The notes under the pieces are model-generated. The model saw nothing but the letters and a program-made list of their open reading frames with translations, was not told where the DNA came from and searched no databases. The translations under genes were made by a program, and so were the position numbers. Source: Trypanosoma brucei (taxonomy: Eukaryota). From it: a stretch of 64,000 nucleotides of DNA. The stretch spans positions 1,472,001-1,536,000 of the forward strand of contig CP000067.1 in assembly GCA_000002445.1 (NCBI GenBank), written 5' to 3'. Positions 1 to 64,000 of the stretch are shown one piece after another. Numbering within the stretch: position 1 is the first letter of the stretch; every line of letters begins with the position of its first letter.

Positions 1-3000
1 GAGGAATACGCCGCCGAACACGCTGAAATCCAAATGCGGAAGGGATTTTGTGACGACCCATACGGGAGGCAGAGAGAGGATACGGGAACAAATTACTACA
101 AAATAACCATCGAAGCAATGAGAAATACGGTGGGGCTTACCAAAGAGGGCGTGGTCAACCTTCAGGTGCAACATACAGGACGTGCTTGCGTGGTCTGACA
201 AGGCGGTGAAGGAACGTGAAATATATCCCTGACTTCCGACGAAACAAGAGGCAGCGATGGATATCACAAAGTTTCAAATAGGAGACCGAGGAGCATACAA
301 CGCTGACATGGCGACATGGCGAAGGTCGACGAGCAATGTAAGCGCGGAGCATGACTGAACATTTGCATGGCAGAAAGGCTTCGTCAGACACAGATGCAGA
401 AAGAAAATGATGCGGCAGAGGTTAAGGACCAAGTAAAACACGACACAGCATATGGGGGGAAATGTCAAGCAAGATCTGTTGTGTAATTTCTTTTTCAATA
501 AAATTGGAAGTTATGTTGTGTGGACGGTGAGTATGATATGCGAGGAGGGCAGTTGCGGAAAGGCTGAATGAAAATGACTGCTGTTGTGCTCCGTCGGGCA
601 AAGCCGCTGCTGGCTCAGAAGATATAGCAAAAGAATATCGTAAATTCATGAATAGCACATACAACCTCAAAGTATGCGGCAAGAATTCTGACGGCAAAGC
701 CGCCACCAGCACGGTAAAAGACTGCAACCCTCAAAACCATACCACAGTTATGATATGATTTCCCGCCCAATATGACAGTATACTTTTTGACATGCAGGAC
801 CTGAAGAAAAGGGAGATAATAGATGAGTAAAAGACAGTAAATCAAGAAGTTGAAGAAACAAAGGTGATAGTTGCTAGAAACACCTCACGAAAGCCGGAGA
901 GCCTTCGCGGATTCAGTATGTCCTACTTGATGCAGGGGGCGGTAATCTAACGCACACACGGTAGCACGATCCTGGAATTGTCATCGCCCCAGGAACAACT
1001 ACGGATGGAGGCACAAAGAGGTGAAACATAACAACGGAAAGCAGGCGGCGTTCAGGGTACTATTTGAAACTCCTCAGACAAGCCAGACTTACGTGGTGCA
1101 AAAACAAAAAATAGTGCACAGTCGGGAAGGGAAGTGAAGGGAGGTTCGCAACAACGGAAGAACAGAATACCGAGAGACGATCAGGCACTTCCTCCAATAC
1201 AAGAAACTCGTGCAATTCATCATGATATAGCTTCCAGCATTCAGTTCAGAAGGACAGTTAAGCCACAAAACAACGGCCACATAGACACAGGCGAGAAACA
1301 GTAAAACCCAGAGGGTGACAAAACATCTCGTTGCCAAGCGACCGAAACAAACCGAAATGTTGTGCCACTAAACGGGGATTAAGGTTCACTCGGCACTAAA
1401 GAATATATGCAGGGTAGCAGGAACCTGCATACGAATACACATGAAGGTAGGGGGAACGTTCTACTACTTGCTTGACAATTCTGTGGCCAAGCTGCTGAAG
1501 CTGTTCTCAAGGAACTCGGCACATGGAGAGTAAATGTACAGGAAGAGGGGGGAAAAGTTTCTCTGGAAGTGGTTGTCCGTTTCGGGAGTCAAACGTTGCT
1601 TAGGGTTCTGGATCTTTGAATATTCTTTAGAGATTATGACGGTCGCAAGCGTAGGTATGTTCTTCCGCTGTACCCTGGTCTAGTGGTCAAGTAGCGTCCG
1701 CGTCACAGATAGTACAGGGATCGGTCCCCGCGGCCGGCGAGTATTTAGCTTACACTAAGGATGAATCTGCCTCAACGTGGCGCTAGGGTTCAGGAACAGA
1801 AAAGAAATAAACTGGGAAGTCAAATGTTCCATCCAAACGGCGGCCGCAACACCGGATCTGACGCGCCCGCTCCGTGGGGAGAGAACTATTACTAAGTATT
1901 CCACGGTCCAGCGCCCTGCTCTGGTGTGGGAACCCTAATCCCTTATACAACTTCCGTCCGGGGAGGCAGATGGATATGGTAAACATGGTTCAAACGCAAC
2001 GTGGGAGGATCGAACGGGCGCCAAATGGAGACCGACCCCCTAGACACACGCACATACGGTCACCCAGCCGTGGGTGTCAATTCTCCAAGAAAAAAACAGG
2101 TGGTTTTAGTGGGTAGAAATGACAATCTCCAGAGCTGACCCCCACACTACCACGTTATCGTGGCGTGGTGTGCGTAAATGCATTTTCTCTTTGCCCTCGG
2201 GTGGACCGACTGCATGGTCCTGACGGTTGCGCGAGAGAAAATCAAATGAAAAAAATTGCTTTGTTCTTTGCGGTGCTTACCGATTTTTGGAGAAGTGCGG
2301 GTGTTAGGCCTGCCTGGCCATGTGTTTGTTCCGTTTAGAATGGTTGCATATTTTGGCGACGTTGAAGAAGCTGAACGTGTGGAGTTCTGTTGAGTTATAT
2401 TCTCGCGAGTATGGTGTACCAGACAAGTTACTTCGTTTGAGGCAGTCCTAGAGGCAGGGTGCGAGTTTGGAAGAAACAATTCTGGAGAGACTGAGGGTAG
2501 GGGACGTTGTTTTTGAAGGTAATTTCTTATCTATATAAGCCTTTTGTTCGCCGAGTATGTACCGGATAAGCTTCGTCAATCTTGAAGGTATTTAACAACC
2601 GCGGTGAGCGAGCTGTGGTTATTTAAGAGACTATTTTCGAAATCTGACGAAAGATGTGCCGTTTCCTTCGTCATTTCCTAAATCGATCTCATGCTGTAGC
2701 ACCCATTTCATACTTCAAATAAATTTTAGACGCCGCAGAGGAATATTATCGATTATTGAAGATCAAAATCAAAATTATGGAAGTCACTGTAGAAATATCA
2801 GATGTAAGACTACCGTGAAGGTGTGGGTGTTGGAGTGCCATCAATTTAATGCAGAAGGGGCAGAACGATGCAAAAAAAAAAATGTTAAGCGGTAGGCTGT
2901 AGTATGACTCAGCTTTAGAAGCGACGGTAAAGCAAAATAATCTGGGGAGTGCGTTAGATTAGAATGTTTTGCAAATACACGACACGTAGTGACATCAAAC

Positions 3001-5029
3001 TTTGCACTACCAAAGAAAAAAAAATAATAATAATAACAAATTAACGGCTTATCAAAACTAAGCCAAATAGCCTAGCAACAACAGAAGGATATGCCTTGTA
3101 GACAAAACTTCAAACTTTAGACGTATAACCATATTGATAAGACATATTCTGAAGCTCCGTTACTTCCAAACGTGCAAGGTGCACTGAAGGGTTTAAAAAT
3201 CAAAAGTATGCGCCGCCTGGAGATGGTGGCTGTCCTGCCGATACTACGTTAGTTGGAATCGTTGGCTCACTGTGAGGTGGAAAGCCAACCAGAAGAAGCA
3301 AGCGGCGAATATAACGCAAACACATATGAAGGAGTGATCGCAACTAAACCAGCCTACCCAGATAAAGAAGTCTCTGAATGATACAGCAAAGAATACAAGG
3401 TTTATCTTGATGGACTAACAAGACAAACTTACATGAGACGCAACAACTGCCCGAGGAAACAGGAAGCCTAGAGTTCAAATAACACAACGAATAACAAAGT
3501 GGGCAAAGTGAACTGGCATGCCTCAACCAACTGCAAAGCGTAACTCATAAGGACTTTTCGAACGTACAGCTAGAGCTCAGAAAGCATGCTGTACCTTATG
3601 GCGCACTAATGGAACCAGGCAGCAAGGCGACGAGGTACGGCAAAGGCCGTCACAAGCTGCATGCTCAAACAAGATAAACATAAGAGATGCCAAGGGGATG
3701 GGAAATTCTTGTAAAGTGGATATGTCTTAGGGAGCTGTTGGCATGATCTCAGGCACTAGAAGCCGAGTACAAAGGGACTTGCAATCACTGTGTGGTAATT
3801 ATAGTTTCTCTTGTTTCGCCGGCGGCGACCAACTAACGGACCTGAGCAAAAAGTGTGTCGATGGAGGAACGCAACTCAACCAAATCCCCATCGCCAACAT
3901 CAGGGAGAGAAGCAGAGACGCCTTTCCAACAAAGTTGGGTCACCAATCCACCGTGGCTCATGTACTGAGTGCATTCATTTCACCATTATGCTAAAATGTT
4001 TCCATCATCCATTTTATAAACTATCAGAATTTGGATAGAAAATATGCTAAAGTTTTAATGTTTTTTTTTTGGGGGGAGTTCGTGAAACTGTTGCATTCTA
4101 ATCGAGCTCTTTAAGATTTGCTTTCGTCTATTCTCCTCTATTTTCGCTATGGTCGCATGGTTTGAGCTCAAAAATAAGATTCGGAGAAAATTAAAAACTC
4201 GTCGAAAAACGAAATTTCGGTGATGATGAACATGGGTTTCTACGGTGGAGTCGACCTTTTAACATGTTGAACATATGAAAAACACAACCATTCAGAGTGA
4301 CAATTTACGTGTTTGAATTATTTCTATTGGATTAAAAGTTTAATATTCACTCTCATTTTCGTTTTTGAAGGGAAATGTTTTTAGACTAAATCGTTGAGAA
4401 CTGAGATTTTTTTTCTATTGCCACATACATAATACCTAACAGTTATGGCTTAATTGGATGCTAAGGTTATATTTGTGTAAAATGGAATAACTTAATTCCA
4501 AAAAAGTCACGATGTGACACTATATACTTGCATACAACCATGTCCCGGGGTGAATAATTGACGGCTTTCCACTAACACTGGTGGGGAAACAACATGACAG
4601 CGTGCAAGAAAAAAATTATAAAAGAGACAAACCGCCAGCTCTTATTTTTTTAAATGCGGGGACTAAGGGTGACATGCCATGTAGCGTTCGGAAAAGCAGG
4701 GGTGTTACACGTTGTGTCACGAAACTTTACTGAAAACTACAACGCAAATATCGCTAAGATATGATAACGGCAAGCTGATTTCAATTCTCGTAGCCTTGTA
4801 TGTCACAAACGTTGCTGACGTCCCGTAAACATAACATCTCCTCAGGGACCCGTGTATTAAGACATCTTTGGTTAAGTTGTTGAATTTGTTGTTAGGACAA
4901 CCGCCGTCTATTGCAGAACCCCAAATTACATCTATCACCTACAAATAAAAAGCCAAGTTCCAACCATCACCAACAACGAAGATAAAGTCACAAAAACAGC
5001 TCAACACATCCACGAAAGGAAAGGCACTA

Positions 5030-6559
5030 ATGGAAAGTCGATCCGATACCAAAGGAACGTCGCACATAGCTGTTGCAGCAGCCGTTCCAGTATTATTCAT
5101 GACGCTGATGAGGTGCGGCATGGCGCAAACAATAACGGAACCGTCTTCGGACAAAGTAACAAACCTCTGTACAGAGGCCAAGTATACAGCCCATCTGGCA
5201 GATCACATCGTAGCGGCGGCAGAAGAGCCGGAGCGCGAAATATCCGACATGCAAATTTATGCAGAGGCATGGAATCTCCTTGCCGCCAGCACAAACCAAA
5301 CAGACAAGCGTGCCGCGACATATGCCCTTGCTGCGTACATGTCCGCCGCGGCGGCAAAAGCAAAGCAGCTGCAAAACGGGAAATACAAAGCAGCAGTCTT
5401 GGCCGCTACCTACCTGCAAAGGAGATCAGCGCTGACACGAACATTGCAAGCTATGCGTGTAAAAGGCAAGACGGCTGTGGGACAGTTCACTAAAAAGCAG
5501 GGCGAAGAGGCATCATGTTCACACAAGGAAACGCCGACTTTAAGCGACGAAGGGGATTGCGGGCGACAGGATAATGCCATCAACCATCCTGAGTCAATTG
5601 CCATAGATTTAAGGACAGCGACTCACATCAAACTGGTACATGGCAGTAAGCTAAGACCACTGGAGTTAACGCACGAAGCTGATGTAAGAGAGACGACACC
5701 ATCGGAGCAAGCGCAAGTGAAAGCCACAGGTTGCAAGGCCGTGCTAAGAAGCGACTTCTATGTTACATTCATAGCATCAACTACAAAAAAGGAAGACAAA
5801 ACTGGAGTAACAGCTATTAAGATATTCGCGGGCGACGATGCAAATACAAGTTGTGCTGAGCTCAAAGACGCCACGAAGAAATCAGAAAAGGATAACGACC
5901 TACTGATCAACAAAATCTGCACCTACATAACAAAACCCGATCCGCAGATTATAACCATATCCAGTTTGACGCCAGCCATGTTAGCAAACACAACGGCAGT
6001 CCAAGTGGCGTTCAGAAGCTTCGTTCATGCAGCAACCGGTAAAGCGCCAAGCGACGCCGAGATTGAAATGCAACTTCAAAAACTTTACGGAGGGGACAAG
6101 CAACACTTCAAAAGAGACTTCGTGACAATTCTGACAACAAAGAATATGACATACCACACGGGCTCAGGATTTGTAACTGAAACATTCCTTGATGCAGCTA
6201 AAAACAACCACGCCCACAAGGTGCTGATCTATCTAAAAGGTCAAAGAGCGGCAGCACAGGCAAAACAACCAAGGACAAACGAGAGTGAAATCAACGGCCC
6301 GGTCTGCGGAGGTGAGGGCCAAGAGGAGTGCAAATTGGATGAAAAGAAAGACCCGGAGAAACCGAACGGAACTCAAATGCGGAAATGGCCTAAAGCACTC
6401 CAGTGGATGATCACACGACAAGGAGGAAATTGCAAAACAATACAGCAAGAAGATTGTAAAGAAGACTGTACATGGGATGAGGGAGCTTGTGACGGCGCAG
6501 TTGGCATTTCTGCTTCGATGAATATTTCTCTGTTCATGGCATTTTTGCTTCTAGCATAA
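5030..6559 (+). CDS. VSG-related / atypical VSG-like GPI-anchored surface glycoprotein, array copy 1 (type A), 509 aa
   Basis: Complete ORF. N-terminal hydrophobic signal (AVAAAVPVLFMTLMRCGMA). Alanine-rich heptad-like N-terminal region typical of the VSG A-type fold (NLCTEAKY..., AATYALAAYMSAAAAKAKQLQ...). Cys-rich C-terminal domain ending in a hydrophobic GPI-signal-like tail (GISASMNISLFMAFLLLA) that differs from canonical VSG C-termini. No 70-bp repeat upstream. Confidence 0.7.
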   Translation: MESRSDTKGTSHIAVAAAVPVLFMTLMRCGMAQTITEPSSDKVTNLCTEAKYTAHLADHIVAAAEEPEREISDMQIYAEAWNLLAASTNQTDKRAATYALAAYMSAAAAKAKQLQNGKYKAAVLAATYLQRRSALTRTLQAMRVKGKTAVGQFTKKQGEEASCSHKETPTLSDEGDCGRQDNAINHPESIAIDLRTATHIKLVHGSKLRPLELTHEADVRETTPSEQAQVKATGCKAVLRSDFYVTFIASTTKKEDKTGVTAIKIFAGDDANTSCAELKDATKKSEKDNDLLINKICTYITKPDPQIITISSLTPAMLANTTAVQVAFRSFVHAATGKAPSDAEIEMQLQKLYGGDKQHFKRDFVTILTTKNMTYHTGSGFVTETFLDAAKNNHAHKVLIYLKGQRAAAQAKQPRTNESEINGPVCGGEGQEECKLDEKKDPEKPNGTQMRKWPKALQWMITRQGGNCKTIQQEDCKEDCTWDEGACDGAVGISASMNISLFMAFLLLA

Positions 6560-7779
6560 AAACTTATTGGAAATACTTTATTGTAGCAAACATTAATTTT
6601 TTTCTGGAAATATCTTAATGTAGTGGAATATGCATTTTTATGGAAAGATCTTATTATACGAAACCGTATCTTTGTTGAATTATCTTGGATAAATTTACAT
6701 TCATCTTGGAAATATTTTATACAATTCTTAAATGTGCGTTTGTATTTCAACGCTTTTTGCAAACATGTGAAGACTTTGAGAGATCTTTTTTGTTGTTGTA
6801 CAAATTTGATGTTTGAATGTAAAGTGATATGTTGATGGAGTGTCAAAAGTGGGTGCCATTAGGATTTTTACTATTATGGTTTATTCAATTAATTTTATGT
6901 TTACCTTTGAAAATGTAAATATATGCAAATCTTCTCTAGTGTTGTGGCCGGGGAGTATAATGTAGTATGGTAACGGTTTACGAATGAGAAATGAGTGCTA
7001 TTCTGAAATTTTCTGTTTCGGTTTATTTGGTGTATCGTATGGATGTTAGTCAAGGTTATAAAAGTAATGGTAAGAGTGGTTGGGGTGAGGATTAGGATGT
7101 TGGTATATTTGAATAACAAGGTCTTCCAAAGGAGGAAGAGAGATAGACAAGGCAGTGAAGGGCTGCAGAGGTGTTGTGGCATGCATGGAAATGATATAGA
7201 TCTCTAAGGGAGTATCAGGTATGATTTTACTCGGGAAGGGGTTGCTGCTCATACTTGTGATTATATATTTCCTGAAGCGGTCAAATGTTTCACAACTTCC
7301 ATTAGAATAAAGTTTAGGAGAAGCAATAGGATGAGGGAAGCCCCCGCTGAATTGTTTGGCGGATATACAGTTTGATGAGTGGAAGGTTCGTTGTAGAAGC
7401 ACGCGTGCACGTCTCGCCCAATTGGTGAGAGAGCAGTAATGGCCGGATGCATTTGCCGTGAGTAACAACCCCAACAATGGATACAAAGGAGTTATTGTTC
7501 ATCATCGAGGTGTGACAACAGTAGTGGTGCATATATTTGTCGGCCCCTCGGATATGGAAAAGGGATCAAACGGTGCCGCTGGCATTGGAGGTTTTGTTGG
7601 TAATTCCTTAGAAATATCTTGCTGAAATTTGTTGAAGTTATTGAGACAACTATCTTTTCTATGTTACCCTACTATTTCATGTATTGCTTACTGGTAACAA
7701 CATAAAGTCCAATTTTTATCAACAGGGAAGTCAAGGACACCAAGGCAACGCAGCAACGTGGAAAAAGCTGGAGGAACTA

Positions 7780-9306
7780 ATGGAAAGTCGACCCGATACC
7801 AAAGGAATGTGCCACGCGACAGTGGCAGCAACTGTTCCAGTATTATTCATGACGCTGATGAGGTGCGGCATGGCGCAAACAGTAACGGAACCGTCTTCGG
7901 ACAAAGTAACAAACCTCTGTACAGAGGCCAAGTATACGGAATATTTGGCGAGTCGAATCGTAGCGGTAGCAGAGAGGCAGGAGCGCGAAATATCCGACAT
8001 GCAAATTTATTCAGAGGCATGGAATCTCCTTGCCGCCAGCACAAACCAAACAGACAAGCGTGCCGCGACATATGCCCTTGCTACGTACATGTCCACCGCG
8101 GCGGAAACAGCAAGGCGGGCACACGCTGGAAAATACAAAGCAGCAGTGGCAACTGCGAAGTTGCTACACAGGAGGTCGGCGCTAACGCGTACGTTGCTAA
8201 CGATGAGAATCCGGGGAAAGACAATAGTTGGAATAAGCAAAGAGGCCAACGGCATAGGAATATGCCCTGGTGAAGCAACACCAACATTAAGCGGCGACAG
8301 TAGTTGCGCGCACCGAACCAATGACAGCAACCAACCAGAAGGTATTGCTGTGAACTTGAAGGCAGCGACGCACATAAAATTGCTAAATAGCAGTGCACTA
8401 AGACCTCGGGGGTTAACCCATCTAGTTGAGATAAAAGAAACGAAGTGGCCAGCAAGCAGAGAAGCATTAGTCGAGAGGTGCGGGGGCTTGTTGGGAGGTG
8501 ACCATTATGTTAAATTCGAAGCATCAACCACAGGAGAAGACAGCAAAATCATAGTAGAGCCGATTAAGATATTTGAGGGTGACGATGCGGAGAAAAACTG
8601 CGCTGTCGTACAGAAAGAATCTATGAAATCAGAAAAGGACAATGATCTACTGATCAACAAAATATGCACCTACATAACAATACTCGACCCGCAGATTATA
8701 ACCATATCCAGTTTGACGCCTGCCATGTTAGCAAACACGAGCACAGTCCAAATGGCGTTCAAAAGCTTCGTTCATGCAGCAACCGGTAAAGCACCTAGCG
8801 ACGGCGAAATCGAGTTGCAACTTAAGAGCCTTTACGGTGGGGACAAGCAAAACTTCACCAGAGACTTCGTAAAAATTCTGTGGACGAAGAACGTGACATA
8901 CCACACGGGCGCAGGATTCAAAACTGAGACGCTCCTTGATGCGGTTAGAAACAAAAACGCACAGAGGGCTCTAATCTATCTGGAAGATCAAAGACCAGCA
9001 GAGGAGTCAAAACAGACACAAACGGACGAGAGTGAAATCAACGGCCCGGTCTGCGGAGGTGAGGGCCAAGAGGAGTGCAAATTGGATGAAAAGAAAGACC
9101 CGGAGAAACCGAACGGAACTCAAATGCGGAAATGGCCTAAAGCACTCCAGTGGATGATCACACGACAAGGAGGAAATTGCAAAACAATACAGCAAGAAGA
9201 TTGTAAAGAAGACTGTACATGGGATGAGGGAGCTTGTGACGGCGCAGTTGGCATTTCTGCTTCGATGAATATTTCTCTGTTCATGGCATTTTTGCTTCTA
9301 GCATAA
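7780..9306 (+). CDS. VSG-related / atypical VSG-like surface glycoprotein, array copy 2 (type B). Likely start is the MESRPDTKG ATG at 7780; the in-frame upstream ATG at 7684 gives the 540-aa track ORF.
   Basis: Paralog of copy 1 with the same signal peptide and C-terminal 120 aa and a divergent central region. Start chosen by alignment with copies 1 and 4. Confidence 0.65.
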   Translation: MESRPDTKGMCHATVAATVPVLFMTLMRCGMAQTVTEPSSDKVTNLCTEAKYTEYLASRIVAVAERQEREISDMQIYSEAWNLLAASTNQTDKRAATYALATYMSTAAETARRAHAGKYKAAVATAKLLHRRSALTRTLLTMRIRGKTIVGISKEANGIGICPGEATPTLSGDSSCAHRTNDSNQPEGIAVNLKAATHIKLLNSSALRPRGLTHLVEIKETKWPASREALVERCGGLLGGDHYVKFEASTTGEDSKIIVEPIKIFEGDDAEKNCAVVQKESMKSEKDNDLLINKICTYITILDPQIITISSLTPAMLANTSTVQMAFKSFVHAATGKAPSDGEIELQLKSLYGGDKQNFTRDFVKILWTKNVTYHTGAGFKTETLLDAVRNKNAQRALIYLEDQRPAEESKQTQTDESEINGPVCGGEGQEECKLDEKKDPEKPNGTQMRKWPKALQWMITRQGGNCKTIQQEDCKEDCTWDEGACDGAVGISASMNISLFMAFLLLA

Positions 9307-10526
9307 AAACTTATTGGAAATACTTTATTGTAGCAAACATTAATTTTTTTCTGGAAATATCTTAATGTAGTGGAATATGCATTTTTATGGAAAGATCTTA
9401 TTATACGAAACCGTATCTTTGTTGAATTATCTTGGATAAATTTACATTCATCTTGGAAATATTTTATACAATTCTTAAATGTGCGTTTGTATTTCAACGC
9501 TTTTTGCAAACATGTGGAAATTTTGAGAGATCTTTTTTGTTGTTGTACAAATTTGATGTTTGAATGTAAAGTGATATGTTGATGGAGTGTCAAAAGTGGG
9601 TGCCATTAGGATTTTTACTATTATGGTTTATTCAATTAATTTTATGTTTACCTTTGAAAATGTAAATATATGCAAATCTTCTCTAGTGTTGTGGCCGGGG
9701 AGTATAATGTAGTATGGTAACGGTTTACGAATGAGAAATGAGTGCTATTCTGAAATTTTCTGTTTCGGTTTATTTGGTGTATCGTATGGATGTTAGTCAA
9801 GGTTATAAAAGTAATGGTAAGAGTGGTTGGGGTGAGGATTAGGATGTTGGTATATTTGAATAACAAGGTCTTCCAAAGGAGGAAGAGAGATAGACAAGGC
9901 AGTGAAGGGCTGCAGAGGTGTTGTGGCATGCATGGAAATGATATAGATCTCTAAGGGAGTATCAGGTATGATTTTACTCGGGAAGGGGTTGCTGCTCATA
10001 CTTGTGATTATATATTTCCTGAAGCGGTCAAATGTTTCACAACTTCCATTAGAATAAAGTTTAGGAGAAGCAATAGGATGAGGGAAGCCCCCGCTGAATT
10101 GTTTGGCGGATATACAGTTTGATGAGTGGAAGGTTCGTTGTAGAAGCACGCGTGCACGTCTCGCCCAATTGGTGAGAGAGCAGTAATGGCCGGATGCATT
10201 TGCCGTGAGTAACAACCCCAACAATGGATACAAAGGAGTTATTGTTCATCATCGAGGTGTGACAACAGTAGTGGTGCATATATTTGTCGGCCCCTCGGAT
10301 ATGGAAAAGGGATCAAACGGTGCCGCTGGCATTGGAGGTTTTGTTGGTAATTCCTTAGAAATATCTTGCTGAAATTTGTTGAAGTTATTGAGACAACTAT
10401 CTTTTCTATGTTACCCTACTATTTCATGTATTGCTTACTGGTAACAACATAAAGTCCAATTTTTATCAACAGGGAAGTCAAGGACACCAAGGCAACGCAG
10501 CAACGTGGAAAAAGCTGGAGGAACTA

Positions 10527-12053
10527 ATGGAAAGTCGACCCGATACCAAAGGAATGTGCCACGCGACAGTGGCAGCAACTGTTCCAGTATTATTCATGAC
10601 GCTGATGAGGTGCGGCATGGCGCAAACAGTAACGGAACCGTCTTCGGACAAAGTAACAAACCTCTGTACAGAGGCCAAGTATACGGAATATTTGGCGAGT
10701 CGAATCGTAGCGGTAGCAGAGAGGCAGGAGCGCGAAATATCCGACATGCAAATTTATTCAGAGGCATGGAATCTCCTTGCCGCCAGCACAAACCAAACAG
10801 ACAAGCGTGCCGCGACATATGCCCTTGCTACGTACATGTCCACCGCGGCGGAAACAGCAAGGCGGGCACACGCTGGGAAATACAAAGCAGCAGTGGCAAC
10901 TGCGAAGTTGCTACACAGGAGGTCGGCGCTAACGCGTACGTTGCTAACGATGAGAATCCGGGGAAAGACAATAGTTGGAATAAGCAAAGAGGCCAACGGC
11001 ATAGGAATATGCCCTGGTGAAGCAACACCAACATTAAGCGGCGACAGTAGTTGCGCGCACCGAACCAATGACAGCAACCAACCAGAAGGTATTGCTGTGA
11101 ACTTGAAGGCAGCGACGCACATAAAATTGCTAAATAGCAGTGCACTAAGACCTCGGGGGTTAACCCATCTAGTTGAGATAAAAGAAACGAAGTGGCCAGC
11201 AAGCAGAGAAGCATTAGTCGAGAGGTGCGGGGGCTTGTTGGGAGGTGACCATTATGTTAAATTCGAAGCATCAACCACAGGAGAAGACAGCAAAATCATA
11301 GTAGAGCCGATTAAGATATTTGAGGGTGACGATGCGGAGAAAAACTGCGCTGTCGTACAGAAAGAATCTATGAAATCAGAAAAGGACAATGATCTACTGA
11401 TCAACAAAATATGCACCTACATAACAATACTCGACCCGCAGATTATAACCATATCCAGTTTGACGCCTGCCATGTTAGCAAACACGAGCACAGTCCAAAT
11501 GGCGTTCAAAAGCTTCGTTCATGCAGCAACCGGTAAAGCACCTAGCGACGGCGAAATCGAGTTGCAACTTAAGAGCCTTTACGGTGGGGACAAGCAAAAC
11601 TTCACCAGAGACTTCGTAAAAATTCTGTGGACGAAGAACGTGACATACCACACGGGCGCAGGATTCAAAACTGAGACGCTCCTTGATGCGGTTAGAAACA
11701 AAAACGCACAGAGGGCTCTAATCTATCTGGAAGATCAAAGACCAGCAGAGGAGTCAAAACAGACACAAACGGACGAGAGTGAAATCAACGGCCCGGTCTG
11801 CGGAGGTGAGGGCCAAGAGGAGTGCAAATTGGATGAAAAGAAAGACCCGGAGAAACCGAACGGAACTCAAATGCGGAAATGGCCTAAAGCACTCCAGTGG
11901 ATGATCACACGACAAGGAGGAAATTGCAAAACAATACAGCAAGAAGATTGTAAAGAAGACTGTACATGGGATGAGGGAGCTTGTGACGGCGCAGTTGGCA
12001 TTTCTGCTTCGATGAATATTTCTCTGTTCATGGCATTTTTGCTTCTAGCATAA
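10527..12053 (+). CDS. VSG-related / atypical VSG-like surface glycoprotein, array copy 3 (type B). Protein identical to copy 2; upstream in-frame ATG at 10431.
   Basis: ORF translation is identical to copy 2. The only nucleotide difference seen in the CDS is a synonymous GGA/GGG at 8127 vs 10874. Confidence 0.65.
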   Translation: MESRPDTKGMCHATVAATVPVLFMTLMRCGMAQTVTEPSSDKVTNLCTEAKYTEYLASRIVAVAERQEREISDMQIYSEAWNLLAASTNQTDKRAATYALATYMSTAAETARRAHAGKYKAAVATAKLLHRRSALTRTLLTMRIRGKTIVGISKEANGIGICPGEATPTLSGDSSCAHRTNDSNQPEGIAVNLKAATHIKLLNSSALRPRGLTHLVEIKETKWPASREALVERCGGLLGGDHYVKFEASTTGEDSKIIVEPIKIFEGDDAEKNCAVVQKESMKSEKDNDLLINKICTYITILDPQIITISSLTPAMLANTSTVQMAFKSFVHAATGKAPSDGEIELQLKSLYGGDKQNFTRDFVKILWTKNVTYHTGAGFKTETLLDAVRNKNAQRALIYLEDQRPAEESKQTQTDESEINGPVCGGEGQEECKLDEKKDPEKPNGTQMRKWPKALQWMITRQGGNCKTIQQEDCKEDCTWDEGACDGAVGISASMNISLFMAFLLLA

Positions 12054-13238
12054 AAACTTATTGGAAATACTTTATTGTAGCAAACATTAATTTTTTTCTG
12101 GAAATATCTTAATGTAGTGGAATATGCATTTTTATGGAAAGATCTTATTATACGAAACCGTATCTTTGTTGAATTATCTTGGATAAATTTACATTCATCT
12201 TGGAAATATTTTATACAATTCTTAAATGTGCGTTTGTATTTCAACGCTTTTTGCAAACATGTGGAAATTTTGAGAGATCTTTTTTGTTGTTGTACAAATT
12301 TGATGTTTGAATGTAAAGTGATATGTTGATGGAGTGTCAAAAGTGGGTGCCATTAGGATTTTTACTATTATGGTTTATTCAATTAATTTTATGTTTACCT
12401 TTGAAAATGTAAATATATGCAAATCTTCTCCGGTGTTGTGGCCGGGGAGTATAATGTAGTATGGTAACGGTTTACGAATGAGAAATGAGTGCTATTCTGA
12501 AATTTTCTGTTTCGGTTTATTTGGTGTATCGTATGGATGTTAGTCAAGGTTATAAAAGTAATGGTAAGAGTGGTTGGAGTGACGATTAGGATGTTGGTAC
12601 ATTTGAATAACAAGGTCTTCCAAGGGAGGAAGAGATATGTATAAAGTACTGAAGGGCTGCAGAGGTGTTGTGTTAGGCATGATTGTGCACGGGAAGGAGT
12701 TGCTGCCGAAGCTTCTGATATACATGTGTTTCCAGAAACGATCAAATGCTGCGGAGCTTACGTGGGAAGAAAGTTTCGGAAGAGTTATGGGATGAGGGAA
12801 ATTCCCACTGCATTGTTTGAGCAGATTCACAACATGATAAGTGGAAGGTTGGTTGGAGAAGTGCGCAGGTACGCCACACCCAGTTGGCAAGAGATTGCAA
12901 TAGTCGGGTGCATGCCGGGAGTGATGACCCCACTGATAGTCAGGTCGCTAATAACGCTGAGGTTTGGAAAAAGCACACCTGAATTGATTTATCGGTGTAT
13001 CGAAGATCGAAAACATGATTAAGGCTCCCCAGTTACTGCATTCCCTCAAGGGGTTGCCGTTAAAAATATTTTTGTGCAAACTGTTTAAGTTATTATTGGG
13101 ACAACCGCTCTCTATTGCGGAACCACAAATTTCATCTATGACATACCTATAAATAAAAAGCCAAGTTCCAATCATCATCAACAACGAAGATAAAGGCACA
13201 AAGGCAACGAAACACATTACACGGAGGGAAAGGAGCCG

Positions 13239-14768
13239 ATGCAAGTTCAACGCACTACCAAAGAAGTGTTGCACAAAGCTGTTGCAGCAGCCGTGCCCGT
13301 GTTATTCATGACGCTGATGAGGTGCGGCATGGCGCAAACAGTAACGGAACCGTCTTCGGACAAAGTAACAAACCTCTGTACAGAGGCCAAGTATACAGCC
13401 CATCTGGCAGATCACATCGTAGCGGCGGCAGAAGAGCCGGAGCGCGAAATATCCGACATGCAAATTTATGCAGAGGCATGGAATCTCCTTGCAGCCAGCA
13501 CAAACCAAACAGACAAGCGTGCCGCGACATATGCCCTTGCCACGTACATGTCCACTGCGGCGGCAAAAGCAAAGCAGCTGCAAAACGGGAAATACAAAGC
13601 AGCAGTCTTGGCCGCTACCTACCTGCAAAGGAGATCAGCGCTGACACGAACATTGCAAGCTATGCGTGTAAAGGGACAGTCAGGAGCGGGACAAGTCACT
13701 AACCGACAAGGCGTCATCTCATCATGTTCACACAAGGAAACACCGACGTTAAGCGACGAAGGGGATTGCGGGCGACAAGGCAGTGATGCCAACCATCCAG
13801 AATCAATTGCCGTAAATTTAAGGACAGCGACTCACCTCAAACTGTTAGACAGCAGCAGGCTAAGACCGCTAGCGTTAAATCACTTAGCCGAAGTAGAAGG
13901 AACAGCGCCACCAGCAAAAACGGAAGTACAAGCCGAAGGCTGCAAGGCTGTGATAAGCATTGGCTATTATGCTAAATTCACAGCATCGACAAAAGAAAGT
14001 GACGACAACAGTGAAGTCAAAGCCATTAAGATATTCGCGGGTGACAATGCAAGTACAAATTGCGCTCTTCTGCACAACGCCGAAAGGAAATCAGAAAAGG
14101 ATAACGACCTACTGATCAACAAAATATGCAACTACATAAACAAACCTGATCCTCAGATAATAACCATATCCAATTTGACGCCTGCCATGTTAGCAAACAC
14201 GAGCACAGTCCAAATGGCGTTCAAAAGCTTCGTTCATGCAGCAACCGGTAAAGCACCTAGCGACGGCGAAATCGAAAACCAGCTTAAGAGCCTTTACGGA
14301 GGGGATGAGGTGACATTTACCAATGACTTCATAAAAATTCTGTGGACGAAGAACGTGACGTACCACACTGGCTCAGGATTCGTAACTGAGACATTTCTTG
14401 ATGCAGCTAAAAACGAAAACGCGCACAAGGTGCTCATCTATCTAAAAGGTCAAAGAGCGGCAGCACAGGCAAAACAACCAAGGACAAACGAGAGTGAAAT
14501 CAACGGCCCGGTCTGCGGAGGTGAGGGCCAAGAGGAGTGCAAATTGGATGAAAAGAAAGACCCGGAGAAACCGAACGGAACTCAAATGCGGAAATGGCCT
14601 AAAGCACTCCAGTGGATGATCACACGACAAGGAGGAAATTGCAAAACAATACAGCAAGAAGATTGTAAAGAAGACTGTACATGGGATGAGGGAGCTTGTG
14701 ACGGCGCAGTTGGCATTTCTGCTTCGATGAATATTTCTCTGTTCATGGCATTTTTGCTTCTAGCATAA
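13239..14768 (+). CDS. VSG-related / atypical VSG-like surface glycoprotein, array copy 4 (type A with type-B segments, mosaic), 509 aa
   Basis: Complete ORF. The N-terminal 140 aa and the upstream region match copy 1. One internal block (TPAMLANTSTVQMAFKSFVHAATGKAPSDGEIE) matches copies 2/3 rather than copy 1. The C-terminal 120 aa is shared by all copies. Confidence 0.7.
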   Translation: MQVQRTTKEVLHKAVAAAVPVLFMTLMRCGMAQTVTEPSSDKVTNLCTEAKYTAHLADHIVAAAEEPEREISDMQIYAEAWNLLAASTNQTDKRAATYALATYMSTAAAKAKQLQNGKYKAAVLAATYLQRRSALTRTLQAMRVKGQSGAGQVTNRQGVISSCSHKETPTLSDEGDCGRQGSDANHPESIAVNLRTATHLKLLDSSRLRPLALNHLAEVEGTAPPAKTEVQAEGCKAVISIGYYAKFTASTKESDDNSEVKAIKIFAGDNASTNCALLHNAERKSEKDNDLLINKICNYINKPDPQIITISNLTPAMLANTSTVQMAFKSFVHAATGKAPSDGEIENQLKSLYGGDEVTFTNDFIKILWTKNVTYHTGSGFVTETFLDAAKNENAHKVLIYLKGQRAAAQAKQPRTNESEINGPVCGGEGQEECKLDEKKDPEKPNGTQMRKWPKALQWMITRQGGNCKTIQQEDCKEDCTWDEGACDGAVGISASMNISLFMAFLLLA

Positions 14769-15549
14769 AAACTTATTGGAAATACTTTATTGTAGCAAAC
14801 ATTAATTTTTTTCTGGAAATATCTTAATGTAGTGGAATATGCATTTTTATGGAAAGATCTTATTATACGAAACCGTATCTTTGTTGAATTATCTTGGATA
14901 AATTTACATTCATCTTGGAAATATTTTATACAATTCTTAAATGTGCGTTTGTATTTCAACGCTTTTTGCAAACATGTGGAAATTTTGAGAGATCTTTTTT
15001 GTTGTTGTACAAATTTGATGTTTGAATGTAAAGTGATATGTTGGTGGAATGTCGAAAATGGTTGCTATTTAGAATATTTTTGCTATTATGGTTTATTCGA
15101 AGAAATTTATGTTTACCTTTGAAGATGTGAAAATGTTTAAATGTTTTCAAATGTTTTTGACTTGTGGGTATAACGTGGTAAAGTGATAGGGGTGTGAAAA
15201 ATGAGTGTGATTATGAAAACTTGCCATTTTGGTTTATTTTTTTGTAATAGATATTAAGAGTAGTTTAAGGTTATGATATTAATAGCAGTATAGTAATAGT
15301 GTGTGTGCCATATAAGTGCACATACTAACATTATGGTAAGAGTGGTGGTGCAGAACGACTGGAGACAAAATAGAAGCAGTTAAGCTGATGCCAAGGGCAC
15401 AGTGGGAGTTAGCAAGTGAGTGGGAGAGGAAGAGGACGAGGAGGATATTATTAAAACAAAAGCAGAAACACAGGTAGATGGAGAGAAAAGGTAATGAAAT
15501 ATGCGCAGTTTTTTTCATTGTACATTTATCCTGCTCGTGCTGCGGTAGA

Positions 15550-17905
15550 CTAGCTACTGCCCCTGTGGCTCTGCAAATTAGCAGGGGATGTTTAGCGCAA
15601 CCGCAATTTCATCTTCACTTGATCCAATGATACCTTGAAACTGATTGAGTATTCTGTAGATTTAGCTTCACGGGTACGTTTACGCATGGCTCTTGCAGTG
15701 CCAACCCCTAAAGACTTCGCTGCCGCAGAGTGGTGGTCAGTGGAATCCAACTCCGTTGGCGATCGGTGCCTCTTCACGGCTCAAGTGGGCCCAGATTTTT
15801 TCTCTAAGATTGGGGGGGGGGAGATGGTCTCTCTAGCTTGAAGAGCTCCTTCAGGAAGCTGGCTAGTTGTGTGCTGAAGAACACTTCCCCGTTCTTCAGG
15901 GTTTCTAGACCATGCTTTTCCCTTTAGCACTTGCAAGCTTGGGCATTCAAAGAGGTGCGCCGCAGCCTCGTTACACTCAACCTTCAGCAAGTAATGCTCA
16001 TTCTCCTTCCTCAGTTGGCCCTGCTTCGCCTGTATGTGCATCGTCAGGAACTTCTTTAGTGTGCAATTCATTGGGCAGTATGGGCACTGGAGTGATCTTT
16101 TCAGGAGAGGTGTCACCGCTACCGTGCCGTCCTTTAGTTTTCGTTTCACTGTCGTGGCGTGCGCGTATGCCAAACCAGTGAGCACCACTGCTTGTACACA
16201 CTGCTGTTTCCACCGCACACATTGTCCATTCCCTCTTTGCCTTCTGTGTGGCGGACTACCCGAAGACGCTTAGGCGGTCTTTCCCCATTGTCCCTTCCTG
16301 CTGACTCCAATGACTCACTCACCTCACTCTGTGCCTGAGCCTCTGCTCTCACTACCTTTCGCTTCGGCTTCACGCGTGGCTGAGGACGCAATGACTCGTC
16401 GTGACCCAGGTGCTTGGTCGGTATGCGTTGCGGTAACCATCTGTAATGATACTGCTTTCTACAAATGGAACACGCCACTGTAACTGACTGCTTCGCCACG
16501 TCCGAGTCTTCAGAGTTCGTGTTCGAGGTTGGTTCGTACTTGTGCCTGGTGGGCCATGTCTTGCTTTTGAGGACGCGTTGGCACCTGTAGCATACAAATT
16601 CCCTTTTATCCTGCTCCTCCTGCTCTGCCTCGCCATCACTACCGGACACGTCTTGTGGCTTCATAGCGCCGCGCGTTAACTGCTTTTCCGTGTGCTTCTG
16701 CAGCCACGCGTATACAGTGTACTTAATTGCGCACCAGCGGCACTTGAACGCTTTGCCATCATCGGCCCCATAATCCTCCCTAGCCCTTTTCGGACGCTCC
16801 TCCACGGCTGCCACTATATCTGAAAGTTGCTGTGCCATATGCTTCACGAGCAGCCCACGCCGCTCAAAGACATCGCACACATGTGACATCTGTACCCATT
16901 CTTATGCGTCTGCGCCGCACGCTTAGCTTTGTTGGTCAGAGCTAATGCACAATCCCTCTCCAGACCATGAATCTTCAGTAGGTGCACCACGCCAGCCTGT
17001 TGCCGCGCGCAAACCACGTTGCACAATGAGCAAATGATCGGGTCGATCAGCCTGGTTGCTATCCCAGGATCTGGTGCGTTCGCATTGTCCGCTGCTGACT
17101 CCGCCTCCGGGCGCTCTTCTGCTGTGTCGCTGCGTGGTTCCTGTGTGTCGCACCGTATGCATCCAAGCTGGTCCGTCTTGCGTGTGAGCGCCCTGTGGAG
17201 CCGTCCGAAATGCTTCGAGGTGCCTGTTCCGAACTGCGCCAGCACCGACTCGCCCAGACGCTCCAGCCTTGTGTGCTTCGGTGCGGCCCGAACGTAGTCG
17301 AGTAGCGCACTCCGATGCGTACGCTGCATGCGGCCCTTCTTGAAGGCCTTGTACATCGCATTCCAGACCTGTCACCACACACCCGTCGCTATGTCAGTGA
17401 TCCACGCGGGATACAACTACGGCTTTGCGTTTCCCTGCTCAGCTGCCTTGTCAGCTGCTTCATTTCGTGATGTTGGTAGCCAGCAACGCTAAAGCAAGCC
17501 GCCTCTCCAGGCGTCATTCTTGTCTCGCTCAACAGACAAAAGGCGATCCGCTCATCAACAAGGGTTTTGTGGAGTGCTAATCTCTTTCCTTGAGTTAGCC
17601 CGGCGCAGTTCCACTGCATCCCGCACAACGACGGGCCGGGATTCTCTTCCACATCACCGGACAGCAGCATCTTAGTGCGGATGATACTGCTGATGGCACG
17701 CTGGCACGTGCCCAGGGACCGACAAATGAAAAACGGTGTCCCAGCAAGACGCTGCTGATCCCTGTGCTGTATGATGCCGTAGCCGGAGCACAGCAGTGTT
17801 CCCCATGAGAAGAACGCTGCTGGCTCTTGGCTTCCCCCGATGATACGGGGTACTTGACCCTGGCACCACGTTGAGGTGGCCGGCATCTCTAGGGGTACTA
17901 TTACT
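15550..17905 (-). mobile_element. ingi/L1Tc-clade non-LTR retrotransposon remnant, internally deleted (5' region with 2A peptide and start of the AP-endonuclease domain joined to C-terminal C2H2 zinc-finger region; the RT domain is absent)
   Basis: Minus-strand ORF 17389-17886 encodes ...RTKMLLSGDVEENPGPSLCGMQWNCAGL..., a 2A-like motif followed by an APE-like start, as described for L1Tc/ingi. The 5' end (rc of 17,815-17,880) contains ...cctcaacgtggtgccagggtcaagtaccccgtatcatcgggggaagccaagagccagcagcg, consistent with the conserved 5' signature of ingi/RIME-type elements. ORFs 16844-17356, 16146-16889 and 15781-16218 carry repeated C-x2-C...H-x3-H motifs (FKCRWCAIKYTVYAWLQKH, FVCYRCQRVLKSKTWPTRH, CPYCPMNCTLKKFLTMH). 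Frameshifts occur between the ORFs. Exact ends are uncertain. Confidence 0.65.
17632..17655 (-). other. 2A-like self-processing peptide motif D-V-E-E-N-P-G-P within the retroelement ORF
   Basis: The reverse complement of 17632-17655 is gatgtggaagagaatcccggcccg = DVEENPGP, an exact match to the canonical 2A C-terminal consensus D(V/I)ExNPGP. Confidence 0.8.
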
Positions 17906-18217
17906 AGTTAACATATTTATGACAGTTTAATAAGATGATTCATTTTCATACTCTATTTGCCCATTATTTTGAAAAAATGTGCCACTTTCATAACAAAATG
18001 TTATACGTAAAATTCTAAATAATTTCTGTAGTTTATGCATTTTAATTAAATGCTTTTCAAATATATCATATTTTACCAAATATAGATAACTCTCTGTTAA
18101 TGGCAAATTTTGTGAAATAGAGCAAAATTCCTTAAAATAGAAATCCCACAAAATCAGCAGCGATTATAGCAAAATTTTATTTACAAAGAAAATTGAATTT
18201 TTGCAAGCATTATTTTC

Positions 18218-19567
18218 TCATTTACAATTCTGTCCCTTTGAGCACGCATCGTGATTGGCATGACTGGTGCAATTTACAACTTTGGCTTTACTATTTCTGC
18301 CTTTCTTTTCTCCTTTTTTGTCTGTTGCTTTTTTTTCCTTAGTTAAATCTTCTTCTGTTCTCTTTCTTTGTTGCTGTGCATGATAAAAACTGATTGCTGT
18401 TCCTGCTTCTTTTTTTGTTGCTAATTCCTCAAGGGTTCTGGTTGCCATCTTTTTAGAAGCTCTATACTTTAAAGGTTGCTTGTTCATCTTTGTGATAAAC
18501 TCGTCTGTAAATTTTTCATGGGTTTCACTGTAGGCCTTTGTTATGTATTCGACTAACTCGCTGTTTTACGTGCCATCGCTGAAGTCTTTGATGTTACTGA
18601 ACGCCGTATTGGCGTTACGGATTGCTGCTAATACGCTGGCGTCCGCTGCCAGTGCTCCTGGATTGATGTCGGCTAGTTTGGGCAGCGTCCGTGTCGCTTC
18701 CAGGTCCGCCATGCAGATCGTGTTTGGAAAATTTTTTGTTGCGTCTTTTTTGTCGGCGGTGGCTGTAAGCTTTTGGGCGCACCCCTTTTGGCGGTCGTCG
18801 TCTGTGAAGATGCTGGTCTCGGTTGGCTGGGGCTTGTCTTGCTCAGTCAGTTTAAACGTATTGCCGCCTCCTATGTTGCCGGTGCATGACGCCACCGTAG
18901 CTGCTGGCGAATCGTTTGTTGCACAGTTGTTGCCAGCTGCTGTTACTCTGACGGATGCCGTTTTTAGCAGTTTGTGAAGGTCACTTACTTTTTTCATTCT
19001 CAGTTTTTTCAGAGCCGTCGTCGCAAACGTTTTTGGCTTGGGTTTTACAGTGCTGACTTTTCAGGCTTCTTCGTCGCACGTACTTTATCGTTCGTTGGTT
19101 GCGCCATTCGTTATCGTGTAGCCGGTGTTCGCTGGAGCTGTGAAAGGGTTGCTGTTTGCTGCGTAAGTTGGTGTAGCCATTTTATACGCTGTTTGCAAAG
19201 CCTCCGCTCGCTGTGCGAACGCCTGCGCCGCCTGTCTGAGCTTAGCGGCTTTTTCCTTTCCTTTTTTCTCTGTTTCCGCGGCGACTGCCGTCGCTGATGC
19301 AGAAAGTGCTGCTAGTAAGGCGCTTCTTTCGTGTTTTATTTCTGTTTGTGCCTCTAAGTTCCAAATTAGTGCCTGTTTGTCGATTTGCCGATAAGCACTT
19401 TCCGCCTCAACTGCTCTTGCTTCGTAGGTATGTGCCACTGCTGCGGCGAATACCGCCTCCTGGCATGCTGTCTGAAGTTTGTCTTGGGCTGCGTCCCCCG
19501 TTGTTGAGACACTGAAATCTGCTATTGCCATTATGACAAAGACGAGGCAAATTCCGGTCCGCTGCAT
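18218..19567 (-). pseudogene. VSG pseudogene (A-type N-terminal domain; frameshifts; C-terminus truncated, no GPI signal)
   Basis: ORF 19085-19567 has a signal peptide plus VSG N-terminal heptad region. ORFs 18566-18997 and 18218-18487 continue in other frames and end ...CSKGQNCK-stop without a hydrophobic tail. A 3'UTR-like AT-rich tract with a TGATATAT 8-mer lies downstream, directly abutting the ingi remnant. Confidence 0.7.
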
Positions 19568-20494
19568 TTTCGTTTAATTACTTGTGCTTTGCTTTGTTTA
19601 GGGATCTTTGTTGGGAAATGGCTAGGTCGATTTTAAGTTGCTACTTATGTTGGTTTTTTAACTATAGCATTTCTCGGCTGACCACTATGGTCTTTGTGCA
19701 TCGGCTGCGCTTCTCCTTTGCCGCAGACAGCCTCTAAACCGTTATGTCGTGTTCGGATTTTTCGGTTTTCTGTTGTCCGTCGGCCCTGACTACGCCTTAT
19801 TTTTCGTTGCGGCCAGTTACAACCTATCATGCATATAGGTCCATGTTTGAAATATATTATTTTTTATATAACTAAAAGGATAATTTCAAAAATCCTCCAT
19901 TTCAACTCCTTTTTGGAATTTAACCACTTCTTATCCCAAATAAATTTTATTTATTCTATTAATCAGTATTGTCACATGACCTTAGTTTCTAACGTAGGGT
20001 CCCTCCATCAAGAAAAAAAAACCACCGTCTCTATTACCATTTTTACAGTATTATATCTTCATTTTTGAGTACTATAGGGTCATAACGAGCTACTACTTCT
20101 CATAATGACGCATCATTTCCTTTTGTGGTCCGCTGCGTTGTCGCATATTCTGTCATTACATACTGTTATTTTCGTTCCATTTTTTACTTTTATTTCTACT
20201 CCTTTCACTTAAGATAAGGTGGAGGGTCCATTTTCCTTGTACACTGCATTCTGGTTTATACATGATACCCCTTCATCGCCTTCTTGTGTATGATAATGAC
20301 TATTATCATATCTGTGTCTTAAGCTGCGTACATTCGATCTCCTTTTTCCTCTCTATGTTTCTGCTTCCCTTTAATAATAGTATTACTCGTGCCCTCACAC
20401 ACTCTCATACTAACTTACTTACTCTCATTTCGTCCTTGTCATTTCTGTAAGTGCTTGTGTTTTGTTCATCAATTTGGTCTTCACCACGACTCTT

Positions 20495-20570
20495 AGAATA
20501 ATATTAGTATACGCACACTCACAACACATTCTTATTATTATTGTTATTATTACCATCATCATAAAACAAT
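20495..20570 (-). repeat. 70-bp-repeat-like element upstream of the VSG pseudogene at 18218-19567
   Basis: The minus strand reads (ATA/ATG-type triplet run)...gaatgtgttgtgagtgtgcgtatactaatatt, matching the GTGTTGTGAGTGTGTATA core plus (TRR)n purine triplets of the VSG 70-bp repeat. Confidence 0.6.
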
Positions 20571-20812
20571 ATTAATAAAATAAACAAATAAACTAAATGA
20601 GAATATCAATAATTTTTCATACCCTATCACTCTACTGCTTTACACCGGTAAGTCGCTTTCATATAAAATTTGCTAAATTTTTACGTTTTCAAAATATTTG
20701 AATGTTTGAACAGTTTACAAATTTTAATCGAAAAGAGTTATAATATATCAAATCTTATCAAATTCTCTCACAATAGAAAGTTTCATAATTTTCATAAAAT
20801 TGAGCATAATCT

Positions 20813-22327
20813 TTAGAAATTTAATAATGCGAGGGAGAATGCAAGCAAAAGAGGGGCCTTGTTAATGACAAACGAATTGCTCCCTGTGGTGTTTGTTTTC
20901 CCATCTTTCCCTGTTGTTGTGGTTACTTTAACTTTGCACTTTTCTTCCTTGAATACGCACCTATCTTCCTCTTTGCACTCCTTTTGTGCCTTGTCCTTGC
21001 ATATTTCTTCTGATTCTTTGGAAGCAACTGGTGCACCGGCTGGTTGTTTCTTTGATGTTTCAATTTCTTTTTTGTTCCGCTGACCACCGCTATGGCTAGT
21101 CGCTGCGTTGCGTTCGCTAGCTGTTGCTAGTGCAGTTAGTGCTTTGTCTTCGCTTTTGTCATTCAGTTTGACGGTTATCTGTCGTGAATCTAGTGGGGTA
21201 TCGAAAATCTCTTTGAATTTGCCGTCGTCTGCACCATATGCTGATTCGATAAAATCGTTTAAATCCTTTGCTTCGACTGAGTCCCACGGCTTACTTACTG
21301 CTTGGTATGCGGGTAGGCAGTTTCTTAGTATATTTGTTACTAGTTTGTCGCCTTTTAGTGCTTTGCCACTTAAGGGTGGCACCTTGCCCCCGTCTGTTTG
21401 TATAGTTTTGACGGCTAGGCATACTGCATAACGGAGTTTGATGTCTGCCGTTGCTCCCTCCTCGCCAGCTGCAGTCGCATCTTCGCAACCTTGGTCAGGG
21501 TCATGATTTTTGTAGAACGCTGCTGTGCTTGTGCTGTAAGAGTAGTCTGCGCTGTTACGCGCATAGGTTACAGCTTCGCTGCCGGAAACGGTGCAGGTGC
21601 TTAGTACACTCGAGAACGTTCTTGTTTTTGCTACTGCGGATGCTGTGCAGCCGTTGAAGCCGGTAATAGTTATTTTGTCTTTGAATATTTTTGTTGCTAG
21701 ATCTGTGTCTGGCGTAATCTTAATTTCTGTTAACTTTGCCGCGTCGATCGCTGTGTGTGCGCTGCTGAATTTTCCCCAGCTGTCAATTGCTGTGCAGCGT
21801 CCGTTGCCGATTGTCTCCCGAGTTAACTCTAGGTAAATGTTGCTACTGTCTCCTGCTCGGCTGTAGCCGGTGGCATCTACGGCTGCTTTTGTTTTCAGTA
21901 GTTTCTGTGCGTACTTGAGCTTTCCTACATGTTCGTCGATTAGCCCCATTGCTGTCGTTGCTGTATCGTCGGCCTTATCGGCCTGCTGTTGTACCGACTC
22001 CGCTTTTTGCTCAAGTTTGGCTGCTAAAGCGGAGTAAAGGCACCTGTCGTTGGGTTGAGTTGCCATGGTTGCAGCCAGCCTATACTTCCTCTCTAGCTTC
22101 AGTAGGTCCTGTCTCTGTCTTCGTCGCCTGGTGATTCCTGCAGCGATTTCTTTTCGCAGCTCAGACAAATAAAACTCCTCCTTGCAGACGTTTGTTATTT
22201 GTGCCGGGCCGGTGTCAGCATCGGTTATGGCCGCTGTTGATGCTGACTTTGTGGCGTACACTAGCGTTAGTAGTGCTGCAACGGCCAACAGCTGCTCCGA
22301 GCTTCTTGAGCCTTTTCTGCCGGTCAT
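20813..22327 (-). CDS. VSG: Variant surface glycoprotein, full-length intact ORF (504 aa)
   Basis: Signal peptide MTGRKGSRSSEQLLAVAALLTLVYA. VSG N-terminal domain, Cys-rich C-terminal domain and canonical GPI signal ...TNTTGSNSFVINKAPLLLAFSLALLNF. Confidence 0.85.
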   Translation of the reverse strand: MTGRKGSRSSEQLLAVAALLTLVYATKSASTAAITDADTGPAQITNVCKEEFYLSELRKEIAAGITRRRRQRQDLLKLERKYRLAATMATQPNDRCLYSALAAKLEQKAESVQQQADKADDTATTAMGLIDEHVGKLKYAQKLLKTKAAVDATGYSRAGDSSNIYLELTRETIGNGRCTAIDSWGKFSSAHTAIDAAKLTEIKITPDTDLATKIFKDKITITGFNGCTASAVAKTRTFSSVLSTCTVSGSEAVTYARNSADYSYSTSTAAFYKNHDPDQGCEDATAAGEEGATADIKLRYAVCLAVKTIQTDGGKVPPLSGKALKGDKLVTNILRNCLPAYQAVSKPWDSVEAKDLNDFIESAYGADDGKFKEIFDTPLDSRQITVKLNDKSEDKALTALATASERNAATSHSGGQRNKKEIETSKKQPAGAPVASKESEEICKDKAQKECKEEDRCVFKEEKCKVKVTTTTGKDGKTNTTGSNSFVINKAPLLLAFSLALLNF

Positions 22328-24069
22328 CAGTTAACCTTCACCTGGATGGTAAATGAATTAATAAATGAACTATGAATTTAGTGCAAGTGTCGATGTTTTC
22401 GCCGCATTTTCCGTAAAAAAAAACAGATTTCCACTGTGAACCAAAATGTAAGGCAGACATCCAACGCTTTTTGGAGGCACCTGATATGTTCGTGGAGCCG
22501 CTTCTTCAGGTCTTGTTTGCTGGCTGAGTGTGTCGCTTCCTGGATACTGTATCTTGAATATCTGACTCAATCTATTGTCGGGAAAACTGACCTCTACCTG
22601 CCTTGTGCACCTTTGACTTTTGATTGTCATCTTTGATTTCAGGTTCGTGTATTGTCGTAGAAATTTGTATGTTTTTTGTCTAACTTTACTAGCTACTGCA
22701 ATTGCCTTGCTTTCAAAGAAGAAATTTTCGATAGAAAATTTTGTTAATCTTTGATCCCCAGTTGTTTCAAATTTTCTCTGATTCTGTTTAACCTTCCTTT
22801 CCTCGGTCACCTATTTCCTTTACTCAAGAATTCAGTCTTTACGATTTGAGAGCTACGTTGAGGGTGTCTCCATAGTTGAGAATTCTGTTAAAAACACGCA
22901 GTTTAATAGCAATTTTTCTACTTTCCATTGCAATGTGTTTCACTCCGCATCTATATCTATTGCTTCTATTGCTAAGTCTAATTCTTTTCTGCTATAAAAC
23001 CTGATTCTTATATATAAACTTGGTTATTAAAATCTTATGGTTTCTACTGTACTTTATTTTCCTGTAAATTTGGCTTGTTACTTTCCAATTCATTTACGAT
23101 GTGACGTCTGCGCATAGTCCCCGTCCGCGGTCTAGGCTAGGATTCCTTCGAACAACGACTGTTTCGAGGCTGATTGTGCAAGTGGCATTATAGTCAATTT
23201 TACAACTACCTTGGCTTCTTCGGAACCTTTATTCTAGTTATTAAATGGGGTTAATTTTTGAACTTAATATTTAGCGCACAATCATTTTATGCAGTTTAAT
23301 TTTTGACCTGTTCCAGCATGGAAATAGTGTAGTTTTTATACCAACTATATCTACTTCACAACCCTTTCCAGAAGATTCATACATGTGCTAATTTAATCAG
23401 TCTCCGCGTCTTTATTCTACTTTTTTGTTTTTAAACGGTAATCGATTATAATTACTGGTTTCAACATTCTTCTTTACGATAGAATTATATTGTTTTCCAC
23501 AAATTTTATTGTGTACTAGTATATCTGATGAAAACATTTCTTCAAATTTACCTGACACTTACCTATTCTCTTTCTCCTTTTCCATTTATTGATTTTTCTT
23601 CACAACCGTACATTAGGATCTGTCATCAGCTTAACTTTCCATTCAACACAATTTTTGCAGCAACATCTATCCACTTCTGTGTGAAATGAGGACCATCATA
23701 GGTTTATTCTCATGTATTATCTTCTTAGTTCTGGACTCTCATGTCTACTGTCTTTTTATTTAGTTTTTTCTTTCCTTGTCTTCCGTTTTCTTTCACACAC
23801 CTTGGGATAACATCACCGCTCCTTATGGCATGTATAAATTCCACTCTGTCGCTCCTTAATCTCGTTGTGTATGATGATGCTCATCATCATTTTTGTGCAT
23901 GTAACTGTACATATTCTATCTCCTTCATCATATCCCTTTTTGTATTTCGGCGTTTCACCTAATAATATTACACTTTCTTCCTCACTGTATCACCACCTTA
24001 CTGCCATTACACCATGGGACGTTGTTTCAAGTGCATCTTATAGAGTGTCATTTAGCCTACACTACCAGC

Positions 24070-24190
24070 ATTATTATAATATTCGTATATACACACTCAC
24101 AACACACTCCTATTATTATTATTATATTAGTAAATATGCACAATAACAGCACAATGCCATCATTAATATCATTACTGTTATCATTGTAAC
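24070..24190 (-). repeat. 70-bp-repeat-like element upstream of VSG 20813-22327
   Basis: Plus strand reads tatatacacactcacaacacactcctattattattattat, the reverse complement of the 70-bp-repeat core plus triplet run. Confidence 0.65.
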
Positions 24191-24382
24191 CCTAAATTGC
24201 TCTTAATATACATAAAATAAACAAAATAAACCTAATGAGAATATCACCCACTTTTAACACCTTATCACCTTATAACTTAGCAGTCATATACAACATTAAT
24301 ACCAAAAGCTGAAATATATATATATTTTTTACAAATTCTCTAGAAAAAACTCCATAAATTTTACAAAATGAAGCAAAAATAG

Positions 24383-26052
24383 TTAGAGGTAAAATTCTAC
24401 CAAACTCATAAAAGCAGCAGCCATACTCAGACCAAATTTCTTATTGACAAGAAAACCGCTATTTCGGCACTTTTCCTTTTCTGTATCCTTATCATCTTCA
24501 CCATCTTTACCCTTCCTCCATGCGCAATTTTGTTTTTCGCCTGTTTTGTCAGCTTCACAATTAGACATATTTGGTGTGTTGCACACACAGGTTTATCAGC
24601 TGCGTGTTCTGCATCTCTTGTTCCTACTGCTGTGTTTTCTTTTCCTGTCTCTTTAGGTTTGCATTCCTTTTGGGTTTTGTCATATTCGCAGTGTGTTTTC
24701 GGACACTCTGCTAGGGTATTGTTCTTTTTGGGGCAGCTCTTGCCGTTGATATTTGTGTCTTTGCCTTTCGGTGCTTGTACAGCAGTTCCTGCCACGGGCG
24801 TTTGTGCAGGCAAGGCGGCTGCCATCGCCAGACTGTAAAAAAAGTCGGTTTGTTTTTCTGTGAGTGCTATTTGCTGCGCAATTCGGTTAGCGGTTTCGAT
24901 TTTCCTTGCTTGGGATTCTAAATCTTATGCTGCTGTGTAAAGTCGCTGGATCCATGGGATGCCTGAAATCCCTTTTCCGGTGGTCTTTGCAAAAAAATTG
25001 TCATAGCTTACACACAGTTTTAAGGACTGGCCGTCGCAGGTTGCGACGTTTAGGCCTCCGAGGTAAACCAGTGTCTAGCTCGCTGACGTTTTTCTGCCTA
25101 GAGTCGACTCGAAGCTATGTATCGCGCCTGTAAAAGCGTTTGCGGTAAGCTTCGGCTTCGCTTGTTGCGGACATGTTGCCTTGAGGGTTGTCCAGTGGGT
25201 GTCCGGATTCGTGATGCTGACTTCCCAGTTCTGTTGCGTGTAGCCGGCCGGGCATTCGCTGGCGCCTGTGTCGGCGCCGTTGCAGAGGCAGAGAAAGTCG
25301 CCGATTATCGATCGGCCTGTTTTGGCCGCTGCACATGTTGTCGTCCAGCCTGCGGCCCCATCCAGTGTGTTTTTTGTGTCGACTTTTGTGCTTGTTCCAT
25401 CGCCCCCGTATAGGGCGGCGTTGAGTTCCTTTTGTATCTTTGCTGGCAGGGTGGTTGTCTCCTCTGTTTTTACCAGATTGTATTGATGCTGCAGTTCCTC
25501 TAATTTGGCGGCGTTTTGTTCTATGATCGAATGAAGAAAGCGTCTTTGTTGCTCATCCGGTATTTTTTTGTATTTGCTGTGCTCTTCTGTCCCAGTCTTT
25601 GCGTCTGCCGCCCTCTTGGCTGCCGACCACCAGTCTTGCCACTTGTCTCCCCAGTCTTTGCCATACGAAGACGATTCGTACACTGCCGGCATTTTTTCGC
25701 CTTGCTCTTTTGCTAGTTTTGTATCGAACAGCGCCAGCCAGTTGTCGTCGCTTGTTTTTAAATTGAGTTCAAGAATCGCTTGCAGCGAATTGCCTTTGTC
25801 TGCTGTGATCGACGCCGGGGCTTGCTGTGCTGACGCCATGGCCTGTAACCGACACATGATTCCATGGGCTTGAGCGTTGTCGTCCGCTGCGCTGCTCGCT
25901 GGCCGGATAGCATAAGTTAAGTAAGCTAGCACTGCTAGTACGCAAGTGTAAGCACGCACGGGGTGGTGTGGACCGTAAGCAACTAAGTATATTAGAAAAA
26001 GACAGAAACCTACTGGAAAAAAACGTTTTTGTACATAATTATGTAATACCAA
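24383..26052 (-). pseudogene. VSG pseudogene (B-type N-terminal domain; frameshifts in the C-terminal domain)
   Basis: ORF 25075-26052 has a signal peptide plus VSG N-domain. ORFs 24427-24825 and 24383-24586 carry C-terminal Cys motifs and the GPI signal ...SGFLVNKKFGLSMAAAFMSLVEF in two other frames. Confidence 0.75.
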
Positions 26053-27934
26053 AATTTTACTGATAATGACTTGCGGCTGTTATAGATCTGATTTAATCAA
26101 CAATTGAACGGAGTCTCTTCGTCGTCGGTGGTGCGCTAGGATATTCTTTAATTTGTTGGGGTTGTTGTTTTTCTGGTTTGTTTCCGGTACTTTCTGGCAC
26201 TTATTGTGGAGTTGTATTCTGCGCTCGACTTGTGTTTCACAAATTCTCGGCTTTAAAAAGATACCCTTCTTTAAACGCATCACCACAAATCTCAAAAAAT
26301 TAAATTTTTTCATCCATTGTATAAGTTTGAATTTTTCACAAATATATTGTGCCAAATTGTTTACTCTCCAACTTCTTGTACAAACTAAGACATTTAATAA
26401 TCATTTTCCCTTCACTTCCCATGCGGTGGGCTATACAGAAAAAAAATGAATGGGACCTCTCCAATATCACCACTATTTTGAGTAAAGATTCTCTCATCAT
26501 AATCCAACCCAATCATTCCTCTTCTCAAAACAAATCTCTGTCAACCAGCTTCTTCCTGGATCGCACTCCATATTAGTAAAAGTTTGCAAATACTTTGTCC
26601 TGACCGCCACTCCTCACTTCCTTTCAATAACTTGCCAAATGTATATTCAAATTTCTTGAGTGCCCAAACTCTTGCTAACAAACCACAGCAACTAAGATAA
26701 GGTCTTCCACTAGAAGGTATTTTAAGAAAAAGACGTAATTTTTATCTTCTTGTCTCTCTGTGACAAACATTAAAAAAACAAAAACATCTCTGCACATGCT
26801 CCTTGTAAGTAACCTCCTAACGAAAGTTCTGTTTATTTTCTGCAGTATTTTGTATAAAATGTTTCACAGCATTATCATACTTATCACCGACGGATATTAT
26901 AACAGCAGAGCCATCTACAGTTATTACAATATCTTCATTACTTGAATTATACTTTTCAAAAAAACTCTATAACCCAGCTAGACCTTTTGACATGACTATA
27001 CAAACCTCTCATCTCAATTGTAATAATTTCAACATTTCTTGGTTTAGCACTCAATATCAGTCTACACCATACTTGAGTTTCATGAGTTTTGAACTATAGC
27101 CACAAAAACTGTTAGTTTCTTAGGATTCTTTTTCTTTTATATTTACCTCTGTATAATATTAAAGAGATTTTAAGCTTAGAAAAAGGAAATCTAATGACAA
27201 CAATCGAAGCAGTAAAACTTTCAAGAGTCCAAATTTTTGGACGTAATTTAGCTTTGAAAATATAGAGAATTTTGAAAAATGGATAAAAAGCTGTGAAAAT
27301 AAATTAGTTGGACACTAACGTGTTTACATATATTGATACTGCCTTTATATTTTTGTGATTTAGATATTAAATGATGTATGGTTAGGTTATGAAACGTATC
27401 TTTGAGCACACATCGACAATTTCTGTTTTAGAATGTAGCCTCAACCCCATACAGTGTAGTTCGTGCGTACACAGTCCTTCTCTATGCATTTCCAAGAGAA
27501 ATTTCTCATCTAGGTGCGCTACTTGGTTCGCTATACTAAGTATTTTTCTAGTTTCGTTTGCTGAAACTTCACACCATCTGTTTTCGTCATAATGTTTCCA
27601 TCAGAGCGACTTTATGAACTACTTATATCACTGCTGTGGATAACGTAGCGGCTCCATATGCTTTGGACATGAAACTCTGTCTCTCAATGATTGTCTCCTC
27701 CACCACGTCCTTGTGTATAATGATGAAGCCACTCGTAATGTTTTTGTTTAAAATTGATAACATTCTATTTTTGTTATCTATATCTCTCTGTCTTTGACTT
27801 TTGATCTTCCTCTACTAATACTCCTCTAACTTTCCATTATCCGGTTGCTCACTAACTACCATTTCAACCCTTTCCATTTTTTTATATTTTCCACCATGGC
27901 AGTTAATTTGATCTTCCCCACTACTTTCATTATA

Positions 27935-28000
27935 AAAATAGTTCCACACGCTAACAACGAACTCCTATCATTATTATTATTATCACTGTATTAATGCCCT
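27935..28000 (-). repeat. Degenerate 70-bp-repeat-like element upstream of the VSG pseudogene 24383-26052
   Basis: ctcctatcattattattattatcactg block at the expected position. The core is degenerate. Confidence 0.35.
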
Positions 28001-28289
28001 AATTAATATCCACAATGCAAAAAATGAACCAAATTAGAAATTTATATATGAGTACGCATTTGTTATACCCCATTACTCTAATATCTTGCACCTGTAATCC
28101 ACTTTTACACACACTTTTTAAAATTTGCAGATTTATATCAAAAAATGTTAAAAGATATCAGATGTCATTATATTTTTAAAAATTTTAACAAATGCTTACA
28201 AAATAGCAAAATTTCATAAAATTAATAAATGTGAACAAAAATCATTAGAATTATATTAAACTGACAAAAGTAGAACCCATACTTAGAGC

Positions 28290-28650
28290 CAATTGCTTAT
28301 TGACAAGAAAACTGGAAGAGCGGCACTCCGGGTTGGGAAGTTTGCCAGTACCATCAACATAATCTATCCATCCACATTACGTGGTGCGTTGACTGCCAGT
28401 CCTTCATTTTCTTTTTCGCAATTCTTCTTACTGTCATGTTTCTTGCAGTCAGTTTTCCCATTATTTTCTCCTGCTTTTTCTGCTGCTTTTTTTTCCTTCC
28501 TCACTCGACGTGCACTTTTTGCCATCATCGGCTTTGGGGTTAAAACACACCTCTGGTATCTGAGTGGGTTTAGACATTGTCCAGCAACAAATGATTCTGC
28601 CACTGAGGGTTAATTGCTGTTTTGATAATCGGCTACCCCACAAATATTAT
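28290..28650 (-). pseudogene. Orphan VSG 3' fragment (C-terminal domain only)
   Basis: Minus-strand ORFs 28364-28603 and 28461-28643 encode Cys/Lys-rich VSG C-terminal-type sequence (CKKHDSKKNCEKENEG..., GKKCTSSEEGKK) with no N-terminal domain upstream. Confidence 0.55.
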
Positions 28651-29080
28651 TTGTTATTTATTTCCCATTTAAAAGCAAATCGTATTGAGCAGCGAAACTG
28701 TCACGTTCCAGCGTTAAAAAAAGCCGCGGTCAGCGCAAAATGAAGAGCTGAAATTCACAAAAGTGTAAAAGTAGAATCGTAACAAATAGCCAGCAAGGCT
28801 GAGTCGGAAAATTTAAGCAAAGATATTTTATGGATAAATAATGGTTAGGGTATACACAAAAAACAAGACCCGCTGCATCACATAAAAATAATAAATTAAA
28901 AATACTAACCATAACCCTCCTTTTCTGTCGTTTCCTATTTGAAGAGAGGTTTAAAAAGACAAAAAAAAATTTTTTAAAAAACGGCGAAAGATTTAAGAAA
29001 ATTATCAAAAAACTCAAAAACGTCGAAGAATCCAAAGTTTAAAAAATTAATTAAAAAGTCTAAAAAAATTTAACGGGAAC
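28628..29080 (-). other. Telomere-adjacent-type AT-rich element with decayed telomere repeat (taaccataaccct at ~28,905-28,920); homologous to 42,960-43,495
   Basis: 28,628-28,775 aligns with 43,160-43,330 (cggctaccccacaaatattatt...agcgaaactgtcacgttccagcg...gaaattcac). A degenerate CCCTAA remnant lies at the position where the other copy has 15 perfect repeats. Confidence 0.6.
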
Positions 29081-29166
29081 AGGAAATATTTTTTTTGCTG
29101 TCAGAAAATATTTTTGACAGAATCAGAATTTTTACAAACACAGCTCAGTTTGTCAGGTAAATTTAG

Positions 29167-29182
29167 GTGTTAAAATATATCA
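29167..29182 (-). promoter_or_regulatory. VSG 3'UTR conserved 16-mer TGATATATTTTAACAC (minus strand)
   Basis: Plus strand reads gtgttaaaatatatca, the exact reverse complement of the 16-mer known to govern VSG mRNA stability. Confidence 0.8.
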
Positions 29183-29209
29183 AACAGTAAATTTCTTTAG
29201 GTACAGGGG

Positions 29210-30767
29210 AAAAATTAAAACAACAATGCCGCACAAGCAGAAACAATCATTGCAAATTGTTTGCTTGCTAGAAAACTACCATTTCGGCATTTCTCCGCTT
29301 CCTTGTCATCTTCATTATCTTTTCCCTCTCTCCAGTCACAAGTAGCTGGCTTCCCTGGTTTATTGACTTTTTCGCACTTTGGCTTTGTGTCAAGTTTACT
29401 TCAATCTGCACCGGTACTTGCCCCTCCAGTTTCTTGGTTATCTTTTTCTAGCTTTTCTTTTATTTCCTTTTTCAGTGTGCACTTTTCCCCCTTATCATTG
29501 CTCTCCACAAAATGGCAATTTTCTGTAGTGTTACATACTTTTGCCTCAGTGTCTGTGATTTTATTACAAACGTCTTCTGGTTTATTTGCCGCAGTACTGG
29601 CTTTCTTTTTAGGTCTGATATTTCTTTGTTTTTGGAAGCTATAGTGGCCACCGTTACTGTTAAATAGAAATCCATTGCTTTCTCTAGTTCAGTGGTGTCT
29701 GTCTTGTCTCCAAGGTTTTCTGGTTTAGATGGATCTGCCCAATAGGACTTTGAAAGAATTTGTGTTGTATAGAATGGATTCCAGAATTCTTTTTGAAAGT
29801 TGGCCGGTGAGTCGGTTTTGAACATGGCTTTGAGCTTGACGTCTGGCTGCTCGATGGTTTTTCCGCCATTTGCTTCTGATGAGGCTTGCTGGAATTCCTC
29901 ACTCTCAGCTATTTTGGATCCAGTGCTATCCGTAATCACTGCCTCAGCGCTTACAATTGCTTGATAGTCAGCTTCAACTATCACGGTGTGAAGTGTCGGT
30001 CTGTGCGTTGCACTTATTACCGTGGTCGGCCATATGTTGTGGTCTGTTGCTGCGCCGCCCACCGCCCATAGGCCGTCCCCTAGCTTGACAGTTCCGCTAC
30101 CACTCGTTACTAGGTGATGCGTGGTGCCGTTGCCTTTCGTTATGACACAGTTCTTGTTACGGGTTGGTACTGGGTCCACTCCACCAATTTTGTTGTTCCT
30201 GTCTTTCACGGTTGCCGTTTCTACCTTCTGTATTGCCGTAAGCAACGTTTGAGGTGTTATTGCCGTCGCTAATTTGCCTTCGGCTTCAAAAGTTGCAATG
30301 TCCGCCAGCTTGCTACTGCCAGGAAAGCAGCTAGGTAGATCCGTTGCGGCTGCCGTTTGGTCGCTTGAGCTACTTTGTGACAGAAATCTGTCCGTGGCGC
30401 CTTTGGCATGAAACATCAGCATTATCGCTTCGTCCATGCGCCCAGCCGCTAGGCCGGCGTCCGCTGCTTTTGTTGCTGCGGTTACCAGTCTTGTTCGAGA
30501 TTTCCTGGCTTTTGTTTCCAGTTTTGCTGCTCCTCCTTTCTTGTTGGTTAGAATCTTGTACAGGCGCGCTTTGAGAACCTGCCGTCCGATAGATGCGATT
30601 TTGGCGTCCGCTGTTGACACAATAGCTGTGAATCTGGCCGGGGTTGCTTTGAGGCCAGTTGTCAACTTGCAGACGATGTTAACCGCAGTAGCTAGTAGTG
30701 GGTCACCGTCGTTGCAGTGAACACTGCTTGAGGCAAACACCAGTGAAAGTGCCAGAAGAAAGTTCAT
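29210..30767 (-). pseudogene. VSG pseudogene (431-aa N-terminal ORF; frameshift before the C-terminal domain; GPI signal ...NGSFLASKQFAMIVSACAAL in another frame)
   Basis: ORF 29472-30767 has a signal peptide (MNFLLALSLVFASSSVHC) and VSG N-domain. The reverse complement of 29215-29500 encodes a Cys-rich C-domain plus GPI signal out of frame. Confidence 0.7.
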
Positions 30768-31299
30768 GCGATGGTCTAACTTTACTTTAAGAGAGACGGG
30801 GGTGTAACATGTGCATGCTGGTCGTTGAGTTCTCGTGCACTGAAAAAGAGAAAGTATTTATTTTGAATCTCTGGTGTGGCCTCTCGACTTAGCATACGTA
30901 AGGGTATAGTACAGGGGCCACCGCCAGGTGCCAGAAAAATAGGCTGGAAAGCATTTAACGGTTAGCCCACTGTTTCGTTGGCGCTCAGTTAAATTTAAAT
31001 AGGCCCGAAAAAGGTTCACCAAATTGACTTCGGTCAGCTTAGCCTTTACCATGCAGAACAGCTGGATTACGAGCGCTTTTGTTGAAGCAGTCGTACTGGT
31101 TGTTGGTTTTGTGTCATATATTATCAGCGTCCAGCACCAAAAATTTCATTAATGGAGAACTGACCTCAATAGATTTTGCGTTTCTATTGCTTCTTTATGT
31201 AATATATAAGGAGATAAGATGATTTTGCCCATATTCTCCGTTGCAGTGTTGATGTAGACGTGCGAGCAGCTTAAGTGACTAAATATCAATCTTAATTAC

Positions 31300-31392
31300 A
31301 CGAAAGTTATTCTATATCTATATCTATATTTATATCTATATCTATATCTATATCTATATTTATATCTATATCTATATCTATATCCAAAGCAT
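31300..31392. repeat. Microsatellite (TATATC/TATATT)n
   Basis: Direct read of the sequence. Confidence 0.95.
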
Positions 31393-32084
31393 CTATTACT
31401 TGTTTCTATCACTATCGCTTATCCTCTGTTAATTTTAAGGGTTAGGTTTGACTCGAAGTAAACAGGTACCGTTTTTTCCTCTTCTGCTGAAAGTATTCGC
31501 TCATCCACTTACGCCATACAGACTGTGTCGCTGTATTTCTCCGTCGTTTAGGCTGCATAAATTGGGTCCAGAAACTTGTTTTCAGATACTTTTGCTTTAT
31601 AAACTTTGCCTTTACCCCTTCGTCAGTAAAAGCAATTATATTGATCATTCGCTCTTGAAAGAGGTTAGCGTCTTCTCAGTGCGTCACTAGGGGTTCCAGG
31701 AGTATCACCGCTGATTGAGCCCGCTTCATAGATATCCTCCTTTGGCTCATATGCGCGCATTCTCATTCCTTTGTCGCCGGTCTTTACTGGGGGTTTAGGC
31801 AGAAGCGTCTCCTTCTGCTTCTGTTACGTAAAAGATAGTAACTACATTTGGTCCATTTACTACGCTGTGCCACTTGATGATTTCTGCCACCATATTCTTT
31901 CTTATGATGATCTATTATTACGTATTTTCTTCGCAATGCGTATAATCCATTCCCTCTCTGCATTTTATCTAATAATATACCTGGTCGCTTCTCCATACTC
32001 TTTCCAACTCATACACTCCCATTACATCTTCACCAGTGTTTTAAGTGCTTTTTCGTCTCTGCCCCTTTCGTCCTCAACATCATC

Positions 32085-32180
32085 CTTATTATAATATTAG
32101 TGTATACACACTCACAAAACTCTCTTAGTATCATTATTATTACTGTTATTTTTACTATTATTACTAATACTATCATAAAC
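32085..32180 (-). repeat. 70-bp-repeat-like element upstream of the VSG pseudogene 29210-30767
   Basis: cttattataatattagtgtatacacactcacaaaactc plus tcattattattactgttatttttactattattactaat. Confidence 0.6.
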
Positions 32181-32469
32181 CTAACTGAGATTCATGAATT
32201 AAACAAAATAAAAAAATTTGTGTAGTACCCATTGAGTATACCATATCACCATAATACTTTGCACTTTTAAGCTACTTTCATATTCCTTTTATCAAAATTT
32301 TATGTTTTTGAATTTTTCAACAATTTACAAGTTTTATAAAAAGTGTTGAAATATATTATATTTTTGCGAAATATGACAAATTCTCTGAAAATAATAAGTT
32401 TAATTAATATCATAAATTTCATAAAATTGAGCAAAAATTCTTAAATTATAAAATGATAGAATGCTACGA

Positions 32470-33998
32470 AACTCATTAAAGCAATACTCAAAGCAAATTT
32501 TTTATTCACAGGAAACTACCATTTTTGCACTTTAAAGTTTCTTGCTCATCTTCACCATCGTCGCCCTTTCTAAATCAGCAATTTTGTTTGTCGCCTGTTT
32601 TGTCAGCCTCACAAGAGCTCTTATCAGTTCCATGTTTTGCACAGCCAGTTGCAGCTTTTCCGTCTTTCTTATCTCCTGTTCCTGTTGCTGTGTTTTCTGT
32701 TCCTGCTTTAGGTTGGCATTCGTTCTTTTCAGCGTCAAAATCACATCCGACACTCGCACATCCCTCTGCTGTTTTGTTTGTCGGGTTTGTGCACTGAGTA
32801 TGGGTGGCCGCCGGTGTCGGTGGTGCTGTCCGTGGCACTGTTGTCGGCTGCAAGTGTTTGTTGAGCGTATAGGCCGCTTCGAGTTGTTGTCCTAAGGTTT
32901 TTAAGGGCGGCTGTAGCTGTTGCCATGCCACTTTCTTCTGCTAGTTCTGCAAGGTTGGCGCCGGCGGTCGTCACATGTTGTAGCCACGGGATGATGTTAG
33001 TTTTGTCGTCCGCAGTCTTGTAGTTGACGCATATTCCGTGGGCCGCGACGGCCGCCGGGTCCACTGAACTGCCGTCGCATTTTGCCGCTGCGGTCGCTTG
33101 CCCATTGGCTCCGCCAAGAATCCAGGCTGTTGAATCTGGCGCCGCGTTGTTTGTTGCGGCTCCCAGTCCGTAAATGTTGTTACCTATAAGGTTGGCAGTT
33201 TTTGCTGCGGCGCTTTGTATTTTTCGGTGTGTGATTGTTTTCCGATTCTGAGTTGGCGGACACTTTGCTAGAATTGTTTTGAGCCGCCTCGCGGCGTTGG
33301 GAGCGCTGTTTAGGTTGCTTTCTCTGCTTAGGTCCATGGTTTCGTGTGCGCATGATTTGTCTGTCCTCGTTCCTGTCGCTTCTCCGCATATGCAGACGAG
33401 AGCCCCGGCGGCGCAGGCGTTGTTGGCTCCTATTGTATTGCAGAGCGCTTCGTAGCTGCTTACGCTAGGAAAGGTTCCACCGTAATCTCCATTGCTCGCT
33501 TGCCGGCTTACTATTGCCGCCGTTTTGGCGGCGTCATCTGTTTTCAGGTAAAATGCCTTGAACGTGTTTTGTCGGCTAGTTTCGAGAGCTGTCTGGCGTG
33601 CCGCTTTCCTCGCTGCGTAGTCGGATTGAATCGTCCCGTTTGTGTTTAGAATCGGTCTCAACAGTGCTTCGAGCTTGCTACGTCGGTTCACATCGTCGGC
33701 CCTAGGGTGGTCTTTCTTCCATTCGGCGTCCTTTATCTCTTTATATCCTGCGTCTGTTCCGTTTATTATGGCAAAAAAACGTTGAACGGTTTCTTGTGCC
33801 GACGCGTGTACGGTCGTTATTTTCGCTAGTCGGCCCGTCGGTTAGTCTGCATTGTAAAGTTTACGCAGCAAACCTTCAGTTTCGCAAAGCGCGTCGAACT
33901 CCTTGCGGTTTAGTGCCGTGATCGTTGCTTGTGCTTGTTCCGCTGGGCCAGGCAGGCTGCTTGCCAATGCTATGAGGAATGCGCACTGCCAAAGCATA
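32470..33998 (-). pseudogene. VSG pseudogene (in-frame stop after the signal peptide; premature stop in the GPI signal)
   Basis: Minus strand from 33,998 encodes MLWQCAFLIALASSLPGPAEQAQA... then a stop. The 316-aa ORF 32741-33691 is a VSG N-domain. The C-domain 32575-32931 is followed by KNGSFL-stop. Confidence 0.7.
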
Positions 33999-34174
33999 TT
34001 AGCAGCTTGTGTAGTGTTTTGAAATAGAGAGAAGTACTCTTTATGTTGTTATAAATTTGGATGGGATAAAAAGCATATCGTTCACTGGTTTCTGTGTTTT
34101 TTCTGAAGTTAGTTTTTTTTGCTGCGTGCAGGGTGATCATAGCCAAAGTCATTGTAAAACCTTTAACTCCATTA

Positions 34175-35271
34175 TCAACATTTATAAACTTGCCAACTGC
34201 TGTCGAGTGCAACAAGTTTCGCCGCTTGTTCCTTGCATGACACACAATTTCTTAGCATATTCCACAGAACTGCATAGTCGTCGTCGCTAACGTGGTGGAA
34301 AACAATAAGATTGGGATTACTGCTTACGAATGTATGCAGGGGCCTTTGCACATGCATCACAACGACAATCTTGAATATCCACAGTTAATAAACCCTCAAT
34401 TTTTATTTTATTCCTCAGAACATCTCCCACCATAATATCCTCGTTCAATGCAACATAATCAATATATTTGTCGAAGTTTCGGAAACTGATTCTTTCTGAC
34501 TAACAGTTTGGAAATTTCCGAAAAGCCAACTATTTCTTTTACGACATCCCTTGAAATTGTATTTGCATACCCAACAACATACCATGTCAGCTTGCCAATA
34601 GACTCGTCAAGTTCGCCCAATGCTCTCCCCATGTTCAATTTTAGCCGTGGCAATATTTCAAAGCATTGCAAATACAATGGCACCCTCATAAAAATATCAT
34701 CATCTGCCTTCATTATATAGGGGTTACTTGCTTTAAATATTTCGACCGCAAATTTGAACCACAAGTATGTTTTTCTACTCACCGTGAGCTCCGGTTCCCA
34801 CCCCCAATTTCCTGAATCTCCCACTTTTTTGCTTTTTGTTGGATTCACATCGCAAACAGGTAAAACAATAATGTCCTGATTTAACTCTGCCTCATCTTTA
34901 ATAACATTTCTGAACTCGCAATTGTTATTTGTATGAGGTGAAAGTGCATATACTATAAGCAACTTCCCAGTAAAATTATTTGATTTTCTCGCCACTTCAT
35001 GGTAACTCCAACACGTTTCTCTCTGTAAGTTTCTCCTCAACCTCTCATCATTATCTATCGAAGGTATTCCAGCCACAACAAAATAATCGTCATTTTTCCA
35101 AATATTCCTCACAGCTGTGGACACAAATCTCATATACTCATCCTCAATAATTTCAAGTGAAATGGGATCACCTTCACTAAAGAGGCTGTATAGCGAAACA
35201 AGTAGATTAATCCCCATAACAACAAAAGATAAGCAGCACACTTTTGCATAGATACTTTCTATATACTTCAT
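34175..35271 (-). pseudogene. Beta-1,3-glycosyltransferase-family (trypanosome UDP-Gal/UDP-GlcNAc-dependent GT) pseudogene, frameshifted near the 3' end
   Basis: ORF 34459-35271 has an N-terminal signal anchor (type II topology), an RRNLQRETCW motif (beta3GT motif RRxxxRxTW) and IMKADDDIFMRV (beta3GT DDD catalytic motif). The ORF ends prematurely and continues in another frame (34175-34360). Confidence 0.55.
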
Positions 35272-35794
35272 AGGACTTTATTGTCATACTAAGAAGAGCT
35301 TATTATGAGTTAGAAGATCACATGAAACATGAAGGAAAGAAGCCAGTGGGAGCAACTAAGATGTCTAGTAGGGTAAAAAGTGTTTACATATATAAACAAC
35401 ACCTTGATATCGCTATGATGCAACTGTTAAATTGTTCATGCGCAGTGTGTGTAGGTTATCTTTCAGCATGTATATGTTGCATTTATTTTATAAATTACCT
35501 TCAACCGTCCTTAGTGCTACACACTGCGTGCATTCCGCTATCCCTTTCATTATCCACATTATACAAAATTGAACACTATGCATTGCTATGTAACTTGGAG
35601 TAAATAGTTGACTACAATGTTTCCACATACTAACAATTTAATCACCTTCCTCTGATATATATACCGCCCATCCAGTTTCGCCGCCAGACCCCTATCAGAG
35701 TAGCTTTATGAATCACGTATTCTCATTGCGCACTTACCATTGTTTTAAGTATTTTTATTTTCGTTTTTTAGTTATTATGCTCCCTCACCCTTTA

Positions 35795-35860
35795 TTTAAT
35801 ATTAGTACAGACACACACTCACAAAACTCTCCTATCATTATGCTTACTGCTATAAACCTC
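35795..35860 (-). repeat. 70-bp-repeat-like element
   Basis: taatattagtacagacacacactcacaaaactctcctatcattat. Confidence 0.5.
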
Positions 35861-36150
35861 GCCAATATGCATCAAAAAGTGAAAATAAGAAAATTAATAT
35901 ATTTTCATAATATCACTCATTTTCCATACCCCATCACTCTATTACTTTACTCGTTAGCCAGTTTCATAAACATTTTTAAAATGCAATTCTTTTATATTCT
36001 CAAAAAATTTTCAACAATTTGCCAAAACTTTGACAAAAAGTGTTAAAATTTATCATATTTTTTAAAAAATTAGCAAATTCTCTCAAAGTAGAAAATTTCA
36101 TATATTTATAAAATTGGGCAAAAATCTTCTACCAATAAATCTTAAAAGTG

Positions 36151-37599
36151 TCATTCTAGAAGCAAAACTGCAAGCCAAAGAGGTGCCTTGTTGATGACAA
36201 AAGAATTGCTTCCTGTAATGTTTGTGGTTCCTGTTTTGTTATCTTTCTCTCCTCCCTCTACCTTTGTAGCCTCCTTCTTATCCACTACGCACTTCTTTTG
36301 GCCGTTTTCACTGATTTCTTTGCAGCCATCTTTGCAAGCACCCCCGGTTTTTGCCTTGCAGTCATCATCGCTGAGTTTGGCTTTTGATGTGGCCGCGTTT
36401 CGCTTGATCTTTTCACCTTCGAGGTCGGTTGACAACTGCAATATCTGGTACCGCTGGTTCATGTGCTCCAGAAGAATAGATTGCCTACGCTGCTCCGCTG
36501 TTGGCGTCTCTTTCAGCTGCTTTGAGGTTTGCTTGGTGTTTTCGATTCTCGCTGTTGACGTCTGTTTTATATTTTCCATGACCTTTTTGCCAATTTCGTC
36601 TGCTTTACCATCCGCTGCCGCTTTTAGCATGTGCTGAGCGTCGCTAGTTGCTTGGTTAGCTTGTTCGTAGCTATTTCTTGCTGCTAATGCTTGTGCTAAT
36701 AGGGTTTGTGTCGTCGGATCGGCTGCAGCCAGTTGTAACGCCTCTTCGGTTGTCTTTCCGCAGTTTTGTAGTTCAAAGTTATTTAGCCTGTGTATCGCAT
36801 TAAAAAGCTTCTGCGGGCCTGTGCTTGCTGGGTTGAATTTGCCGTTGGTTGCGCCTGCGTTTAGCGTTTCTAGATTAGCCGTTTCGCTTCCATGGCTGTC
36901 TTGGGCCGTGAGCCCAAGAAAGTCGGCTGCTAATTTGACATTGATCGGTCCTGCTTTGCCCCAAATAGTTGAGGCCCCACTTTTCAGTAAGTAGCACTTC
37001 GTGTACCCAGTGCTAGACTCTACGTTGGCTGCGCCTGCTAGTCCGAAGAAGCCGGTCTGTGTGACTAGGGTGGGGTCGGTGGCTGTTGCCGCCGGCGGCG
37101 TGTCAACGTATATACCCGGGCAGCCCAGCTGCGCTACAGTTGTGTGTGTTGTCTTTGTGCTCGAGGTTCCAAGGCACCACTTGCTGTTGTCTCCGCTAAG
37201 CTTAAGCAGCAAATGTGCTATTTCGGTGATGTGTCCGGCTGTTTTGGGGCCGTTTAGCATTACTTCCTGTGCGTCGTTTATTAGCTTGGTATACTGCGTA
37301 GCCGCGGTTTCTGCACAGTTAGCCGCTTGCAGTGCTGTAGCTTGGAAAACTGTTGACGTGTTGACGTCGCTGGTCGCCGCTGCCGCTGCTTGCGCTAGCT
37401 GACTGGCTTCTTGGGCGGCTTCCTGTGTTTTCTTTATTTGATTTGCCTTGGATACCACTATGGCAGGCGTTAGGGTTAATTGGTTGGCTATTTTGCACAG
37501 CGTTTTTATTTTTTCTTCGTCCAGTGCTGCGTGCGTCGCCTCAGCATGCCGCCAGTGGCCAAGGAAGAGCAACTCTACGACGACCGTGCGTAAAAACAT
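36151..37599 (-). CDS. VSG: Variant surface glycoprotein, full-length ORF (482 aa); N-terminal signal region atypical
   Basis: VSG N- and C-domains with GPI signal ...TNITGSNSFVINKAPLWLAVLLLE. The first 21 aa (MFLRTVVVELLFLGHWRHAEA) contain charged residues within the h-region. Confidence 0.7.
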   Translation of the reverse strand: MFLRTVVVELLFLGHWRHAEATHAALDEEKIKTLCKIANQLTLTPAIVVSKANQIKKTQEAAQEASQLAQAAAAATSDVNTSTVFQATALQAANCAETAATQYTKLINDAQEVMLNGPKTAGHITEIAHLLLKLSGDNSKWCLGTSSTKTTHTTVAQLGCPGIYVDTPPAATATDPTLVTQTGFFGLAGAANVESSTGYTKCYLLKSGASTIWGKAGPINVKLAADFLGLTAQDSHGSETANLETLNAGATNGKFNPASTGPQKLFNAIHRLNNFELQNCGKTTEEALQLAAADPTTQTLLAQALAARNSYEQANQATSDAQHMLKAAADGKADEIGKKVMENIKQTSTARIENTKQTSKQLKETPTAEQRRQSILLEHMNQRYQILQLSTDLEGEKIKRNAATSKAKLSDDDCKAKTGGACKDGCKEISENGQKKCVVDKKEATKVEGGEKDNKTGTTNITGSNSFVINKAPLWLAVLLLE

Positions 37600-39699
37600 T
37601 GCTCTTTCCGAAAAGATGCTGAGATCAAGGTTTAGAGTTGCCAGCTAGTAGAGTTCCCCCCGAATGCTTGCTTACCGTCAAGTAGGAGATGAGAAGCGTT
37701 TCTGCTGGTTTATTCTGTCCTCGTTAATTCCTGTGGTATTTAATGGCGTTTGACTGTGTAAGTGGTATGTTTTATTGACTTTTCTTTTGCTGGTTTCACG
37801 CTTGGCCTGTTATTCACAAACAGCTTGGGTATTCCCTTGATTTGTATAAATTGTGTAAAACCGGTTACTATAGTTATGTTTCTGTGTGCGTAGGCCAGAT
37901 TTGGCTGGTGTTCCAGCTTTTGGAGTCAAATCTCATCATTTATACTGTTTTTTGAGGTTTAAATGCCCAGTGGTCGCTCAACTATTAAGGTTTAATTTTT
38001 ATTCGCACTTTGGCGTAGCTGCTGCAATACTCTGTTTTCCATTTTACGTCGTCCAGTTATAAAGAACTCTGAATTTTTTTCTTTTCTGGCTATATATTTA
38101 TATTGCTTGCCGCAATGTTACAGTATTCAAATTGGAGCGCTTCACAAGTGTGGTATTCCAGATGTGGTATTGTTCCAGAGTCAAAGTAAGGTTGGGGGTG
38201 TGCTTAAGTCCTTCTACGAAACGCTTTCCACCACCTGTATTGGTGACCGCAACCACTTTGGCGTCAAGGTGGTTAACATTAATGGTTAAGATTGGTTCTT
38301 CTTCTTTCTTTTTGTTTGGTTGGCGCTTGTATGCGGGCATTAATCCGTTTTCTACAATTTCTTGCCGCTGCTTTTGGTGGCGTAGATTCTTCCCTGTGCT
38401 ATGGCTGCTTTTTGATCGCCTTCTCTGACTTTCTACTACACATTGTTCTTCTTATTACCGAAATCAAACCCCAAAAAGTTTTGCATTTAGTCCTGTTTAT
38501 TTGGTTCATCTGAGTTAACTCTATCTATTTTTTGCATAGAAAATACCTTCAATTTGGCAGTGTACTGTGTTATATTACAATGGGGATAGTGACCGCCGAC
38601 ACCATATCTCCTTGCAACGTTTTGTCAACTAATTTTGGTATTTCCTTTGACTATCGGTGAATAAATTGAAGTTTCCTACTACTCAGCTCTTTTGGTTGTA
38701 GCATTAATCTTGTAGTTTATGTGCTGTGACTGCTGCTATTTTTGCCGCCAGTTGAGTTCCACAGATTTGCTTTGTTGTGCTTGATCGAGATGCTATTCTG
38801 GTCTTCGTGGCAAAAGTGGTTTCTTTGACGTTTGCTATTCTTGAAATAGGTAAGCTGGGGATCGCGTTCAACATACACGACTGTCGCGGCTTTTCAACTC
38901 TTTTCACTAAATGAAGATCGTCCTTGTTGCTAATACGTAGTACTGGATCATTGAATGCGGCTATTTTTTGTGTTTATGCAAGTATATAATTTGTGGATAG
39001 TGCCTAGGCACTCCTTGTATTTCATAAACGTAATTTTTTGAAATCATATGTGTGCTTTTTAAAATAATTTCTGCGTTCCTCTTCAGTATTTGATCTTCAC
39101 ATCCATCCATTAGTTTTTCTTTTCTTGTAAAATCCCCCCCAGATAATACTATATTGTTTGCGAAATATGCTTCTCATAATTACTATATATATTGAGAAAA
39201 CACTTAAATATTACATCATGCATACGCAAGCCCTTGCTCCTACACCTCCCGCTTCCGCTTGTACTTGTTCACGATGGATAAAAGGATCTGTTTCCAGAAA
39301 AAAAATCACAGCGGTTACAATCATCTCCGAACCAACACCTATCCATTTGTGTGTGAAATCTGGATAAAAATCTTTTCCTCCCCCTATATTATTTTCTTCT
39401 GCGTTGTATTGTCTAATATTCTGTTGTCTTATTAAATATTACCTTGTTATTCTTCTTGTGGCTAAAACGTAGATAGTCCACTTCTTCTATTAACTGGACT
39501 TTTTCCGTGCTTAAGTGTCCTCCCTCATATGCTAGTTTGTGATGGTGACTCACTGTGGTCATGTGTTTCACATTTCGCATATTCTATCACCTCTGCTCTC
39601 CATCATTATGTATTTTCTTCAACAGTATCATCTGTGCTTCCTCACTCACTCCATCACCGTCATTATACCGTTTCCATTTCTTTAAGTGCTTTTATTTTA

Positions 39700-39760
39700 G
39701 ACGCACATTCATTATTATTATCATAACTATAATAACCCTAACTTATATCCATAAAATAAA
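39700..39760 (-). repeat. Degenerate 70-bp-repeat-like element upstream of VSG 36151-37599
   Basis: gacgcacattcattattattatcataactataataac. Weak match. Confidence 0.3.
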
Positions 39761-40089
39761 CAAAATAAACAAAGTAACACAAATTAGAATAACACTTATT
39801 TTAATTATACTTTATCATTATACTGTTTTGCATCTATAGATAACTATCATACTTATTTCACTAACGTTATATATATTTCATATTCTTTAACTGTTCCCTA
39901 ACTTGCACTATTTTTATTAAAATGTATCAGAATATATAAAATTGTGTAAACCATAGAAAATTATTCCAAAATAGCAAAGTTTTATAAATTTTATAAAGTT
40001 TCGTAAAATTGGACAGAAATCCTTAAAATGCTGCTATACTCATAAAGATAAAAATGCCTTAGGAACAAAAACTCTCAAATTGCTATAAA

Positions 40090-41477
40090 ATGATTTTTTA
40101 TCTTTCTCTTCAGTTTCAACTTTCCGAAAGCATCTTTCGCCCTCCGGTTTTTTCTTATCAAAATCACAACCTTTTCATTCTTGCGTTGTTCCTCTGTTGT
40201 CAGCGTTTTTGCATTCGTCTGCTGACTTGGCTGGCTCTTCTTGTTTGTCTGTTTTGGTTGGGCAAGAGGGGCTTGCTTGGTTCTTTGTTGTTACTTCTAA
40301 AAGAGCCTGTAACAACATCTTGGATGCTTCGTCCATTGTCTTCACTTCCTTTATCGTCTGCGTGCGCTTTTCCCCTAACAATGTCGTTGGAAGTTTGATT
40401 TGCGTCAGTTTATCCCAGTACCTGTTTGAGAAGCTGCTATCATCGCCGTACGTACTGGCAATTAACTGCGTAACTGCTTTGGTTTTTTCTCCAAGTGCTG
40501 CTTCTCGTCTGAGTCCGGTCCAAGTTGCTCCAACTGCCACTCTGAAGTCATCGTCTGAGGCGTAGCTACTGATCTTGCCTGCATCGAAGGTCATTGATGT
40601 TTTTTCCCAGCTTGCGGCCACCTCGAGTAGGTCTATGGCTTTTTTTTGAGCAAACTGTTTGAAGTTCCCACTGTATGTCACAGCCTTTCCTGCTAGTCCG
40701 AAGTCGCCACTGCCTTTGGATAGGGTGATTGCTTCTTCTGCTGTTACAGGGCCGTCTATTATGCATGCGTTGTCTCTGCTTGTCGCGACAGTTCCTGTTA
40801 CACCGCTTTTTGCGCAAGCAGCGCTGTTGGTTTTTTCGACTGCCGCTGCCCGGACTGCCGCAGTGTTGTCTGGCGTTATTGTAACCGTGAAAAGTTTTAA
40901 GCTGTCTAATTTTGTCGTCCGGACCCAGCTCTTGAAGTGGTTGGCCTTGGCTTCCAGTGCTTTGTGACAAATTGTTAAGTCGCTAGACGTTTTGCTTTGG
41001 AAGTTAATGTTCGTTTGGTCATTTCTGGAACTGTTCTGGTCGCCTTTTCCCGTGTTAAGGCCTTTGACTTTAATGTCTGAAAGTGCCGCCACTGCACTTT
41101 GGTGACCGCTCAGATTTGCTAGCTTAGTAATTATATTAAATGTTATTTCCAGGAGATCGTTCCGCTTTGTTTGTATTTGATCGAGCCGCTTCGTGAGTAC
41201 AGTCAATATTGGCCGAACATTTTGGAAATCTGATGTCCTGGTGATGTTGCTCATCCTGCTGTTGTTTGTGCGCTCCTCTGCTTTAATCTGCTATCTTGGT
41301 ATCTCCTTTTGACAGCTCCGTTTTGATTTGTTCTGCTATTGCTGTCAGGACATAGGCTGCTTGGCATGGGCTCGTCATGTGTATTTCGGGCTTACTGTCG
41401 CCCGCCATTAATGGTCGAATAACGGTGAGAAATACGCTCGTGCCTATTGCTGCATGGAGAGTCTTGTAGTTTCCCAT
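40090..41477 (-). pseudogene. VSG pseudogene (frameshift between signal-peptide exon frame 41283-41477 and main ORF 40175-41254; degenerate C-terminus)
   Basis: 41283-41477 encodes MGNYKTLHAAIGTSVFLTVIRPLMAGDS (signal plus N-domain start). 40175-41254 carries the rest of the N-domain plus C-domain, ending ADNRGTTQE without a GPI tail. Confidence 0.7.
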
Positions 41478-42314
41478 TTCTTGGGGTAGTGCCTTGGGGT
41501 TAGCTTAGTTTTGAAGACGGTCTACCGCTTGGTTGCCGTTTTTAGTATTGAGCTTTGTTCGCTTTTGTATACTTACGCATTTTAGACGGGATAATGGGGG
41601 TCTTGTGATGTGGCATTTATCCGCTTTCTTGTTGAATACAGTAAGCGCCGGGATGCTCGTGCGCTATGAGCTGCTTGCGCAGTGTATCTCATTTTTATGC
41701 TTCATTTTGGCACTTTTATTTTTTTAGAACAGTTTGCAATATTGTCTTAGTCCTTGTTTTCGTTGTCTTCCATCTGATATCTGGGCTTTCGCTCTGTTCT
41801 CTGACGTTTGCGTCATCTCATTATTTAATAAACCACTTCCACTCGTTTGTTTGTCTGCGCCAATATACATCATTTACTTTTGTACATGCCACCAACATAT
41901 ACAAATATCCGACAACGTTGTGCGCCGCCGCAGACTTATAACCACAATAATTGTGGTTTATCGTGAGAGGTTTGTGCGTCTTCCTCTATACACAAGTTTT
42001 TATATCAGTTTCGCAATAGATCTTAGGTACTTTTGTGCAAACAGAGGCGTTACCTGGTTACTTCGCTGCGTATCCCCACTTTTTGGAAAGATCTTGTGCT
42101 ATAGCGGTTTCCAACCATGCTATCAAAATAAAGGTGAGAATTTCTGCTTGTATTGCAACCCTGTTTTGCTTGGGTGCGGCTTCTTCATACTAAAGATTCT
42201 GCTGGTACAATGCATAAATTTCTCTTTATACCACTATTTATATTTAAGTTGATCCCAAACGTGTCTGAAGACATCATTTGTCTTATGTTCCTAGAAGTTC
42301 ATCACTGTTCTTAC

Positions 42315-42400
42315 AATAATAATAAACACACTCACAACACTCTTCTATCATTGCAATTATTATTATCATCATTATTATTATTACTATTAAAACTCTACCA
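42315..42400 (-). repeat. 70-bp-repeat-like element
   Basis: aataataataaacacactcacaacactcttctatcattgcaattattattatcatcattattattattactatt. Confidence 0.6.
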
Positions 42401-42649
42401 ATCTAAACAAATAAAACAATTTTGTAAAAATTTATAGTAGTATTAATTTTTTACACCGTATAAATCTGATACTTCACATATTTGGGACATTTTCACACAA
42501 AATTTTTAAACTTTTACAAATTTCCATATTATCTTTAAAAAATTTTAAAATATATTTATAAATCTCATAAAATAGAAAAGTTCATATATTTATAAAATTA
42601 TGCAAAAAATCTTTTACCAATATTTTTTAGAAACTCAATTATATAAGCA

Positions 42650-42960
42650 AAAATACAAGCAAAATTGGGTTTCTATCACAAAAGAATTGATCCCTCTGGC
42701 GTTTGTTTTCCCTCTTGATTCGGTCCATCTACCTGTTTTGGTTTGTAATTCGGATCTTTTACGCACTTTTTATTTTCGGCTTCACTACCCACTCTGCAGC
42801 CACCTTCGCTGTCATCTCCTGCTCCTTTTTTTTTTGCAAGTTTCGTCTGTTTCTATTATTTTTGGCGGTTTTGCGTTGCCTTTTTGTTGCCGCTTTGTTG
42901 CATGTGCGTGGTAACGCAAAACCTGAGGTGCACGAAAAAAACTTAGCTCCCGCGTAAAAA
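42650..42960 (-). pseudogene. Orphan VSG 3' fragment (C-terminal/GPI-signal-encoding region)
   Basis: 42,650-42,720 (gcaaaaatacaagcaaaattgggtttctatcacaaaagaattgatccctctggcgtttgttttccc) is homologous to the 3' ends of the intact VSGs at 36,160-36,240 and 20,840-20,900. Upstream Cys-encoding segments are present, but there is no N-domain. Confidence 0.55.
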
Positions 42961-43495
42961 AAAAAACCGGCGTATCACTAAAAAAATTAAAAACATGCTT
43001 TGAAAAAAATTTAGACTTAAAAAAACATAATTTCGTAAAAGAGAAAACAAATTAATCAAAAAAAATTAGCGAGATTAAAAAACTGAGCACCTGGCAATTG
43101 AGCGGCTTTGGCTGTCGGGTGCCAGTAACAGATTGTGTAACAGCGATTTTGTTACTGATTTTGACAATCGGCTATCCCTTAAATATTATTATTTTTTTCC
43201 TTAATTTCCCTTTGAAAGCAAATCATTGTGATCAGCGAAACTCCACGTTCAAGCGTTTTTTAAAAAATTTTGAAGCCGCGCGCAGCGAGAAATGCAGAGC
43301 TGAAATTCACCAAAGCAAAAAAAAAAGTCGAATTGACACTGCAGAAAAAAAAATATGCAGACGAAGATTCCTGCTTGATAAATAAGGTTAAGATCCCGCG
43401 TAAAAAAAGAGCCGCTGCATCGCTAATAATTTAAAAAACGGTGAATTATAAAAGAATAAAAAAAAGTAAATTAAAAAACAATCCTCAAAATTAAA
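42960..43495 (-). other. Conserved AT-rich telomere-adjacent-type element (second copy; homolog of 28,628-29,080)
   Basis: Blocks are shared with 28,590-28,775 (gattttgacaatcggctatccc..., ...agcgaaactccacgttcaagcg..., ...cagagctgaaattcac...). Lies between the telomere-repeat tract and the orphan VSG 3' fragment. Confidence 0.6.
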
Positions 43496-43497
43496 AA

Positions 43498-43590
43498 CCC
43501 TAACCCTAACCCTAACCAGATAACCCTAACCCTAACCCTAACCCTAACCCTAACCCTAACCCTAACCCTAACCCTAACCCCCCTAACCTA
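43498..43590 (-). repeat. Interstitial telomeric repeat tract: ~15 x CCCTAA on the plus strand, i.e. (TTAGGG)n on the VSG-coding strand, with one interruption (ccagat)
   Basis: Direct read: ccctaaccctaaccctaaccagataaccctaa(ccctaa)n...cccccctaacc. Confidence 0.95.
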
Positions 43591-43730
43591 CCTGCACAAA
43601 AAAAAAACTCCAAAAAAAACGGGAAAAGAGGAAAAAAAAATTTAAAGTTGCCAGAAATTATTTGTTACAGAATCACAAATTTTTACAAACTTACAAAAAC
43701 ACAGTTCAATTTTTTCGGGGAATTTTTTGG

Positions 43731-43746
43731 GTGTTAAAATATATCA
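43731..43746 (-). promoter_or_regulatory. VSG 3'UTR conserved 16-mer TGATATATTTTAACAC (minus strand), belonging to VSG 43810-45360
   Basis: Plus strand reads gtgttaaaatatatca, ~65 nt downstream of the VSG stop on the coding strand. Confidence 0.85.
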
Positions 43747-43809
43747 GAAAGTTTTTCAAATAGCAAGAATTTTTAGCAAAGTTTTTAAAAAAGGGGGGGA
43801 AAAAATTTT

Positions 43810-45360
43810 TTAAAACAGCAAGGCCACAAAAGCAGCAGAAACCATGCTGAGGGCGAATTTCTTGTTTAAGAGAAAACTGGAAGAGCGGCACTTTTCCTTT
43901 TCTGGTTCTGTTTCCCCATCTTTACCCTTTCTCCATCCACAAACAGGACTAGATTTTCCGGTGTTTTCAGCCTCACATTTAGTTTTCTCAGTATGGCTAG
44001 CACAGTTTGGAGTTGTGGCATCTCCTGTTCCTGCTACCTTGTCTTCTGTTCCTGCTTTAGGTTTGCACTTGTTTTCCTTTTCGTCATGGTCGCAGCCAAG
44101 TTTTTTGCATTCTTCTTTTGTTTGGTTGGTCTTCTGTTTGCAGTGGTGTTGTTTTCCGTCTTCGCCGTCTGTTTTCTTGCTTTGTGTTTCGGTTTGTGCT
44201 GCTGCTGGTTTTCCCATCATGTTGTACCGTGTCGCAGAGTATGCGGTTTGTATTGCGTCTGCTAAAATTTTGATGTGTTTGCTTGATGTCTCTGTGTTTT
44301 TCGCTGCGGCTTCTGCTTTGCGCAGTGCCTTGGCTGCTTTTGCAAGGTGGTTTAGCCAAGGGATGTTTAGGCCGCCTGTGATCGCGCTGTGCTTTCCGCT
44401 GTCGCTGGCGTATATCGCGCATGCTTGGCTGTTCGCCCCGGTGCACGTCCCGAGGTTAACTTTGCCTAAGTAATGTATAACGTCATTTCCTGCGCCTTTG
44501 GCGCTGCGCACCCTGCCTACTATGCGTTGTACTAAGGCTTCTAGGTCGCCTGCCGTGTATTCGGCCGGTTTAAGTGTTTTGCATTTGGCCTTTAATTGTG
44601 ATATGACGCTTTGATCGTTGCCTCCGCTCCACTTTATGGCGATGACTGGGTCTGCGCACTGGTCGCTGGTGTCGGCTGATTGTGTGCCGCAGATACACAT
44701 TACGTCGCCGTAGATAGAAAGGCCCGCGTTCTTTGCGCAGCCGTTTGCGTACGTCGCTGCGTGTTTTATTGTCTTTCCGTCCGTGAACTTTGGTTGCGTT
44801 ACGCCGGTCCCGTAGAGCGCTTGTATCAGCTCGTCTTTGGCTTCGTTTGGGTACGTTTCCGTTGCTTCTGTTGTCGCTGTTTCGAGCGCCGCTTGTTGTT
44901 TTAGTAGCTGTCTTAGGGTTGAGTTTATTTTTTCCGCGGCTGCCTGTAATGCTGGCGCTGAGGCGGGCCGGGGGTTTAGGGTCAGCCACTTACTTTGGCC
45001 AGTGCCGCTGTCAACTGTTTCTTTGTCCTCCACCCATTTATCATAGTCTGCTTCCCAGTGAGATTTGAACGGTTCACCTGTTACTTTTTGCTTTTTTGCT
45101 TCCCAGCTGTTTTTGCTCTTGCCGCCTACGAATATTTCTTGCCAGGTTTCGTCGGCGGCTGACATGTTTAGCGCCCTCGCATGCTTTATTGTCGTTTCGG
45201 CGGAGTCTGCCGTTGTGAGTTTGGTTGGCTCTGCGCCGTCTAGGGCTATTGCGGTGCAAAGCAACTGCAAGTCTGCTGCGTTGTCAGCTTGAAACGACGC
45301 TAGTGCCGGTGAAGTCAACGCTAGTGCGATTAGAAATATCTTGGACCACTGTCCTATCAT
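43810..45360 (-). CDS. VSG: Variant surface glycoprotein, full-length intact ORF (516 aa), immediately followed downstream by 3'UTR and TTAGGG repeats
   Basis: Signal peptide MIGQWSKIFLIALALTSPALA. B-type N-domain. C-domain with canonical GPI signal ...CRSSSFLLNKKFALSMVSAAFVALLF. Confidence 0.85.
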   Translation of the reverse strand: MIGQWSKIFLIALALTSPALASFQADNAADLQLLCTAIALDGAEPTKLTTADSAETTIKHARALNMSAADETWQEIFVGGKSKNSWEAKKQKVTGEPFKSHWEADYDKWVEDKETVDSGTGQSKWLTLNPRPASAPALQAAAEKINSTLRQLLKQQAALETATTEATETYPNEAKDELIQALYGTGVTQPKFTDGKTIKHAATYANGCAKNAGLSIYGDVMCICGTQSADTSDQCADPVIAIKWSGGNDQSVISQLKAKCKTLKPAEYTAGDLEALVQRIVGRVRSAKGAGNDVIHYLGKVNLGTCTGANSQACAIYASDSGKHSAITGGLNIPWLNHLAKAAKALRKAEAAAKNTETSSKHIKILADAIQTAYSATRYNMMGKPAAAQTETQSKKTDGEDGKQHHCKQKTNQTKEECKKLGCDHDEKENKCKPKAGTEDKVAGTGDATTPNCASHTEKTKCEAENTGKSSPVCGWRKGKDGETEPEKEKCRSSSFLLNKKFALSMVSAAFVALLF

Positions 45361-46544
45361 CTGTCAGTTACAAGTCTTATCAGTTTGTAAGTGGGAGAGA
45401 TTGGTGTTGTGGCGTGTCAGTTGTCACAGCTTGACTTGATCAGGGTTCCGATAGATTATAAAACAATTTTTTTATCAATGCGCTTTGCAACTGGGTTGGG
45501 CTTAATCTTTTCTTTGTTTCTGCCTCTTCTTATGGCGTCAGTCGGTTTTGCTTTGCTGTAATATCCTTCCTGTGACTTGGGTTGCTCCTTACTGAATAAC
45601 CACACGTGCCTCCTTCAAATGCAAAATCCTCTGCAAAAACGTCTGCTGTCCTGCTTTTCTGATCGGCAGTACGCTGCATTGCCGTTCTGCATGTCCTCGA
45701 TTCAGCAGTCATTTCGATGGGTTTGTCATGTGTAGTTTTTTCCGACAGATTTTAAGTTTTGCAACGTGTCGGATGAGAAACATAGGAGATTTATTAAAAA
45801 TACACTTGCTTTATATGAAGAATCTTCACTTTAACGTCTAACGGATACCACTTTATATATATCTTAAATCTTTGATATTTATTCTAACTGTGCTCATGTT
45901 TCAAGGTCAATCCTGTTAGTTAGAGTCATGTGCAATCATGTTAAAACGGTGCTGCTTTCCACGTACGCTTCACTCCGACCATGACGCATCGCTATCCTGG
46001 TCTATCGCCGATCTATATCTCCTATTGTTCGAGAATTACAGTCCTTCCTGCATTATTTTGCTTTGATAGTTTCTGATGCGTTACATAAACACCACATCAG
46101 TGTATGTTCTCATATAAATTACTCGTTAGTTGGAAACTGTAGCCGGTTCTCTTCTACACAAATATGGTGGTGGTAGTGCATAATCGTTAACTTTATCTTC
46201 CCTATTAAAATCCTCTGCCGTGGCCCATCTGCAATTTTTTACTCTTCTGGTGCGTACTTTTGGTTTGTCTTTTTTCAGTCGCCTTCCCCTTTGGTATAGC
46301 TGCGTCTGAAAACTGTCCAAAGCTTCTACGATCGGGTCGGTTGCTGCCTCTTTGACAGCAGCCCCATGTTCTTTCGCTTAATGATTGATCGTTCTTTTCT
46401 CCGTTCGAGAGCGCGTATAATTCATTAATTTCTTCCATTACACTTTTTATTGTTATTTATGTTAGCGCTGCCACAGTCTTTCTCGGTCATTTACTATTAT
46501 TGTACATATTCGCTATTTTTTTTGCTTCTACTTTGCAAAGAGAT

Positions 46545-46690
46545 TTGGTTCTTACCATTATTATTAAAATATTCGTATACACACACTCACAACACACTCC
46601 TATTATTATTATCATTATCATTATTATTACTGCTTACATTATAATAGTCGTATACATACACTCACAACATGTTCCCCTACTACTATCTTT
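46545..46690 (-). repeat. Two tandem 70-bp-repeat-like units upstream of VSG 43810-45360
   Basis: attcgtatacacacactcacaacacactcctattattattatcattatcattattattactg and a second unit tcgtatacatacactcacaacatg.... Confidence 0.7.
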
Positions 46691-46958
46691 ATTATAACCA
46701 TAACAAATAGCTTTGAAAGAACAAAAATTAAAGAATAAATAAAACAAGAATAGTAATCGTTTTTTTATACTATAACGTCCTTTACTACTTTTTATCCGTA
46801 GGTAAAAGCTATTTACATTTTACTGAAATTTAAATGATTCGCTCATTTCCAAAAAAATGTTAAAACTGTATAAATTGAAGTAAATTTTAGAAAATAATCT
46901 CAAAATGATATATTCATAAATTTCAGTAAATAGAGCAAAGATATTTTAAATTTATTTA

Positions 46959-48372
46959 TTATAGAACCAAAAATGCAAGAAAAATAGGAGCCTTGTTAAT
47001 GACAAATGAATTGCTTCCTGTGGTGTTTGTGCTTGTTGTTTTTCCATTTTCCCTATCTTTCTTTTCTGTCTTTTCTTCAGGTTTTGGAAAGCATTTTGGT
47101 GTCTTTGTTTCATCGAATTCACAACCCGTCTCCCCTGTGCAGTCTTTTCTGGTGCTATGTTTGCCACAATTATCTTTGTTTTTGTTGTTTGAGTTGTCGC
47201 CACTTCCTTTGCACGTTTTGTCTGGAGATACTGTTTGCAAGAACTTGCTGTTTCTCAGTTCGGCATAGTGCGCTAAAAGGCCGCAGATGTCTCCAACGTT
47301 GGTTAAACTTTCTATCGTTGTGTCGTCTTCTGCTGCTGTGGTAGGGTTTATTACTTTATCCTCTCTGGCTTTCTCCCAAGCTTGCCATGCCTTTGCATCG
47401 TCGTCACCAAACCAGGTCGTTTTTAGGTTGGCTGTTTGGGGGTCGAGATCTTTTGTTTTTTTACCTTCTCTTGCCGATAAAATTTTCTTTAACGCTTCCA
47501 TTGCGGTAGCGGAAGCGGCTAGTCTTTTTATTGTGACTTCGTCAATTTTTGTTTGCGGCGCGTGCTGGAGATTTATTGCCGCTTGGGTGGCTGTATGAAC
47601 GCGCTGAAAAAAAAGTAGTATCGGTGGTGTGGCCTGGCGGCTTTATGTTGGCTAAGGCTTGCCCTATGGGTTGCTGGGTAGCGGTCGCCCCTATTAGCCC
47701 AAATGCGAGTTGCGCCTTGCCTGTGTTGCCAGTTAAAATGCCGGGGCTGGCTGTTTGACTTACTGTTGTCTCGAAAAATCCACACTGGCTCCGCGTTCCT
47801 TGGCCTGTAGCGGCTGCTGCTCCTGTTATTGTGGGGAACCCATTGGCATTTACTATGCTAGAGCTTATTATCCCGTCGCCTTCGTGTTGTGGAATGTTGA
47901 GCTCCTGGCATTGTGTTGCTGCTACTTCCGCCTTGCCATCGGCGTTGCCGTTATTGTTTGCGAGAAAGTAGTTGGTCGTCCCTGCGGCATGGTATAGCGT
48001 GTCGACTGCTGAGGTAATCGCCCCAGAAAGTTCACTGGTGTATGCTGTTGCGTCTAGAGCTGCTTTGAGATTTTGCTGTGTATAAGTGTTCCTTGTCTTT
48101 TTCTCCGCCGCCGCTGCTGCGGAAATGGCCCTCAGTGTCGCTGCTTCTTTTGTCAGAGCGTTTTTTTCATTGTACAGTGTTATCTTGGCTATTAGTAAAT
48201 CCAGCGTGTCGGATGCAATCATGTGAGTCGCTAGTTTTGTATTAAGTGCTTTGCCGGTTTTCCTCAGCTCCCGAACCAGCTGGCATTGGGGTATCCAGAC
48301 GGTTCCTTTTAGCGCGTAGTTAGTTGCATGTGCAAGTTTAGCTGTTGCACAGATCTGAGTTAGGAGTAGCAA
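46959..48372 (-). pseudogene. VSG with a single frameshift (N-domain ORF 47542-48372; C-domain plus GPI ORF 46959-47501); otherwise full-length
   Basis: Signal peptide MLLLTQICATAKLAHA plus A-type N-domain. The C-terminal ORF ends ...TNTTGSNSFVINKAPIFLAFLVL. The frame break lies around 47,500-47,620, which contains an A8 homopolymer (47,607-47,614). Confidence 0.7.
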
Positions 48373-48984
48373 CTATAATAGCATCCCCTTTTTGTGCTGT
48401 TTTCCTGGTGCTGTTGAATCGTGGCCTTTTTTGCTTCCTAGTACACTATTTTTTTTTTAATTACGTGACTAGATGGTAATCAGCTGCTATAAATAAATTA
48501 AGTGACAGGTTTCGATGGGAAGTTGGACGGCGATGCTGATGGCTGATGCTTTGTTTGCACATTGTTGCCATACTGTCGTTGCAGTCACGTTTTTCTCGTT
48601 TGCTTCCGGCGAGTCAGCTTCTGTCAACAGCTTTGTTGGCGCCACTATAACTCCAGTAACAACCACGGTGACTGGATCATCTGCGTTTGTCTTGTTTCTT
48701 ATATTGAAAATACACTACAGTCGGTGAAATTCAAACGTAGCCTGGCATTAATCAAGGTTAGAATTCACTATCGAGTTAAAACCTACAGTCAGCATTATCT
48801 CCTTTTGCATAATTGTGGTAATAATCTAATTTGTTTTTAGATATCCGTATATTCTACCTTCATTTTCTTTCTCCGTTACCTTTAATAGTGCTCATCATGT
48901 TCTCCCCACTCACTCCCTCGATGTCATTGCACCCTTGAAGTTCGATGAAGTGTTTCGACTGTATCTTTCCATTTTTGACCACTA

Positions 48985-49090
48985 TTATTATAATACTAGT
49001 ATATATACACTCACAGCACTCTTCTATTATTATCATTATCATCATTATTATTATTAATAATAATAATAATTATTATTATTATTTATAACA
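48985..49090 (-). repeat. 70-bp-repeat-like element with long (ATT/ATC)n triplet run
   Basis: tatatatacactcacagcactcttctattattatcattatcatcattattattattaataataataataat.... Confidence 0.65.
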
Positions 49091-49319
49091 TACATGAAAA
49101 GCAAAAAAATTATAAGAGAACTCACTTTTTACAGCGTTTCACCATCCTACTTTACACCCACATACCACTATGATACACATATTATTGAAAAATTTTTAAT
49201 TTTTTCTAATTTGCATATTTTCATCAAAAAGTGTTAATATATATTACAATTTTAGATAATTTTTCTCAAATTATCATATTTCACTATTTCTTGAAATTGA
49301 GCAGAAATTTTTAGAAAAT

Positions 49320-50795
49320 TTAATTAAAAAGCAAAAATGCAAGCCAAAGAGGCGAATCTTTGATGACAAAAGAATTTCTTCCTGTGGTGTTCGTTTTACC
49401 ATCTTTATTTGTTTCTTTGCTTTCTGCCGCTTTTACCGCTTCCTTCTTGCCTTCCTTACTCAAGGTGCACTTTTTGTCCCTGTCGCCGTCTTTGTTGAAA
49501 ACACATCCCTGGTCCTTTAGCTTTTCACACCCATCTTGTTTGTCCTTGCCTTTGGTATTGCATTCTTTTTCCTTCTCTTCTGCTGATTTTGTAGCCGTCT
49601 TGGCTTCTGCCTCTCGAGGTTTTTTCGCGGTGTCAGCCAGTTTCTGCTTGTTCAAGTCCGAGTAGTAAAAGTACAAGCGCACCAGCTCGCTTATGTCGGT
49701 TATTTGGCCTAGGCTTTTGGCATCTGTGTTGTCTGTTAGTATGCCTGCGATAGGCATATTGTTTACGTTGGTTGATATTAATTTGTTGATGCTCTCGTCA
49801 CTACCAAAAGCTTTCTTGACCTTTGCTGCCAATGTGGTATCGCTGTCATCGGCTGTTTCCTTTTTACCAAGAATGTGTCTGCGAGCTGCCTTTTTGAAAT
49901 CTGTTGAGGCTAAGGCAGTATCTGCTGTCGTGAGGTCCGCTGCTTTAGGCGTTTGCTTGCTCCGCTTTGCGGCTGTTGCTGCTGCTTTTAGGTAGGGGTG
50001 TTCGTCGTCCCCCATCACGTTCGCCAGGGCTATTGTTCTAATGCCGTTGGCTGCGTCTAGGCTTATTATCCCTGCGGCCATTTTGGGCTTGTTCCCCGAT
50101 GTGTCGACGCTGGTACCGTCGTTGTTCAGTTTAAAACCGCTTGCGGCCGAATTGATGTTGCATTTTCTGTCTCCGCTTGTGAACTTGTTGTGCGCTATGG
50201 CATTTGCAAATTTTCCGCCTAGTCCCGTTTTCGTTATGGCTGTCACTGTGCCGTCGTACGTGGTTACTGTTTCCCAGCTGAGCTGACAGTTTGGGTTTGC
50301 TTCTACGACCGCGCTGAACCCTGCTAATGCGTTGCTTCCAGACTCGTTATCGCCGATGCAGCCGTTTGCTGAGGTTGATCCGTCTGCTTGTACAGACATG
50401 AATTCGTGCGTTGCTCCGTGCAACCTGCCGGCGTCTCGGGCTGTTGTTACGTCTGTTGCTACACTTGTTGATGAGTAGTATTCTAGGTTTTCTGCTGTTT
50501 GGCCGGCTAGGAAAGCTGCTGCTTTTCCCTGCACTTTCGTCGCTGCACTGGTTGAGTTGCCTTCGATGTAGATTAAGGTGCGTAAGAGTGCTTTTATGTC
50601 AGCCGCCACTTGCAATCCAGGCGCTCGAATATTCGTTAGCGCCAATCCTGCTAGGTTGCCTGCGTCAGCGGTTACTTTGCATATTGCTTGCCAGTTTGCT
50701 TTCTTGATGACGTTTCCCGCTGTCGCTTCGCCTGGTCGTGGTGATGTTACTGAAGCGATTAGAAGCGGCAGGGCTAACCCTAACTTTGGTGGCAT
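49320..50795 (-). CDS. VSG: Variant surface glycoprotein, full-length ORF (491 aa)
   Basis: Signal MPPKLGLALPLLIASVTS. N-domain and Cys-rich C-domain. GPI signal variant ...TNTTGRNSFVIKDSPLWLAFLLFN. Confidence 0.8.
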   Translation of the reverse strand: MPPKLGLALPLLIASVTSPRPGEATAGNVIKKANWQAICKVTADAGNLAGLALTNIRAPGLQVAADIKALLRTLIYIEGNSTSAATKVQGKAAAFLAGQTAENLEYYSSTSVATDVTTARDAGRLHGATHEFMSVQADGSTSANGCIGDNESGSNALAGFSAVVEANPNCQLSWETVTTYDGTVTAITKTGLGGKFANAIAHNKFTSGDRKCNINSAASGFKLNNDGTSVDTSGNKPKMAAGIISLDAANGIRTIALANVMGDDEHPYLKAAATAAKRSKQTPKAADLTTADTALASTDFKKAARRHILGKKETADDSDTTLAAKVKKAFGSDESINKLISTNVNNMPIAGILTDNTDAKSLGQITDISELVRLYFYYSDLNKQKLADTAKKPREAEAKTATKSAEEKEKECNTKGKDKQDGCEKLKDQGCVFNKDGDRDKKCTLSKEGKKEAVKAAESKETNKDGKTNTTGRNSFVIKDSPLWLAFLLFN

Positions 50796-52559
50796 TCGTT
50801 TTATTGCTAAACAAGTGCGCGGCTAAAGGTATATAATCAATTTTCTGAAATTGAAATACTTAAATTGGCGTTACCATTGCAGTGGCTTGGTGTTCCTTGT
50901 TTTACGCAATACGTGCACTAGTTTCTGTTGTCGATTACATCGAAATAGTTTAATCACGCACCGTTTTTCATTGGTAGTTTTAAAGGTCAGAACTCTTTCC
51001 TACTGACTAGTGCCGCCACTGCTGACTACATCTTCGCTGCACTCTCCACTAGAAGATGATTACCTAATAGGGACGTTACTGGTACGTTCTTTTCGATTTT
51101 CTTTTTGTGACGGACGACGTAGGTCCATTTTACGTGCACGACAGGCACGAAGAGATCGTCCACCCATTTGGCTGCACTCCGGGCTGCTCAATCAGCGCCA
51201 GCGTCATCATCAACAGCCGGTGAATGATTAAAATTTATCCTTTGTGCCTTACTTCTCACCTGGAAAGTTAGCTCAAGGATTAAGGGCGGCGCTATAAATA
51301 AACAGCCGGACGCCTGACCGCTCCCACGTAAAAAGAAACAACCTGTGGAAAAATGGAAATATACAAAATTTGGTCGCTTCATTGTTTCGTGTCAAACGAT
51401 TCTATGTTTTTCACCTTTGTTTGTAAGGGCCTAGACGTAATAAAGAACGCCGTTAAGTTCAACAATGTTCACTTTTTACTGTGAAAGAGGTTCATCCAAA
51501 TTTTAAAGATATATCATTTACGCGTTGCAATGGTCTTTATCTGGTTACACTTTACGGCTCTCGTTTTGTTTCAGAATGAAAATTTAACCGCGTTAAAAAT
51601 GATCACAACGCTGGTTCGTCTGATTCTTCCTTCCATTCCTGGTTTATTTGTATCCTCCGGCGTTTAAACGTTGCTACTTTGCCTCCTGAAAGTTCCTTCG
51701 TTTCTGCCATTGTCTTACCTTATGTTCCACTTCAACTTGCGGCTACCGACCACTTTTATATGAATTTCTCGCTCCTTCATAGGTTTTAGTGTCTGACTAG
51801 TATACCAAAAACAAATTGGAGGAATATCACCATTGAATTTCTACACTTTATAGAGATATTCTATGTGTTCATATGCACCATTTCCAGAAGGATTCGTATT
51901 TTTATTCTTTTGCTGCTCGCCAAAGTAATTCATTAGTATTTATAGTTTTAAAAATATTTTCTTACTATAATATTATATTTGTTTCACAAATATTGGCCAT
52001 TATTACTATATTTAATGAGTGGATGACTTAGAAATTACCCCACACTTAACCCAAAGCCTCTTTTCCGTTGCCACTGCTTCTGTTTTTCAGATCTCTTCAC
52101 CACTGGATATTAGGGTCATGTTTAATCTACAGTCGCAACCATCACCTCTTTTGTTGCATCTATACATTTTCGAGTGGAAATGTGGGACATCTGTGGCCTT
52201 TCCAGTATTATTTTATTGTGTAGCCCTCTGGATTTTTGGATATACTTTCATTTAATTTTTTATTTTTCAGATTTTAAAAATTAAATGTCTCTTTAACTGC
52301 GTGTAACGTTGCGACCCATTTGGACTGCACACTAGACTTTCTCTCTTGACATGACGTTCACCTTATTATCTCCTTTAGTAAGGTCATTCCCACAGTCATA
52401 TCGTTACTTGAAACTGCGTATATTCCGTCTCCATTTTTTCCTATTGTCCTTCTGCACTTTCTTTGAAAATGTTCATCTTGCTATTTTTCACACCAACTCA
52501 CTTAAACCAACTTTACCCTTGTCATTGACTCAGGCACTTTTTTTCTCGTCTCTTTGGTA

Positions 52560-52680
52560 GTAATCACCACTGCTGTTGTTTTAATATTACTACGTACACA
52601 ATTGCAACATACTGCTGCCATTATCCTCATTTTTTATTATTACTGTTACTATTATTGCCATGACTACTATAAATGTAATA
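52560..52680 (-). repeat. Degenerate 70-bp-repeat-like element upstream of VSG 49320-50795
   Basis: aatattactacgtacacaattgcaacatactg...ttattattactgttactattattgcc. Confidence 0.35.
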
Positions 52681-52999
52681 AATGCAATAAAATAGGTTGG
52701 TAAATTTCGTCAATAGCAATAATTTTTCAAATCCTACACGCCTTTTAAGTTTCACTTATAGTCAACTTTCTCATACATTTTTTTTAAAATCATATTTTAG
52801 ATATTATATATATATATATTCTATACATTTTATAATTTTCATATTGTCTCGAAAATTCTCAAAATTTCAACAATTTGCACATTTAATTAAAAAAGAGTTA
52901 ACATATATCAAATGTTATAAATTTTAGAAATTTTAGAAAATATTCTTAAAATGCTATAATTATAGAATGCCAAAAAGTTCACAAAAGCAACAGTAACCA

Positions 53000-54400
53000 A
53001 AGACAATTAGAGTACATTTCTTATTTGAAAGAGTAATGGAATTTTTTCAAGGTTTTTCTTTACACTTACAGCCCGGAGATTTACACTCGTATTTTTTCTT
53101 TCCCTTGCATTTTTGTAGAAGTTTGGGTTCCTCAGATATTTTATTGCATTCTGTTTCTGGTGATTTTCCTTTTTGGTCTGCTAGTTCATTTTTGAGTTTA
53201 GTTATTTTCTCCGCTTCCTGTTTTTGTCTTGCTGCCGCTTTGGCTTCGTTATAAGCTAAAAGGCCTTCTAGTACTTCCGACGTTGTTAAAGAGTTCAGCT
53301 CCGTTGTCTAACCGTAATCTTTTTCCGGGTTCACAACCCTGGTTGTTTTGAGTTGCGTCCACAGTTTGTCTGTTTCTTCGTTGTTTTCTCCGATGTTTTG
53401 CTTGTACTCGGCATCGATGTCATCTTTTACCGATTTTGGCGATGTGTTGTTCGCCGCTGCTAAAAAGTTTCTGATGTGTTGTTCGACGGACGTTTTGCTT
53501 CCTAGCGCAATTAGAGTTTTTTGAATACTTCCGTTACCTGGACGACCGGTTTCGTGAAAAAAATCTTTCGTTGCTGTGTGCAAGTCCTTCCAGAATTTAT
53601 TGATTCCTCCACCAACCGCTGTTTCGATGTTGGTTATTGCCGGTGTAGTGGGATCCGAGGCTGCGTTTAATTTGAAAAGCCCATTAATTTTTTGACCTTA
53701 TCGATTTTTGGAGTGCCTGTTGGGAATCCAGTGTTGGTCTCCTGATTGGCGGTTCCAGTGAAAAAACCGAACTTAGTCTTAGTCGCATTGCCGTCTGGTG
53801 TCGAGATCGGGTCCCCATCCTCGAATACGGTTTGAATTAGCTCATTAGAGTGGTGGAAAGTGCCTGCTTCGAAGTCTGCGGCTGCTGCGTGCGCACACCC
53901 TTCGGTCTCTGTAGGGCCTGCGGCGTCGGTACTGTCAGGTGGGCCTGTCACGTAATAGGCTGTTTTTGCGTTGTTTATGCTCTCTAGCATTTCGTAGAAG
54001 TCCGTTATTAAAGCTGATGCAGCGTGGCCGTAGCTTGAAGCCTTGATCGCTTTCTAGGCTTTTGCTAGAGGTTGTTGTTGCAGCGTTGAGGCTTTATGAC
54101 CAGCTGCTGCCACCAGGATCGTTGCTGTTTCTTGCTTAGTCTGGCTTTCATGTAAGGCGTAGATTTTGAGTCTGAGACTAAGGATATGAAGGTTTTGGAT
54201 GTTGGTTGCGCGTGAGGTGAATGATGAAACTGATGCTTTAGACGTCGATCTAACGGTCCTTGCTGGTTTGTAGTATCGTACCAAAAGTGTATGTTTAATA
54301 CCTTTGTTGTTTGCTGTGACTACTGCTGCAGCGGCGAGTATAAATGTTATAGCCCTTGCTGTAGATTGCGTCGTTTTGCGTACATACATTTTTTTCATGG
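53000..54400 (-). pseudogene. VSG pseudogene (multiple frameshifts and stops)
   Basis: 54054-54398 encodes a signal-peptide-like start (MKKMYVRKTTQSTARAITFILAAAAVVTA). 53667-53990 and 53308-53583 carry N-domain-like segments in other frames. The C-terminal region at 53,036-53,260 is Cys/Lys-rich on the minus strand. Confidence 0.55.
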
Positions 54401-55414
54401 GTTTGCCGTTTTATTATGTTTTTAGGTTTACGTATTCGCGTATACTGTGCTTTAATATCCCAGGGAGAATTTTTGTGAATGTTGTGAGGGCTCTGCTACC
54501 GCGTGCGCACTAGAGAGCTTTTGCACGACAACGTTACAGGCTTTAGCTATAGAAACTGGCCGTTCTGTTTAGCTGGTCGGTTCAGAAAGATTTGTGGAGT
54601 TCCGCGTCGACGGAGTAGCTCATTTCAAGTAAAGAGGAAATGAAATTCAGAATGCCACCCGATTTACTTTTGCAGAAGTATATACAAAAAGTCACGTAGT
54701 TAAGTATAAGAATATTCACTCTTAATTGCAGTTACTGTATGCATTTCTTCCGCTCCGACTACTGTACGGATGCATCTTCGACGACGATATAACACCAACA
54801 CTTCTGTGTTGCGCATGCTCTTGAGCATGTCCCGTTTTTATGCTTAGTTAATGCTGCTGTTTTCTTCTATTGTTCTGAAATGGAAGTCCTGCATGCACTA
54901 TTTTTTGAAAGTTTCTTGATGTGCTACATCAATGCTCTGTCCGTATGTGTTCTTATGTGAATTATCGCTCCTCAAAAGGGTTAAATGGTTTGTTTTTGAG
55001 GCAGCAGTACAGAGGCGGTATATCGTCTGAAACTTTCTCTACTTCATAAAACTCATCTGTGACTCTTAGAAGCGCCTATTTCGTCATTTCTATCTGTAAT
55101 TCCCTGCCTTGGTACGAAGCAGCTTCTCCTTCCGTTGCTGCGGGTAATAAAATGAGTCCATTCTTACTGACCGATGAATTCCGTATTCTCACAGTATCCA
55201 TTTCCTTCTTCTTCTTCCGTACGATGATCATATCGGTCTTCCACTCTGCACAGGACACTCCATATAATCTAATTTCCAATCTTAATTATCGTTCATAATA
55301 TTCCCCTTGCTCCTCTCCCGTTAATTTTTACTGATTCTCACGGCTCACTAGCTATTACTTTAAATTCCCTTTATTAAACCGTAAATATACTTTGCGTAAT
55401 CACTTTAGTTATAC

Positions 55415-55470
55415 TATTCGTATATACACATTCATAATACACTCCTAATATTATCGCTACTATTGTAAAA
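55415..55470 (-). repeat. 70-bp-repeat-like element
   Basis: attcgtatatacacattcataatacactcctaatattatcgctactattg. Confidence 0.5.
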
Positions 55471-55728
55471 CTAACCAAAATACATAAAATAAACAATGTT
55501 AATCGGAATAACATTCATTTTATATAACCTATCACCATACTTCTTTACACTATTATGTCACTGCTATACGCATTTTTCAAAATTTAAACTAATTTGCACA
55601 TTTTCATAAAAACCTCTAAAATATCACAAATGTAGCAATTCTCTCAAAAAGTAAATACTAATAAATATTGAATAAAACATTTTACAAAAATTTATTATAC
55701 AAGCGAAAATGCATGCAAAAGGGGAGCT

Positions 55729-57135
55729 TTAATCACAACAGAATTTCTTCCTGTTGATGTCGTATATTACTTCTCTTCCGGAAAGCATCTTTCTTCCTCC
55801 GTTTTTTTTCATCAAAGTCGCAACCTTTTTCATCTTTGCATGGTGTCTTCGTTGTGTGTATTGTACATTCATCTGCTGGTTTGGGTTGCTCTTCTGGTTT
55901 TCTTTTTTTGAGGGCATGAGGAGCTGGCTAGGTTTTTCCTTGTTTCTCGCTAGTAGACGATTTTTTTGACAGTGTAATTTGTTTCTTCTGCTGCTAGGTC
56001 GTCTATTGAGGTTATCTGTTTCAGATGTTTGTCACCTGCGTTGCATGTTTCTGTTTTGGTTTGGTTTGAATTCCCGCGTCGGCTTCGTGATTGCTTCTTC
56101 GACATTTCTTTGATCTTTGCCATACTCTTGTTCTAGTAGCTTTTCTGCTTCTTCTTTTCACTTGTCTGTAGTGTACGTTGTTGTTACTTTTTTTAAGATC
56201 CTTGTAATGGCTCCTGTAAGTGTTGGTGTTGTAGCTTGTTCTTTTAAGTTCATTCCTTGTCGTGTATAAGTTAGATCGCTCATTGCTATTTCCATTTACT
56301 TGATTTCCTGGCTTAGTTTTGTTAGTTTGTTTCTCGTGGGCAGCTCGTTGTCTGTTATGCTTCAGGTGTCATAGTCACTGCTGCTGCTTCCGGCTTCTCG
56401 TGCCAACGCTTTTGGCGTTGTTGTCAAGAGCGTACCGCTTCTGAAGCCGATGTTGGTCCCCTCTGCGGCGCGCTGACACGTCTCTGATTGGAATGCCTTT
56501 GTTCCCATAGTCTCAAAGATTGTTAGGTCGTCGGTTAGCCTGGTGCCTGCTGGTCTTGGCTTGATGGTGAAGATTGGTAGGCGGTTTCGTTGTCTAGCTG
56601 GGGTTTCTAGTTGTTCCTTCGCCTTCCTAATGCCTTGGTCCGTCGTACACTCTCCTGTTGCCGTTTGCGACAGCGCCGCCACGAGATGCTTACCAGTTTC
56701 TCCCAGAAAAGTGTTTGCTTCCGCGCTGTCTATGTTTGGAAAGTTTAGCTTTTGAAGTTCTGCCAATAGTTCTTGCGTTCCAGTTAGTTCTTTGACGGCA
56801 CCGATTCCTGATACAACCGCGTCGTATTGAGCGGCCGCTTTGTTGAGAGATGTTTTTGTTGCCGCTGTCAGTTTAATTTGCAGCAATGTTGTCCCGAACT
56901 GGGAGTTTGTCGCTTGTGCTGCTATTGCCACTCGCAGCCGAGCCGCTTCGAGAAAGTCTGCTTGGGCGTTGGCTATCTGATTTTTTAGTTTTCGTTCGGT
57001 GGCTTAAGCTAGGGCATTAAGATAGTCCGCTGTGGTGCAGAGGTCTTCCACCTTGTGCATGGCGTTGTTGATGGTAGACGTAGCTGTGAAAAATCCAGCT
57101 GCTAGGGCGGCTGCAAAAATGGTTGCTCGCATCAT
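55729..57135 (-). pseudogene. VSG pseudogene (stop after the signal peptide; frameshifts; degenerate C-terminus of the same subtype as the 40090 locus)
   Basis: The reverse complement of 57,000-57,135 gives MMRATIFAAALAAGFFTATSTINNAMHKVEDLC... then a stop. 56362-56931 is a 189-aa N-domain piece. The 3' end 55,730-55,860 is homologous to 40,090-40,200. Confidence 0.6.
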
Positions 57136-59849
57136 TCTGTGTGTCTTTGGAAATTCTTTGGCCCGTTCTTGAGACTGACGCGTTGCTTCCGCCTTCGGGT
57201 TTTCGCAGTTTTTTGTTGTCTAGTGAAGTCTTTTGTAGTAAGTTTGAGGGAGGGTCTATGTGGCTTCGGTTATACAGTGTGTTTTCTTAAGAAAAAGAGA
57301 TGGCTCTGCGTCGTTTCACATGGCTCTTGTGTCTTTGTGCCGAAGTCGTTGCTATACCTCCATAAATTCCCTCGACGTTTGCATTGGCTGCACTCAATTT
57401 CTGTTTCTAAAATACTGCTCACTTGTATCTGATAGTATGATTTTCTGGTGTTGTGGCCCTTATTAGCCTATCTGTGGCGTTGGTGAAAACGGTTGTGCGC
57501 CCTGTGCCTACTGCAGCTACTTATACTTCGGTATTTGGAGTAAAATTTGTCGGCCTCTAAAAATCGTTTCAAATCCATTGTTGACGCTGCATCGCCGTGC
57601 GCTACTCGTGTGCCATCATTCACTACTTGAGCCGGGTACGGCTCTGATGTGTTCAGTATAACCGAAAACTACGTTATGCACTTGCCCGAGGCGGCACTGA
57701 CTCCGCAGCTGGCTATTGTTGCCACATGTTTGGTTTAAATCTTAGTATCGTTGTTTTTTGTAGCTAGTTTAAGCTAGGAGGTGTCCTTTGCTGGTTGCCG
57801 TAGGCGTTAATTCCGCCCCCAGGGTTTGTATGTTGCTGGTAAGATCAGATTAGTGTTTTCTCATCTGCTGCATTGCCACTGTAAGGGAGAAACTGATGTT
57901 GTCGGCCGTTATTGCTCGGTTTGGCTTAGAATGCCGGTAGCTGATGGTGCCCTGCATTGACGTAAATGGTACGCACAACCTTCTGTACCTGATGCTTGTT
58001 CAGGCGTAATTTCTGAGTACTTTTCTATGAATTGGTTTTTGTGGCTTGCCTAAGTTATAGGTGCCTTGTCGGTTCCTTTCGTGCTGCTTTCAGCGACAGC
58101 TATTGTTAAGACGGCTACTACCGTTGTTACTCTTCTGTTCTCGAGAGTTTTGGAACCTGACATAGTTTTGCAGATTGTGTGCGTCCTATAGCCATTGAAC
58201 AATTCTTTTTTGGGTTGTATAAGCTGTGCTCCATTTTAATTTATCACGGTGTTCCAGCGCCGCCATATTCGCTTAATTTCTGTTTATTGCAGCTGACGGC
58301 GCTTTCCCTGTGTGATGCGTTTACTCTTTTGGCGGAACTCACAGTAAAAGATTTATAAGTATTTGAGGCCATATAGGCATTCTTTGCCTGCTTTTTGCTT
58401 GAAGTGACCACTAGCTCGGTTTTCTATTTGATAGTTTCTTACGGGCTTGATTCCTCTTCTTGATGTTTTATCGCTGCTGCTATGAATTTGCTTGTAGGTA
58501 TTAAGTTTTGTCTGACACCTTTCATATATTTGGAAGGTCTGCGGTTTATTCATTGCTTTATTCGCGGCATTGGTTGCCATGGTCGAGTATTGTTTGTGGA
58601 TGAATTTAGTGCTGTTCAATTTTTTTTACTTTTTTCAGTAATATGCGGCGATTATGAAGTGAGAATACTGCAGAGCCGCGCGTGTTAAATAGTTTTAATA
58701 AAAAAGACAGTTAGTTAAGCCGTAAATATCAAGTCCTTAATTCCAAACCATTCCGTACCATATCAATATCTAACCATTTAACCTTTATTATCCTTAATAT
58801 CTTCTAAAGTCACATACTTTAAATGTTTTGACTTTAGTCAAATTAACAAAGCAATATCTGGCTTTTTCACGAATACGATTTGGCTTTTATTTATGCTTGT
58901 GATTACCTTGGTTTTTCTATATGGCGTTTAGGGTTAATAACTTGTCTATGTAAAGTGCCTTATTCGCTAACTTTTTTAATCAGGTCCGTTATTTTTCTAT
59001 CGGTAACAACTTTTATGTGAATTTTTCTATTTAAATTGTGTCAGCGGCTGTCTGTAACATTGACAGTGCAGTGTAAGGCCTGACCTATAAATTTTCTCTA
59101 CTTTATAAAGATCATAAGGACCTTTATACACGTGCTACTTAGAATCTTTCTGCGCTCTCATTTTCTTCTGTTGGACACAGAAATCCGTCGATACTCCTCG
59201 GTAAAGATTTTTTCCTCATAATATTATATTATTCGAAACAAATGTTGTTTCTTATTACAGTATCTGGAAAAAATACTTTGATATCGCTTCACACTTACCC
59301 ACGCCGTTTAATAATTTTCTCCTTCTCCTCCTTCTTTCTGTTCCTCTTCTTAACCGCACATTACGATACACCATCAGATTAAAAATAATGGTCCCCAACA
59401 TTATCCCCGCCTTAGCATCGATACGTTTTTTATTAAAAGACTGGATAACATTGTTAACTCTTGACGTATCATTTTCTTCTGTGCTGTTTTGTATTATGTT
59501 ATCGCTCATCATATTTTTTCCTTCTCTTTTCGTTGCTACCACTGTCTCCGTGGGTGACATAGTGTCTGCACCTACCCTTTACACCGGACTCTGCTACTCC
59601 CTAATATAACTCCCACTCATCTCCTTGTGCATGATGATAACTTTCATCGTTTTTTTTTGAAGTTGCGTGAACCCCATCTCTTTATCTCTCCATGCCATTC
59701 TGCATTCACTTCAGTAATATTTCTCGTGCTCTTCCACCATCTCTAACTATCCGTCCAACTCACTCTCAGTCACTAGGTCTCATTTTCCCCTTGTATTTGA
59801 TTCATGTGCTTGTATTTTTGGCTTTCACTCGCTTTTTTCCTATATTATT

Positions 59850-59930
59850 CTAAAATTAGTATATACATAACTCACAATGCTATCCTATCATTATCATTAT
59901 TCTTATTATTAATAATACTATTACCCTAAA
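59850..59930 (-). repeat. 70-bp-repeat-like element
   Basis: taaaattagtatatacataactcacaatgctatcctatcattatcattattcttattattaataatactatt. Confidence 0.55.
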
Positions 59931-60131
59931 TAATATACATAAAATAACCATAGCAAATGTTAGAATAGTACTTATTTTTCATACCCTATAACCTTACTTA
60001 TGTAAACACAGAAAACACTTTCATATAAAAATCTCATTTTTCAAACGCTTTGATAAAAGGTGTCAAAATATAGCAAAACTCTAAAAAATAGAAAATTCAT
60101 AAGAGAAGCAGCAATCAGAGCAATTTTTTAC

Positions 60132-61760
60132 TTACGAGAAAGCTGGAATCCTTACAAGTTTCGCCTTCCTATTTACAACTTTTGTCATCTTCACATTTTG
60201 TCTTATCAGGGATGTGTCTGACACACCCAGTTGTAGTTGCTGCTCCTTCTTGGTTTTCTGTTTCTGGTCTATTCCTGCTTTAGTTTTGAATTCATTTTCA
60301 GTTTTATCATATTCGCAAGAGTCTGTTGGGAAACGGGTTTCATTGTTGTTGAATTTAGCGCATTTATTCTGCTGCTCTACTGTTTGTTGCCTGGGCGTTG
60401 TTGGTTGTGCTGGAGTTGGAAATGATCCTCCTGCTGCTGCCGCTAACCCTCCTCCAAGCAAAGCTGTCTCTATTTGCGTTTCCACAGCTGTTGGTTGAGA
60501 AAGTAGTGCCAGTTGTTCTGAAAAGATGTCTTTGATCGTGTGAAGTTTGGCTCCAGCGCTTCGAGCCTTGCCTATCCATGGAATCCCCGCCTTGTCTTTT
60601 ACTGCGCTGTGTAGTCAATGCAAGCGCCTTTGCTCGCTGTTGAGGCTAGGGCCGTGTCCGTGGCGCATGTCGGGTCGCTGTTGTGGAGCGTGTGGTGACC
60701 AAATAAATTATTTCGCTTTGCTACTAGTGCCGTGTTATCATGGCCGCTTGTTACCGCTATGAAGTTTCGGCCCATGTGTCTGAGGTAAGCGCCGAGCGCG
60801 GCGTTTAGTGCTTCGCTATTTAATGGCACTGTAATTGCCGTTTGCATTTCTTTGCAGTGGCTGACTAGCTTCTGCCATTGTGTTCGCGCTTTTGTTTGGT
60901 CCGCTGCGCTGGCCATCTCGTGTTCTGCTGTGTTAGCTGATTCCCCGCAATGTCGGTCGCCTGCAGCCCGAGCTTTGACTGTGCAGATGCATAGTGCATC
61001 CGTTGCAAGGGCGCCTCCTGCATTTTTACCAGGATTTATTGTTTCTGTGGCACAGTTTGTGTCCGTGTCGCCAGCATTCCACGGGAACGTGCTTGGCTCC
61101 GGGATGGCTGTGTAGGGTGCCGCACTTTCAAGAGCTGCGTCGGCGTCTTTTGGTCTTGCTGCGCTTCCATAAAGTGCTTCGATCATTTCTTGTCTGGCCG
61201 CTTTGACTATGTTTTTGATCCTTGCTTGTTTTTTGCCTATTAGTTGCTTTACATGTAAACCCCTTTTGACTAGCTCGGCCATTACTTTCCGCACCGCCTG
61301 TTTTCTAGCTCCATTTAACGGTAACTCAAACTTTTTGAACTTTGATTTATAAGGTTCCTTGTTGTTTCACAGCTTTGGATACTCGTTGAGCATTATCTGC
61401 CTCACATCCGCCGTTATTGCATCGAACTTTTGTTTCACTGAAGGCTTTGCATCTGTTAGATCTTATGGTTTTTTTATGGATTTTTCTTTACTAGCGCAGC
61501 TGCCATATCGTTGTCAATTGCTGTTAAATTGAGTGCGATAATTGTGTCTACAATTTCTTGTGCTTTGGCTTCTACTGCTTGTCTATCGGTTTCCGACCCC
61601 GCTGTTAGCACGGGGAGCGGCGGTTTCTGTATTAAGATATTGTAAAAGGTGCAGATATCTCTGAACCCTTAGACGTTTTCGTGCGTTGCTTCGGATAATG
61701 CGGTGACGGCAACAAGGCTAATCAAAAACAAAAAACCTCGCCTGCAACAGGGCATATCGG
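60132..61760 (-). pseudogene. VSG pseudogene (B-type; stop directly after the signal peptide; frameshifts)
   Basis: The reverse complement of 61,676-61,760 gives MPCCRRGFLFLISLVAVTALSEATHENV-stop. 60599-61294 is a 231-aa N-domain ORF. 60132-60485 is a C-domain fragment. Confidence 0.65.
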
Positions 61761-63486
61761 GTATCGCTCTTTGACTGAAACAGAAGAAATTAAGAGAAAA
61801 AAGACAAGTTTGCATTCAGTTTGCAACCGATTGTTTGAGTTAGTCGGAGGCTGTTCAATGGCTATCTGTACCGCGCTTACGGTGCATAAAAATAGAGTAG
61901 GCGATCCATTTTCCTAACCGTTGACATTCACTCTATTATAGCAAAAGCACTCCAAAGGCTTGTGGAATAAGTAGAACAAAAAATGATTACCATTTCTATT
62001 TAAGGTTTCAGCCGTTAGTTTTTATGTGTTTCTATCTGGTTTTCTGGATGCCTGTTTTTTCACCTATATTTTAAGTTGAAATTTATCCCGTTGATAAAAT
62101 TCTAATGCATATGCACTGTAAACCTATTAAATTTGTCTATCTCTTGAACATTAAAGACATCCCTGTGCACCAAAAAACATGACTATGCTAGTGATAACTA
62201 TAAATATACTTTTTATATTCGTCTACTTATTCTATTTGATCCAAGATTTCACTTATCGATGGTCACTATCTGAAAAAATCCATACTGGTTCTAAGATGTG
62301 CATGCCAAGGTCGGCGTGTTTGCTATTCAACAGCCTGTCACCATTATGTCTCGGCGAATTAGAGCAGCTGCTAGTTGTGCTGTTGTTTCTACAAAGGTTC
62401 GGGTAAAGTTTGGCCATTGGCGCAGCATCTGTACTGCTTTTTACCTCTTTTTTAATTTGCTTGTGTTAGTGCAGTTGGTAGTTAAGCCGCAAAATTACTC
62501 AAACATTGCTGCTTGGATATCCGATTATTTTACCCTACTTCTGTTAGCTTTTGTAGCTGTTGCAGTTTCAGCAGCTTCAACTTTCCTGCTGCAACAGAGC
62601 GGCTCCAAGTGCTGCATAACCTTTTCTGGCTGCTCCATCACTTCCGTTGTTATTGTTGTTTTCTTTTAAATTTGATCATATAGAAAGCCGTATGGGGATT
62701 AAATTAATATAGGAAATGTCTTTTAGATTTCCTTCTCCTACATTATTAAGTAAAAAGGATTTCAATCTTCTAGCTCTCCCATTTAAAAATACTTGTCGCG
62801 TCTTTGTGTACTGTAATCTAGCGAAACGAATAAATGATTGTTTCTATCTAATGACCACCCTAAATCGCTGTTATTTAGGGCTACAAAGGTCAAGTGTCTC
62901 TAACCTATTTTGTGATTCTATTATGAATTTTTCTTTGATTTTCCTTTTCGTTCTTAATGTGCATTTCCACTTGATTGTAATCTATAAATTTTGTGCTAAT
63001 TTTGGCATCTTGTGCACATTTCAATGCACTCATCAGCTTCTGTTCCCTCTTTTCTCCACCTGTCTTCGTGTGGTTTGTAACAATCGTATTTTAAACGTGA
63101 TTTCCGCCACTTTACGCTTACTCCACTGTGTTTGTTTGCTTTGAATTCATTGTAGTGAATTCATCTAAAAACTTCACTCCTCGAAGAGATATTGATAGCA
63201 TATAAAAGTGTCGATCTTAGTGACCTTTAACTTTAACCCCTTCTTTTCGTCAGTTACAGCGACTCAATTTTTCTCTACACTGAATTATATCTCCCTCATT
63301 TCCTCGTGTATTATGGTGCCCATAGTTGAGTTTGTGTTTGAATATTCTGATTTTTCATCTTTCTATCTTTCTACTTTTGTTATAGTATTTTTTGTGCTGT
63401 CTAATTCATTCACCTCATCCCATAGCGTTCTTTACATTTTTTAACTTCTTTTCGTTCTTGGTATTTTTGTGCCGGTAGTCTTATTA

Positions 63487-63540
63487 TAATTTTAGTATGT
63501 AAACACTAACAAAACTCTAGTATCATTAGTATCGTTCTTT
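63487..63540 (-). repeat. Degenerate 70-bp-repeat-like element
   Basis: cttattataattttagtatgtaaacactaacaaaactctagtatcattagtatcg. Confidence 0.3.
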
Positions 63541-63829
63541 CTAAACCATTAAGCAGAATTAGAATAACACTCATTTTCATCTCCTCTCACCCGAATATGT
63601 TACACCCACATTATACTTTCATACCAAATTTTGATATTTTTAGATTATTTGAAAATTTCACTGATTTTCTCATTTTGATCAAAAACAGTTAATATATATC
63701 AGATTTTATCATAATTTTTTTAATTATATAAAAATATCAAAAATTTTGTAAGAAAGTAGCAAGTGAGTGTAAATAATCCTCAACATGCTACTAAACTTAC
63801 TATAAAAGCAGCTACAGTAGGAGCCAATT

Positions 63830-64000
63830 TCTTATTTAGGAGAATACTTGACTCTTTCATTTTTTCATTCCATTTTCAACCAGGAAACTTTCCAGAATCA
63901 TTGTCTGCGTTTACTGCACATTTATCCTCTTTCTTTTCTTCCATTTTGGACACGACTGCCACGCAAGTTTCAACTTTATTTCGCACCCATCTTCTGTTTT
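63830..64000 (-). pseudogene. Partial VSG C-terminal/3' fragment running off the window edge
   Basis: The minus strand at 63,790-63,880 resembles VSG GPI-signal/3' end sequence (...ctcctaaataagaaattggctcctactgtagctgc...), with Cys/Lys-rich coding potential upstream. Truncated by the window. Confidence 0.3.

What the first reader, a model, noticed from the sequence alone, without database searches (positions are those of the whole stretch)
4880..15150. Four-copy tandem array of a non-canonical VSG-fold GPI surface protein with A-B-B-A organisation and homogenised 3' ends
Four ~509-aa genes on the strand opposite to the VSG array share a signal peptide, an alanine-rich coiled-coil-like N-terminal region and an identical 120-aa Cys-rich C-terminus (…CGGEGQEECKLDEKK…NCKTIQQEDCKEDCTWDEGACDG…ISLFMAFLLLA). 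That C-terminus is unlike canonical VSG C-terminal domains. No 70-bp repeats precede them. Copies 1 and 4 (type A) share upstream sequence and N-termini. Copies 2 and 3 (type B) are identical to each other. The last ~120 codons plus ~1.2 kb of downstream intergenic sequence are near-identical in all four, consistent with concerted evolution or gene conversion across part of the unit. Such arrays at the boundary between core and VSG array fit the 'VSG-related' (VR) class. A four-copy mosaic array could be a distinct, possibly stage-specific surface coat component.
Basis: partly seen in the sequence, partly recalled or inferred. Interest (0 to 1): 0.7.

Follow-up and report, generated by a model that had tools for sequence, protein, structure and literature searches.

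The report
Known atypical VSG four-gene cluster
The four tandem genes are real, but they are the already annotated and published "atypical VSG" cluster Tb927.4.5400-5430 at the right end of Trypanosoma brucei TREU927 chromosome 4, so the finding is ordinary.

Summary
The window is T. b. brucei TREU927 chromosome 4. The four + strand ORFs (509, 508, 508 and 509 aa) exist exactly as described. They are GenBank XP_844686-XP_844689, annotated "VSG, atypical, putative".

Jensen et al. 2009 already described this cluster:
- It is tandem and lies on the strand opposite the subtelomeric VSG array.
- It lies downstream of a Pol II start site.
- Its mRNA is present at similar levels in all life stages.

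Dakovic et al. 2023 already placed these proteins in VSG structural class A1a (VSGsur-like). My AlphaFold/Foldseek run agrees.

Details that need correcting:
- The identical C-terminus is 92 aa, not about 120.
- The homogenised 3' flank shared by all four copies is 210 nt, not 1.2 kb.
- The extreme N-terminus of copy 1 is B-like, so A-B-B-A is a simplification of a mosaic.
- The C-terminus does pass Pfam's VSG C-terminal-domain model. It has lost two cysteines and carries a non-canonical GPI signal.

What I added:
- The genes lack both 70-bp repeats and the VSG 3'UTR 16-mer.
- dN/dS is about 0.35-0.4.
- The NTD lineages pre-date strain splits, while the 3' end was homogenised inside TREU927.
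- T. equiperdum and T. b. gambiense hold one copy between the same flanks.

The best reading is VR-like, constitutively and weakly expressed VSG paralogues, not a new coat.

The parts
5030..6559 (+). Copy 1 (509 aa). XP_844686 / UniProt Q580P7, inferred to be Tb927.4.5400. Class A1a VSG NTD plus a degenerate CTD.
   Evidence: ORF. 100% match to the TREU927 protein. PDB phmmer hit to VSGsur. AF2 model and Foldseek search.
7780..9306 (+). Copy 2 (508 aa, from ATG 7780). XP_844687/8. B-lineage NTD.
   Evidence: Pfam PF10659 scores 27.8 bits.
10527..12053 (+). Copy 3 (508 aa). Its protein is identical to that of copy 2, with one synonymous difference at 10877.
13239..14768 (+). Copy 4 (509 aa). 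XP_844689 / UniProt Q580P4, inferred to be Tb927.4.5430. It has an A-lineage NTD and the ancestral-type N-terminus MQVQRTTKEV.
   Evidence: Q580P4 is listed as class A1a in Dakovic 2023.
6279..12577 (+). Near-perfect tandem repeat of a 2747-bp unit, about 2.3 units long. It runs from the 3' end of copy 1 through copies 2 and 3 into spacer 3. It is the footprint of a recent unequal exchange.
   Evidence: Spacing of 2747 bp. Identity map. Identical tracts.
6279..6769 (+). Homogenised tract identical in all four units: the last 281 nt of the CDS (92 codons plus stop) and 210 nt of 3' flank. Counterparts lie at 9026-9516, 11773-12263 and 14488-14978.
   Evidence: dS = 0 in this tract.
14488..15043 (+). 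3' conversion tract of copy 4, 556 nt identical to copies 2 and 3. Similarity then decays and is lost by about 15260, which marks the end of the array.
4820..5029 (+). Proximal upstream segment of copy 1. It is homologous to the roughly 210 nt upstream of copy 4 and to the upstream sequence of the single-copy orthologues. It marks the start of the array.
   Evidence: Alignment A3. Synteny.
15781..17886 (-). Degenerate ingi/DIRE-like retroelement remnant (2A-like DVEENPGP, weak C2H2). It separates the + strand cluster from the minus-strand VSG array and is conserved at the same place in T. equiperdum and DAL972.
   Evidence: ORFs. Weak zf-C2H2 hit. RVT_1 (weak) in L001. Collinearity up to window position 17468.
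20514..20526 (-). First 70-bp-repeat core motif in the window. It is context only, showing where the canonical minus-strand VSG cassettes begin.
   Evidence: VSG 3'UTR 16-mers also occur only on the minus strand at or beyond 20735.

Best explanation
These are the annotated genes Tb927.4.5400-5430 of T. b. brucei TREU927. They are four tandem paralogues of a small, strain-conserved VSG subfamily.

Each protein has these parts:
- A signal peptide.
- An ordinary class A1a (VSGsur-like) VSG N-terminal domain.
- A degenerate VSG C-terminal domain. A 15-aa deletion removes two of the four cysteines of its first subdomain.
- A family-specific hydrophobic tail, ...CDGAVGISASMNISLFMAFLLLA. It is unlike either canonical VSG GPI signal but is compatible with GPI addition.

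Shown. The genes lack the two cis elements that make a VSG a mobile, highly expressed cassette: the upstream 70-bp repeats and the 3'UTR 16-mer. They face the subtelomeric VSG array from the opposite strand.

From the literature. They lie in a Pol II transcription unit and give similar, modest mRNA levels in bloodstream and procyclic forms, and low levels in tsetse stages.

Inferred mechanism. They behave like VSG-related (VR) or 'VSG island' genes. A VSG was captured at the core/subtelomere boundary. It is now outside the antigenic-variation machinery and makes a low-abundance, non-switching, probably GPI-anchored VSG-fold glycoprotein kept under purifying selection.

Array history, shown in part. 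Two old NTD lineages are shared with other strains: A (copies 1 and 4) and B (copies 2 and 3). Unequal exchange within the shared 3' CDS/3' flank duplicated the B unit very recently. Gene conversion homogenised the last 281 nt of the CDS plus 210 nt of 3' flank in all four copies inside the TREU927 lineage. All copies therefore carry the same CTD and the same proximal 3' flank, which presumably holds at least the start of the 3'UTR.

The confidence given is for the whole statement. The identity and anatomy are near certain (about 0.97). The functional reading (VR-like, non-switching, protein made) is about 0.55-0.6.
For: Identity:
- 100% protein match to TREU927 'VSG, atypical, putative' on a 1,590,432-bp contig.
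- Jensen 2009 describes the same four-gene cluster, its strand, its position, a Pol II start site upstream, and expression in all stages.

Fold:
- phmmer hits VSGsur over the full NTD, E = 6e-6.
- The AF2 model has NTD pLDDT mostly above 85.
- Top Foldseek PDB hits are VSGsur (E = 1.7e-13, target TM 0.71-0.74), VSG397, VSG558 and VSG13.
- Q580P4/Q580P5 and Lister 427 VSG485 are listed as class A1a in Dakovic 2023.

CTD:
- PF10659 scores 32.9 bits against a cut-off of 21.4.
- The deletion is visible relative to VSG 1125.137 and 1125.5101.
- The tail is unlike the canonical tails of minus-strand VSGs in the same window, yet is equally hydrophobic.

Missing cassette elements:
- The 70-bp core has 7 hits, all on the minus strand at or beyond 20514.
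- The 16-mer has 9 hits, all on the minus strand at or beyond 20735.

Selection and conversion:
- dN/dS is 0.33-0.43.
- dS is 0 in the CTD, 0.04 for copies 1 versus 4 over residues 33-140, and 0.5-1.6 over residues 141-290.
- The NTDs of copies 1 and 4 group with T. equiperdum and 1125.1646. The NTDs of copies 2 and 3 group with 427 VSG-438 and 1125.137.
- The CTD is 100% identical within TREU927 but at most 90% identical to any other strain.

Synteny:
- There is a single copy between the same flanks in T. equiperdum and T. b. gambiense DAL972.

Expression and protein:
- RNA-seq values in tsetse-derived samples are about 1-9, and a signal peptide is predicted.
- Two peptides assigned to Tb927.4.5410 were found in plasma of T. 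b. rhodesiense patients.
Against: - No direct evidence here or in the papers read shows that the protein is GPI-anchored, reaches the surface, or has any function.
- Transcript levels are low, so read-through cannot be excluded.
- The DAL972 orthologue is interrupted by an internal duplication or insertion of about 430 nt, so the gene may be dispensable.
- dN/dS below 1 is also expected for intact archive VSGs and does not separate this reading from the archive-donor reading.
- Clear polypyrimidine/AG splice-acceptor contexts were found only for copies 2 and 3.
- The plasma proteomics rests on 2 peptides and 5.3% coverage.
Confidence: 0.6

Rival explanations
1. They are ordinary members of the silent VSG archive. 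Their role would be to donate N-terminal-domain segments to mosaic VSGs by segmental gene conversion. The odd CTD and GPI signal would not matter, because the 3' end is normally supplied by the expression-site VSG.
For: - The NTD is a standard class A1a fold.
- The nearest relatives outside the family are normal VSGs at about 31% identity with canonical tails.
- Family members were catalogued in the Lister 427 and EATRO1125 VSG repertoires.
- The genes lie next to a VSG array.
- Their ORFs are intact and dN/dS is below 1.
Against: - They have no 70-bp repeats and no 3'UTR 16-mer, whereas the neighbouring array genes have both.
- They are on the opposite strand, in a Pol II unit, with mRNA in procyclic forms as well.
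- The locus position and flanks are conserved across T. equiperdum, T. b. gambiense and T. b. brucei. [quoted passage not shown]
- The family keeps 60-80% identity across strains. By contrast, its nearest relatives outside the family, themselves VSGs, are only 19-34% identical to it.
Confidence: 0.2
2. They are non-functional relics. A VSG was stranded at the boundary and amplified by unequal crossing-over. The transcripts would be Pol II read-through noise, and no protein of consequence would be made.
For: - Expression is low (values about 1-9).
- The CTD is degenerate and has lost cysteines.
- The DAL972 copy is disrupted.
- Copy number varies from 1 to 4 between genomes.
- Splice-acceptor contexts are weak for copies 1 and 4.
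Against: - All four ORFs, 508-509 codons long, are intact.
- dN/dS of 0.33-0.43 holds in every region, including comparison with the T. equiperdum orthologue.
- The family-specific CTD and tail are conserved across five genomes.
- Peptides have been reported from patient plasma.
Confidence: 0.15
3. The genes would be a distinct, possibly stage-specific surface coat component encoded by a novel non-canonical VSG-fold family.
For: - The proteins have a signal peptide and a GPI-like tail.
- The array is multi-copy.
- The shared 3' flank could confer common regulation.
Against: - Published arrays show similar mRNA in all stages examined.
- RNA-seq values are very low in midgut, proventriculus and salivary-gland samples. 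This is far from coat-protein levels.
- The fold and the CTD both belong to known VSG classes.
- The family is already annotated.
Confidence: 0.03

Closest known systems
Atypical VSGs of T. brucei TREU927 (VSGdb / GeneDB category of Marcello & Barry 2007), specifically Tb927.4.5400-5430
   Same: These are the same genes. The protein sequences are identical. The same four-gene tandem cluster is described in Jensen 2009.
   Different: Nothing differs. This report only adds detail on conversion tracts, the missing 16-mer, the CTD deletion and synteny.
Class A1a VSG N-terminal domains (VSGsur, VSG397; Zeelen 2021, Dakovic 2023)
   Same: The predicted NTD superposes best on VSGsur and VSG397. A full-length NTD sequence alignment to VSGsur is obtained. 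The same proteins are listed as A1a in the literature.
   Different: VSGsur is an expressed coat VSG with a canonical CTD and GPI signal. These genes have a degenerate CTD, an odd tail and no VSG cassette elements.
VSG-related (VR) genes
   Same: They share these traits with VR genes: no 70-bp repeats, a location outside the array orientation next to a strand switch, Pol II-type expression in bloodstream and procyclic forms, and conservation of position between subspecies.
   Different: Curators classify them as atypical VSGs, not VR. The NTD is not structurally divergent, and its nearest relatives are ordinary array VSGs.
Canonical subtelomeric array VSG cassettes (as on the minus strand of this window)
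   Same: They share the signal peptide, the class A NTD and a PF10659 CTD.
   Different: The array genes have 70-bp repeats upstream, the 3'UTR 16-mer, and canonical GPI signals (...SNSFVINKAPLWLAVLL.. or ...SSSFLLNKKFALSMVSAAFVALLF). The four + strand genes have none of these.

Membership tests
Canonical VSG gene cassette | N-terminal signal peptide | tested here: met
   A hydrophobic h-region (AVAAAVPVLFMTLM) is followed by ..GMAQT. SignalP values (NN D 0.59, HMM 0.84-0.95) are recorded for Tb927.4.5400 and Tb927.4.5430 in the Savage 2016 supplement.
Canonical VSG gene cassette | Class A or B VSG N-terminal domain fold | tested here: met
   phmmer to VSGsur gives E = 6e-6 over residues 13-435. 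The AF2 NTD has pLDDT mostly above 85. Foldseek top hits are VSGsur, VSG397, VSG558 and VSG13. Pfam PF00913 itself is sub-threshold at 10.9-15.7 bits against a cut-off of 22.1. The same holds for bona fide relatives.
Canonical VSG gene cassette | VSG C-terminal domain (Pfam PF10659) | tested here: met
   The shared 92 aa score 32.9 bits against a cut-off of 21.4. Copies 2/3 score 27.8 bits and copy 4 scores 26.5 bits.
Canonical VSG gene cassette | CTD subdomains with four cysteines each | tested here: not met
   The pattern is 2 + 4 cysteines. A 15-aa deletion relative to VSG 1125.137 and 1125.5101 removes two Cys of subdomain 1.
Canonical VSG gene cassette | Canonical VSG GPI signal peptide (the two conserved types) | tested here: not met
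   The tail GAVGISASMNISLFMAFLLLA differs from ..SNSFVINKAPLWLAVLLL. and ..SSSFLLNKKFALSMVSAAFVALLF of array VSGs in the same window. Its hydrophobicity is comparable. No GPI predictor was available.
Canonical VSG gene cassette | 70-bp repeats upstream | tested here: not met
   The core motif TGTTGTGAGTGTG (up to 1 mismatch) gives 7 hits, all on the minus strand at or beyond 20514, and none in 1-20000. Only the core 13-mer was searched.
Canonical VSG gene cassette | Conserved 3'UTR 16-mer TGATATATTTTAACAC | tested here: not met
   There are 9 hits (up to 2 mismatches), all on the minus strand at or beyond 20735, and none downstream of the four genes.
Canonical VSG gene cassette | Can serve as the coat when placed in a telomeric expression site | not testable with these tools
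   This needs VSG-seq or expression-site data. No paper naming VSG-438, VSG-485 or the EATRO1125 homologues was found.
VSG-related (VR) genes | No 70-bp repeats | tested here: met
VSG-related (VR) genes | Located outside telomeric expression sites and subtelomeric arrays, typically at strand-switch regions | tested here: inconclusive
   The genes lie on the opposite strand, converging on the array across an ingi remnant. Jensen 2009 places them just downstream of a strand-switch region with a Pol II start site. They nevertheless directly abut the array.
VSG-related (VR) genes | [quoted passage not shown] | tested here: not met
   They are annotated 'VSG, atypical' and counted among atypical VSGs, not VRs, by Jensen 2009. 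The NTD is a standard A1a fold, and the nearest relatives are ordinary VSGs at 31% identity.
VSG-related (VR) genes | Transcripts present outside the bloodstream stage | tested here: met
   This comes from the literature only. Expression is similar in all stages, and the genes are detected in tsetse-stage RNA-seq.
Atypical VSG (VSGdb category) | Complete ORF whose product lacks some element expected for VSG folding or post-translational modification | tested here: met
   The ORFs are intact. The CTD cysteine count and the GPI signal are non-consensus. The category is as defined, and the genes are annotated as such.
VSG class A1a (VSGsur-like NTD) | NTD superposes best on VSGsur-type structures rather than on VSG1/VSG2 (A2) or VSG3 (B) | tested here: met
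   Foldseek gives VSGsur E = 1.7e-13 and VSG397 E = 7e-10, against VSG2 and MITat1.1 at E of 0.04 or worse. No class B structure is among the significant hits. Published listing.

The most novel reading that the evidence does not exclude
The family would be a positionally fixed, non-variant VSGsur-class glycoprotein with a dedicated function. One example would be ligand binding in the flagellar pocket or endosomes, as happened when other VSG-fold proteins (SRA, TgsGP, the transferrin receptor) were recruited to non-coat roles. On this reading its private CTD and GPI signal direct it away from the coat, and TREU927 has amplified it four-fold. The evidence does not exclude this: intact ORFs, dN/dS of about 0.35-0.4, a CTD and tail conserved across five genomes, a conserved locus, constitutive Pol II expression, and peptides in patient plasma.
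Probability: 0.15. Interest if true: 0.5.

Novelty: already known. Interest (0 to 1): 0.12.

Why it matters
It matters little as a discovery. The genes are annotated, the cluster and its constitutive expression were published in 2009, and the fold class was published in 2023.

The residual value is descriptive. The locus is a clean, small example of a VSG that has lost both cassette elements (70-bp repeats and the 3'UTR 16-mer) yet stays intact under purifying selection. Old NTD lineages sit beside a 3' end homogenised within a single strain.

If someone wished to ask what 'atypical' or 'VR-like' VSGs do, this locus would be a tractable target. It is conserved, has 1 to 4 copies, and carries a private C-terminus.

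Tried and rejected
- First AF2 run. The 13-sequence family-only alignment gave pLDDT 30 and was unusable. I repeated the run with 28 sequences including distant VSGs.
- Frameshift hypothesis. I tested whether the odd linker (..ETQMRKWPKALQWM..) and tail come from a frameshifted canonical CTD. The other two frames are full of stops and give no canonical-looking peptide, so this was rejected.
- Other families (ESAG2-, BARP- or other surface families). Pfam at E up to 1 gave only VSG models plus spurious weak hits to Tubulin_C and DUF305.
- Positive selection on the variable middle region (residues 141-290). dN/dS is 0.28-0.46 there and dS is high. The region is simply older or unconverted, not positively selected by this crude test.
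- RNA genes that might mark the strand-switch or start region. No tRNA and no Rfam family were found in the window.
- Literature. Marcello & Barry 2007 is not held. No paper names VSG-438, VSG-485 or the EATRO1125 homologues. Other 'atypical VSG' mentions do not concern this locus.
- An apparent partial duplication in the T. equiperdum locus was an artefact of mine. The file L001.fa holds both L001 and L002. Once separated, T. equiperdum is cleanly single-copy and the internal duplication belongs to DAL972.
- My initial label 'class A2' for VSGsur was wrong. The published scheme calls it A1a.

Full report
**What is in the sequence**

The region holds four + strand ORFs: 5030-6559 (509 aa), 7780-9306 (508 aa from the in-frame ATG), 10527-12053 (508 aa) and 13239-14768 (509 aa). 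Start-to-start spacing is 2750, 2747 and 2712 bp.

From about 20.5 kb to the end of the window, the minus strand carries a canonical VSG array. Its ORFs hit Pfam Trypan_glycop (A-type), VSG_B and Trypan_glycop_C strongly. Between the two clusters lies a degenerate ingi/DIRE-like retroelement on the minus strand, at about 15.8-17.9 kb, with a 2A-like DVEENPGP motif. The basic observation is real.

**Identity**

Copy 1 matches a T. b. brucei TREU927 protein at 100% on a 1,590,432-bp contig. The four products are XP_844686, XP_844687/XP_844688 (one sequence) and XP_844689, with UniProt Q580P7 to Q580P4. [quoted passage not shown]

Jensen et al. 2009 (PMC2771046) describe the cluster explicitly. 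[quoted passage not shown] The cluster is immediately downstream of a strand-switch region with a Pol II initiation site. Expression is similar in all life-cycle stages examined. The feature is therefore annotated and published. The mapping of individual locus tags to individual copies is my inference from accession order.

**Corrections to the description**

- All four proteins share an identical C-terminal stretch of 92 aa (281 nt), not about 120. Copies 1 and 4 share 115 aa.
- The tract identical in all four units is 491 nt (6279-6769, 9026-9516, 11773-12263, 14488-14978). That is 281 nt of CDS plus 210 nt of 3' flank.
- Spacers 1 and 2 are identical throughout, at 1.22 kb each. Spacer 3 follows them for about 525 nt and then diverges. 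The flank after copy 4 is identical to those after copies 2 and 3 for about 275 nt (to 15043), and similarity fades by about 15260.
- Copies 2 and 3 differ by a single third-position base in the CDS (8130 / 10877).
- A near-perfect 2747-bp repeat runs from 6279 to 12577, about 2.3 units.
- The A-B-B-A label holds for residues 33-140, where copies 1 and 4 are 97% identical and each is about 80% identical to copies 2/3.
- The label fails at the extreme 5' end. The start-codon context and first 13 residues of copy 1 are of the copy 2/3 type. Copy 4 keeps the MQVQRTTKEV form seen in T. equiperdum and T. b. gambiense.
- One segment of copy 4 (copy-1 coordinates 5956-6056) is 99% identical to copies 2/3. 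The genes are mosaics.

**Protein family**

- *N-terminal domain, sequence.* phmmer against PDB sequences finds only VSGsur, aligned over residues 13-435, E = 6e-6.
- *N-terminal domain, wider search.* An exhaustive HMMER scan of 1.84 billion representatives finds 26 proteins. Eight of the nine I looked up are named VSGs, one of them only through an archive accession shared with a named VSG (P0016), and the ninth, P0036 (1792 aa), carries no name. The nearest one outside the family is 31% identical (VSG 1125.4099) and has a canonical C-terminal tail.
- *N-terminal domain, structure.* An AlphaFold2 model from a 28-sequence alignment has mean pLDDT 70.7, with the NTD mostly above 85. Its best Foldseek matches in the PDB are VSGsur (E = 1.7e-13, target TM 0.71-0.74), VSG397, VSG558 and VSG13. 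These lie well ahead of VSG1, VSG2 and ILTat1.24.
- *N-terminal domain, published class.* In the scheme of Dakovic et al. 2023 this is class A1a. That paper already lists UniProt Q580P4 and Q580P5 from TREU927 and Lister 427 VSG485, a family member, among A1a models aligned to VSGsur.
- *C-terminal domain.* The shared C-terminal 92 aa pass Pfam's VSG CTD model at 32.9 bits against a cut-off of 21.4.
- *What is aberrant in the CTD.* Relative to two EATRO1125 relatives, the family has a 15-aa deletion that removes two of the four cysteines of the first CTD subdomain. The tail GAVGISASMNISLFMAFLLLA resembles neither canonical VSG GPI signal present in the array VSGs of the same window. It is equally hydrophobic and is preceded by small residues. 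It is not a frameshift product.

These defects are what the 'atypical' category denotes.

**Cis elements**

The 70-bp-repeat core motif occurs seven times, against 0.16 expected. The 3'UTR 16-mer occurs nine times, against 0.07 expected. All hits are on the minus strand within the array. None lies in or around the four + strand genes. The genes thus lack the upstream element associated with VSG gene conversion. They also lack the 3'UTR element associated with high VSG mRNA levels. The roles of both elements are stated from general knowledge. This is the strongest sequence-level reason to think the four genes stand outside the antigenic-variation system, as VR genes and 'VSG islands' do.

**Evolution**

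- Nei-Gojobori dN/dS is 0.33-0.43 overall and below 0.5 in every mature-protein region, including comparison with the T. equiperdum orthologue.
- dS is strongly heterogeneous. It is 0 in the CTD, 0.04 between copies 1 and 4 over residues 33-140, and 0.5-1.6 over residues 141-290. This is the signature of patchy gene conversion over older divergence, not of positive selection.
- Region-wise identities show two NTD lineages that cross strain boundaries. Copies 1 and 4 group with T. equiperdum and EATRO1125 1125.1646. Copies 2/3 group with Lister 427 VSG-438 and 1125.137.
- The CTD is 100% identical among the TREU927 copies but at most 90% identical to any other genome.
- TREU927-specific substitutions (PNGTQ, ITRQ, NIS) are shared by all four copies. 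The 3' end was therefore homogenised within the TREU927 lineage.
- T. equiperdum and T. b. gambiense DAL972 each carry a single copy. It has the upstream flank of copy 1 and the downstream flank of copy 4, including the retroelement remnant.
- The DAL972 copy is interrupted by an internal duplication or insertion of about 430 nt.
- The simplest history is an A-B-A' array. The B unit was duplicated by unequal exchange within the shared 3' segment, and short conversion tracts followed.

**Function**

Nothing here or in the papers read shows what the protein does.

- Microarrays show similar mRNA in bloodstream and procyclic forms.
- RNA-seq in tsetse-derived samples gives low values, about 1-9.
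- Two peptides were assigned to Tb927.4.5410 in plasma from T. b. rhodesiense patients.

I commit to the VR-like reading: a stranded VSG, Pol II-transcribed, constitutive, of low abundance, probably GPI-anchored, and maintained by purifying selection. Its array architecture is a by-product of unequal exchange.

The main rivals are that the genes act only as archive donors for mosaic VSGs, or that they are relics on their way to decay.

**Verdict**

The feature is already annotated, described and structurally classified, so interest is low.

Noticed in passing
window 43496-43580, with 43731-43746 and 43810-45360 (minus strand): An interstitial telomere repeat, (AACCCT) x 13.8 on the + strand (TTAGGG on the minus strand), lies directly 3' of an intact B-type VSG and its perfect 3'UTR 16-mer. 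It looks like a formerly telomeric VSG now embedded in the array.
   Followed up: no
window about 15781-17886 (minus strand); L001 about 12.5-14.2 kb; L002 about 12.9-14.6 kb: A degenerate ingi/DIRE-like retroelement remnant, with a 2A-like DVEENPGP motif in ORF 17389-17886, sits at the convergence point between the + strand cluster and the VSG array. It is conserved at the same place in T. equiperdum and T. b. gambiense.
   Followed up: partly
L002 (T. b. gambiense DAL972 chromosome 4 end) 10001-11964: The single gambiense orthologue is split into 364-aa and 237/282-aa ORFs by an internal duplication or insertion of about 430 nt (junction near 11148/11250). It is either a pseudogene or an assembly problem.
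   Followed up: partly
window 20813-22327 (minus strand): An intact 504-aa VSG with a near-canonical GPI tail (..SNSFVINKAPLLLAFSLALLNF) gets no Pfam hit at all at E up to 0.01, neither NTD nor CTD model. Seven relatives of the four + strand genes likewise give no hit to the A-type model PF00913, and the four genes themselves are sub-threshold. PF00913 appears to miss this part of class A, including A1a NTDs.
   Followed up: no
window 6373-6846, 9120-9593, 11867-12340 (minus strand): A 157-aa antisense ORF recurs three times inside the homogenised 3' CDS/3' flank. It is most likely a mechanical consequence of the repeat, not a gene.
   Followed up: no
window 1-5000: About 5 kb upstream of copy 1 holds no ORF longer than 110 aa, no tRNA and no Rfam match. 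It is 90% conserved with T. equiperdum and T. b. gambiense. This is where Jensen 2009 places a Pol II start site.
   Followed up: partly
window 31311-31384 and 49025-49083: Two microsatellites lie within the VSG array spacers: (TCTATA) x 12 and (TAT) x 19.
   Followed up: no

What the first reader, a model, noticed from the sequence alone, without database searches (positions are those of the whole stretch)
5400..6100. Hypervariable central segment and a mosaic copy within the VR-like array (segmental gene conversion)
Between copies, residues ~145-330 are highly divergent. Examples are KTAVGQFTKKQGEEASCS vs KTIVGISKEANGIGICPG vs QSGAGQVTNRQGVISSCS, and DVRETTPSEQAQVKATGCKAV vs VEIKETKWPASREALVERCGG. 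The flanks are near-identical. Copy 4 carries a type-B block (TPAMLANTSTVQMAFKSFVHAATGKAPSDGEIE, also FxKILWTKNVTYHTG) inside an otherwise type-A gene. Copy 1 has the type-A version (…NTTAVQVAFRSFVHAATGKAPSDAEIE, FVTILTTKNMTYHTG). This patchwork resembles VSG mosaic formation and suggests diversifying selection on an exposed central region, with conserved scaffold ends.
Basis: seen in the sequence. Interest (0 to 1): 0.55.

Follow-up and report, generated by a model that had tools for sequence, protein, structure and literature searches.

The report
Mosaic tandem atypical VSG genes
Four tandem coat-protein-like (VSG family) genes of Trypanosoma brucei share identical tails but carry old, very different versions of the outward-facing "head", and one copy is a demonstrable patchwork of its neighbours; this is real, but it is an ordinary case of the recombination already known to shuffle this gene family.

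Summary
The window is T. brucei TREU927 chromosome 4. The four genes are the annotated "atypical VSGs" Tb927.4.5400-5430. Copies 2 and 3 are duplicates, so there are three distinct sequences.

- **Divergence:** codons 141-300 differ by 23-38% at the DNA level, against 7.5-13% elsewhere (Fisher p 1e-16 to 1e-28). The last 93 codons plus 210 bp of 3' flank are identical in all four copies.
- **Mosaic:** copy 4 carries a type-B tract. It matches copy 2 exactly over 102 nt, and is B-like over codons 315-373 (max-chi2 60.9, 0 of 300 permutations).
- **Structure:** the variable segment maps to the beta-sheet top lobe of a class A1a VSG fold, with VSGsur as the closest structure.

Synonymous divergence rises with non-synonymous divergence (central dS 0.5-1.3, dN/dS 0.30-0.43, as in the flanks). 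Variable blocks are shared intact with genes of other strains. The best explanation is recombination among old paralogues: unequal crossover plus short-tract gene conversion. This homogenises scaffold and tail and reshuffles head cassettes.

The genes lack the VSG 3'UTR 16-mer and a 70-bp-repeat motif. Published data show mRNA in all life stages. Interest is low: a new example of a known kind.

The parts
5030..6559 (+). Copy 1 (c1), 509 aa. Annotated 'VSG, atypical' (UniProt Q580P7); the first gene of the Tb927.4.5400-5430 cluster. Type-A central segment.
   Evidence: ORF; 100% match to the TREU927 protein; cluster described in PMC2771046.
7780..9306 (+). Copy 2 (c2), 508 aa, type-B central segment.
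   Evidence: The TTG-extended ORF from 7684 is a mechanical artefact; the ATG at 7780 aligns with the other copies.
10527..12053 (+). Copy 3 (c3), 508 aa. A recent duplicate of c2, with 1 nt difference in the CDS at 8130/10877.
13239..14768 (+). Copy 4 (c4), 509 aa (UniProt Q580P4). A mosaic: mostly type A with a type-B tract. Its 5' end matches the T. equiperdum and T. b. gambiense genes.
5450..5929 (+). Hypervariable segment of c1 (codons 141-300), the predicted beta-sheet top lobe. Equivalent segments: c2 8200-8676, c3 10947-11423, c4 13659-14138.
   Evidence: Divergence; family entropy 1.16 bits against 0.39-0.59 elsewhere; aligned to the VSGsur top lobe at about residues 140-260; five predicted strands.
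14174..14275 (+). Type-B conversion tract in c4. It is identical to c2 8712-8813 over 102 nt, and B-like out to 14355 (codon 373), with a third-type patch at codons 346-364.
   Evidence: The polarity (c4 is the recipient) follows from 19 sites where c1 groups with T. equiperdum and T. b. gambiense against c2 and c4.
6279..6769 (+). A 491-bp block identical in all four copies (codons 417-509 plus 210 bp of 3' flank). Also at 9026-9516, 11773-12263 and 14488-14978. This marks concerted evolution of the C-terminal domain and 3'UTR.
   Evidence: The same region differs by 3-11% (nt) from the T. equiperdum and T. b. gambiense genes, and by 12-22% (aa) from family members of other strains.
5133..5283 (+). 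Exact c1/c4 identity tract of 151 nt (= 13342-13492). Further tracts: 5348-5463 = 13557-13672 (116 nt) and 6227-6556 = 14436-14765 (330 nt).
   Evidence: run test p 0.002 to <2e-4.
6279..12430 (+). Stretch with a 2747-bp period at about 99.9% identity: the 3' end of c1 plus intergenic region, c2, intergenic region, c3, and the start of the next spacer. It is the product of a recent unequal crossover or tandem duplication.

Best explanation
The interval encodes the top lobe (membrane-distal head) of the N-terminal domain of four tandem class-A1a VSG-family paralogues. They sit at the boundary between the chromosome-4 core and the right subtelomeric VSG array of T. brucei TREU927.

The pattern is a product of homologous recombination among old paralogues, not of locally accelerated amino-acid change. 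Three processes account for it.

1. Unequal crossover changes copy number. It produced the near-identical c2/c3 pair. The syntenic locus has one copy in T. equiperdum and one assembled copy in T. b. gambiense.
2. Short-tract gene conversion, with identical tracts of about 100-330 bp, uses the conserved helical scaffold, the C-terminal domain and the 3'UTR as homology. It therefore keeps homogenising those parts.
3. The top-lobe sequences are two or more ancient haplotype classes, also found in other strains. They are too divergent (up to about 50% nt) to be homogenised, and they are moved or retained as blocks, which gives mosaics such as c4.

Shown here: the tract structure, the phylogenetic incongruence, the dS profile, the sharing of blocks across strains, and the fold assignment.

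Inferred:
- The RAD51/BRCA2-dependent double-strand-break repair mechanism, by analogy with experimentally induced VSG mosaics.
- That selection on an exposed surface helps to keep the head classes distinct.
For: Identity of the genes:
- c1 is a 100% match to a TREU927 'VSG, atypical' protein on a 1,590,432-bp contig.
- Accessions are Q580P7 (c1) and Q580P4 (c4).
- The cluster Tb927.4.5400/5420/5430, plus a duplicate, is described in PMC2771046.

Mosaic structure:
- Max chi-square 60.9, reached in 0 of 300 permutations, and run tests with p<2e-4.
- Exact identity tracts.
- With five DNA sequences, all 10 possible splits occur and 42% of site pairs fail the four-gamete test. The PHI-like statistic is 0.367 against 0.424 +/- 0.008 in permutations (p<5e-4).

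Age rather than rate:
- dS in codons 141-300 is 1.33 (c1/c2), 1.00 (c2/c4) and 0.51 (c1/c4).
- dS in codons 21-140 is 0.05-0.36, and it is 0 in codons 421-509.
- dN/dS is 0.30-0.43 in the centre.

Between subspecies, the syntenic T. equiperdum and T. b. gambiense genes show:
- dS 0.013 in codons 1-120
- dS 0.84 in codons 211-270
- dS 0.06 in codons 301-390
- dS 0 in codons 451-510

Block sharing across strains:
- EATRO1125 VSG-195 equals VSG-4121 over residues 1-186, then equals the T. equiperdum protein over residues 186-324.
- c4 residues 141-176 are 94-100% identical to EATRO1125 VSG-1646.
- In the centre, sequences cluster by type across strains. In the C-terminal domain, the TREU927 copies are 100% identical to each other but only 78-88% identical to all other members.

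Concerted evolution: a 491-bp block with zero differences extends 210 bp into non-coding DNA.

Structure:
- A profile of the family hits VSGsur at E 3e-11 over the full length.
- The AF2 model has pLDDT 72.8, with Foldseek TM 0.72-0.76 to VSGsur and 0.72 to VSG397.
- The VSGsur top lobe is about residues 140-260.
- Q580P4 and VSG485 have already been placed in class A1a.

Known mechanism: templated, RAD51/BRCA2-dependent mosaics with short inserts, with donors usable anywhere in the genome (PMC13233330; PMC12137147).
Against: - There are only three distinct sequences in the window and five DNA sequences in all, so tract polarity and the number of events are coarse.
- dS above about 1 is saturated under Nei-Gojobori, so ratios in the centre are imprecise.
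- The single copies in T. equiperdum and T. b. gambiense could be chimeras left by array contraction, or, for T. b. gambiense, a collapsed assembly (gap inside the gene). Their central difference need not be a conversion event at an orthologous gene, although it still requires recombination between paralogues.
- dN/dS in the most variable sub-block (codons 211-270) is higher (0.29-0.75) than in most other segments. Some positive selection at individual surface sites is therefore not excluded.
- The T. b. gambiense genome paper states that conserved VSG islands are not subject to frequent gene conversion.
Confidence: 0.85

Rival explanations
1. Diversifying (positive) selection by point mutation on an exposed surface created the hypervariable centre, while the scaffold stayed conserved.
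For: - The segment is the top lobe, the presumed antigenic or ligand face.
- Within it, predicted strands are less variable (0.76 bits) than coil (1.21 bits) and one helix (1.56 bits).
- dN/dS is highest in codons 211-270, at 0.29-0.75.
Against: - dN/dS is below 1 in every region and pair. The one exception is codons 1-20 of c1/c4, in the signal peptide.
- Synonymous and third-position divergence rise in parallel.
- Variable blocks occur intact in other strains rather than being unique.
- Flank identity extends into non-coding DNA. Constraint on the protein cannot explain that.
Confidence: 0.1
2. Differential purifying selection alone: the scaffold and C-terminal domain are strongly constrained and the head is weakly constrained, with no recombination involved.
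For: - Invariant Cys, Gly and Pro residues and strand residues are embedded in the variable segment.
- The helices have low entropy.
Against: - dS is 0 across 93 codons plus 210 non-coding bp in all four copies, yet that region differs by 3-11% from the T. equiperdum and T. b. gambiense genes.
- The breakpoint, run and four-gamete tests are significant.
- dS varies about 60-fold within one gene between subspecies.
Confidence: 0.03
3. Assembly artefact: tandem repeats were mis-joined or collapsed, which created an apparent duplicate (c2 = c3) and chimeric copies.
For: - Tandem units of 2.7 kb are hard to assemble.
- The T. b. gambiense assembly has a gap inside its copy.
Against: - The c2 and c3 units differ at a few positions, and their flanks diverge in an orderly way.
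- The three distinct proteins are deposited separately.
- A microarray study treated them as four genes.
- The same kind of mosaicism appears in independent strain repertoires and in a long-read T. equiperdum assembly.
Confidence: 0.02

Closest known systems
Mosaic VSG formation by segmental gene conversion (Hall, Wang & Barry 2013, PMC3708902; Smith et al. 2026, PMC13233330; Keneskhanova et al. 2025, PMC12137147)
   Same: - Same gene superfamily.
- Templated exchange of short tracts between closely related family members.
- Exchange is bounded by stretches of identity.
- The outcome is new combinations in the N-terminal domain.
   Different: - Known mosaics are somatic events in the single active telomeric expression site during infection, with mean inserts of about 41-70 bp.
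- Here the mosaics are fixed in the germline, in a non-telomeric tandem array, and the tracts are 100-330 bp.
- The mechanism is inferred here, not observed.
VSG archive substructure and high-identity VSG subfamilies (Marcello & Barry 2007, Genome Res; recalled from memory, paper not held)
   Same: Sets of closely related silent VSGs whose relatedness varies along the gene and which favour mosaic formation.
   Different: - These four genes lie outside the subtelomeric array, on the opposite strand.
- They lack the 16-mer and a 70-bp-repeat motif.
- mRNA is reported for them in all life stages.
VSG-related (VR) genes and other VSG-derived non-variant proteins (SRA, TgsGP, HpHbR)
   Same: - VSG fold.
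- Position internal to the chromosome or at its boundary.
- Expression outside the expression-site system.
- No cassette-flanking elements.
   Different: - The genes are annotated 'VSG, atypical', not VR.
- No function is known.
- Membership of the VR clade was not tested.
VSGsur and class A1a VSGs (Zeelen et al. 2021; Dakovic et al. 2023, PMC10501684)
   Same: - Closest solved structure by sequence profile (E 3e-11) and by fold (TM 0.72-0.76).
- Five-strand beta-sheet top lobe at about residues 140-260.
- Cysteines are distributed along the rod.
- Q580P4 and VSG485 have already been modelled as class A1a.
   Different: - Only 17-19% sequence identity.
- The C-terminal GPI signal and first C-terminal sub-domain are non-canonical.
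- No evidence of suramin binding.
Concerted evolution of tandem surface-antigen or multigene arrays
   Same: - Paralogues within one genome are identical where orthologues in relatives differ.
- The homogenised block crosses the coding/non-coding boundary.
   Different: Homogenisation is confined to the scaffold and tail. The head escapes it.

Membership tests
VSG superfamily, class A1a N-terminal domain | Three-helix-bundle N-terminal domain with a beta-sheet top lobe; closest to VSGsur and VSG397 | tested here: met
   - Profile against the PDB hits VSGsur at E 3e-11, aligned over 7-436 and 5-444.
- The AF2 model has pLDDT above 90 over most of residues 31-415 outside the top lobe, with five strands in 145-264.
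- Foldseek gives VSGsur E 9e-14 with TM 0.72-0.76, and VSG397 TM 0.72.
- Q580P4 is listed as class A1a in PMC10501684.
VSG superfamily | Cysteine-rich VSG C-terminal domain (Pfam PF10659) | tested here: met
   - c2 scores E 3.4e-6 (27.8 bits, cutoff 21.4) and c4 scores E 8.6e-6.
- c1 has the identical residues 417-509 but was not listed, most likely a filter effect.
- The first Cys sub-domain is truncated relative to P0010 and P0012 (read directly from the sequence).
Canonical (archive/cassette) VSG gene | Conserved 16-mer TGATATATTTTAACAC in the 3'UTR | tested here: not met
   - No match with up to 3 mismatches on the + strand anywhere in 1-20 kb.
- 9 matches with up to 2 mismatches lie behind the minus-strand VSGs at 20-60 kb.
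- It is also absent behind the T. equiperdum copy.
Canonical (archive/cassette) VSG gene | 70-bp repeat upstream of the gene | tested here: inconclusive
   - The 70-bp-repeat fragment GTTGTGAGTGTG has 7 minus-strand hits at 20.5-46.7 kb, one unrelated + strand hit at 45.2 kb, and none in 1-20 kb.
- The motif was recalled from memory, and two longer recalled motifs found nothing anywhere in the window.
- Absence is therefore likely but not rigorously shown.
Canonical (archive/cassette) VSG gene | Canonical C-terminal GPI-addition signal (17- or 23-residue types, such as ...SNSFVINKAPLLLAFSLALLNF) | tested here: not met
   - The C-terminus is ...CDGAVGISASMNISLFMAFLLLA in all copies.
- The array VSGs in the same window have canonical tails (read directly).
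- A hydrophobic tail exists, so GPI anchoring is possible but unverified.
VSG-related (VR) genes | Non-telomeric position and expression independent of the expression site | tested here: met
   - Position: convergent with, and outside, the minus-strand VSG array.
- Expression: taken from PMC2771046, group D, similar mRNA levels in all stages. It was not measured here.
VSG-related (VR) genes | Membership of the VR phylogenetic clades defined by Marcello & Barry 2007 | not tested
   - No named VR sequences were available.
- The source annotation says 'VSG, atypical', and Jensen et al. list these genes separately from VRs.
Segmental gene conversion (mosaic) products | Significant breakpoints and phylogenetic incongruence along the gene, with identifiable donor-like sequences | tested here: met
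   - Max chi-square, run tests and the PHI-like test.
- The donor-like tract c2 8712-8813.
- Family-wide block sharing.
Segmental gene conversion (mosaic) products | RAD51/BRCA2-dependent, break-induced, templated repair | not testable with these tools
   Known for expression-site VSGs. Here it is inference only.
Diversifying selection on an antigenic surface | dN/dS > 1 in the variable segment | tested here: not met
   - dN/dS is 0.30-0.43 in codons 141-300.
- dN/dS is 0.29-0.75 in codons 211-270.
- dS is itself 0.5-1.3.

The most novel reading that the evidence does not exclude
The array is not part of the antigenic-variation archive. It would be a constitutively Pol II-transcribed, VSG-derived surface-protein family, VR-like and missing the 16-mer, the 70-bp repeat and the canonical GPI signal.

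Its beta-sandwich head would be kept polymorphic, and would be reshuffled by cassette exchange, for a non-coat function. One possibility is host- or vector-ligand binding, in the way ESAG6/7, SRA or HpHbR evolved from the VSG fold.

Alternatively, the array could be a transcribed reservoir of top-lobe cassettes, internal to the chromosome core, for mosaic formation in class A1a VSGs.
Probability: 0.15. Interest if true: 0.55.

Novelty: new member of a known kind. Interest (0 to 1): 0.25.

Why it matters
The array is a clean, small natural example of how the VSG family partitions recombination. The scaffold, C-terminal domain and 3'UTR are homogenised, while top-lobe cassettes persist across strains and are exchanged as blocks.

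[quoted passage not shown] At this island the syntenic gene differs between subspecies by dS 0.84 in the head and 0.01 in the first 120 codons.

Published data show mRNA from these genes in all life stages, and the genes lack VSG cassette elements. They would therefore be a tractable place to ask what 'atypical' VSGs do. None of this changes current understanding of antigenic variation.

Tried and rejected
1. **First AF2 run.** The 13-sequence family alignment gave pLDDT 30.5, which is unusable. It was replaced by a 52-sequence alignment that included distant VSGs.
2. **Profile search for more family members.** A search of 5.8 billion proteins added only one T. b. gambiense fragment. The family is small.
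3. **70-bp-repeat motifs.** Two motifs recalled from memory found nothing anywhere in the window, so they say nothing either way. Only the short GTTGTGAGTGTG fragment worked as a marker.
4. **Marcello & Barry 2007.** The paper could not be retrieved. Statements about it rest on memory.
5. **Other searches in the window.**
   - Tandem Repeats Finder does not report the 2.7-kb array, because its longest period is 500.
   - There are no tRNA or Rfam hits near the array.
   - tblastn found no further family members or pseudogene donors.
6. **Hypermutation of the centre.** Considered and rejected, because the variable blocks are shared intact between strains.
7. **Site-wise selection models.** Not run: there are too few DNA sequences, and pervasive recombination would bias them.
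Full report
**What is there**

The window is Trypanosoma brucei brucei TREU927 DNA. Copy 1 is a 100% match to a protein annotated 'variant surface glycoprotein (VSG, atypical), putative' on a 1,590,432-bp contig. Accessions are Q580P7 for c1, Q580P4 for c4, and two entries sharing one sequence for c2 and c3.

Four plus-strand genes lie in tandem:
- c1 5030-6559
- c2 7780-9306
- c3 10527-12053
- c4 13239-14768

They are 509, 508, 508 and 509 codons long. They are convergent with a minus-strand array of canonical VSGs and VSG fragments that begins near 18-20 kb.

Jensen et al. 2009 (PMC2771046) describe exactly this cluster: Tb927.4.5400.5420.5430 and a fourth gene identical to .5420. They place it just 5' of, and opposite to, the right-hand subtelomeric VSG cluster of chromosome 4, and report similar mRNA levels in all life-cycle stages.

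**Checking the observation**

The interval 5400-6100 is codons 124-357 of c1.

c2 and c3 differ by one nucleotide in the CDS, and by three over one full 2747-bp repeat period compared in register. The comparison therefore rests on three sequences.

Nucleotide divergence in codons 141-300 is 0.38 (c1/c2), 0.23 (c1/c4) and 0.36 (c2/c4). Elsewhere it is 0.125, 0.075 and 0.128. Fisher p ranges from 1e-16 to 2e-28, and third positions alone are also significant.

A 491-bp block is identical in all four copies. It covers codons 417-509 and 210 bp past the stop codon: 6279-6769, 9026-9516, 11773-12263 and 14488-14978. The N-terminal flank is near-identical only between c1 and c4.

**The mosaic copy**

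Among sites where c4 agrees with only one of c1 or c2, 27 of 30 in codons 315-373 are c2-like, against 53 of 246 elsewhere. The two-breakpoint maximum chi-square is 60.9 and was never reached in 300 permutations. GENECONV-style run tests give p<2e-4 for c2/c4 codons 315-345 and for c1/c4 codons 109-145.

Exact identity tracts are:
- 102 nt for c2/c4 (8712-8813 = 14174-14275)
- 151, 116 and 330 nt for c1/c4

Codons 346-364 of c4 match neither neighbour. They carry a motif (FTNDFIK) that also occurs in Lister 427 VSG-485, so at least three sources contribute to c4.

I added DNA of the syntenic genes from T. equiperdum (L001) and T. b. gambiense (L002). With these, all ten possible splits of five sequences occur and 42% of informative site pairs fail the four-gamete test. 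A PHI-like statistic is 0.367, against 0.424 +/- 0.008 under permutation (p<5e-4). At 19 sites in codons 321-370, c1 groups with the two outgroup genes against c2 and c4. This identifies c4 as the recipient.

**Selection or age?**

Nei-Gojobori estimates for codons 141-300 are:

| Pair | dS | dN | dN/dS |
|---|---|---|---|
| c1/c2 | 1.33 | 0.40 | 0.30 |
| c2/c4 | 1.00 | 0.39 | 0.39 |
| c1/c4 | 0.51 | 0.22 | 0.43 |

The flanks give dN/dS 0.23-0.44, but with dS of only 0.05-0.36, and dS is zero in the tail. In the most variable sub-block (codons 211-270) the ratio reaches 0.29-0.75 and stays below 1. dS there is saturated, which if anything inflates the ratio.

The centre is thus deeply diverged at silent sites too. 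It is older, not evolving faster at replacement sites.

The single syntenic genes of T. equiperdum and T. b. gambiense make the same point:
- dS 0.013 in codons 1-120
- dS 0.30 in codons 121-210
- dS 0.84 in codons 211-270
- dS 0.06 in codons 301-390
- dS 0 in codons 451-510

A roughly 60-fold range of dS within one gene cannot come from mutation and selection alone.

**Family-wide picture**

Searches of 5.8 billion proteins found only 14 relatives:
- the TREU927 proteins themselves
- one T. equiperdum protein
- two T. b. gambiense fragments, from one gene split by an assembly gap
- three Lister 427 VSGnome entries (438, 485, 1767)
- five EATRO1125 entries (1646, 195, 4121, 137, 5101)

Mosaicism is pervasive. 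EATRO1125 VSG-195 is identical to VSG-4121 over residues 1-186, then identical to the T. equiperdum protein over residues 186-324. c4 residues 141-176 are 94-100% identical to VSG-1646.

In the central segment the proteins fall into two trans-strain classes, with VSG-195 a hybrid:
- A: c1, c4, T. equiperdum, T. b. gambiense, 1646, 1767
- B: c2, 4121, 438, 485, 137, 5101

In the C-terminal domain the TREU927 copies are 100% identical to one another, but only 78-88% identical to every other member. This is the classic signature of concerted evolution in one part of a gene and long-lived paralogue lineages in another.

**Copy number**

In T. equiperdum the flanks are collinear with window 1-5030 and 14769-17468, around a single gene. 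T. b. gambiense also shows one copy, interrupted by a 101-N gap with overlapping ends, so collapse in that assembly cannot be excluded.

The stretch with a 2747-bp period at about 99.9% identity (roughly 6279-12430) marks a recent unequal crossover or duplication in TREU927.

**Structure**

A profile of the family hits only VSGsur among solved structures. The hit is E 3e-11 and colinear over residues 7-436 and 5-444.

A first AF2 run was unusable. A second run, with 52 sequences including distant VSGs, gave pLDDT 72.8. The helical scaffold and bottom lobe score above 90, and residues 141-270 score 48-77 and contain five strands.

Foldseek places the model closest to VSGsur (TM 0.72-0.76) and VSG397 (TM 0.72).

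In VSGsur, residues about 140-260 form the five-strand top-lobe 'head', which makes an intermolecular beta-sandwich. Residues 304-326 lie on the bottom lobe. The hypervariable segment is therefore the membrane-distal head, and the c4 type-B tract lies in the bottom-lobe and third-helix part.

Within the head, predicted strands and invariant Cys163, Cys177, Cys235 and Cys275 are conserved, while loops and one helix vary. Dakovic et al. 2023 had already modelled Q580P4 (c4) and VSG485 as class A1a with VSGsur.

**Are they ordinary VSGs?**

- The 3'UTR 16-mer is present behind the minus-strand VSGs: 9 hits with up to 2 mismatches, against 0.07 expected. It is absent behind all four copies even at 3 mismatches, and absent behind the T. 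equiperdum copy.
- A 70-bp-repeat fragment occurs seven times on the minus strand in the array and never in 1-20 kb. That motif came from memory, so this result is indicative only.
- The C-terminal tail (…GISASMNISLFMAFLLLA) is not a canonical VSG GPI signal.
- Published microarray data show constitutive mRNA.

Together these make 'VR-like' a fair description of behaviour. The annotation is 'atypical VSG', and VR-clade membership was not tested.

**Mechanism**

The anatomy fits repeated homologous recombination among tandem paralogues:
- Unequal crossover changes copy number.
- Short-tract conversion starts and resolves in the conserved scaffold, C-terminal domain and 3'UTR, and homogenises them.
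- Head sequences differ by up to about 50% at the DNA level. They resist homogenisation and travel or persist as blocks.

Experimental work shows that breaks in a transcribed VSG with homologous templates are repaired by templated, RAD51/BRCA2-dependent segmental conversion. Inserts are short and bounded by short identities. Donors are usable anywhere in the genome and need neither 70-bp repeats nor UTRs (PMC13233330; PMC12137147). Applying that mechanism to this silent-archive-external, constitutively transcribed array is inference.

Selection may help to keep head classes distinct, but that is not demonstrated.

**Verdict**

The gene-conversion and mosaic reading is supported, and so is exposure of the variable part. 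Diversifying selection is not supported by the proposed test.

The locus is annotated and its expression is published. VSG mosaicism and subfamily structure are well known. The specific dissection is a new example rather than a new kind. It comprises the top-lobe cassettes, the concerted evolution of the tail, and the contrast with the statement that VSG islands escape gene conversion. Interest is low to moderate.

Noticed in passing
window 43496-43580: An interstitial telomere-type repeat, (AACCCT) x 13.8, lies about 150 bp 3' of the 16-mer (43731-43746) of the minus-strand VSG at 43810-45360. It may be a relic of a formerly telomeric VSG now embedded in the array.
   Followed up: no
window 34459-35271 (-): A 270-aa ORF with a galactosyltransferase (PF01762) match at E 3.8e-6 sits among the subtelomeric VSGs. 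It is probably a glycosyltransferase gene or pseudogene fragment.
   Followed up: partly
window 15781-17886 (-): A GC-rich (54%) block of overlapping minus-strand ORFs, one with a weak C2H2 zinc-finger hit, lies at the strand switch between the four-gene array and the VSG array. The block is syntenic in T. equiperdum, where a nearby gene has a weak reverse-transcriptase hit. It is likely a degenerate retroelement.
   Followed up: partly
window 6560-6769 and the equivalent in each unit: None of the four tandem genes has the VSG 3'UTR 16-mer, even at 3 mismatches. The convergent array VSGs do have it. The 70-bp-repeat fragment GTTGTGAGTGTG is likewise confined to 20.5-46.7 kb.
   Followed up: yes
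L001 10001-11530 and L002 10001-11964: The syntenic locus holds a single family gene in T. equiperdum and in T. b. gambiense. The T. b. gambiense copy is split by a 101-N assembly gap with overlapping ends, which yields two annotated 'fragment' proteins (P0011, P0014). Copy number therefore differs between subspecies, or the array is collapsed in the T. b. gambiense assembly.
   Followed up: partly
window 6279-6559 (C-terminal domain, all copies): The C-terminal domain is 100% identical among the TREU927 copies but only 78-88% identical (aa) to family members of other strains. Its first Cys sub-domain is truncated relative to EATRO1125 VSG-137 and VSG-5101. Pfam PF10659 was reported for c2 and c4 but not for c1, although the residues are identical, which points to a search-filter effect.
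   Followed up: partly
window 31311-31384 and 49025-49083: Simple repeats, (TCTATA) x 12 and (TAT) x 19, lie in spacers of the VSG array.
   Followed up: no
window 18335-18841 (-): A weak tblastn match (22% over 169 aa, E 1e-4) of c1 residues 255-418. It is a VSG pseudogene fragment at the proximal edge of the subtelomeric array, not a close family member.
   Followed up: no

What the first reader, a model, noticed from the sequence alone, without database searches (positions are those of the whole stretch)
15150..17905. Internally deleted ingi-like retroelement with an intact DVEENPGP 2A motif at a convergent strand switch
The plus-strand VR-like array ends at 14,768 and the minus-strand unit (VSG array plus retroelement) ends around 15,550. 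The two transcription units therefore converge here, and the retroelement sits exactly at this boundary. The element retains the 5' signature, the 2A-like peptide and the start of the APE domain, then jumps to a C2H2 zinc-finger-rich C-terminal region (at least 4 fingers). The RT is missing, so it is a deletion derivative that could only be mobilised in trans. ingi/RIME elements are known to mark VSG-array boundaries. The preserved 2A motif in a dead element is a useful sequence marker.
Basis: partly seen in the sequence, partly recalled or inferred. Interest (0 to 1): 0.5.

Follow-up and report, generated by a model that had tools for sequence, protein, structure and literature searches.

The report
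Dead hybrid ingi retroposon between VSG arrays
The flagged sequence is a dead 2.4-kb retroposon remnant in a Trypanosoma brucei VSG gene array, made of the head of one known element family (Tbingi) fused to the tail of another (Tvingi/Tcoingi-type); it is an ordinary genomic scar rather than a working element.

Summary
The window is T. brucei TREU927 chromosome 4.

**What is there.** A retroposon relic lies on the minus strand at 17,894→15,509 (2,386 bp), not down to 15,150.
- the 5' signature (Pr77)
- an intact DVEENPGP motif
- the first ~50 residues of the endonuclease
- no reverse transcriptase
- a zinc-finger tail
- an A7 end
- a position exactly where a plus-strand and a minus-strand VSG array converge

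**What it is not.** It is not a deletion derivative of one ingi element.
- Head (17,894–17,462): Tbingi nt 1–~434, 95% identical.
- Tail (17,469–15,509): the last ~1.99 kb of a Tvingi/Tcoingi-type (ingi6 subclade) element. It is 74% and 73% identical to those and has no nucleotide similarity to Tbingi.
- Join: an imperfect microhomology, CACGnAA, out of frame.
- Decay of the tail: 5 stops and 4 frameshifts.

**How it probably formed.** There is no 12-bp target-site duplication, and the two flanks belong to the two oppositely oriented arrays. The likeliest origin is two independent insertions later joined by a microhomology-mediated deletion or recombination. A one-step template-switch chimera is the main rival.

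The annotated gene Tb927.4.5440 is a fragment of the tail's ORF.

**Verdict.** Low interest: a new member of a known kind.

The parts
15509..17894 (-). Whole composite retroposon relic (2,386 bp): Tbingi head plus ingi6-type tail plus A7
   Evidence: blastn of reference copies against the window gives Tbingi 1-435 ↔ 17,895-17,462, Tvingi 3407-5396 ↔ 17,469-15,509 and Tcoingi 3410-5400 ↔ 17,469-15,509. No other retroposon fragment is found in the 64 kb.
17818..17894 (-). 5' '76-79-bp signature' (Pr77)
   Evidence: A single exact 24-mer hit. It aligns to the first 74 nt of Tcoingi at 83% and to Tbingi. The positions shown to be critical in L1Tc Pr77 are all present: CCCT 1-4, CCACC 16-20, TCAA 21-24 and CGTG 25-28 (sequence; PMC4748587).
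17462..17894 (-). Tbingi-derived head (Tbingi nt 1 to ~434): signature, 2A and the first ~50 aa of the AP endonuclease
   Evidence: 94.6-94.9% nt identity to a Tbingi copy of T. b. equiperdum (L001 2485-2919). 7 private changes in 305 nt against two other copies. 4/140 aa differences from the Tbingi N-terminal consensus.
17632..17655 (-). Codons for the 2A core DVEENPGP
   Evidence: Read from the sequence and translation. Identical to the Tbingi consensus ...KMLLSGDVEENPGP.
17389..17886 (-). Open 165-aa ORF: 140 aa of the Tbingi N-terminus, then a 25-aa out-of-frame read into the tail
   Evidence: This exact protein is not in the 15-billion-protein collection.
17462..17469 (-). Head/tail junction, with imperfect microhomology CACGnAA(T)
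   Evidence: Four-way comparison of window, Tbingi, Tvingi and Tcoingi. Both alignments overlap on these 8 nt. In the tail the junction falls at the last RNase H motif...PRNEAADKAA.
15509..17469 (-). ingi6-type (Tvingi/Tcoingi-like) tail: the last ~12 aa of RNase H, the zinc-finger C-terminal region and the 3' end; degenerate
   Evidence: 73.9% nt to Tvingi and 72.7% to Tcoingi. 58-67% aa identity. 5 in-frame stops (17,419; 17,374; 15,783; 15,594; 15,552). Frameshifts of -1 (16,877), -13 (16,161), +1 (15,925) and +2 (15,824-15,823).
16146..16889 (-). Annotated 'hypothetical protein Tb927.4.5440' (247 aa), which is the frame-2 segment of the tail ORF between two frameshifts
   Evidence: Exact look-up. 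It aligns to the Tvingi/Tcoingi C-terminal region.
15509..15515 (-). A7 tail, the 3' end of the element
   Evidence: The window, Tvingi and Tcoingi copies all end ...CACAA(T/G)G followed by A7-9, after which the three sequences diverge.
15237..15508 (+). 3' flank: 70-bp-repeat plus VSG-upstream module in plus orientation, belonging to the plus-strand array
   Evidence: Aligns in inverted orientation to 20,592-20,353 (66.8% over 244 nt, E 4e-19). It is contiguous with the plus-array spacer 14,769-15,239, which is 87-88% identical to three other spacers.
17895..18068 (-). 5' flank: region downstream of the last minus-strand VSG pseudogene, with the 16-mer-like motif at 18,053-18,068, ending where a 70-bp repeat would begin (…TAGTAATAGTAC)
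   Evidence: The Tbingi copy in L001 sits at the same relative position downstream of a VSG.

Best explanation
**What it is (shown).** The feature is a dead, non-autonomous, composite ingi-clade retroposon.
- The first ~434 nt are a young Tbingi (ingi4 subclade) head.
- The remaining ~1.96 kb are the 3' end of a Tvingi/Tcoingi-type (ingi6 subclade) element, that is, a T. brucei degenerate ingi-related element (TbDIRE).
- The two are joined out of frame at an imperfect 7-8-nt microhomology.
- Most of the endonuclease, all of the RT and almost all of RNase H are absent. The tail carries stops and frameshifts. No functional protein can be made and the element cannot move by itself.

**How it arose (inferred).**
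1. A Tbingi inserted at the border of a 70-bp repeat just downstream of the last VSG of the minus-strand array.
2. An ingi6-type element inserted, in the same orientation, into the VSG-upstream module of the neighbouring plus-strand array.
3. A later double-strand-break repair or recombination event used the CACGnAA microhomology. It deleted everything between Tbingi nt ~434 and ingi6 nt ~3407.
4. That event left one hybrid element as the present joint between the two convergent arrays.

**What it may still do (inferred).** The core positions of the Pr77 promoter are intact, so it may still give rise to unspliced transcripts. Nothing here indicates a selected function.
For: **Composite identity**
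- The head is 94.6-94.9% identical to Tbingi. The tail is 73.9% identical to Tvingi and 72.7% to Tcoingi, with identical alignment boundaries (17,469→15,509).
- Against Tbingi the tail shows only 35% identity over 57 aa. Against Tvingi the head shows only 30% over 79 aa.
- The Tvingi head has a different signature and a GDIHCNPGP 2A.

**Junction**
- The microhomology was resolved base by base.

**Two separate insertion sites**
- No TSD: the best match is 7/12, reached by 23% of shuffles. Yet head and tail have only a few percent neutral decay, so a real TSD should still be visible.
- The 5' flank continues a minus-strand VSG downstream region.
- The 3' flank is a plus-oriented 70-bp-repeat module, contiguous with the plus array.
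- An independent Tbingi copy (L001) sits at the same relative spot downstream of a VSG. It has a perfect ingi4 target motif, so this is a normal Tbingi landing site (motif from PMC3820030).

**Repair pathway**
- MMEJ with 5-20-bp imperfect microhomologies is the end-joining route documented in T. brucei; NHEJ has not been seen (PMC3045614).

**Tail comes from a once-functional lineage**
- On the Tb branch dN/dS = 0.27, similar to the Tv and Tco branches.

**Literature context**
- T. brucei is reported to hold only extinct ingi6 elements (eight TbDIRE) (PMC3820030).
Against: - No pre-deletion haplotype or orthologous locus could be retrieved, so the two-insertion history is inferred, not seen.
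- The window's 5' flank matches only 4 of 8 positions of the Tbingi target motif. It lacks GTxGG (GTTAA instead), so an independent canonical Tbingi insertion here is plausible but unproven.
- The microhomology is short and imperfect. It would serve RT template switching equally well.
- The head (~2-3% decay) and the tail (~0.5-6%, from dN/dS and stop counts) could be the same age. That also fits a one-step origin.
- The junction between the two arrays might have existed before any insertion.
Confidence: 0.5

Rival explanations
1. One-step chimeric retrocopy. During target-primed reverse transcription of an ingi6-type RNA, the RT copied ~1.99 kb from the poly(A) end. It then switched template, at the CACGnAA microhomology, to a Tbingi RNA at nt ~434 and ran to its 5' end. 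The hybrid cDNA was inserted at this site.
For: - The head is complete to nt 1 and the tail ends in the family's normal terminus plus A7.
- The junction has microhomology.
- Head and tail decay estimates overlap.
- Short ingi-clade elements are thought to arise as internal-deletion derivatives (PMC3820030).
Against: - There is no 12-bp TSD despite low decay.
- The two flanks belong to two different, oppositely oriented array modules. A single insertion would need a pre-existing head-to-head joint exactly here.
- The 5' flank sits at a spot used by an ordinary Tbingi insertion elsewhere. That is unexpected if the site was chosen from the 3' end by another element's endonuclease.
Confidence: 0.2
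2. Simple internal-deletion derivative of a single autonomous element, either Tbingi itself or a T. brucei ingi6-type family that natively had a Tbingi-like head.
For: - The layout, a 5' end plus a 3' end with the middle missing, is that of TbRIME, TvRIME and NARTc (PMC3820030).
- The 77-nt signature is shared by all ingi-clade families.
Against: - The tail has no nucleotide similarity to Tbingi and only 35% identity over 57 aa. Descent from Tbingi is therefore excluded.
- The head matches Tbingi at 95% through 180 nt of endonuclease coding sequence.
- The T. brucei ingi6 DIREs are reported to be preceded by the ingi6 target signature. That implies an ingi6-type, not Tbingi-type, endonuclease (PMC3820030).
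- Tvingi and Tcoingi heads differ strongly from this head beyond the signature.
Confidence: 0.08
3. Member of an undescribed multi-copy, non-autonomous hybrid family that was, or is, mobilised in trans.
For: - Intact Pr77 core positions and a normal 3' terminus.
- The literature argues that the 5' signature may suffice for recognition by the retrotransposition machinery (PMC3820030).
Against: - No TSD.
- No protein in the public collection spans the junction. All T. brucei-group hits to the head stop at residue ~140.
- The only T. brucei-group protein matching the tail is Tb927.4.5440 itself, both in a complete word search and in an exhaustive HMMER search.
- Caveat: degenerate copies are rarely annotated as proteins, so this is weak negative evidence.
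Confidence: 0.1

Closest known systems
Tbingi (T. brucei ingi, ingi4 subclade; 5,250 bp, 1,657-aa ORF, ~115 copies)
   Same: The first ~434 nt are Tbingi at 95% identity: the signature, the KMLLSGDVEENPGP 2A and the endonuclease N-terminus. The 5' end lies at a landing site used by another Tbingi copy.
   Different: Nothing beyond nt ~434 is Tbingi. The RT, RNase H and the Tbingi 3' end are absent, and the tail has no nucleotide similarity to Tbingi.
Tvingi / Tcoingi (T. vivax and T. congolense autonomous elements, ingi6 subclade; 5,419 and 5,404 bp)
   Same: The tail is colinear with the last ~1.99 kb of both, from the final RNase H motif through seven zinc-finger motifs to the shared terminus CACAA(T/G)G plus poly(A). 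Identity is 74%/73% nt and 58-67% aa.
   Different: It is in T. brucei, it is degenerate (5 stops, 4 frameshifts) and it lacks the first 3.4 kb. Its head is not ingi6-type; Tvingi has GDIHCNPGP and a different signature.
TbDIRE (degenerate ingi/L1Tc-related elements of T. brucei, ~73 copies, of which eight belong to the ingi6 subclade)
   Same: The tail fits the definition: ingi-related, with coding capacity destroyed by frameshifts and stops, and related to ingi6 (PMC3820030).
   Different: DIREs are described as ~5 kb elements with their own 5' signature and, for the ingi6 group, the ingi6 target motif upstream. Here only 2 kb remain and the head is Tbingi. Whether this copy is one of the eight catalogued could not be checked.
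TbRIME, TvRIME and NARTc (short non-autonomous internal-deletion derivatives)
   Same: The same general layout: a 5' end with the signature joined to a 3' end with poly(A), no RT (PMC3820030).
   Different: Those derive from one parent family, are multi-copy and have 12-bp TSDs. This one joins two subclades, has no TSD and no detected second copy. The Tbingi part (434 nt) extends beyond the Tbingi-derived 5' segment of the RIME-like copy in L003, which follows Tbingi only for ~305 nt.
Recombinant or chimeric LINE copies in other eukaryotes (L1 5'-end swapping, template-switch chimeras). From my own knowledge, not tested here.
   Same: A hybrid of two co-resident LINE lineages joined at a microhomology.
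   Different: No evidence here that the hybrid ever propagated.

Membership tests
ingi-clade non-LTR retroposon | Conserved 76-79-bp signature (Pr77) at the 5' end | tested here: met
   17,894-17,818. Unique 24-mer. Aligns to the Tbingi and Tcoingi 5' ends. The CCCT, CCACC, TCAA and CGTG positions are intact.
ingi-clade non-LTR retroposon | Poly(A) stretch at the 3' end | tested here: met
   A7 at 15,515-15,509, directly after the terminus shared with Tvingi and Tcoingi; the sequences diverge beyond it.
ingi-clade non-LTR retroposon | 12-bp target-site duplication flanking the element | tested here: not met
   Best 7/12 with offsets allowed; 1,173 of 5,000 shuffles do as well.
ingi-clade non-LTR retroposon (autonomous form) | Single ORF encoding APE, RT, RNase H and a C2H2 domain | tested here: not met
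   Only ~50 aa of APE, no RT, the last ~12 aa of RNase H and a degenerate zinc-finger region remain.
Tbingi / ingi4 subclade | Nucleotide colinearity with Tbingi along the element, including its 3' end | tested here: not met
   Met only for nt 1-~434 (95%). No nucleotide similarity after that; 35% identity over 57 aa at best.
Tbingi / ingi4 subclade | Upstream target motif AxxxxxxxTxxxGTxGGxTxxx^xTxTxxTxxxxx | tested here: inconclusive
   The window flank matches 4 of 8 upstream positions and lacks GTxGG. The control Tbingi copy L001 matches 8 of 8 (sequences; motif from PMC3820030; counted by hand).
TbRIME | ~500 bp made of the two ends of Tbingi | tested here: not met
   2,386 bp, and the 3' end is not Tbingi. 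The RIME-like copy in L003 leaves Tbingi after ~305 nt, whereas this element follows Tbingi to ~434.
ingi6 subclade (Tvingi/Tcoingi/TbDIRE group) | Placement by RT-domain phylogeny | not testable with these tools
   The RT domain is absent from the element. Assignment rests on the C-terminal region only.
ingi6 subclade (Tvingi/Tcoingi/TbDIRE group) | Sequence colinearity with Tvingi/Tcoingi | tested here: met
   Met for the tail only: 1,999-2,006-nt alignments at 74%/73%, covering Tvingi 3407-5396 and Tcoingi 3410-5400.
ingi6 subclade (Tvingi/Tcoingi/TbDIRE group) | Upstream target motif TTTTxxxxxA^Axxxxxxxxxxx | not testable with these tools
   The ingi6 5' end and its upstream flank are missing. 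The present 5' flank shows no such motif.
[quoted passage not shown] | ingi-related coding sequence disabled by frameshifts and stops | tested here: met
   The tail has 5 stops and 4 frameshifting indels relative to the Tvingi frame.
2A-like 'ribosome skipping' peptide | C-terminal consensus D(V/I)ExNPGP in frame within an ORF | tested here: met
   ...KMLLSGDVEENPGP lies in the 165-aa ORF. Activity was not tested, and the downstream ORF is truncated anyway.

The most novel reading that the evidence does not exclude
The hybrid is not a deletion scar but a template-switch product or a founder of a small hybrid non-autonomous family. That would show three things. A Tvingi/Tcoingi-type autonomous retroposon was still active in the T. 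brucei lineage alongside Tbingi. Its tail evolved under purifying selection (dN/dS ~0.27), with only a few percent of neutral decay since. And 5' modules (Pr77 promoter plus 2A) can be exchanged between ingi subclades.
Probability: 0.15. Interest if true: 0.5.

Novelty: new member of a known kind. Interest (0 to 1): 0.25.

Why it matters
- **Annotation.** 'Hypothetical protein Tb927.4.5440' is a fragment of a degenerate retroposon ORF and should not be treated as a gene.
- **Subtelomere evolution.** This is a concrete example of a retroposon-to-retroposon joint, with microhomology, lying exactly where two VSG arrays of opposite orientation meet. It fits the view that MMEJ and recombination at repeated elements shape T. 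brucei subtelomeres.
- **Retroposon history.** The tail's low dN/dS and modest decay suggest that the ingi6-type lineage, now extinct in T. brucei, stayed functional until a time comparable to the age of ordinary Tbingi copies.

None of this changes current understanding. It is a small refinement.

Tried and rejected
**Searches that found nothing**
- Rfam, E-value threshold, 14.5-18.5 kb: no match, so no catalogued ribozyme or RNA family.
- Tandem Repeats Finder, 12-24 kb: nothing relevant.
- Pfam on the raw ORFs: only sub-threshold zinc-finger hits. The domains became clear only by alignment to Tvingi.
- Literature search for Tb927.4.5440: no paper.

**Attempts to find orthologous or additional copies**
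- Exact-protein look-ups of Tb927.4.5440, neighbouring VSGs and other element ORFs: nothing on record.
- The tools offer no nucleotide search of trypanosome genomes, so copy number in T. brucei is unresolved.

**A search that was incomplete**
- The first protein search was capped at 8,000 candidates. It missed even the self-hit and the T. brucei N-terminal hits. I did not rely on it for absence claims and repeated the search with shorter queries and an exhaustive HMMER search.

**Paper not available**
- The key paper on ingi subclades (Bringaud 2009, PMC2756862) is not held. Subclade names are taken from PMC3820030. Its running text is inconsistent on ingi1 versus ingi6, so I followed its Fig. 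7 legend.

**Hypotheses rejected**
- A mis-assembly or contamination origin of the Tvingi-like tail. At 74% identity it is not T. vivax DNA. It is contiguous with T. brucei VSG array modules on both sides.
- A simple insertion into one target site: no TSD, and the flanks are of opposite orientation.
Full report
**Source and setting**

Exact look-ups place the window on T. brucei brucei TREU927, on a 1,590,432-bp chromosome record. Its gene names (Tb927.4.x) indicate chromosome 4. The large ORFs are annotated VSGs or 'atypical' VSGs. ORF 16,146-16,889(-) is 'hypothetical protein Tb927.4.5440'.

- ORFs of 200 aa or more lie on the plus strand up to 14,768 and on the minus strand from 16,146 onward.
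- AT skew flips at about 15 kb.
- All 13 matches to the VSG 3'-UTR 16-mer are on the minus strand, between 18,053 and 63,701.

**The observation**

On the minus strand I find the following.
- The ingi-clade 5' signature is at 17,894-17,818. Its 24-mer is unique in the window, with 0 expected by chance.
- An open 165-aa ORF (17,886-17,389) contains ...KMLLSGDVEENPGP, encoded at 17,655-17,632, and the start of the AP endonuclease.
- After ...GYQHH the similarity jumps to the very end of an RNase H domain and a zinc-finger-rich C-terminal region spread over three reading frames.
- No RT-related sequence exists anywhere in the window.
- The element ends at 15,509 in an A7 run. A T. vivax, a T. congolense and this copy all end ...CACAA(T/G)G plus A7-9 and diverge immediately afterwards.

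The element is thus 17,894→15,509, or 2,386 bp.

**What it is**

Protein searches gave a split result.
- The N-terminal 140 aa are 90-95% identical to T. brucei-group ingi/RIME-encoded ORFs.
- The C-terminal ~540 aa match only T. vivax and T. congolense ingi proteins, at 58-67%.
- In a complete word search, and in an exhaustive HMMER scan of 1.84 billion representatives, the only T. brucei-group protein matching the tail is Tb927.4.5440 itself.

I fetched reference copies:
- a Tbingi from T. b. equiperdum (L001 2485-7749)
- a Tvingi (L002 5121-10,516)
- a Tcoingi (L004 892-6291)

Nucleotide comparison shows the following.

| Window segment | Matches | Identity |
|---|---|---|
| 17,895-17,462 | Tbingi nt 1-435 | 94.6-94.9% |
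| 17,469-15,509 | Tvingi nt 3407-5396 | 73.9% |
| 17,469-15,509 | Tcoingi nt 3410-5400 | 72.7% |

- Against Tbingi the tail reaches only 35% identity over 57 aa. Against Tvingi the head reaches only 30% over 79 aa.
- Tvingi's own head has a different signature and a GDIHCNPGP 2A.

In the nomenclature of Bringaud et al. (PMC3820030), the head is ingi4 (Tbingi/TbRIME). The tail is ingi6 (Tcoingi/Tvingi/TvRIME). That paper reports T. brucei to hold only eight extinct ingi6 TbDIRE. So this is a composite of two subclades, not an internally deleted ingi.

**Junction and state of decay**

- The two alignments overlap on 8 nt (17,469-17,462). Tbingi reads CACGGAAT, Tvingi/Tcoingi read CACG(T/C)AAC, and the window reads CACGAAAT. 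This is an imperfect microhomology, CACGnAA.
- In the tail the junction falls at the last RNase H motif (...PRNEAADKAA). The Pfam RNase H domain of the Tvingi protein P0001 spans residues 54-188, and the tail starts at about residue 176.
- The fusion is out of frame.
- Relative to the Tvingi frame the tail has five stops and four frameshifting indels (-1, -13, +1, +2), plus two in-frame deletions.
- Of seven zinc-finger motifs in Tvingi, two keep all ligands here.

**Ages of the two halves**

- The head is young. It has 7 private changes in 305 nt against two other copies and 4/140 aa against the Tbingi consensus. That explains why the 2A motif is intact.
- For the tail, NG86 estimates on 619 codons give dN/dS = 0.27 on the T. 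brucei branch, against 0.20 and 0.32 on the other two.
  - Most of its divergence therefore accrued under purifying selection.
  - From dN/dS and the stop count, I infer roughly 0.5-6% accrued as neutral decay.

**Flanks**

- There is no 12-bp target-site duplication. The best match is 7/12, reached by 23% of shuffles.
- The 5' flank (17,895-18,068) is the normal downstream region of the last minus-strand VSG pseudogene.
  - It stops where a 70-bp repeat would begin (...TAGTAATAGTAC).
  - The Tbingi in L001 sits at the same relative position downstream of a VSG (...TTTTAGTAATAGC|CCCT) and has a perfect ingi4 target motif. The window's flank matches only 4 of 8 positions.
- The 3' flank (15,237-15,508) is a 70-bp-repeat plus VSG-upstream module in plus orientation.
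  - It aligns in inverted orientation to 20,592-20,353 (E 4e-19).
  - It is contiguous with the plus-array spacer, which is 87-88% identical to three other spacers.

The two ends of the element therefore sit in two different, oppositely oriented array modules.

**Mechanism**

- Shown: composite structure, microhomology junction, absence of a TSD, flanks from two arrays.
- Inferred: two independent same-orientation insertions, followed by a deletion or recombination that joined them at the microhomology.
  - This matches the MMEJ behaviour documented for T. brucei: 5-20-bp microhomologies, mismatches tolerated, no NHEJ (PMC3045614).
  - Such an event would also have created the present joint between the arrays.
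- Confidence: I put this at about 0.5.
- Main rival (0.2): RT template switching in a single insertion.
  - It fits the full-length head, the normal tail terminus and the overlapping ages.
  - It does not explain the missing TSD or the mismatched flanks.
- Other rivals:
  - A simple deletion derivative of Tbingi is excluded.
  - A parent family with a native Tbingi-like head conflicts with the reported ingi6 target signature upstream of the T. brucei ingi6 DIREs.
  - A multi-copy hybrid family is not supported by any protein-level evidence, but it could not be tested at the DNA level.

**Function**

- None is indicated.
- The Pr77 positions shown to be essential in L1Tc (CCCT 1-4, CCACC 16-20, TCAA 21-24, DPE CGTG 25-28; PMC4748587) are all intact. 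Promoter activity giving unspliced transcripts directed toward the plus array is therefore possible, by inference only.

**Comparison and novelty**

- Both components belong to known families (Tbingi; ingi6-type TbDIRE). Retroposons are reported to accumulate at strand-switch regions (PMC4748587).
- The hybrid head/tail structure is the only unusual aspect. I found no description of it, and no paper mentions Tb927.4.5440.
- I file it as a new member of a known kind, of low interest.
- The practical result is that Tb927.4.5440 is a retroposon ORF fragment.

Noticed in passing
window 43,498-43,577 (minus strand): An interstitial tract of about 13 TTAGGG telomere repeats lies ~150 nt downstream of the perfect 16-mer (43,731-43,746) of the VSG at 43,810-45,360. 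It looks like a formerly telomeric VSG captured inside the array. The VSG ending near 29,167 has a similar telomere-proximal-type downstream sequence without the repeats.
   Followed up: partly
window 5,030-14,768 (plus strand): Four 'atypical VSG' genes sit in 2.65-2.8-kb tandem units. 7,684-9,306 and 10,431-12,053 encode identical 540-aa proteins. 5,030-6,559 and 13,239-14,768 are both 509 aa. The spacers after the first three genes are 87-88% identical to the spacer after the last. None of these genes carries the canonical VSG 3'-UTR 16-mer.
   Followed up: partly
window 16,146-16,889 (minus strand): The annotated protein-coding gene Tb927.4.5440 ('hypothetical protein') is the stretch of a degenerate retroposon ORF between two frameshifts. 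It is an annotation artefact rather than a gene.
   Followed up: yes
L001 2,296-2,485 (T. b. equiperdum) and window 17,895-18,068: Two independent Tbingi 5' ends lie at the same relative position, ~160-190 nt after a VSG 3'-UTR 16-mer, at the border of the 70-bp repeat (...TAGTAATAG). The L001 site carries a perfect Tbingi target motif. The 70-bp-repeat border may be a preferred Tbingi landing site.
   Followed up: partly
window 18,218-19,567 (minus strand): The last member of the minus-strand array is a frameshifted VSG pseudogene. Its ORF fragments are 19,085-19,567, 18,566-18,997 and 18,218-18,487, with a degenerate 16-mer at 18,053-18,068.
   Followed up: no
L003 9,993-~10,300 (T. b. equiperdum chr 4 core region): This copy follows Tbingi for only ~305 nt and then diverges, as expected for a RIME-type short element. 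It served as a control showing that the window's head (434 nt) is longer than a RIME head.
   Followed up: partly

What the first reader, a model, noticed from the sequence alone, without database searches (positions are those of the whole stretch)
28290..30767. Second, decayed copy of the same VSG - telomere-remnant - element - VSG 3' fragment module
The module is repeated 14 kb away: VSG pseudogene 30767 to 29210, a 3'UTR with the identical 16-mer (29167-29182), a degenerate telomere remnant (taaccataaccct, ~28,905-28,920), a homologous AT-rich element (28,628-28,775 aligns with 43,160-43,330), and an orphan VSG 3' fragment (28,650 to 28,290). The spacing between the element and the telomere remnant matches the other copy to within a few tens of bp. 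Two copies at different decay stages argue for a real, propagated structure rather than a one-off artefact. They also date the event: the TTAGGG tract has eroded to ~2 units in one copy.
Basis: seen in the sequence. Interest (0 to 1): 0.7.

Follow-up and report, generated by a model that had tools for sequence, protein, structure and literature searches.

The report
Telomere-type VSG flank inside silent array
The repeated module is real, but its TTAGGG stretch is most likely the short telomere-like tract that normally follows telomere-adjacent trypanosome coat-protein (VSG) genes, carried into an internal gene array by recombination, rather than a worn-down chromosome end.

Summary
The window is a Trypanosoma brucei TREU927 subtelomeric VSG array.

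**Observation: confirmed.** 28,250-30,767 holds, on the minus strand:
- a frameshifted A-type VSG pseudogene
- a 3'UTR with the exact 16-mer
- a 14-nt TTAGGG-like remnant
- a conserved 150-nt non-coding element (77% identical to 43,152-43,315, E=1e-17)
- an orphan VSG C-terminal fragment with its own 3'UTR and a 70-bp repeat

All blocks are colinear with the copy at 42.6-45.4 kb.

**New evidence.** Two of three Trypanosoma equiperdum VSG contigs I fetched carry the same architecture. One of them also has the element. So this is a family of cassettes, not a two-copy oddity.

**Interpretation: revised.** The flanking VSGs and the orphan fragments are unrelated between copies. Only the 3' flank is shared. 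Tract length is 2-13 units between conserved flanks. The VSG221 expression site is reported to have an internal T2AG3-like tract at the same position, and that tract seeds new telomeres after breaks.

I therefore read the module as a telomere-proximal-type VSG 3' flank moved into an internal array, with the displaced gene's C-terminal stub left behind. Erosion "dating" is not supported. The conserved element remains unexplained. Interest is moderate to low.

The parts
29215..30767 (-). VSG pseudogene A. A-type N-terminal domain, with a frameshift near 29,590, an in-frame stop near 29,395, and a GPI-signal tail ending at the TAA at 29,215-29,217.
   Evidence: Pfam PF00913 E=6.4e-13 on ORF 29,472-30,767. 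blastx to VSG C-terminal domains in a second frame, E=1e-20.
28919..29214 (-). 3'UTR and proximal flank of VSG A, expressed/telomeric type (C-run after the stop codon). The exact 16-mer TGATATATTTTAACAC lies at 29,167-29,182.
   Evidence: Exact 16-mer found only here and at 43,731-43,746. 29,099-29,182 aligns with 43,649-43,746 at 80-86%.
28905..28918 (-). Degenerate T2AG3-like tract (AGGGTTATGGTTAG, about 2 units), 297 nt downstream of the VSG A stop codon.
   Evidence: The distal junction is colinear with copy B: 28,893-28,918 vs 43,488-43,513, 88%.
28800..28904 (-). T-rich spacer carrying the 'U' motif GATGCAGCGG...GTATACCCTAACCATTATTTATC. The motif includes a telomere-like unit in inverted orientation (TTAGGG on the + strand at 28,845).
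   Evidence: The motif is shared by A, B, L001 and L002.
28614..28763 (-). Conserved non-coding element 'E' (core). Profile homology extends over 28,527-28,884.
   Evidence: 77% identity to 43,152-43,315, E=1e-17. 96% over 29 nt and 73% over 126 nt to L001. nhmmer profile hits only A, B and L001.
28254..28547 (-). Orphan VSG C-terminal-domain fragment, frameshifted. VSG-like sequence may extend up to about 28,610.
   Evidence: blastx E=5e-9 to VSG C-terminal domains; the 28,547-28,473 segment matches the VSG at 49,320-50,795, aa 432-456.
28065..28253 (-). 3'UTR of the orphan fragment, array type, with a degenerate 16-mer at 28,145-28,160.
   Evidence: nhmmer VSG-3'-end profile, 28,328-28,065, E=6.4e-46. 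16-mer with 2 mismatches.
27945..28000 (-). Degenerate 70-bp repeat that opens the next cassette (the VSG at 24,386-26,052).
   Evidence: Read directly: GATAATAATAATAATGATAGGAGTTCGTTGTTAGCGTGTG.
43810..45360 (-). Copy B: intact B-type VSG (516 aa). Its 3'UTR 16-mer is at 43,731-43,746.
   Evidence: PF13206 E=1.9e-67 and PF10659 E=8.8e-23. 100% identical to a TREU927 VSG.
43498..43590 (-). Copy B T2AG3-like tract: TAGGTTAGGGGGG, then (TTAGGG)9, then TTATCTGG, then (TTAGGG)3. It starts about 220 nt after the stop codon.
43380..43497 (-). Copy B T-rich spacer with the U motif (U2).
   Evidence: Direct repeat of 42,935-43,081, 67-72% identity. Aligns with A and L002.
43152..43315 (-). Copy B element E. 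A short VSG-like stub follows at 43,082-43,151.
42935..43081 (-). Copy B second T-rich/U unit (U1), absent from copy A.
42453..42925 (-). Copy B orphan VSG C-terminal fragment (42,638-42,925, of a different type from A's) plus its 3'UTR. A 70-bp repeat follows at about 42,300-42,400.
   Evidence: blastx E=0.003 and 0.07. nhmmer 42,715-42,453, E=6e-15. 70-bp core at 42,327-42,342.

Best explanation
The region is one member of a family of silent VSG cassettes whose downstream flank is of the telomere-proximal type. Read along the gene strand, the order is:

1. VSG
2. an expressed-type 3'UTR with the exact 16-mer
3. a short T2AG3-like tract 150-390 nt after the stop codon
4. T-rich DNA carrying a GC-rich 'U' motif
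5. in three of four copies, a conserved 150-200-nt non-coding element E

In an internal array this flank ends on the C-terminal stub, 3'UTR and 70-bp repeat of what I take to be the resident array gene it displaced.

**Shown:** the anatomy, the colinear homology, the recurrence in T. equiperdum, and the unrelatedness of the flanking coding sequences.

**Inferred:**
- A telomere-adjacent VSG cassette was copied or recombined into the array. The upstream join was in or near the 70-bp repeat. The downstream join was in or just before the resident gene's C-terminal domain.
- The flank then spread by cassette duplication and by gene conversion of the coding parts.

The TTAGGG stretch is not a decaying chromosome end. 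It is the counterpart of the internal T2AG3-like tract that lies just downstream of VSG221 in its expression site. Experimentally, that tract acts as a seed for new telomere formation after a distal break. At this internal site the module probably has no current function. It would be a latent telomere seed and a block of extra 3' homology with expression sites.
For: **Colinear homology A vs B**
- 3'UTR, tract junction, U motif and E all align in order.
- E and U occur nowhere else in the 64 kb.

**Same architecture in T. equiperdum**
- It is present in L001 and L002, which were fetched through unrelated VSG proteins. L003 lacks it.

**Only the flank is shared**
- The N-terminal domains are A-type vs B-type.
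- The orphan C-terminal fragments are of different types.
- Upstream regions share only the 70-bp repeat.

**Link to expressed-type 3' ends**
- The exact 16-mer occurs at the three module VSGs that can be read, and at none of the other roughly 15 VSG 3' ends in the window and loci.
- Their 3'UTRs carry the C-run also seen in the VSG221 3'UTR primer TTTCCCCCCTCAAATTTCCCC.

**Orphan fragments look like normal cassette ends**
- All four orphan fragments lie directly distal to a module. Each keeps the normal 250-300-nt spacing to the next 70-bp repeat.

**Tract behaviour**
- Tract length varies from 2 to 13 units between homologous flanks.

**Literature**
- An internal T2AG3-like tract lies downstream of VSG221 (AJ271641 nt 211-322, 106 bp). 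All mapped telomere-healing events fall within it (PMC1807955; PMC3610638).
- VSG-to-telomere distances in expression sites are 200-1590 nt (PMC2567434).
Against: - I could not compare the module with any genuine telomeric VSG flank (AJ271641, the expression-site clones, minichromosome ends). It is therefore not shown that U or E lie between the T2AG3-like tract and the terminal repeats at real telomeres.
- Copy B has 12 perfect hexamers. The VSG221 tract is described as degenerate. Perfect repeats fit a recently synthesised telomere better.
- The E-to-VSG-stub junction falls at the same place in A, B and L001. This could mean a single old junction event rather than a general flank type.
- The sample is small: four modules among about 19 VSG 3' ends. 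The T. equiperdum contigs are not a random sample.
- The remnant in copy A is only 14 nt.
- No recombination step was observed.
Confidence: 0.55

Rival explanations
1. The TTAGGG stretch is what is left of a true terminal telomere. A chromosome end carrying a VSG and a critically short telomere was joined to other DNA (U, E, a broken VSG) by end-joining or fusion. Copy A is an older, more eroded duplicate of that scar.
For: - G-strand repeats lie on the coding strand 220-300 nt after the VSG, exactly as at a chromosome end, and within the 200-1590 nt range (PMC2567434).
- Copy B has 12 perfect units.
- Sequence distal to the tract has no detectable relation to VSG 3' ends.
- The U motif contains a telomere unit in the opposite orientation.
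Against: - An internal T2AG3-like tract of similar size and position exists in the VSG221 expression site, upstream of the real telomere (PMC1807955).
- Four loci with unrelated VSGs share homologous sequence on both sides of the tract.
- Short tracts (2-3 units) are the rule, including perfect (TTAGGG)3 in L001. Length therefore does not track decay of the flanks.
- A head-to-head fusion would put an inverted VSG beyond the tract. The next VSG fragment is in the same orientation instead.
Confidence: 0.2
2. A recurrent 'landing pad', analogous to yeast X-(TG1-3)-Y' organisation. A shortened VSG-bearing telomere invades a pre-existing internal TTAGGG tract on another subtelomere and copies everything distal to it by break-induced replication. 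Each event buries a formerly telomeric VSG in front of the same U-E-stub sequence.
For: - Different VSGs and different proximal flanks sit upstream of a homologous distal flank.
- B shares its proximal flank with L002 (z=3.3, 0/300 shuffles) but shares E with A and L001.
- Tract length is variable.
- B looks compound, with two U units and two VSG stubs.
Against: - The proximal/distal incongruence rests on short T-rich sequences and is weak.
- L002 lacks E, and its junction to the C-terminal fragment differs from B's.
- Nothing shows long-range paralogy distal to the tracts.
- Gene conversion of the coding parts explains the same pattern.
Confidence: 0.12
3. Telomerase-mediated insertion at an internal double-strand break, as for short interstitial telomeric sequences in vertebrates. 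This would include read-through copying of telomerase RNA (TERC-ITS) to give the adjacent element.
For: - The precedent exists in mammals (PMC2246262, PMC8537989).
- The tract is flanked on one side by unexplained non-coding sequence.
Against: - T. brucei telomerase RNA has a template-boundary hairpin with loop UCUCGU immediately 5' of the template at nt 339-349 (PMC8643685).
- The DNA next to the tract is A/T-rich. I saw no ACGAGA/TCTCGT and no evident stem there, by eye.
- The tract lies at a fixed position relative to a VSG 3'UTR in four loci. That is not expected for random breaks.
Confidence: 0.03
4. Assembly artefact or chance resemblance.
For: Subtelomeric arrays are hard to assemble. 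The copy A remnant alone is near the level of chance.
Against: - Two copies occur in one clone-based assembly.
- Two more occur in an independent assembly of another taxon, with the same order of parts.
- The E alignment gives E=1e-17.
Confidence: 0.02

Closest known systems
Internal T2AG3-like tract downstream of VSG221 in bloodstream expression site 1 (AJ271641 nt 211-322; Glover et al. 2007, PMC1807955; Glover et al. 2013, PMC3610638)
   Same: - A short run of TTAGGG-like repeats on the coding strand.
- It lies a few hundred nt 3' of a VSG with an expressed-type 3'UTR.
- It is about 100 bp long, starting with irregular T1-2AG1-6 units. Copy B begins TAGGTTAGGGGGG and spans about 95 bp.
   Different: - That tract lies in a telomeric expression site, with the real telomere further downstream, and is described as degenerate.
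- Here the tract is in a chromosome-internal array and is followed by another VSG cassette.
- Copy B is nearly perfect and copy A nearly gone.
- Sequence identity to AJ271641 could not be tested.
Conserved sequence organisation 3' to telomeric VSG genes (Aline & Stuart 1989, as cited by Hall et al. 2013, PMC3708902)
   Same: TTAGGG-like repeats are used there as a hallmark of telomere-proximal VSG flanks.
   Different: I could not read the primary paper. Whether its conserved blocks correspond to U or E is unknown.
Interstitial telomeric sequences between subtelomeric repeats in budding yeast (X-TG1-3-Y'); from general knowledge
   Same: Internal telomere tracts lie in the same orientation as the terminal tract, between repeated subtelomeric modules, and vary in length.
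   Different: Different organism and different elements. The recombinational origin is inferred here, not shown.
Short interstitial telomeric sequences and TERC-ITS of vertebrates (PMC2246262, PMC8537989)
   Same: A few to a dozen canonical hexamers at a non-terminal site.
   Different: - Those are inserted de novo at random break sites, sometimes with telomerase-RNA-derived flanks.
- Here the position relative to a gene is fixed and the flanks are conserved.
- There is no sign of telomerase RNA sequence.
C-terminal VSG gene fragments in silent arrays and '3' donation' (Hall et al. 2013, PMC3708902; array census from my own knowledge of Berriman 2005 and Marcello & Barry 2007)
   Same: Orphan fragments encode only the C-terminal domain plus 3'UTR, in cassette position.
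   Different: Here every orphan fragment seen (4 of 4) sits immediately distal to a telomere-type flank. I did not find that link stated in the papers available to me.

Membership tests
T. brucei silent VSG cassette | VSG N-terminal domain recognisable by Pfam | tested here: met
   PF00913 E=6.4e-13 for copy A. PF13206 E=1.9e-67 for copy B.
T. brucei silent VSG cassette | C-terminal domain with GPI-signal tail, and a 3'UTR with the 16-mer TGATATATTTTAACAC | tested here: met
   blastx to C-terminal domains, E=1e-20, tail SACAALLF*. Exact 16-mer at 29,167-29,182.
T. brucei silent VSG cassette | 70-bp repeat upstream of the gene | tested here: met
   70-bp core at 32,107-32,122 upstream of A and at 46,582-46,597 upstream of B. 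The upstream regions of A, B and L001 share only this repeat.
Telomere-proximal-type VSG 3' flank (as in the VSG221 expression site) | T2AG3-like tract on the coding strand, a few hundred nt 3' of the VSG | tested here: met
   - B: about 95 bp, starting about 220 nt after the stop codon.
- L001: (TTAGGG)3 at +386 nt. L002: at +152 nt.
- A: only 14 nt with one mismatch, at +297 nt. This is inconclusive on its own.
- Reference description in PMC1807955.
Telomere-proximal-type VSG 3' flank (as in the VSG221 expression site) | Sequence similarity to a documented telomeric VSG flank (e.g. AJ271641) | not testable with these tools
   No T. brucei telomeric sequence is reachable. TREU927 proteins could not be looked up.
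Telomere-proximal-type VSG 3' flank (as in the VSG221 expression site) | Terminal telomere repeats further downstream | tested here: not met
   An orphan VSG fragment, a 70-bp repeat and more than 25 kb of further VSG cassettes follow. The flank is no longer at a chromosome end.
Interstitial telomeric sequence | Tandem canonical telomere hexamers at a non-terminal site | tested here: met
   Copy B has (TTAGGG)9 plus (TTAGGG)3, with tens of kb on both sides. Copy A has about 2 units and is borderline.
TERC-ITS (telomerase RNA read-through) | The sequence adjoining the repeats is complementary to telomerase RNA 5' of the template | tested here: not met
   TbTR has a template-boundary hairpin with loop UCUCGU just 5' of the template (PMC8643685). 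The adjoining DNA is A/T-rich. I saw no such motif there, by eye. This is an indirect test, because the TbTR sequence itself was not available.
Known RNA or protein family for element E | Match to Rfam, a predicted protein, a VSG 3' end, or a stable fold | tested here: not met
   - No relevant Rfam hit at E<=1; the one hit, at 45,298-45,428, is outside the module.
- No protein homologue.
- Not hit by the VSG-3'-end profile.
- Local alignments to VSG 3' ends are within the shuffle range in 8 of 9 pairs; the exception is E_A vs the L001 VSG 3' end, z=2.7.
- Folding z-scores range from -0.15 to +2.2.

The most novel reading that the evidence does not exclude
The T2AG3 tract plus the U-E-stub unit would be a recurrent recombination joint through which telomeric VSGs are archived into internal arrays. 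That could include VSGs newly assembled in an expression site. A short VSG-bearing telomere would invade an existing internal tract and copy the distal array. E would mark the conserved distal border of such events, much as the 70-bp repeat marks the upstream border. The same tracts would let an array break heal into a new telomeric VSG.
Probability: 0.12. Interest if true: 0.7.

Novelty: new member of a known kind. Interest (0 to 1): 0.35.

Why it matters
It is unclear how VSG genes move between telomeres, where they are expressed and reshuffled, and the large silent archive.

Cassettes inside an array that still carry a telomere-type flank are footprints of that traffic. They also offer an origin for the many orphan C-terminal VSG fragments. 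In this small sample, every orphan fragment lies just beyond such a flank.

The internal TTAGGG tracts are also candidate sites for telomere-protein binding and telomere seeding, and they add 3' homology during VSG switching.

None of this changes current models. It adds a countable sequence signature that could be surveyed genome-wide.

Tried and rejected
- **Telomerase-RNA read-through as the origin of the element.** Rejected indirectly. TbTR has a template-boundary hairpin with loop UCUCGU next to the template. The flank here is A/T-rich with no such motif.
- **E as a decayed VSG tail plus 3'UTR.** This was suggested by a translation FALVNFSSAF resembling the GPI signal. It is not supported. 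A profile of VSG 3' ends finds every real end but not E. Local alignments to VSG 3' ends are within the shuffle range in 8 of 9 pairs; one reaches z=2.7.
- **E as a structured RNA or known RNA family.** No relevant Rfam hit. Folding z-scores are not negative.
- **E as coding sequence.** The 95-aa ORF across it has no homologue.
- **More copies of E in public DNA.** A 21-mer scan of metagenome contigs gave two hits whose similarity ends at the seed (37 nt at most), so they are chance matches.
- **Fetching the TREU927 locus or other TREU927 arrays.** Look-ups failed. Only T. equiperdum contigs were reachable.
- **Pfam confirmation that the other VSG 3' ends belong to full-length pseudogenes.** No hits on the broken ORF pieces. 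That point rests on ORF layout only.
- **Literature.** I found no paper in the held library describing interstitial telomere repeats in T. brucei arrays. Marcello & Barry 2007, Hall et al. 2003 and Aline & Stuart 1989 were not available.
- **Shared upstream regions between module VSGs.** Only the 70-bp repeat is shared.
Full report
**Source of the window**

The intact VSG at 43,810-45,360 (minus strand) is 100% identical to a Trypanosoma brucei brucei TREU927 VSG. That VSG lies on a 1,590,432-bp record; from memory, this length matches chromosome 4. From about 16 kb to 64 kb the minus strand carries a silent VSG array. A profile of VSG 3' ends finds 16 ends there, and most are followed by a 70-bp repeat 250-370 nt downstream.

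**Checking the observation**

- **VSG A.** It runs from 30,767 to a TAA at 29,215-29,217. Its 431-aa ORF matches the A-type VSG domain (PF00913, E=6.4e-13). The C-terminal domain follows in another frame after a frameshift near 29,590 and contains an in-frame stop. It is therefore a pseudogene.
- **16-mer.** The exact 16-mer occurs only at 29,167-29,182 and 43,731-43,746.
- **Element.** 28,614-28,763 aligns with 43,152-43,315 at 77% over 166 nt (E=1e-17). There is no third copy in the window. At 38% GC it is not notably AT-rich.
- **Orphan fragment.** 28,254-28,547 matches VSG C-terminal domains (E=5e-9). It keeps its own 3'UTR (nhmmer E=6e-46) and is followed by a 70-bp repeat at about 27,945-28,000.
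- **Telomere-like remnant.** 28,905-28,918 is the weakest item. Two-unit matches with one mismatch occur at three other places in the window outside the 43.5-kb tract, against 0.43 sites expected in total. What supports it is position. The sequence from the remnant into the distal flank aligns with the end of the tract in copy B, 23 of 26 bases.

**What is and is not shared between the two copies**

- The upstream VSGs are unrelated. A has an A-type N-terminal domain and B a B-type one.
- The orphan C-terminal fragments are of different types.
- The upstream regions share only the 70-bp repeat.
- Copy B is also more complex. It has two T-rich U units (42,935-43,081 and 43,380-43,497). A short VSG-like stub follows E, before the second U unit and the orphan fragment.

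What is propagated is therefore a 3' flank, not "the same VSG".

**Related loci**

TREU927 DNA could not be fetched. Three T. equiperdum OVI contigs were reachable through VSG proteins 27-33% identical to each other and to VSG B. Two of the three carry the same architecture.

- **L001.** An intact VSG, the exact 16-mer, (TTAGGG)3 386 nt after the stop codon, two U motifs, then E. E is 87% identical to B over 60 nt and 96% to A over 29 nt. An orphan C-terminal fragment homologous to A's follows, then a 3'UTR and a 70-bp repeat.
- **L002.** An intact VSG and a T2AG3-like tract 152 nt after the stop codon. About 1 kb of T-rich DNA follows, with a ~410-bp repeat that contains the U motif. There is no E. 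An orphan C-terminal fragment related to B's follows, then a 70-bp repeat.
- **L003.** Ordinary cassettes without any of this.

Across the sample:
- 4 of about 19 VSG 3' ends carry the module.
- All four C-terminal-only fragments lie just distal to one.
- The exact 16-mer, with a C-run 3'UTR, is found at the three module VSGs that can be read and at none of the other roughly 15 ends.

**What the TTAGGG tract is**

Homologous sequence flanks the tract on both sides in several loci. B and L002 even share the motif TTTTTGTGCAGG just before it. Tract length is about 2, 2.5, 3 and 13 units.

The literature gives a close counterpart:
- In the VSG221 expression site, the only T2AG3-like tract lies between VSG221 and a marker inserted upstream of the telomere. 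It is described as AJ271641 nt 211-322: 46 bp of T1-2AG1-6, then 10.5 degenerate repeats.
- All mapped de novo telomere additions after telomere deletion fall within that tract (PMC1807955; also PMC3610638).
- Hall et al. [quoted passage not shown]
- Expression-site VSGs lie 200-1590 nt from the telomere repeats (PMC2567434).

The tract is therefore best read as a normal component of a telomere-proximal-type VSG flank. It is not the eroded end of a chromosome, and its length cannot date an event.

**What element E is**

It remains unexplained.
- It has no relevant Rfam match and no protein homologue.
- It shows no excess folding stability.
- It has no consistent similarity to VSG 3' ends, despite a tempting translation.
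- Its junction with a VSG-like stub (…CCGCTCAAYTGCCAGG…TTTTTAAC) is at the same place in A, B and L001. These three copies therefore probably descend from one junction.
- It contains a pyrimidine run followed by AG. I did not pursue this.

**Most likely history (inferred, not shown)**

1. A VSG at a telomere acquired or retained the usual flank: 3'UTR, T2AG3-like tract, T-rich/U sequence, and possibly E.
2. The cassette with this flank was copied or recombined into an internal array. It replaced a resident gene from the 70-bp repeat down to the start of its C-terminal domain.
3. The resident gene's C-terminal stub, 3'UTR and next 70-bp repeat were left in place.
4. Duplication of cassettes and gene conversion of the coding parts then produced a family with unrelated VSGs but a shared flank.

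I give this 0.55.

**Rival explanations**

- A recurrent yeast-like mechanism, in which short telomeres invade internal tracts and copy the distal array: 0.12.
- Telomerase insertion at a break: 0.03.
- Artefact: 0.02.

The first two rivals differ from my reading mainly in whether U and E lie inside or beyond the original chromosome end. Only a comparison with genuine telomeric flanks can decide that.

**Novelty and verdict**

All of the following are known:
- T2AG3-like tracts 3' of telomeric VSGs
- interstitial telomere tracts in subtelomeres
- orphan C-terminal VSG fragments
- 3'-end exchange between VSGs

In the papers available to me I did not find the combination described as a recurrent internal-array module, nor element E, nor the link between such flanks and orphan fragments.

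I class this as a new member of a known kind.

Noticed in passing
window 5,030-14,768 (+): Four tandem VSG-like genes on the opposite strand (509, 540, 540 and 509 aa). The two middle copies are identical at the protein level. All have an unusual C-terminus (...CTWDEGACDGAVGISASMNISLFMAFLLLA*). Their 3' ends barely match the VSG 3'-end profile (E=0.001-0.04). Pfam sees only a weak C-terminal-domain hit, in one ORF of the two scanned.
   Followed up: partly
window ~15,000-18,000: The plus-strand and minus-strand gene arrays converge here. Overlapping minus-strand ORFs of 170-250 aa (16,149-17,907) have no Pfam match.
   Followed up: partly
window 28,842-28,857; 43,386-43,400; L001 4,386-4,400; L002 3,352-3,366 and 3,763-3,777: The GC-rich U motif distal to each TTAGGG tract contains a telomere-like unit in the opposite orientation (GCGGACCCTAACCCT on the gene strand). 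Each module therefore holds a short inverted telomere repeat 60-110 nt from the tract.
   Followed up: partly
L002 3,200-4,195: About 1 kb of very T-rich DNA with a ~410-bp direct repeat (TTAACGACAGGTTGCTGA...GATGCAGCGGC...GGACCCTAACCCTCCTCCCCCCC). From memory, it resembles the GC-rich/AT-rich subtelomeric repeats reported for minichromosome ends. This was not checked.
   Followed up: no
window 29,167-29,182 and 43,731-43,746; L001 3,923-3,938: The exact 16-mer and a C-run 3'UTR occur only at VSGs that carry the telomere-type flank. The other array VSGs have a different 3'UTR class (…GAGAGAATTTGNTAA…) with 1-3 mismatches in the 16-mer.
   Followed up: partly
window 31,311-31,384 and 31,438-31,449: A (TCTATA)12 microsatellite and a nearby plus-strand AGGGTTAGGTTT lie in the region between the 70-bp repeat and the start of VSG A.
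   Followed up: no
window 42,935-43,081 vs 43,380-43,497: Copy B contains an internal direct duplication of the T-rich/U unit, 445 bp apart, bracketing element E. This suggests two nested events or a fragment of a longer tandem repeat.
   Followed up: partly
window 28,730-28,760; 43,290-43,315; L001 4,610-4,640: The most conserved part of element E is a pyrimidine-rich run ending in AG (TTTTGTGAATTTCAG|CTCTGCATTT). It has the form of a trans-splice acceptor, but no ORF follows in frame.
   Followed up: no
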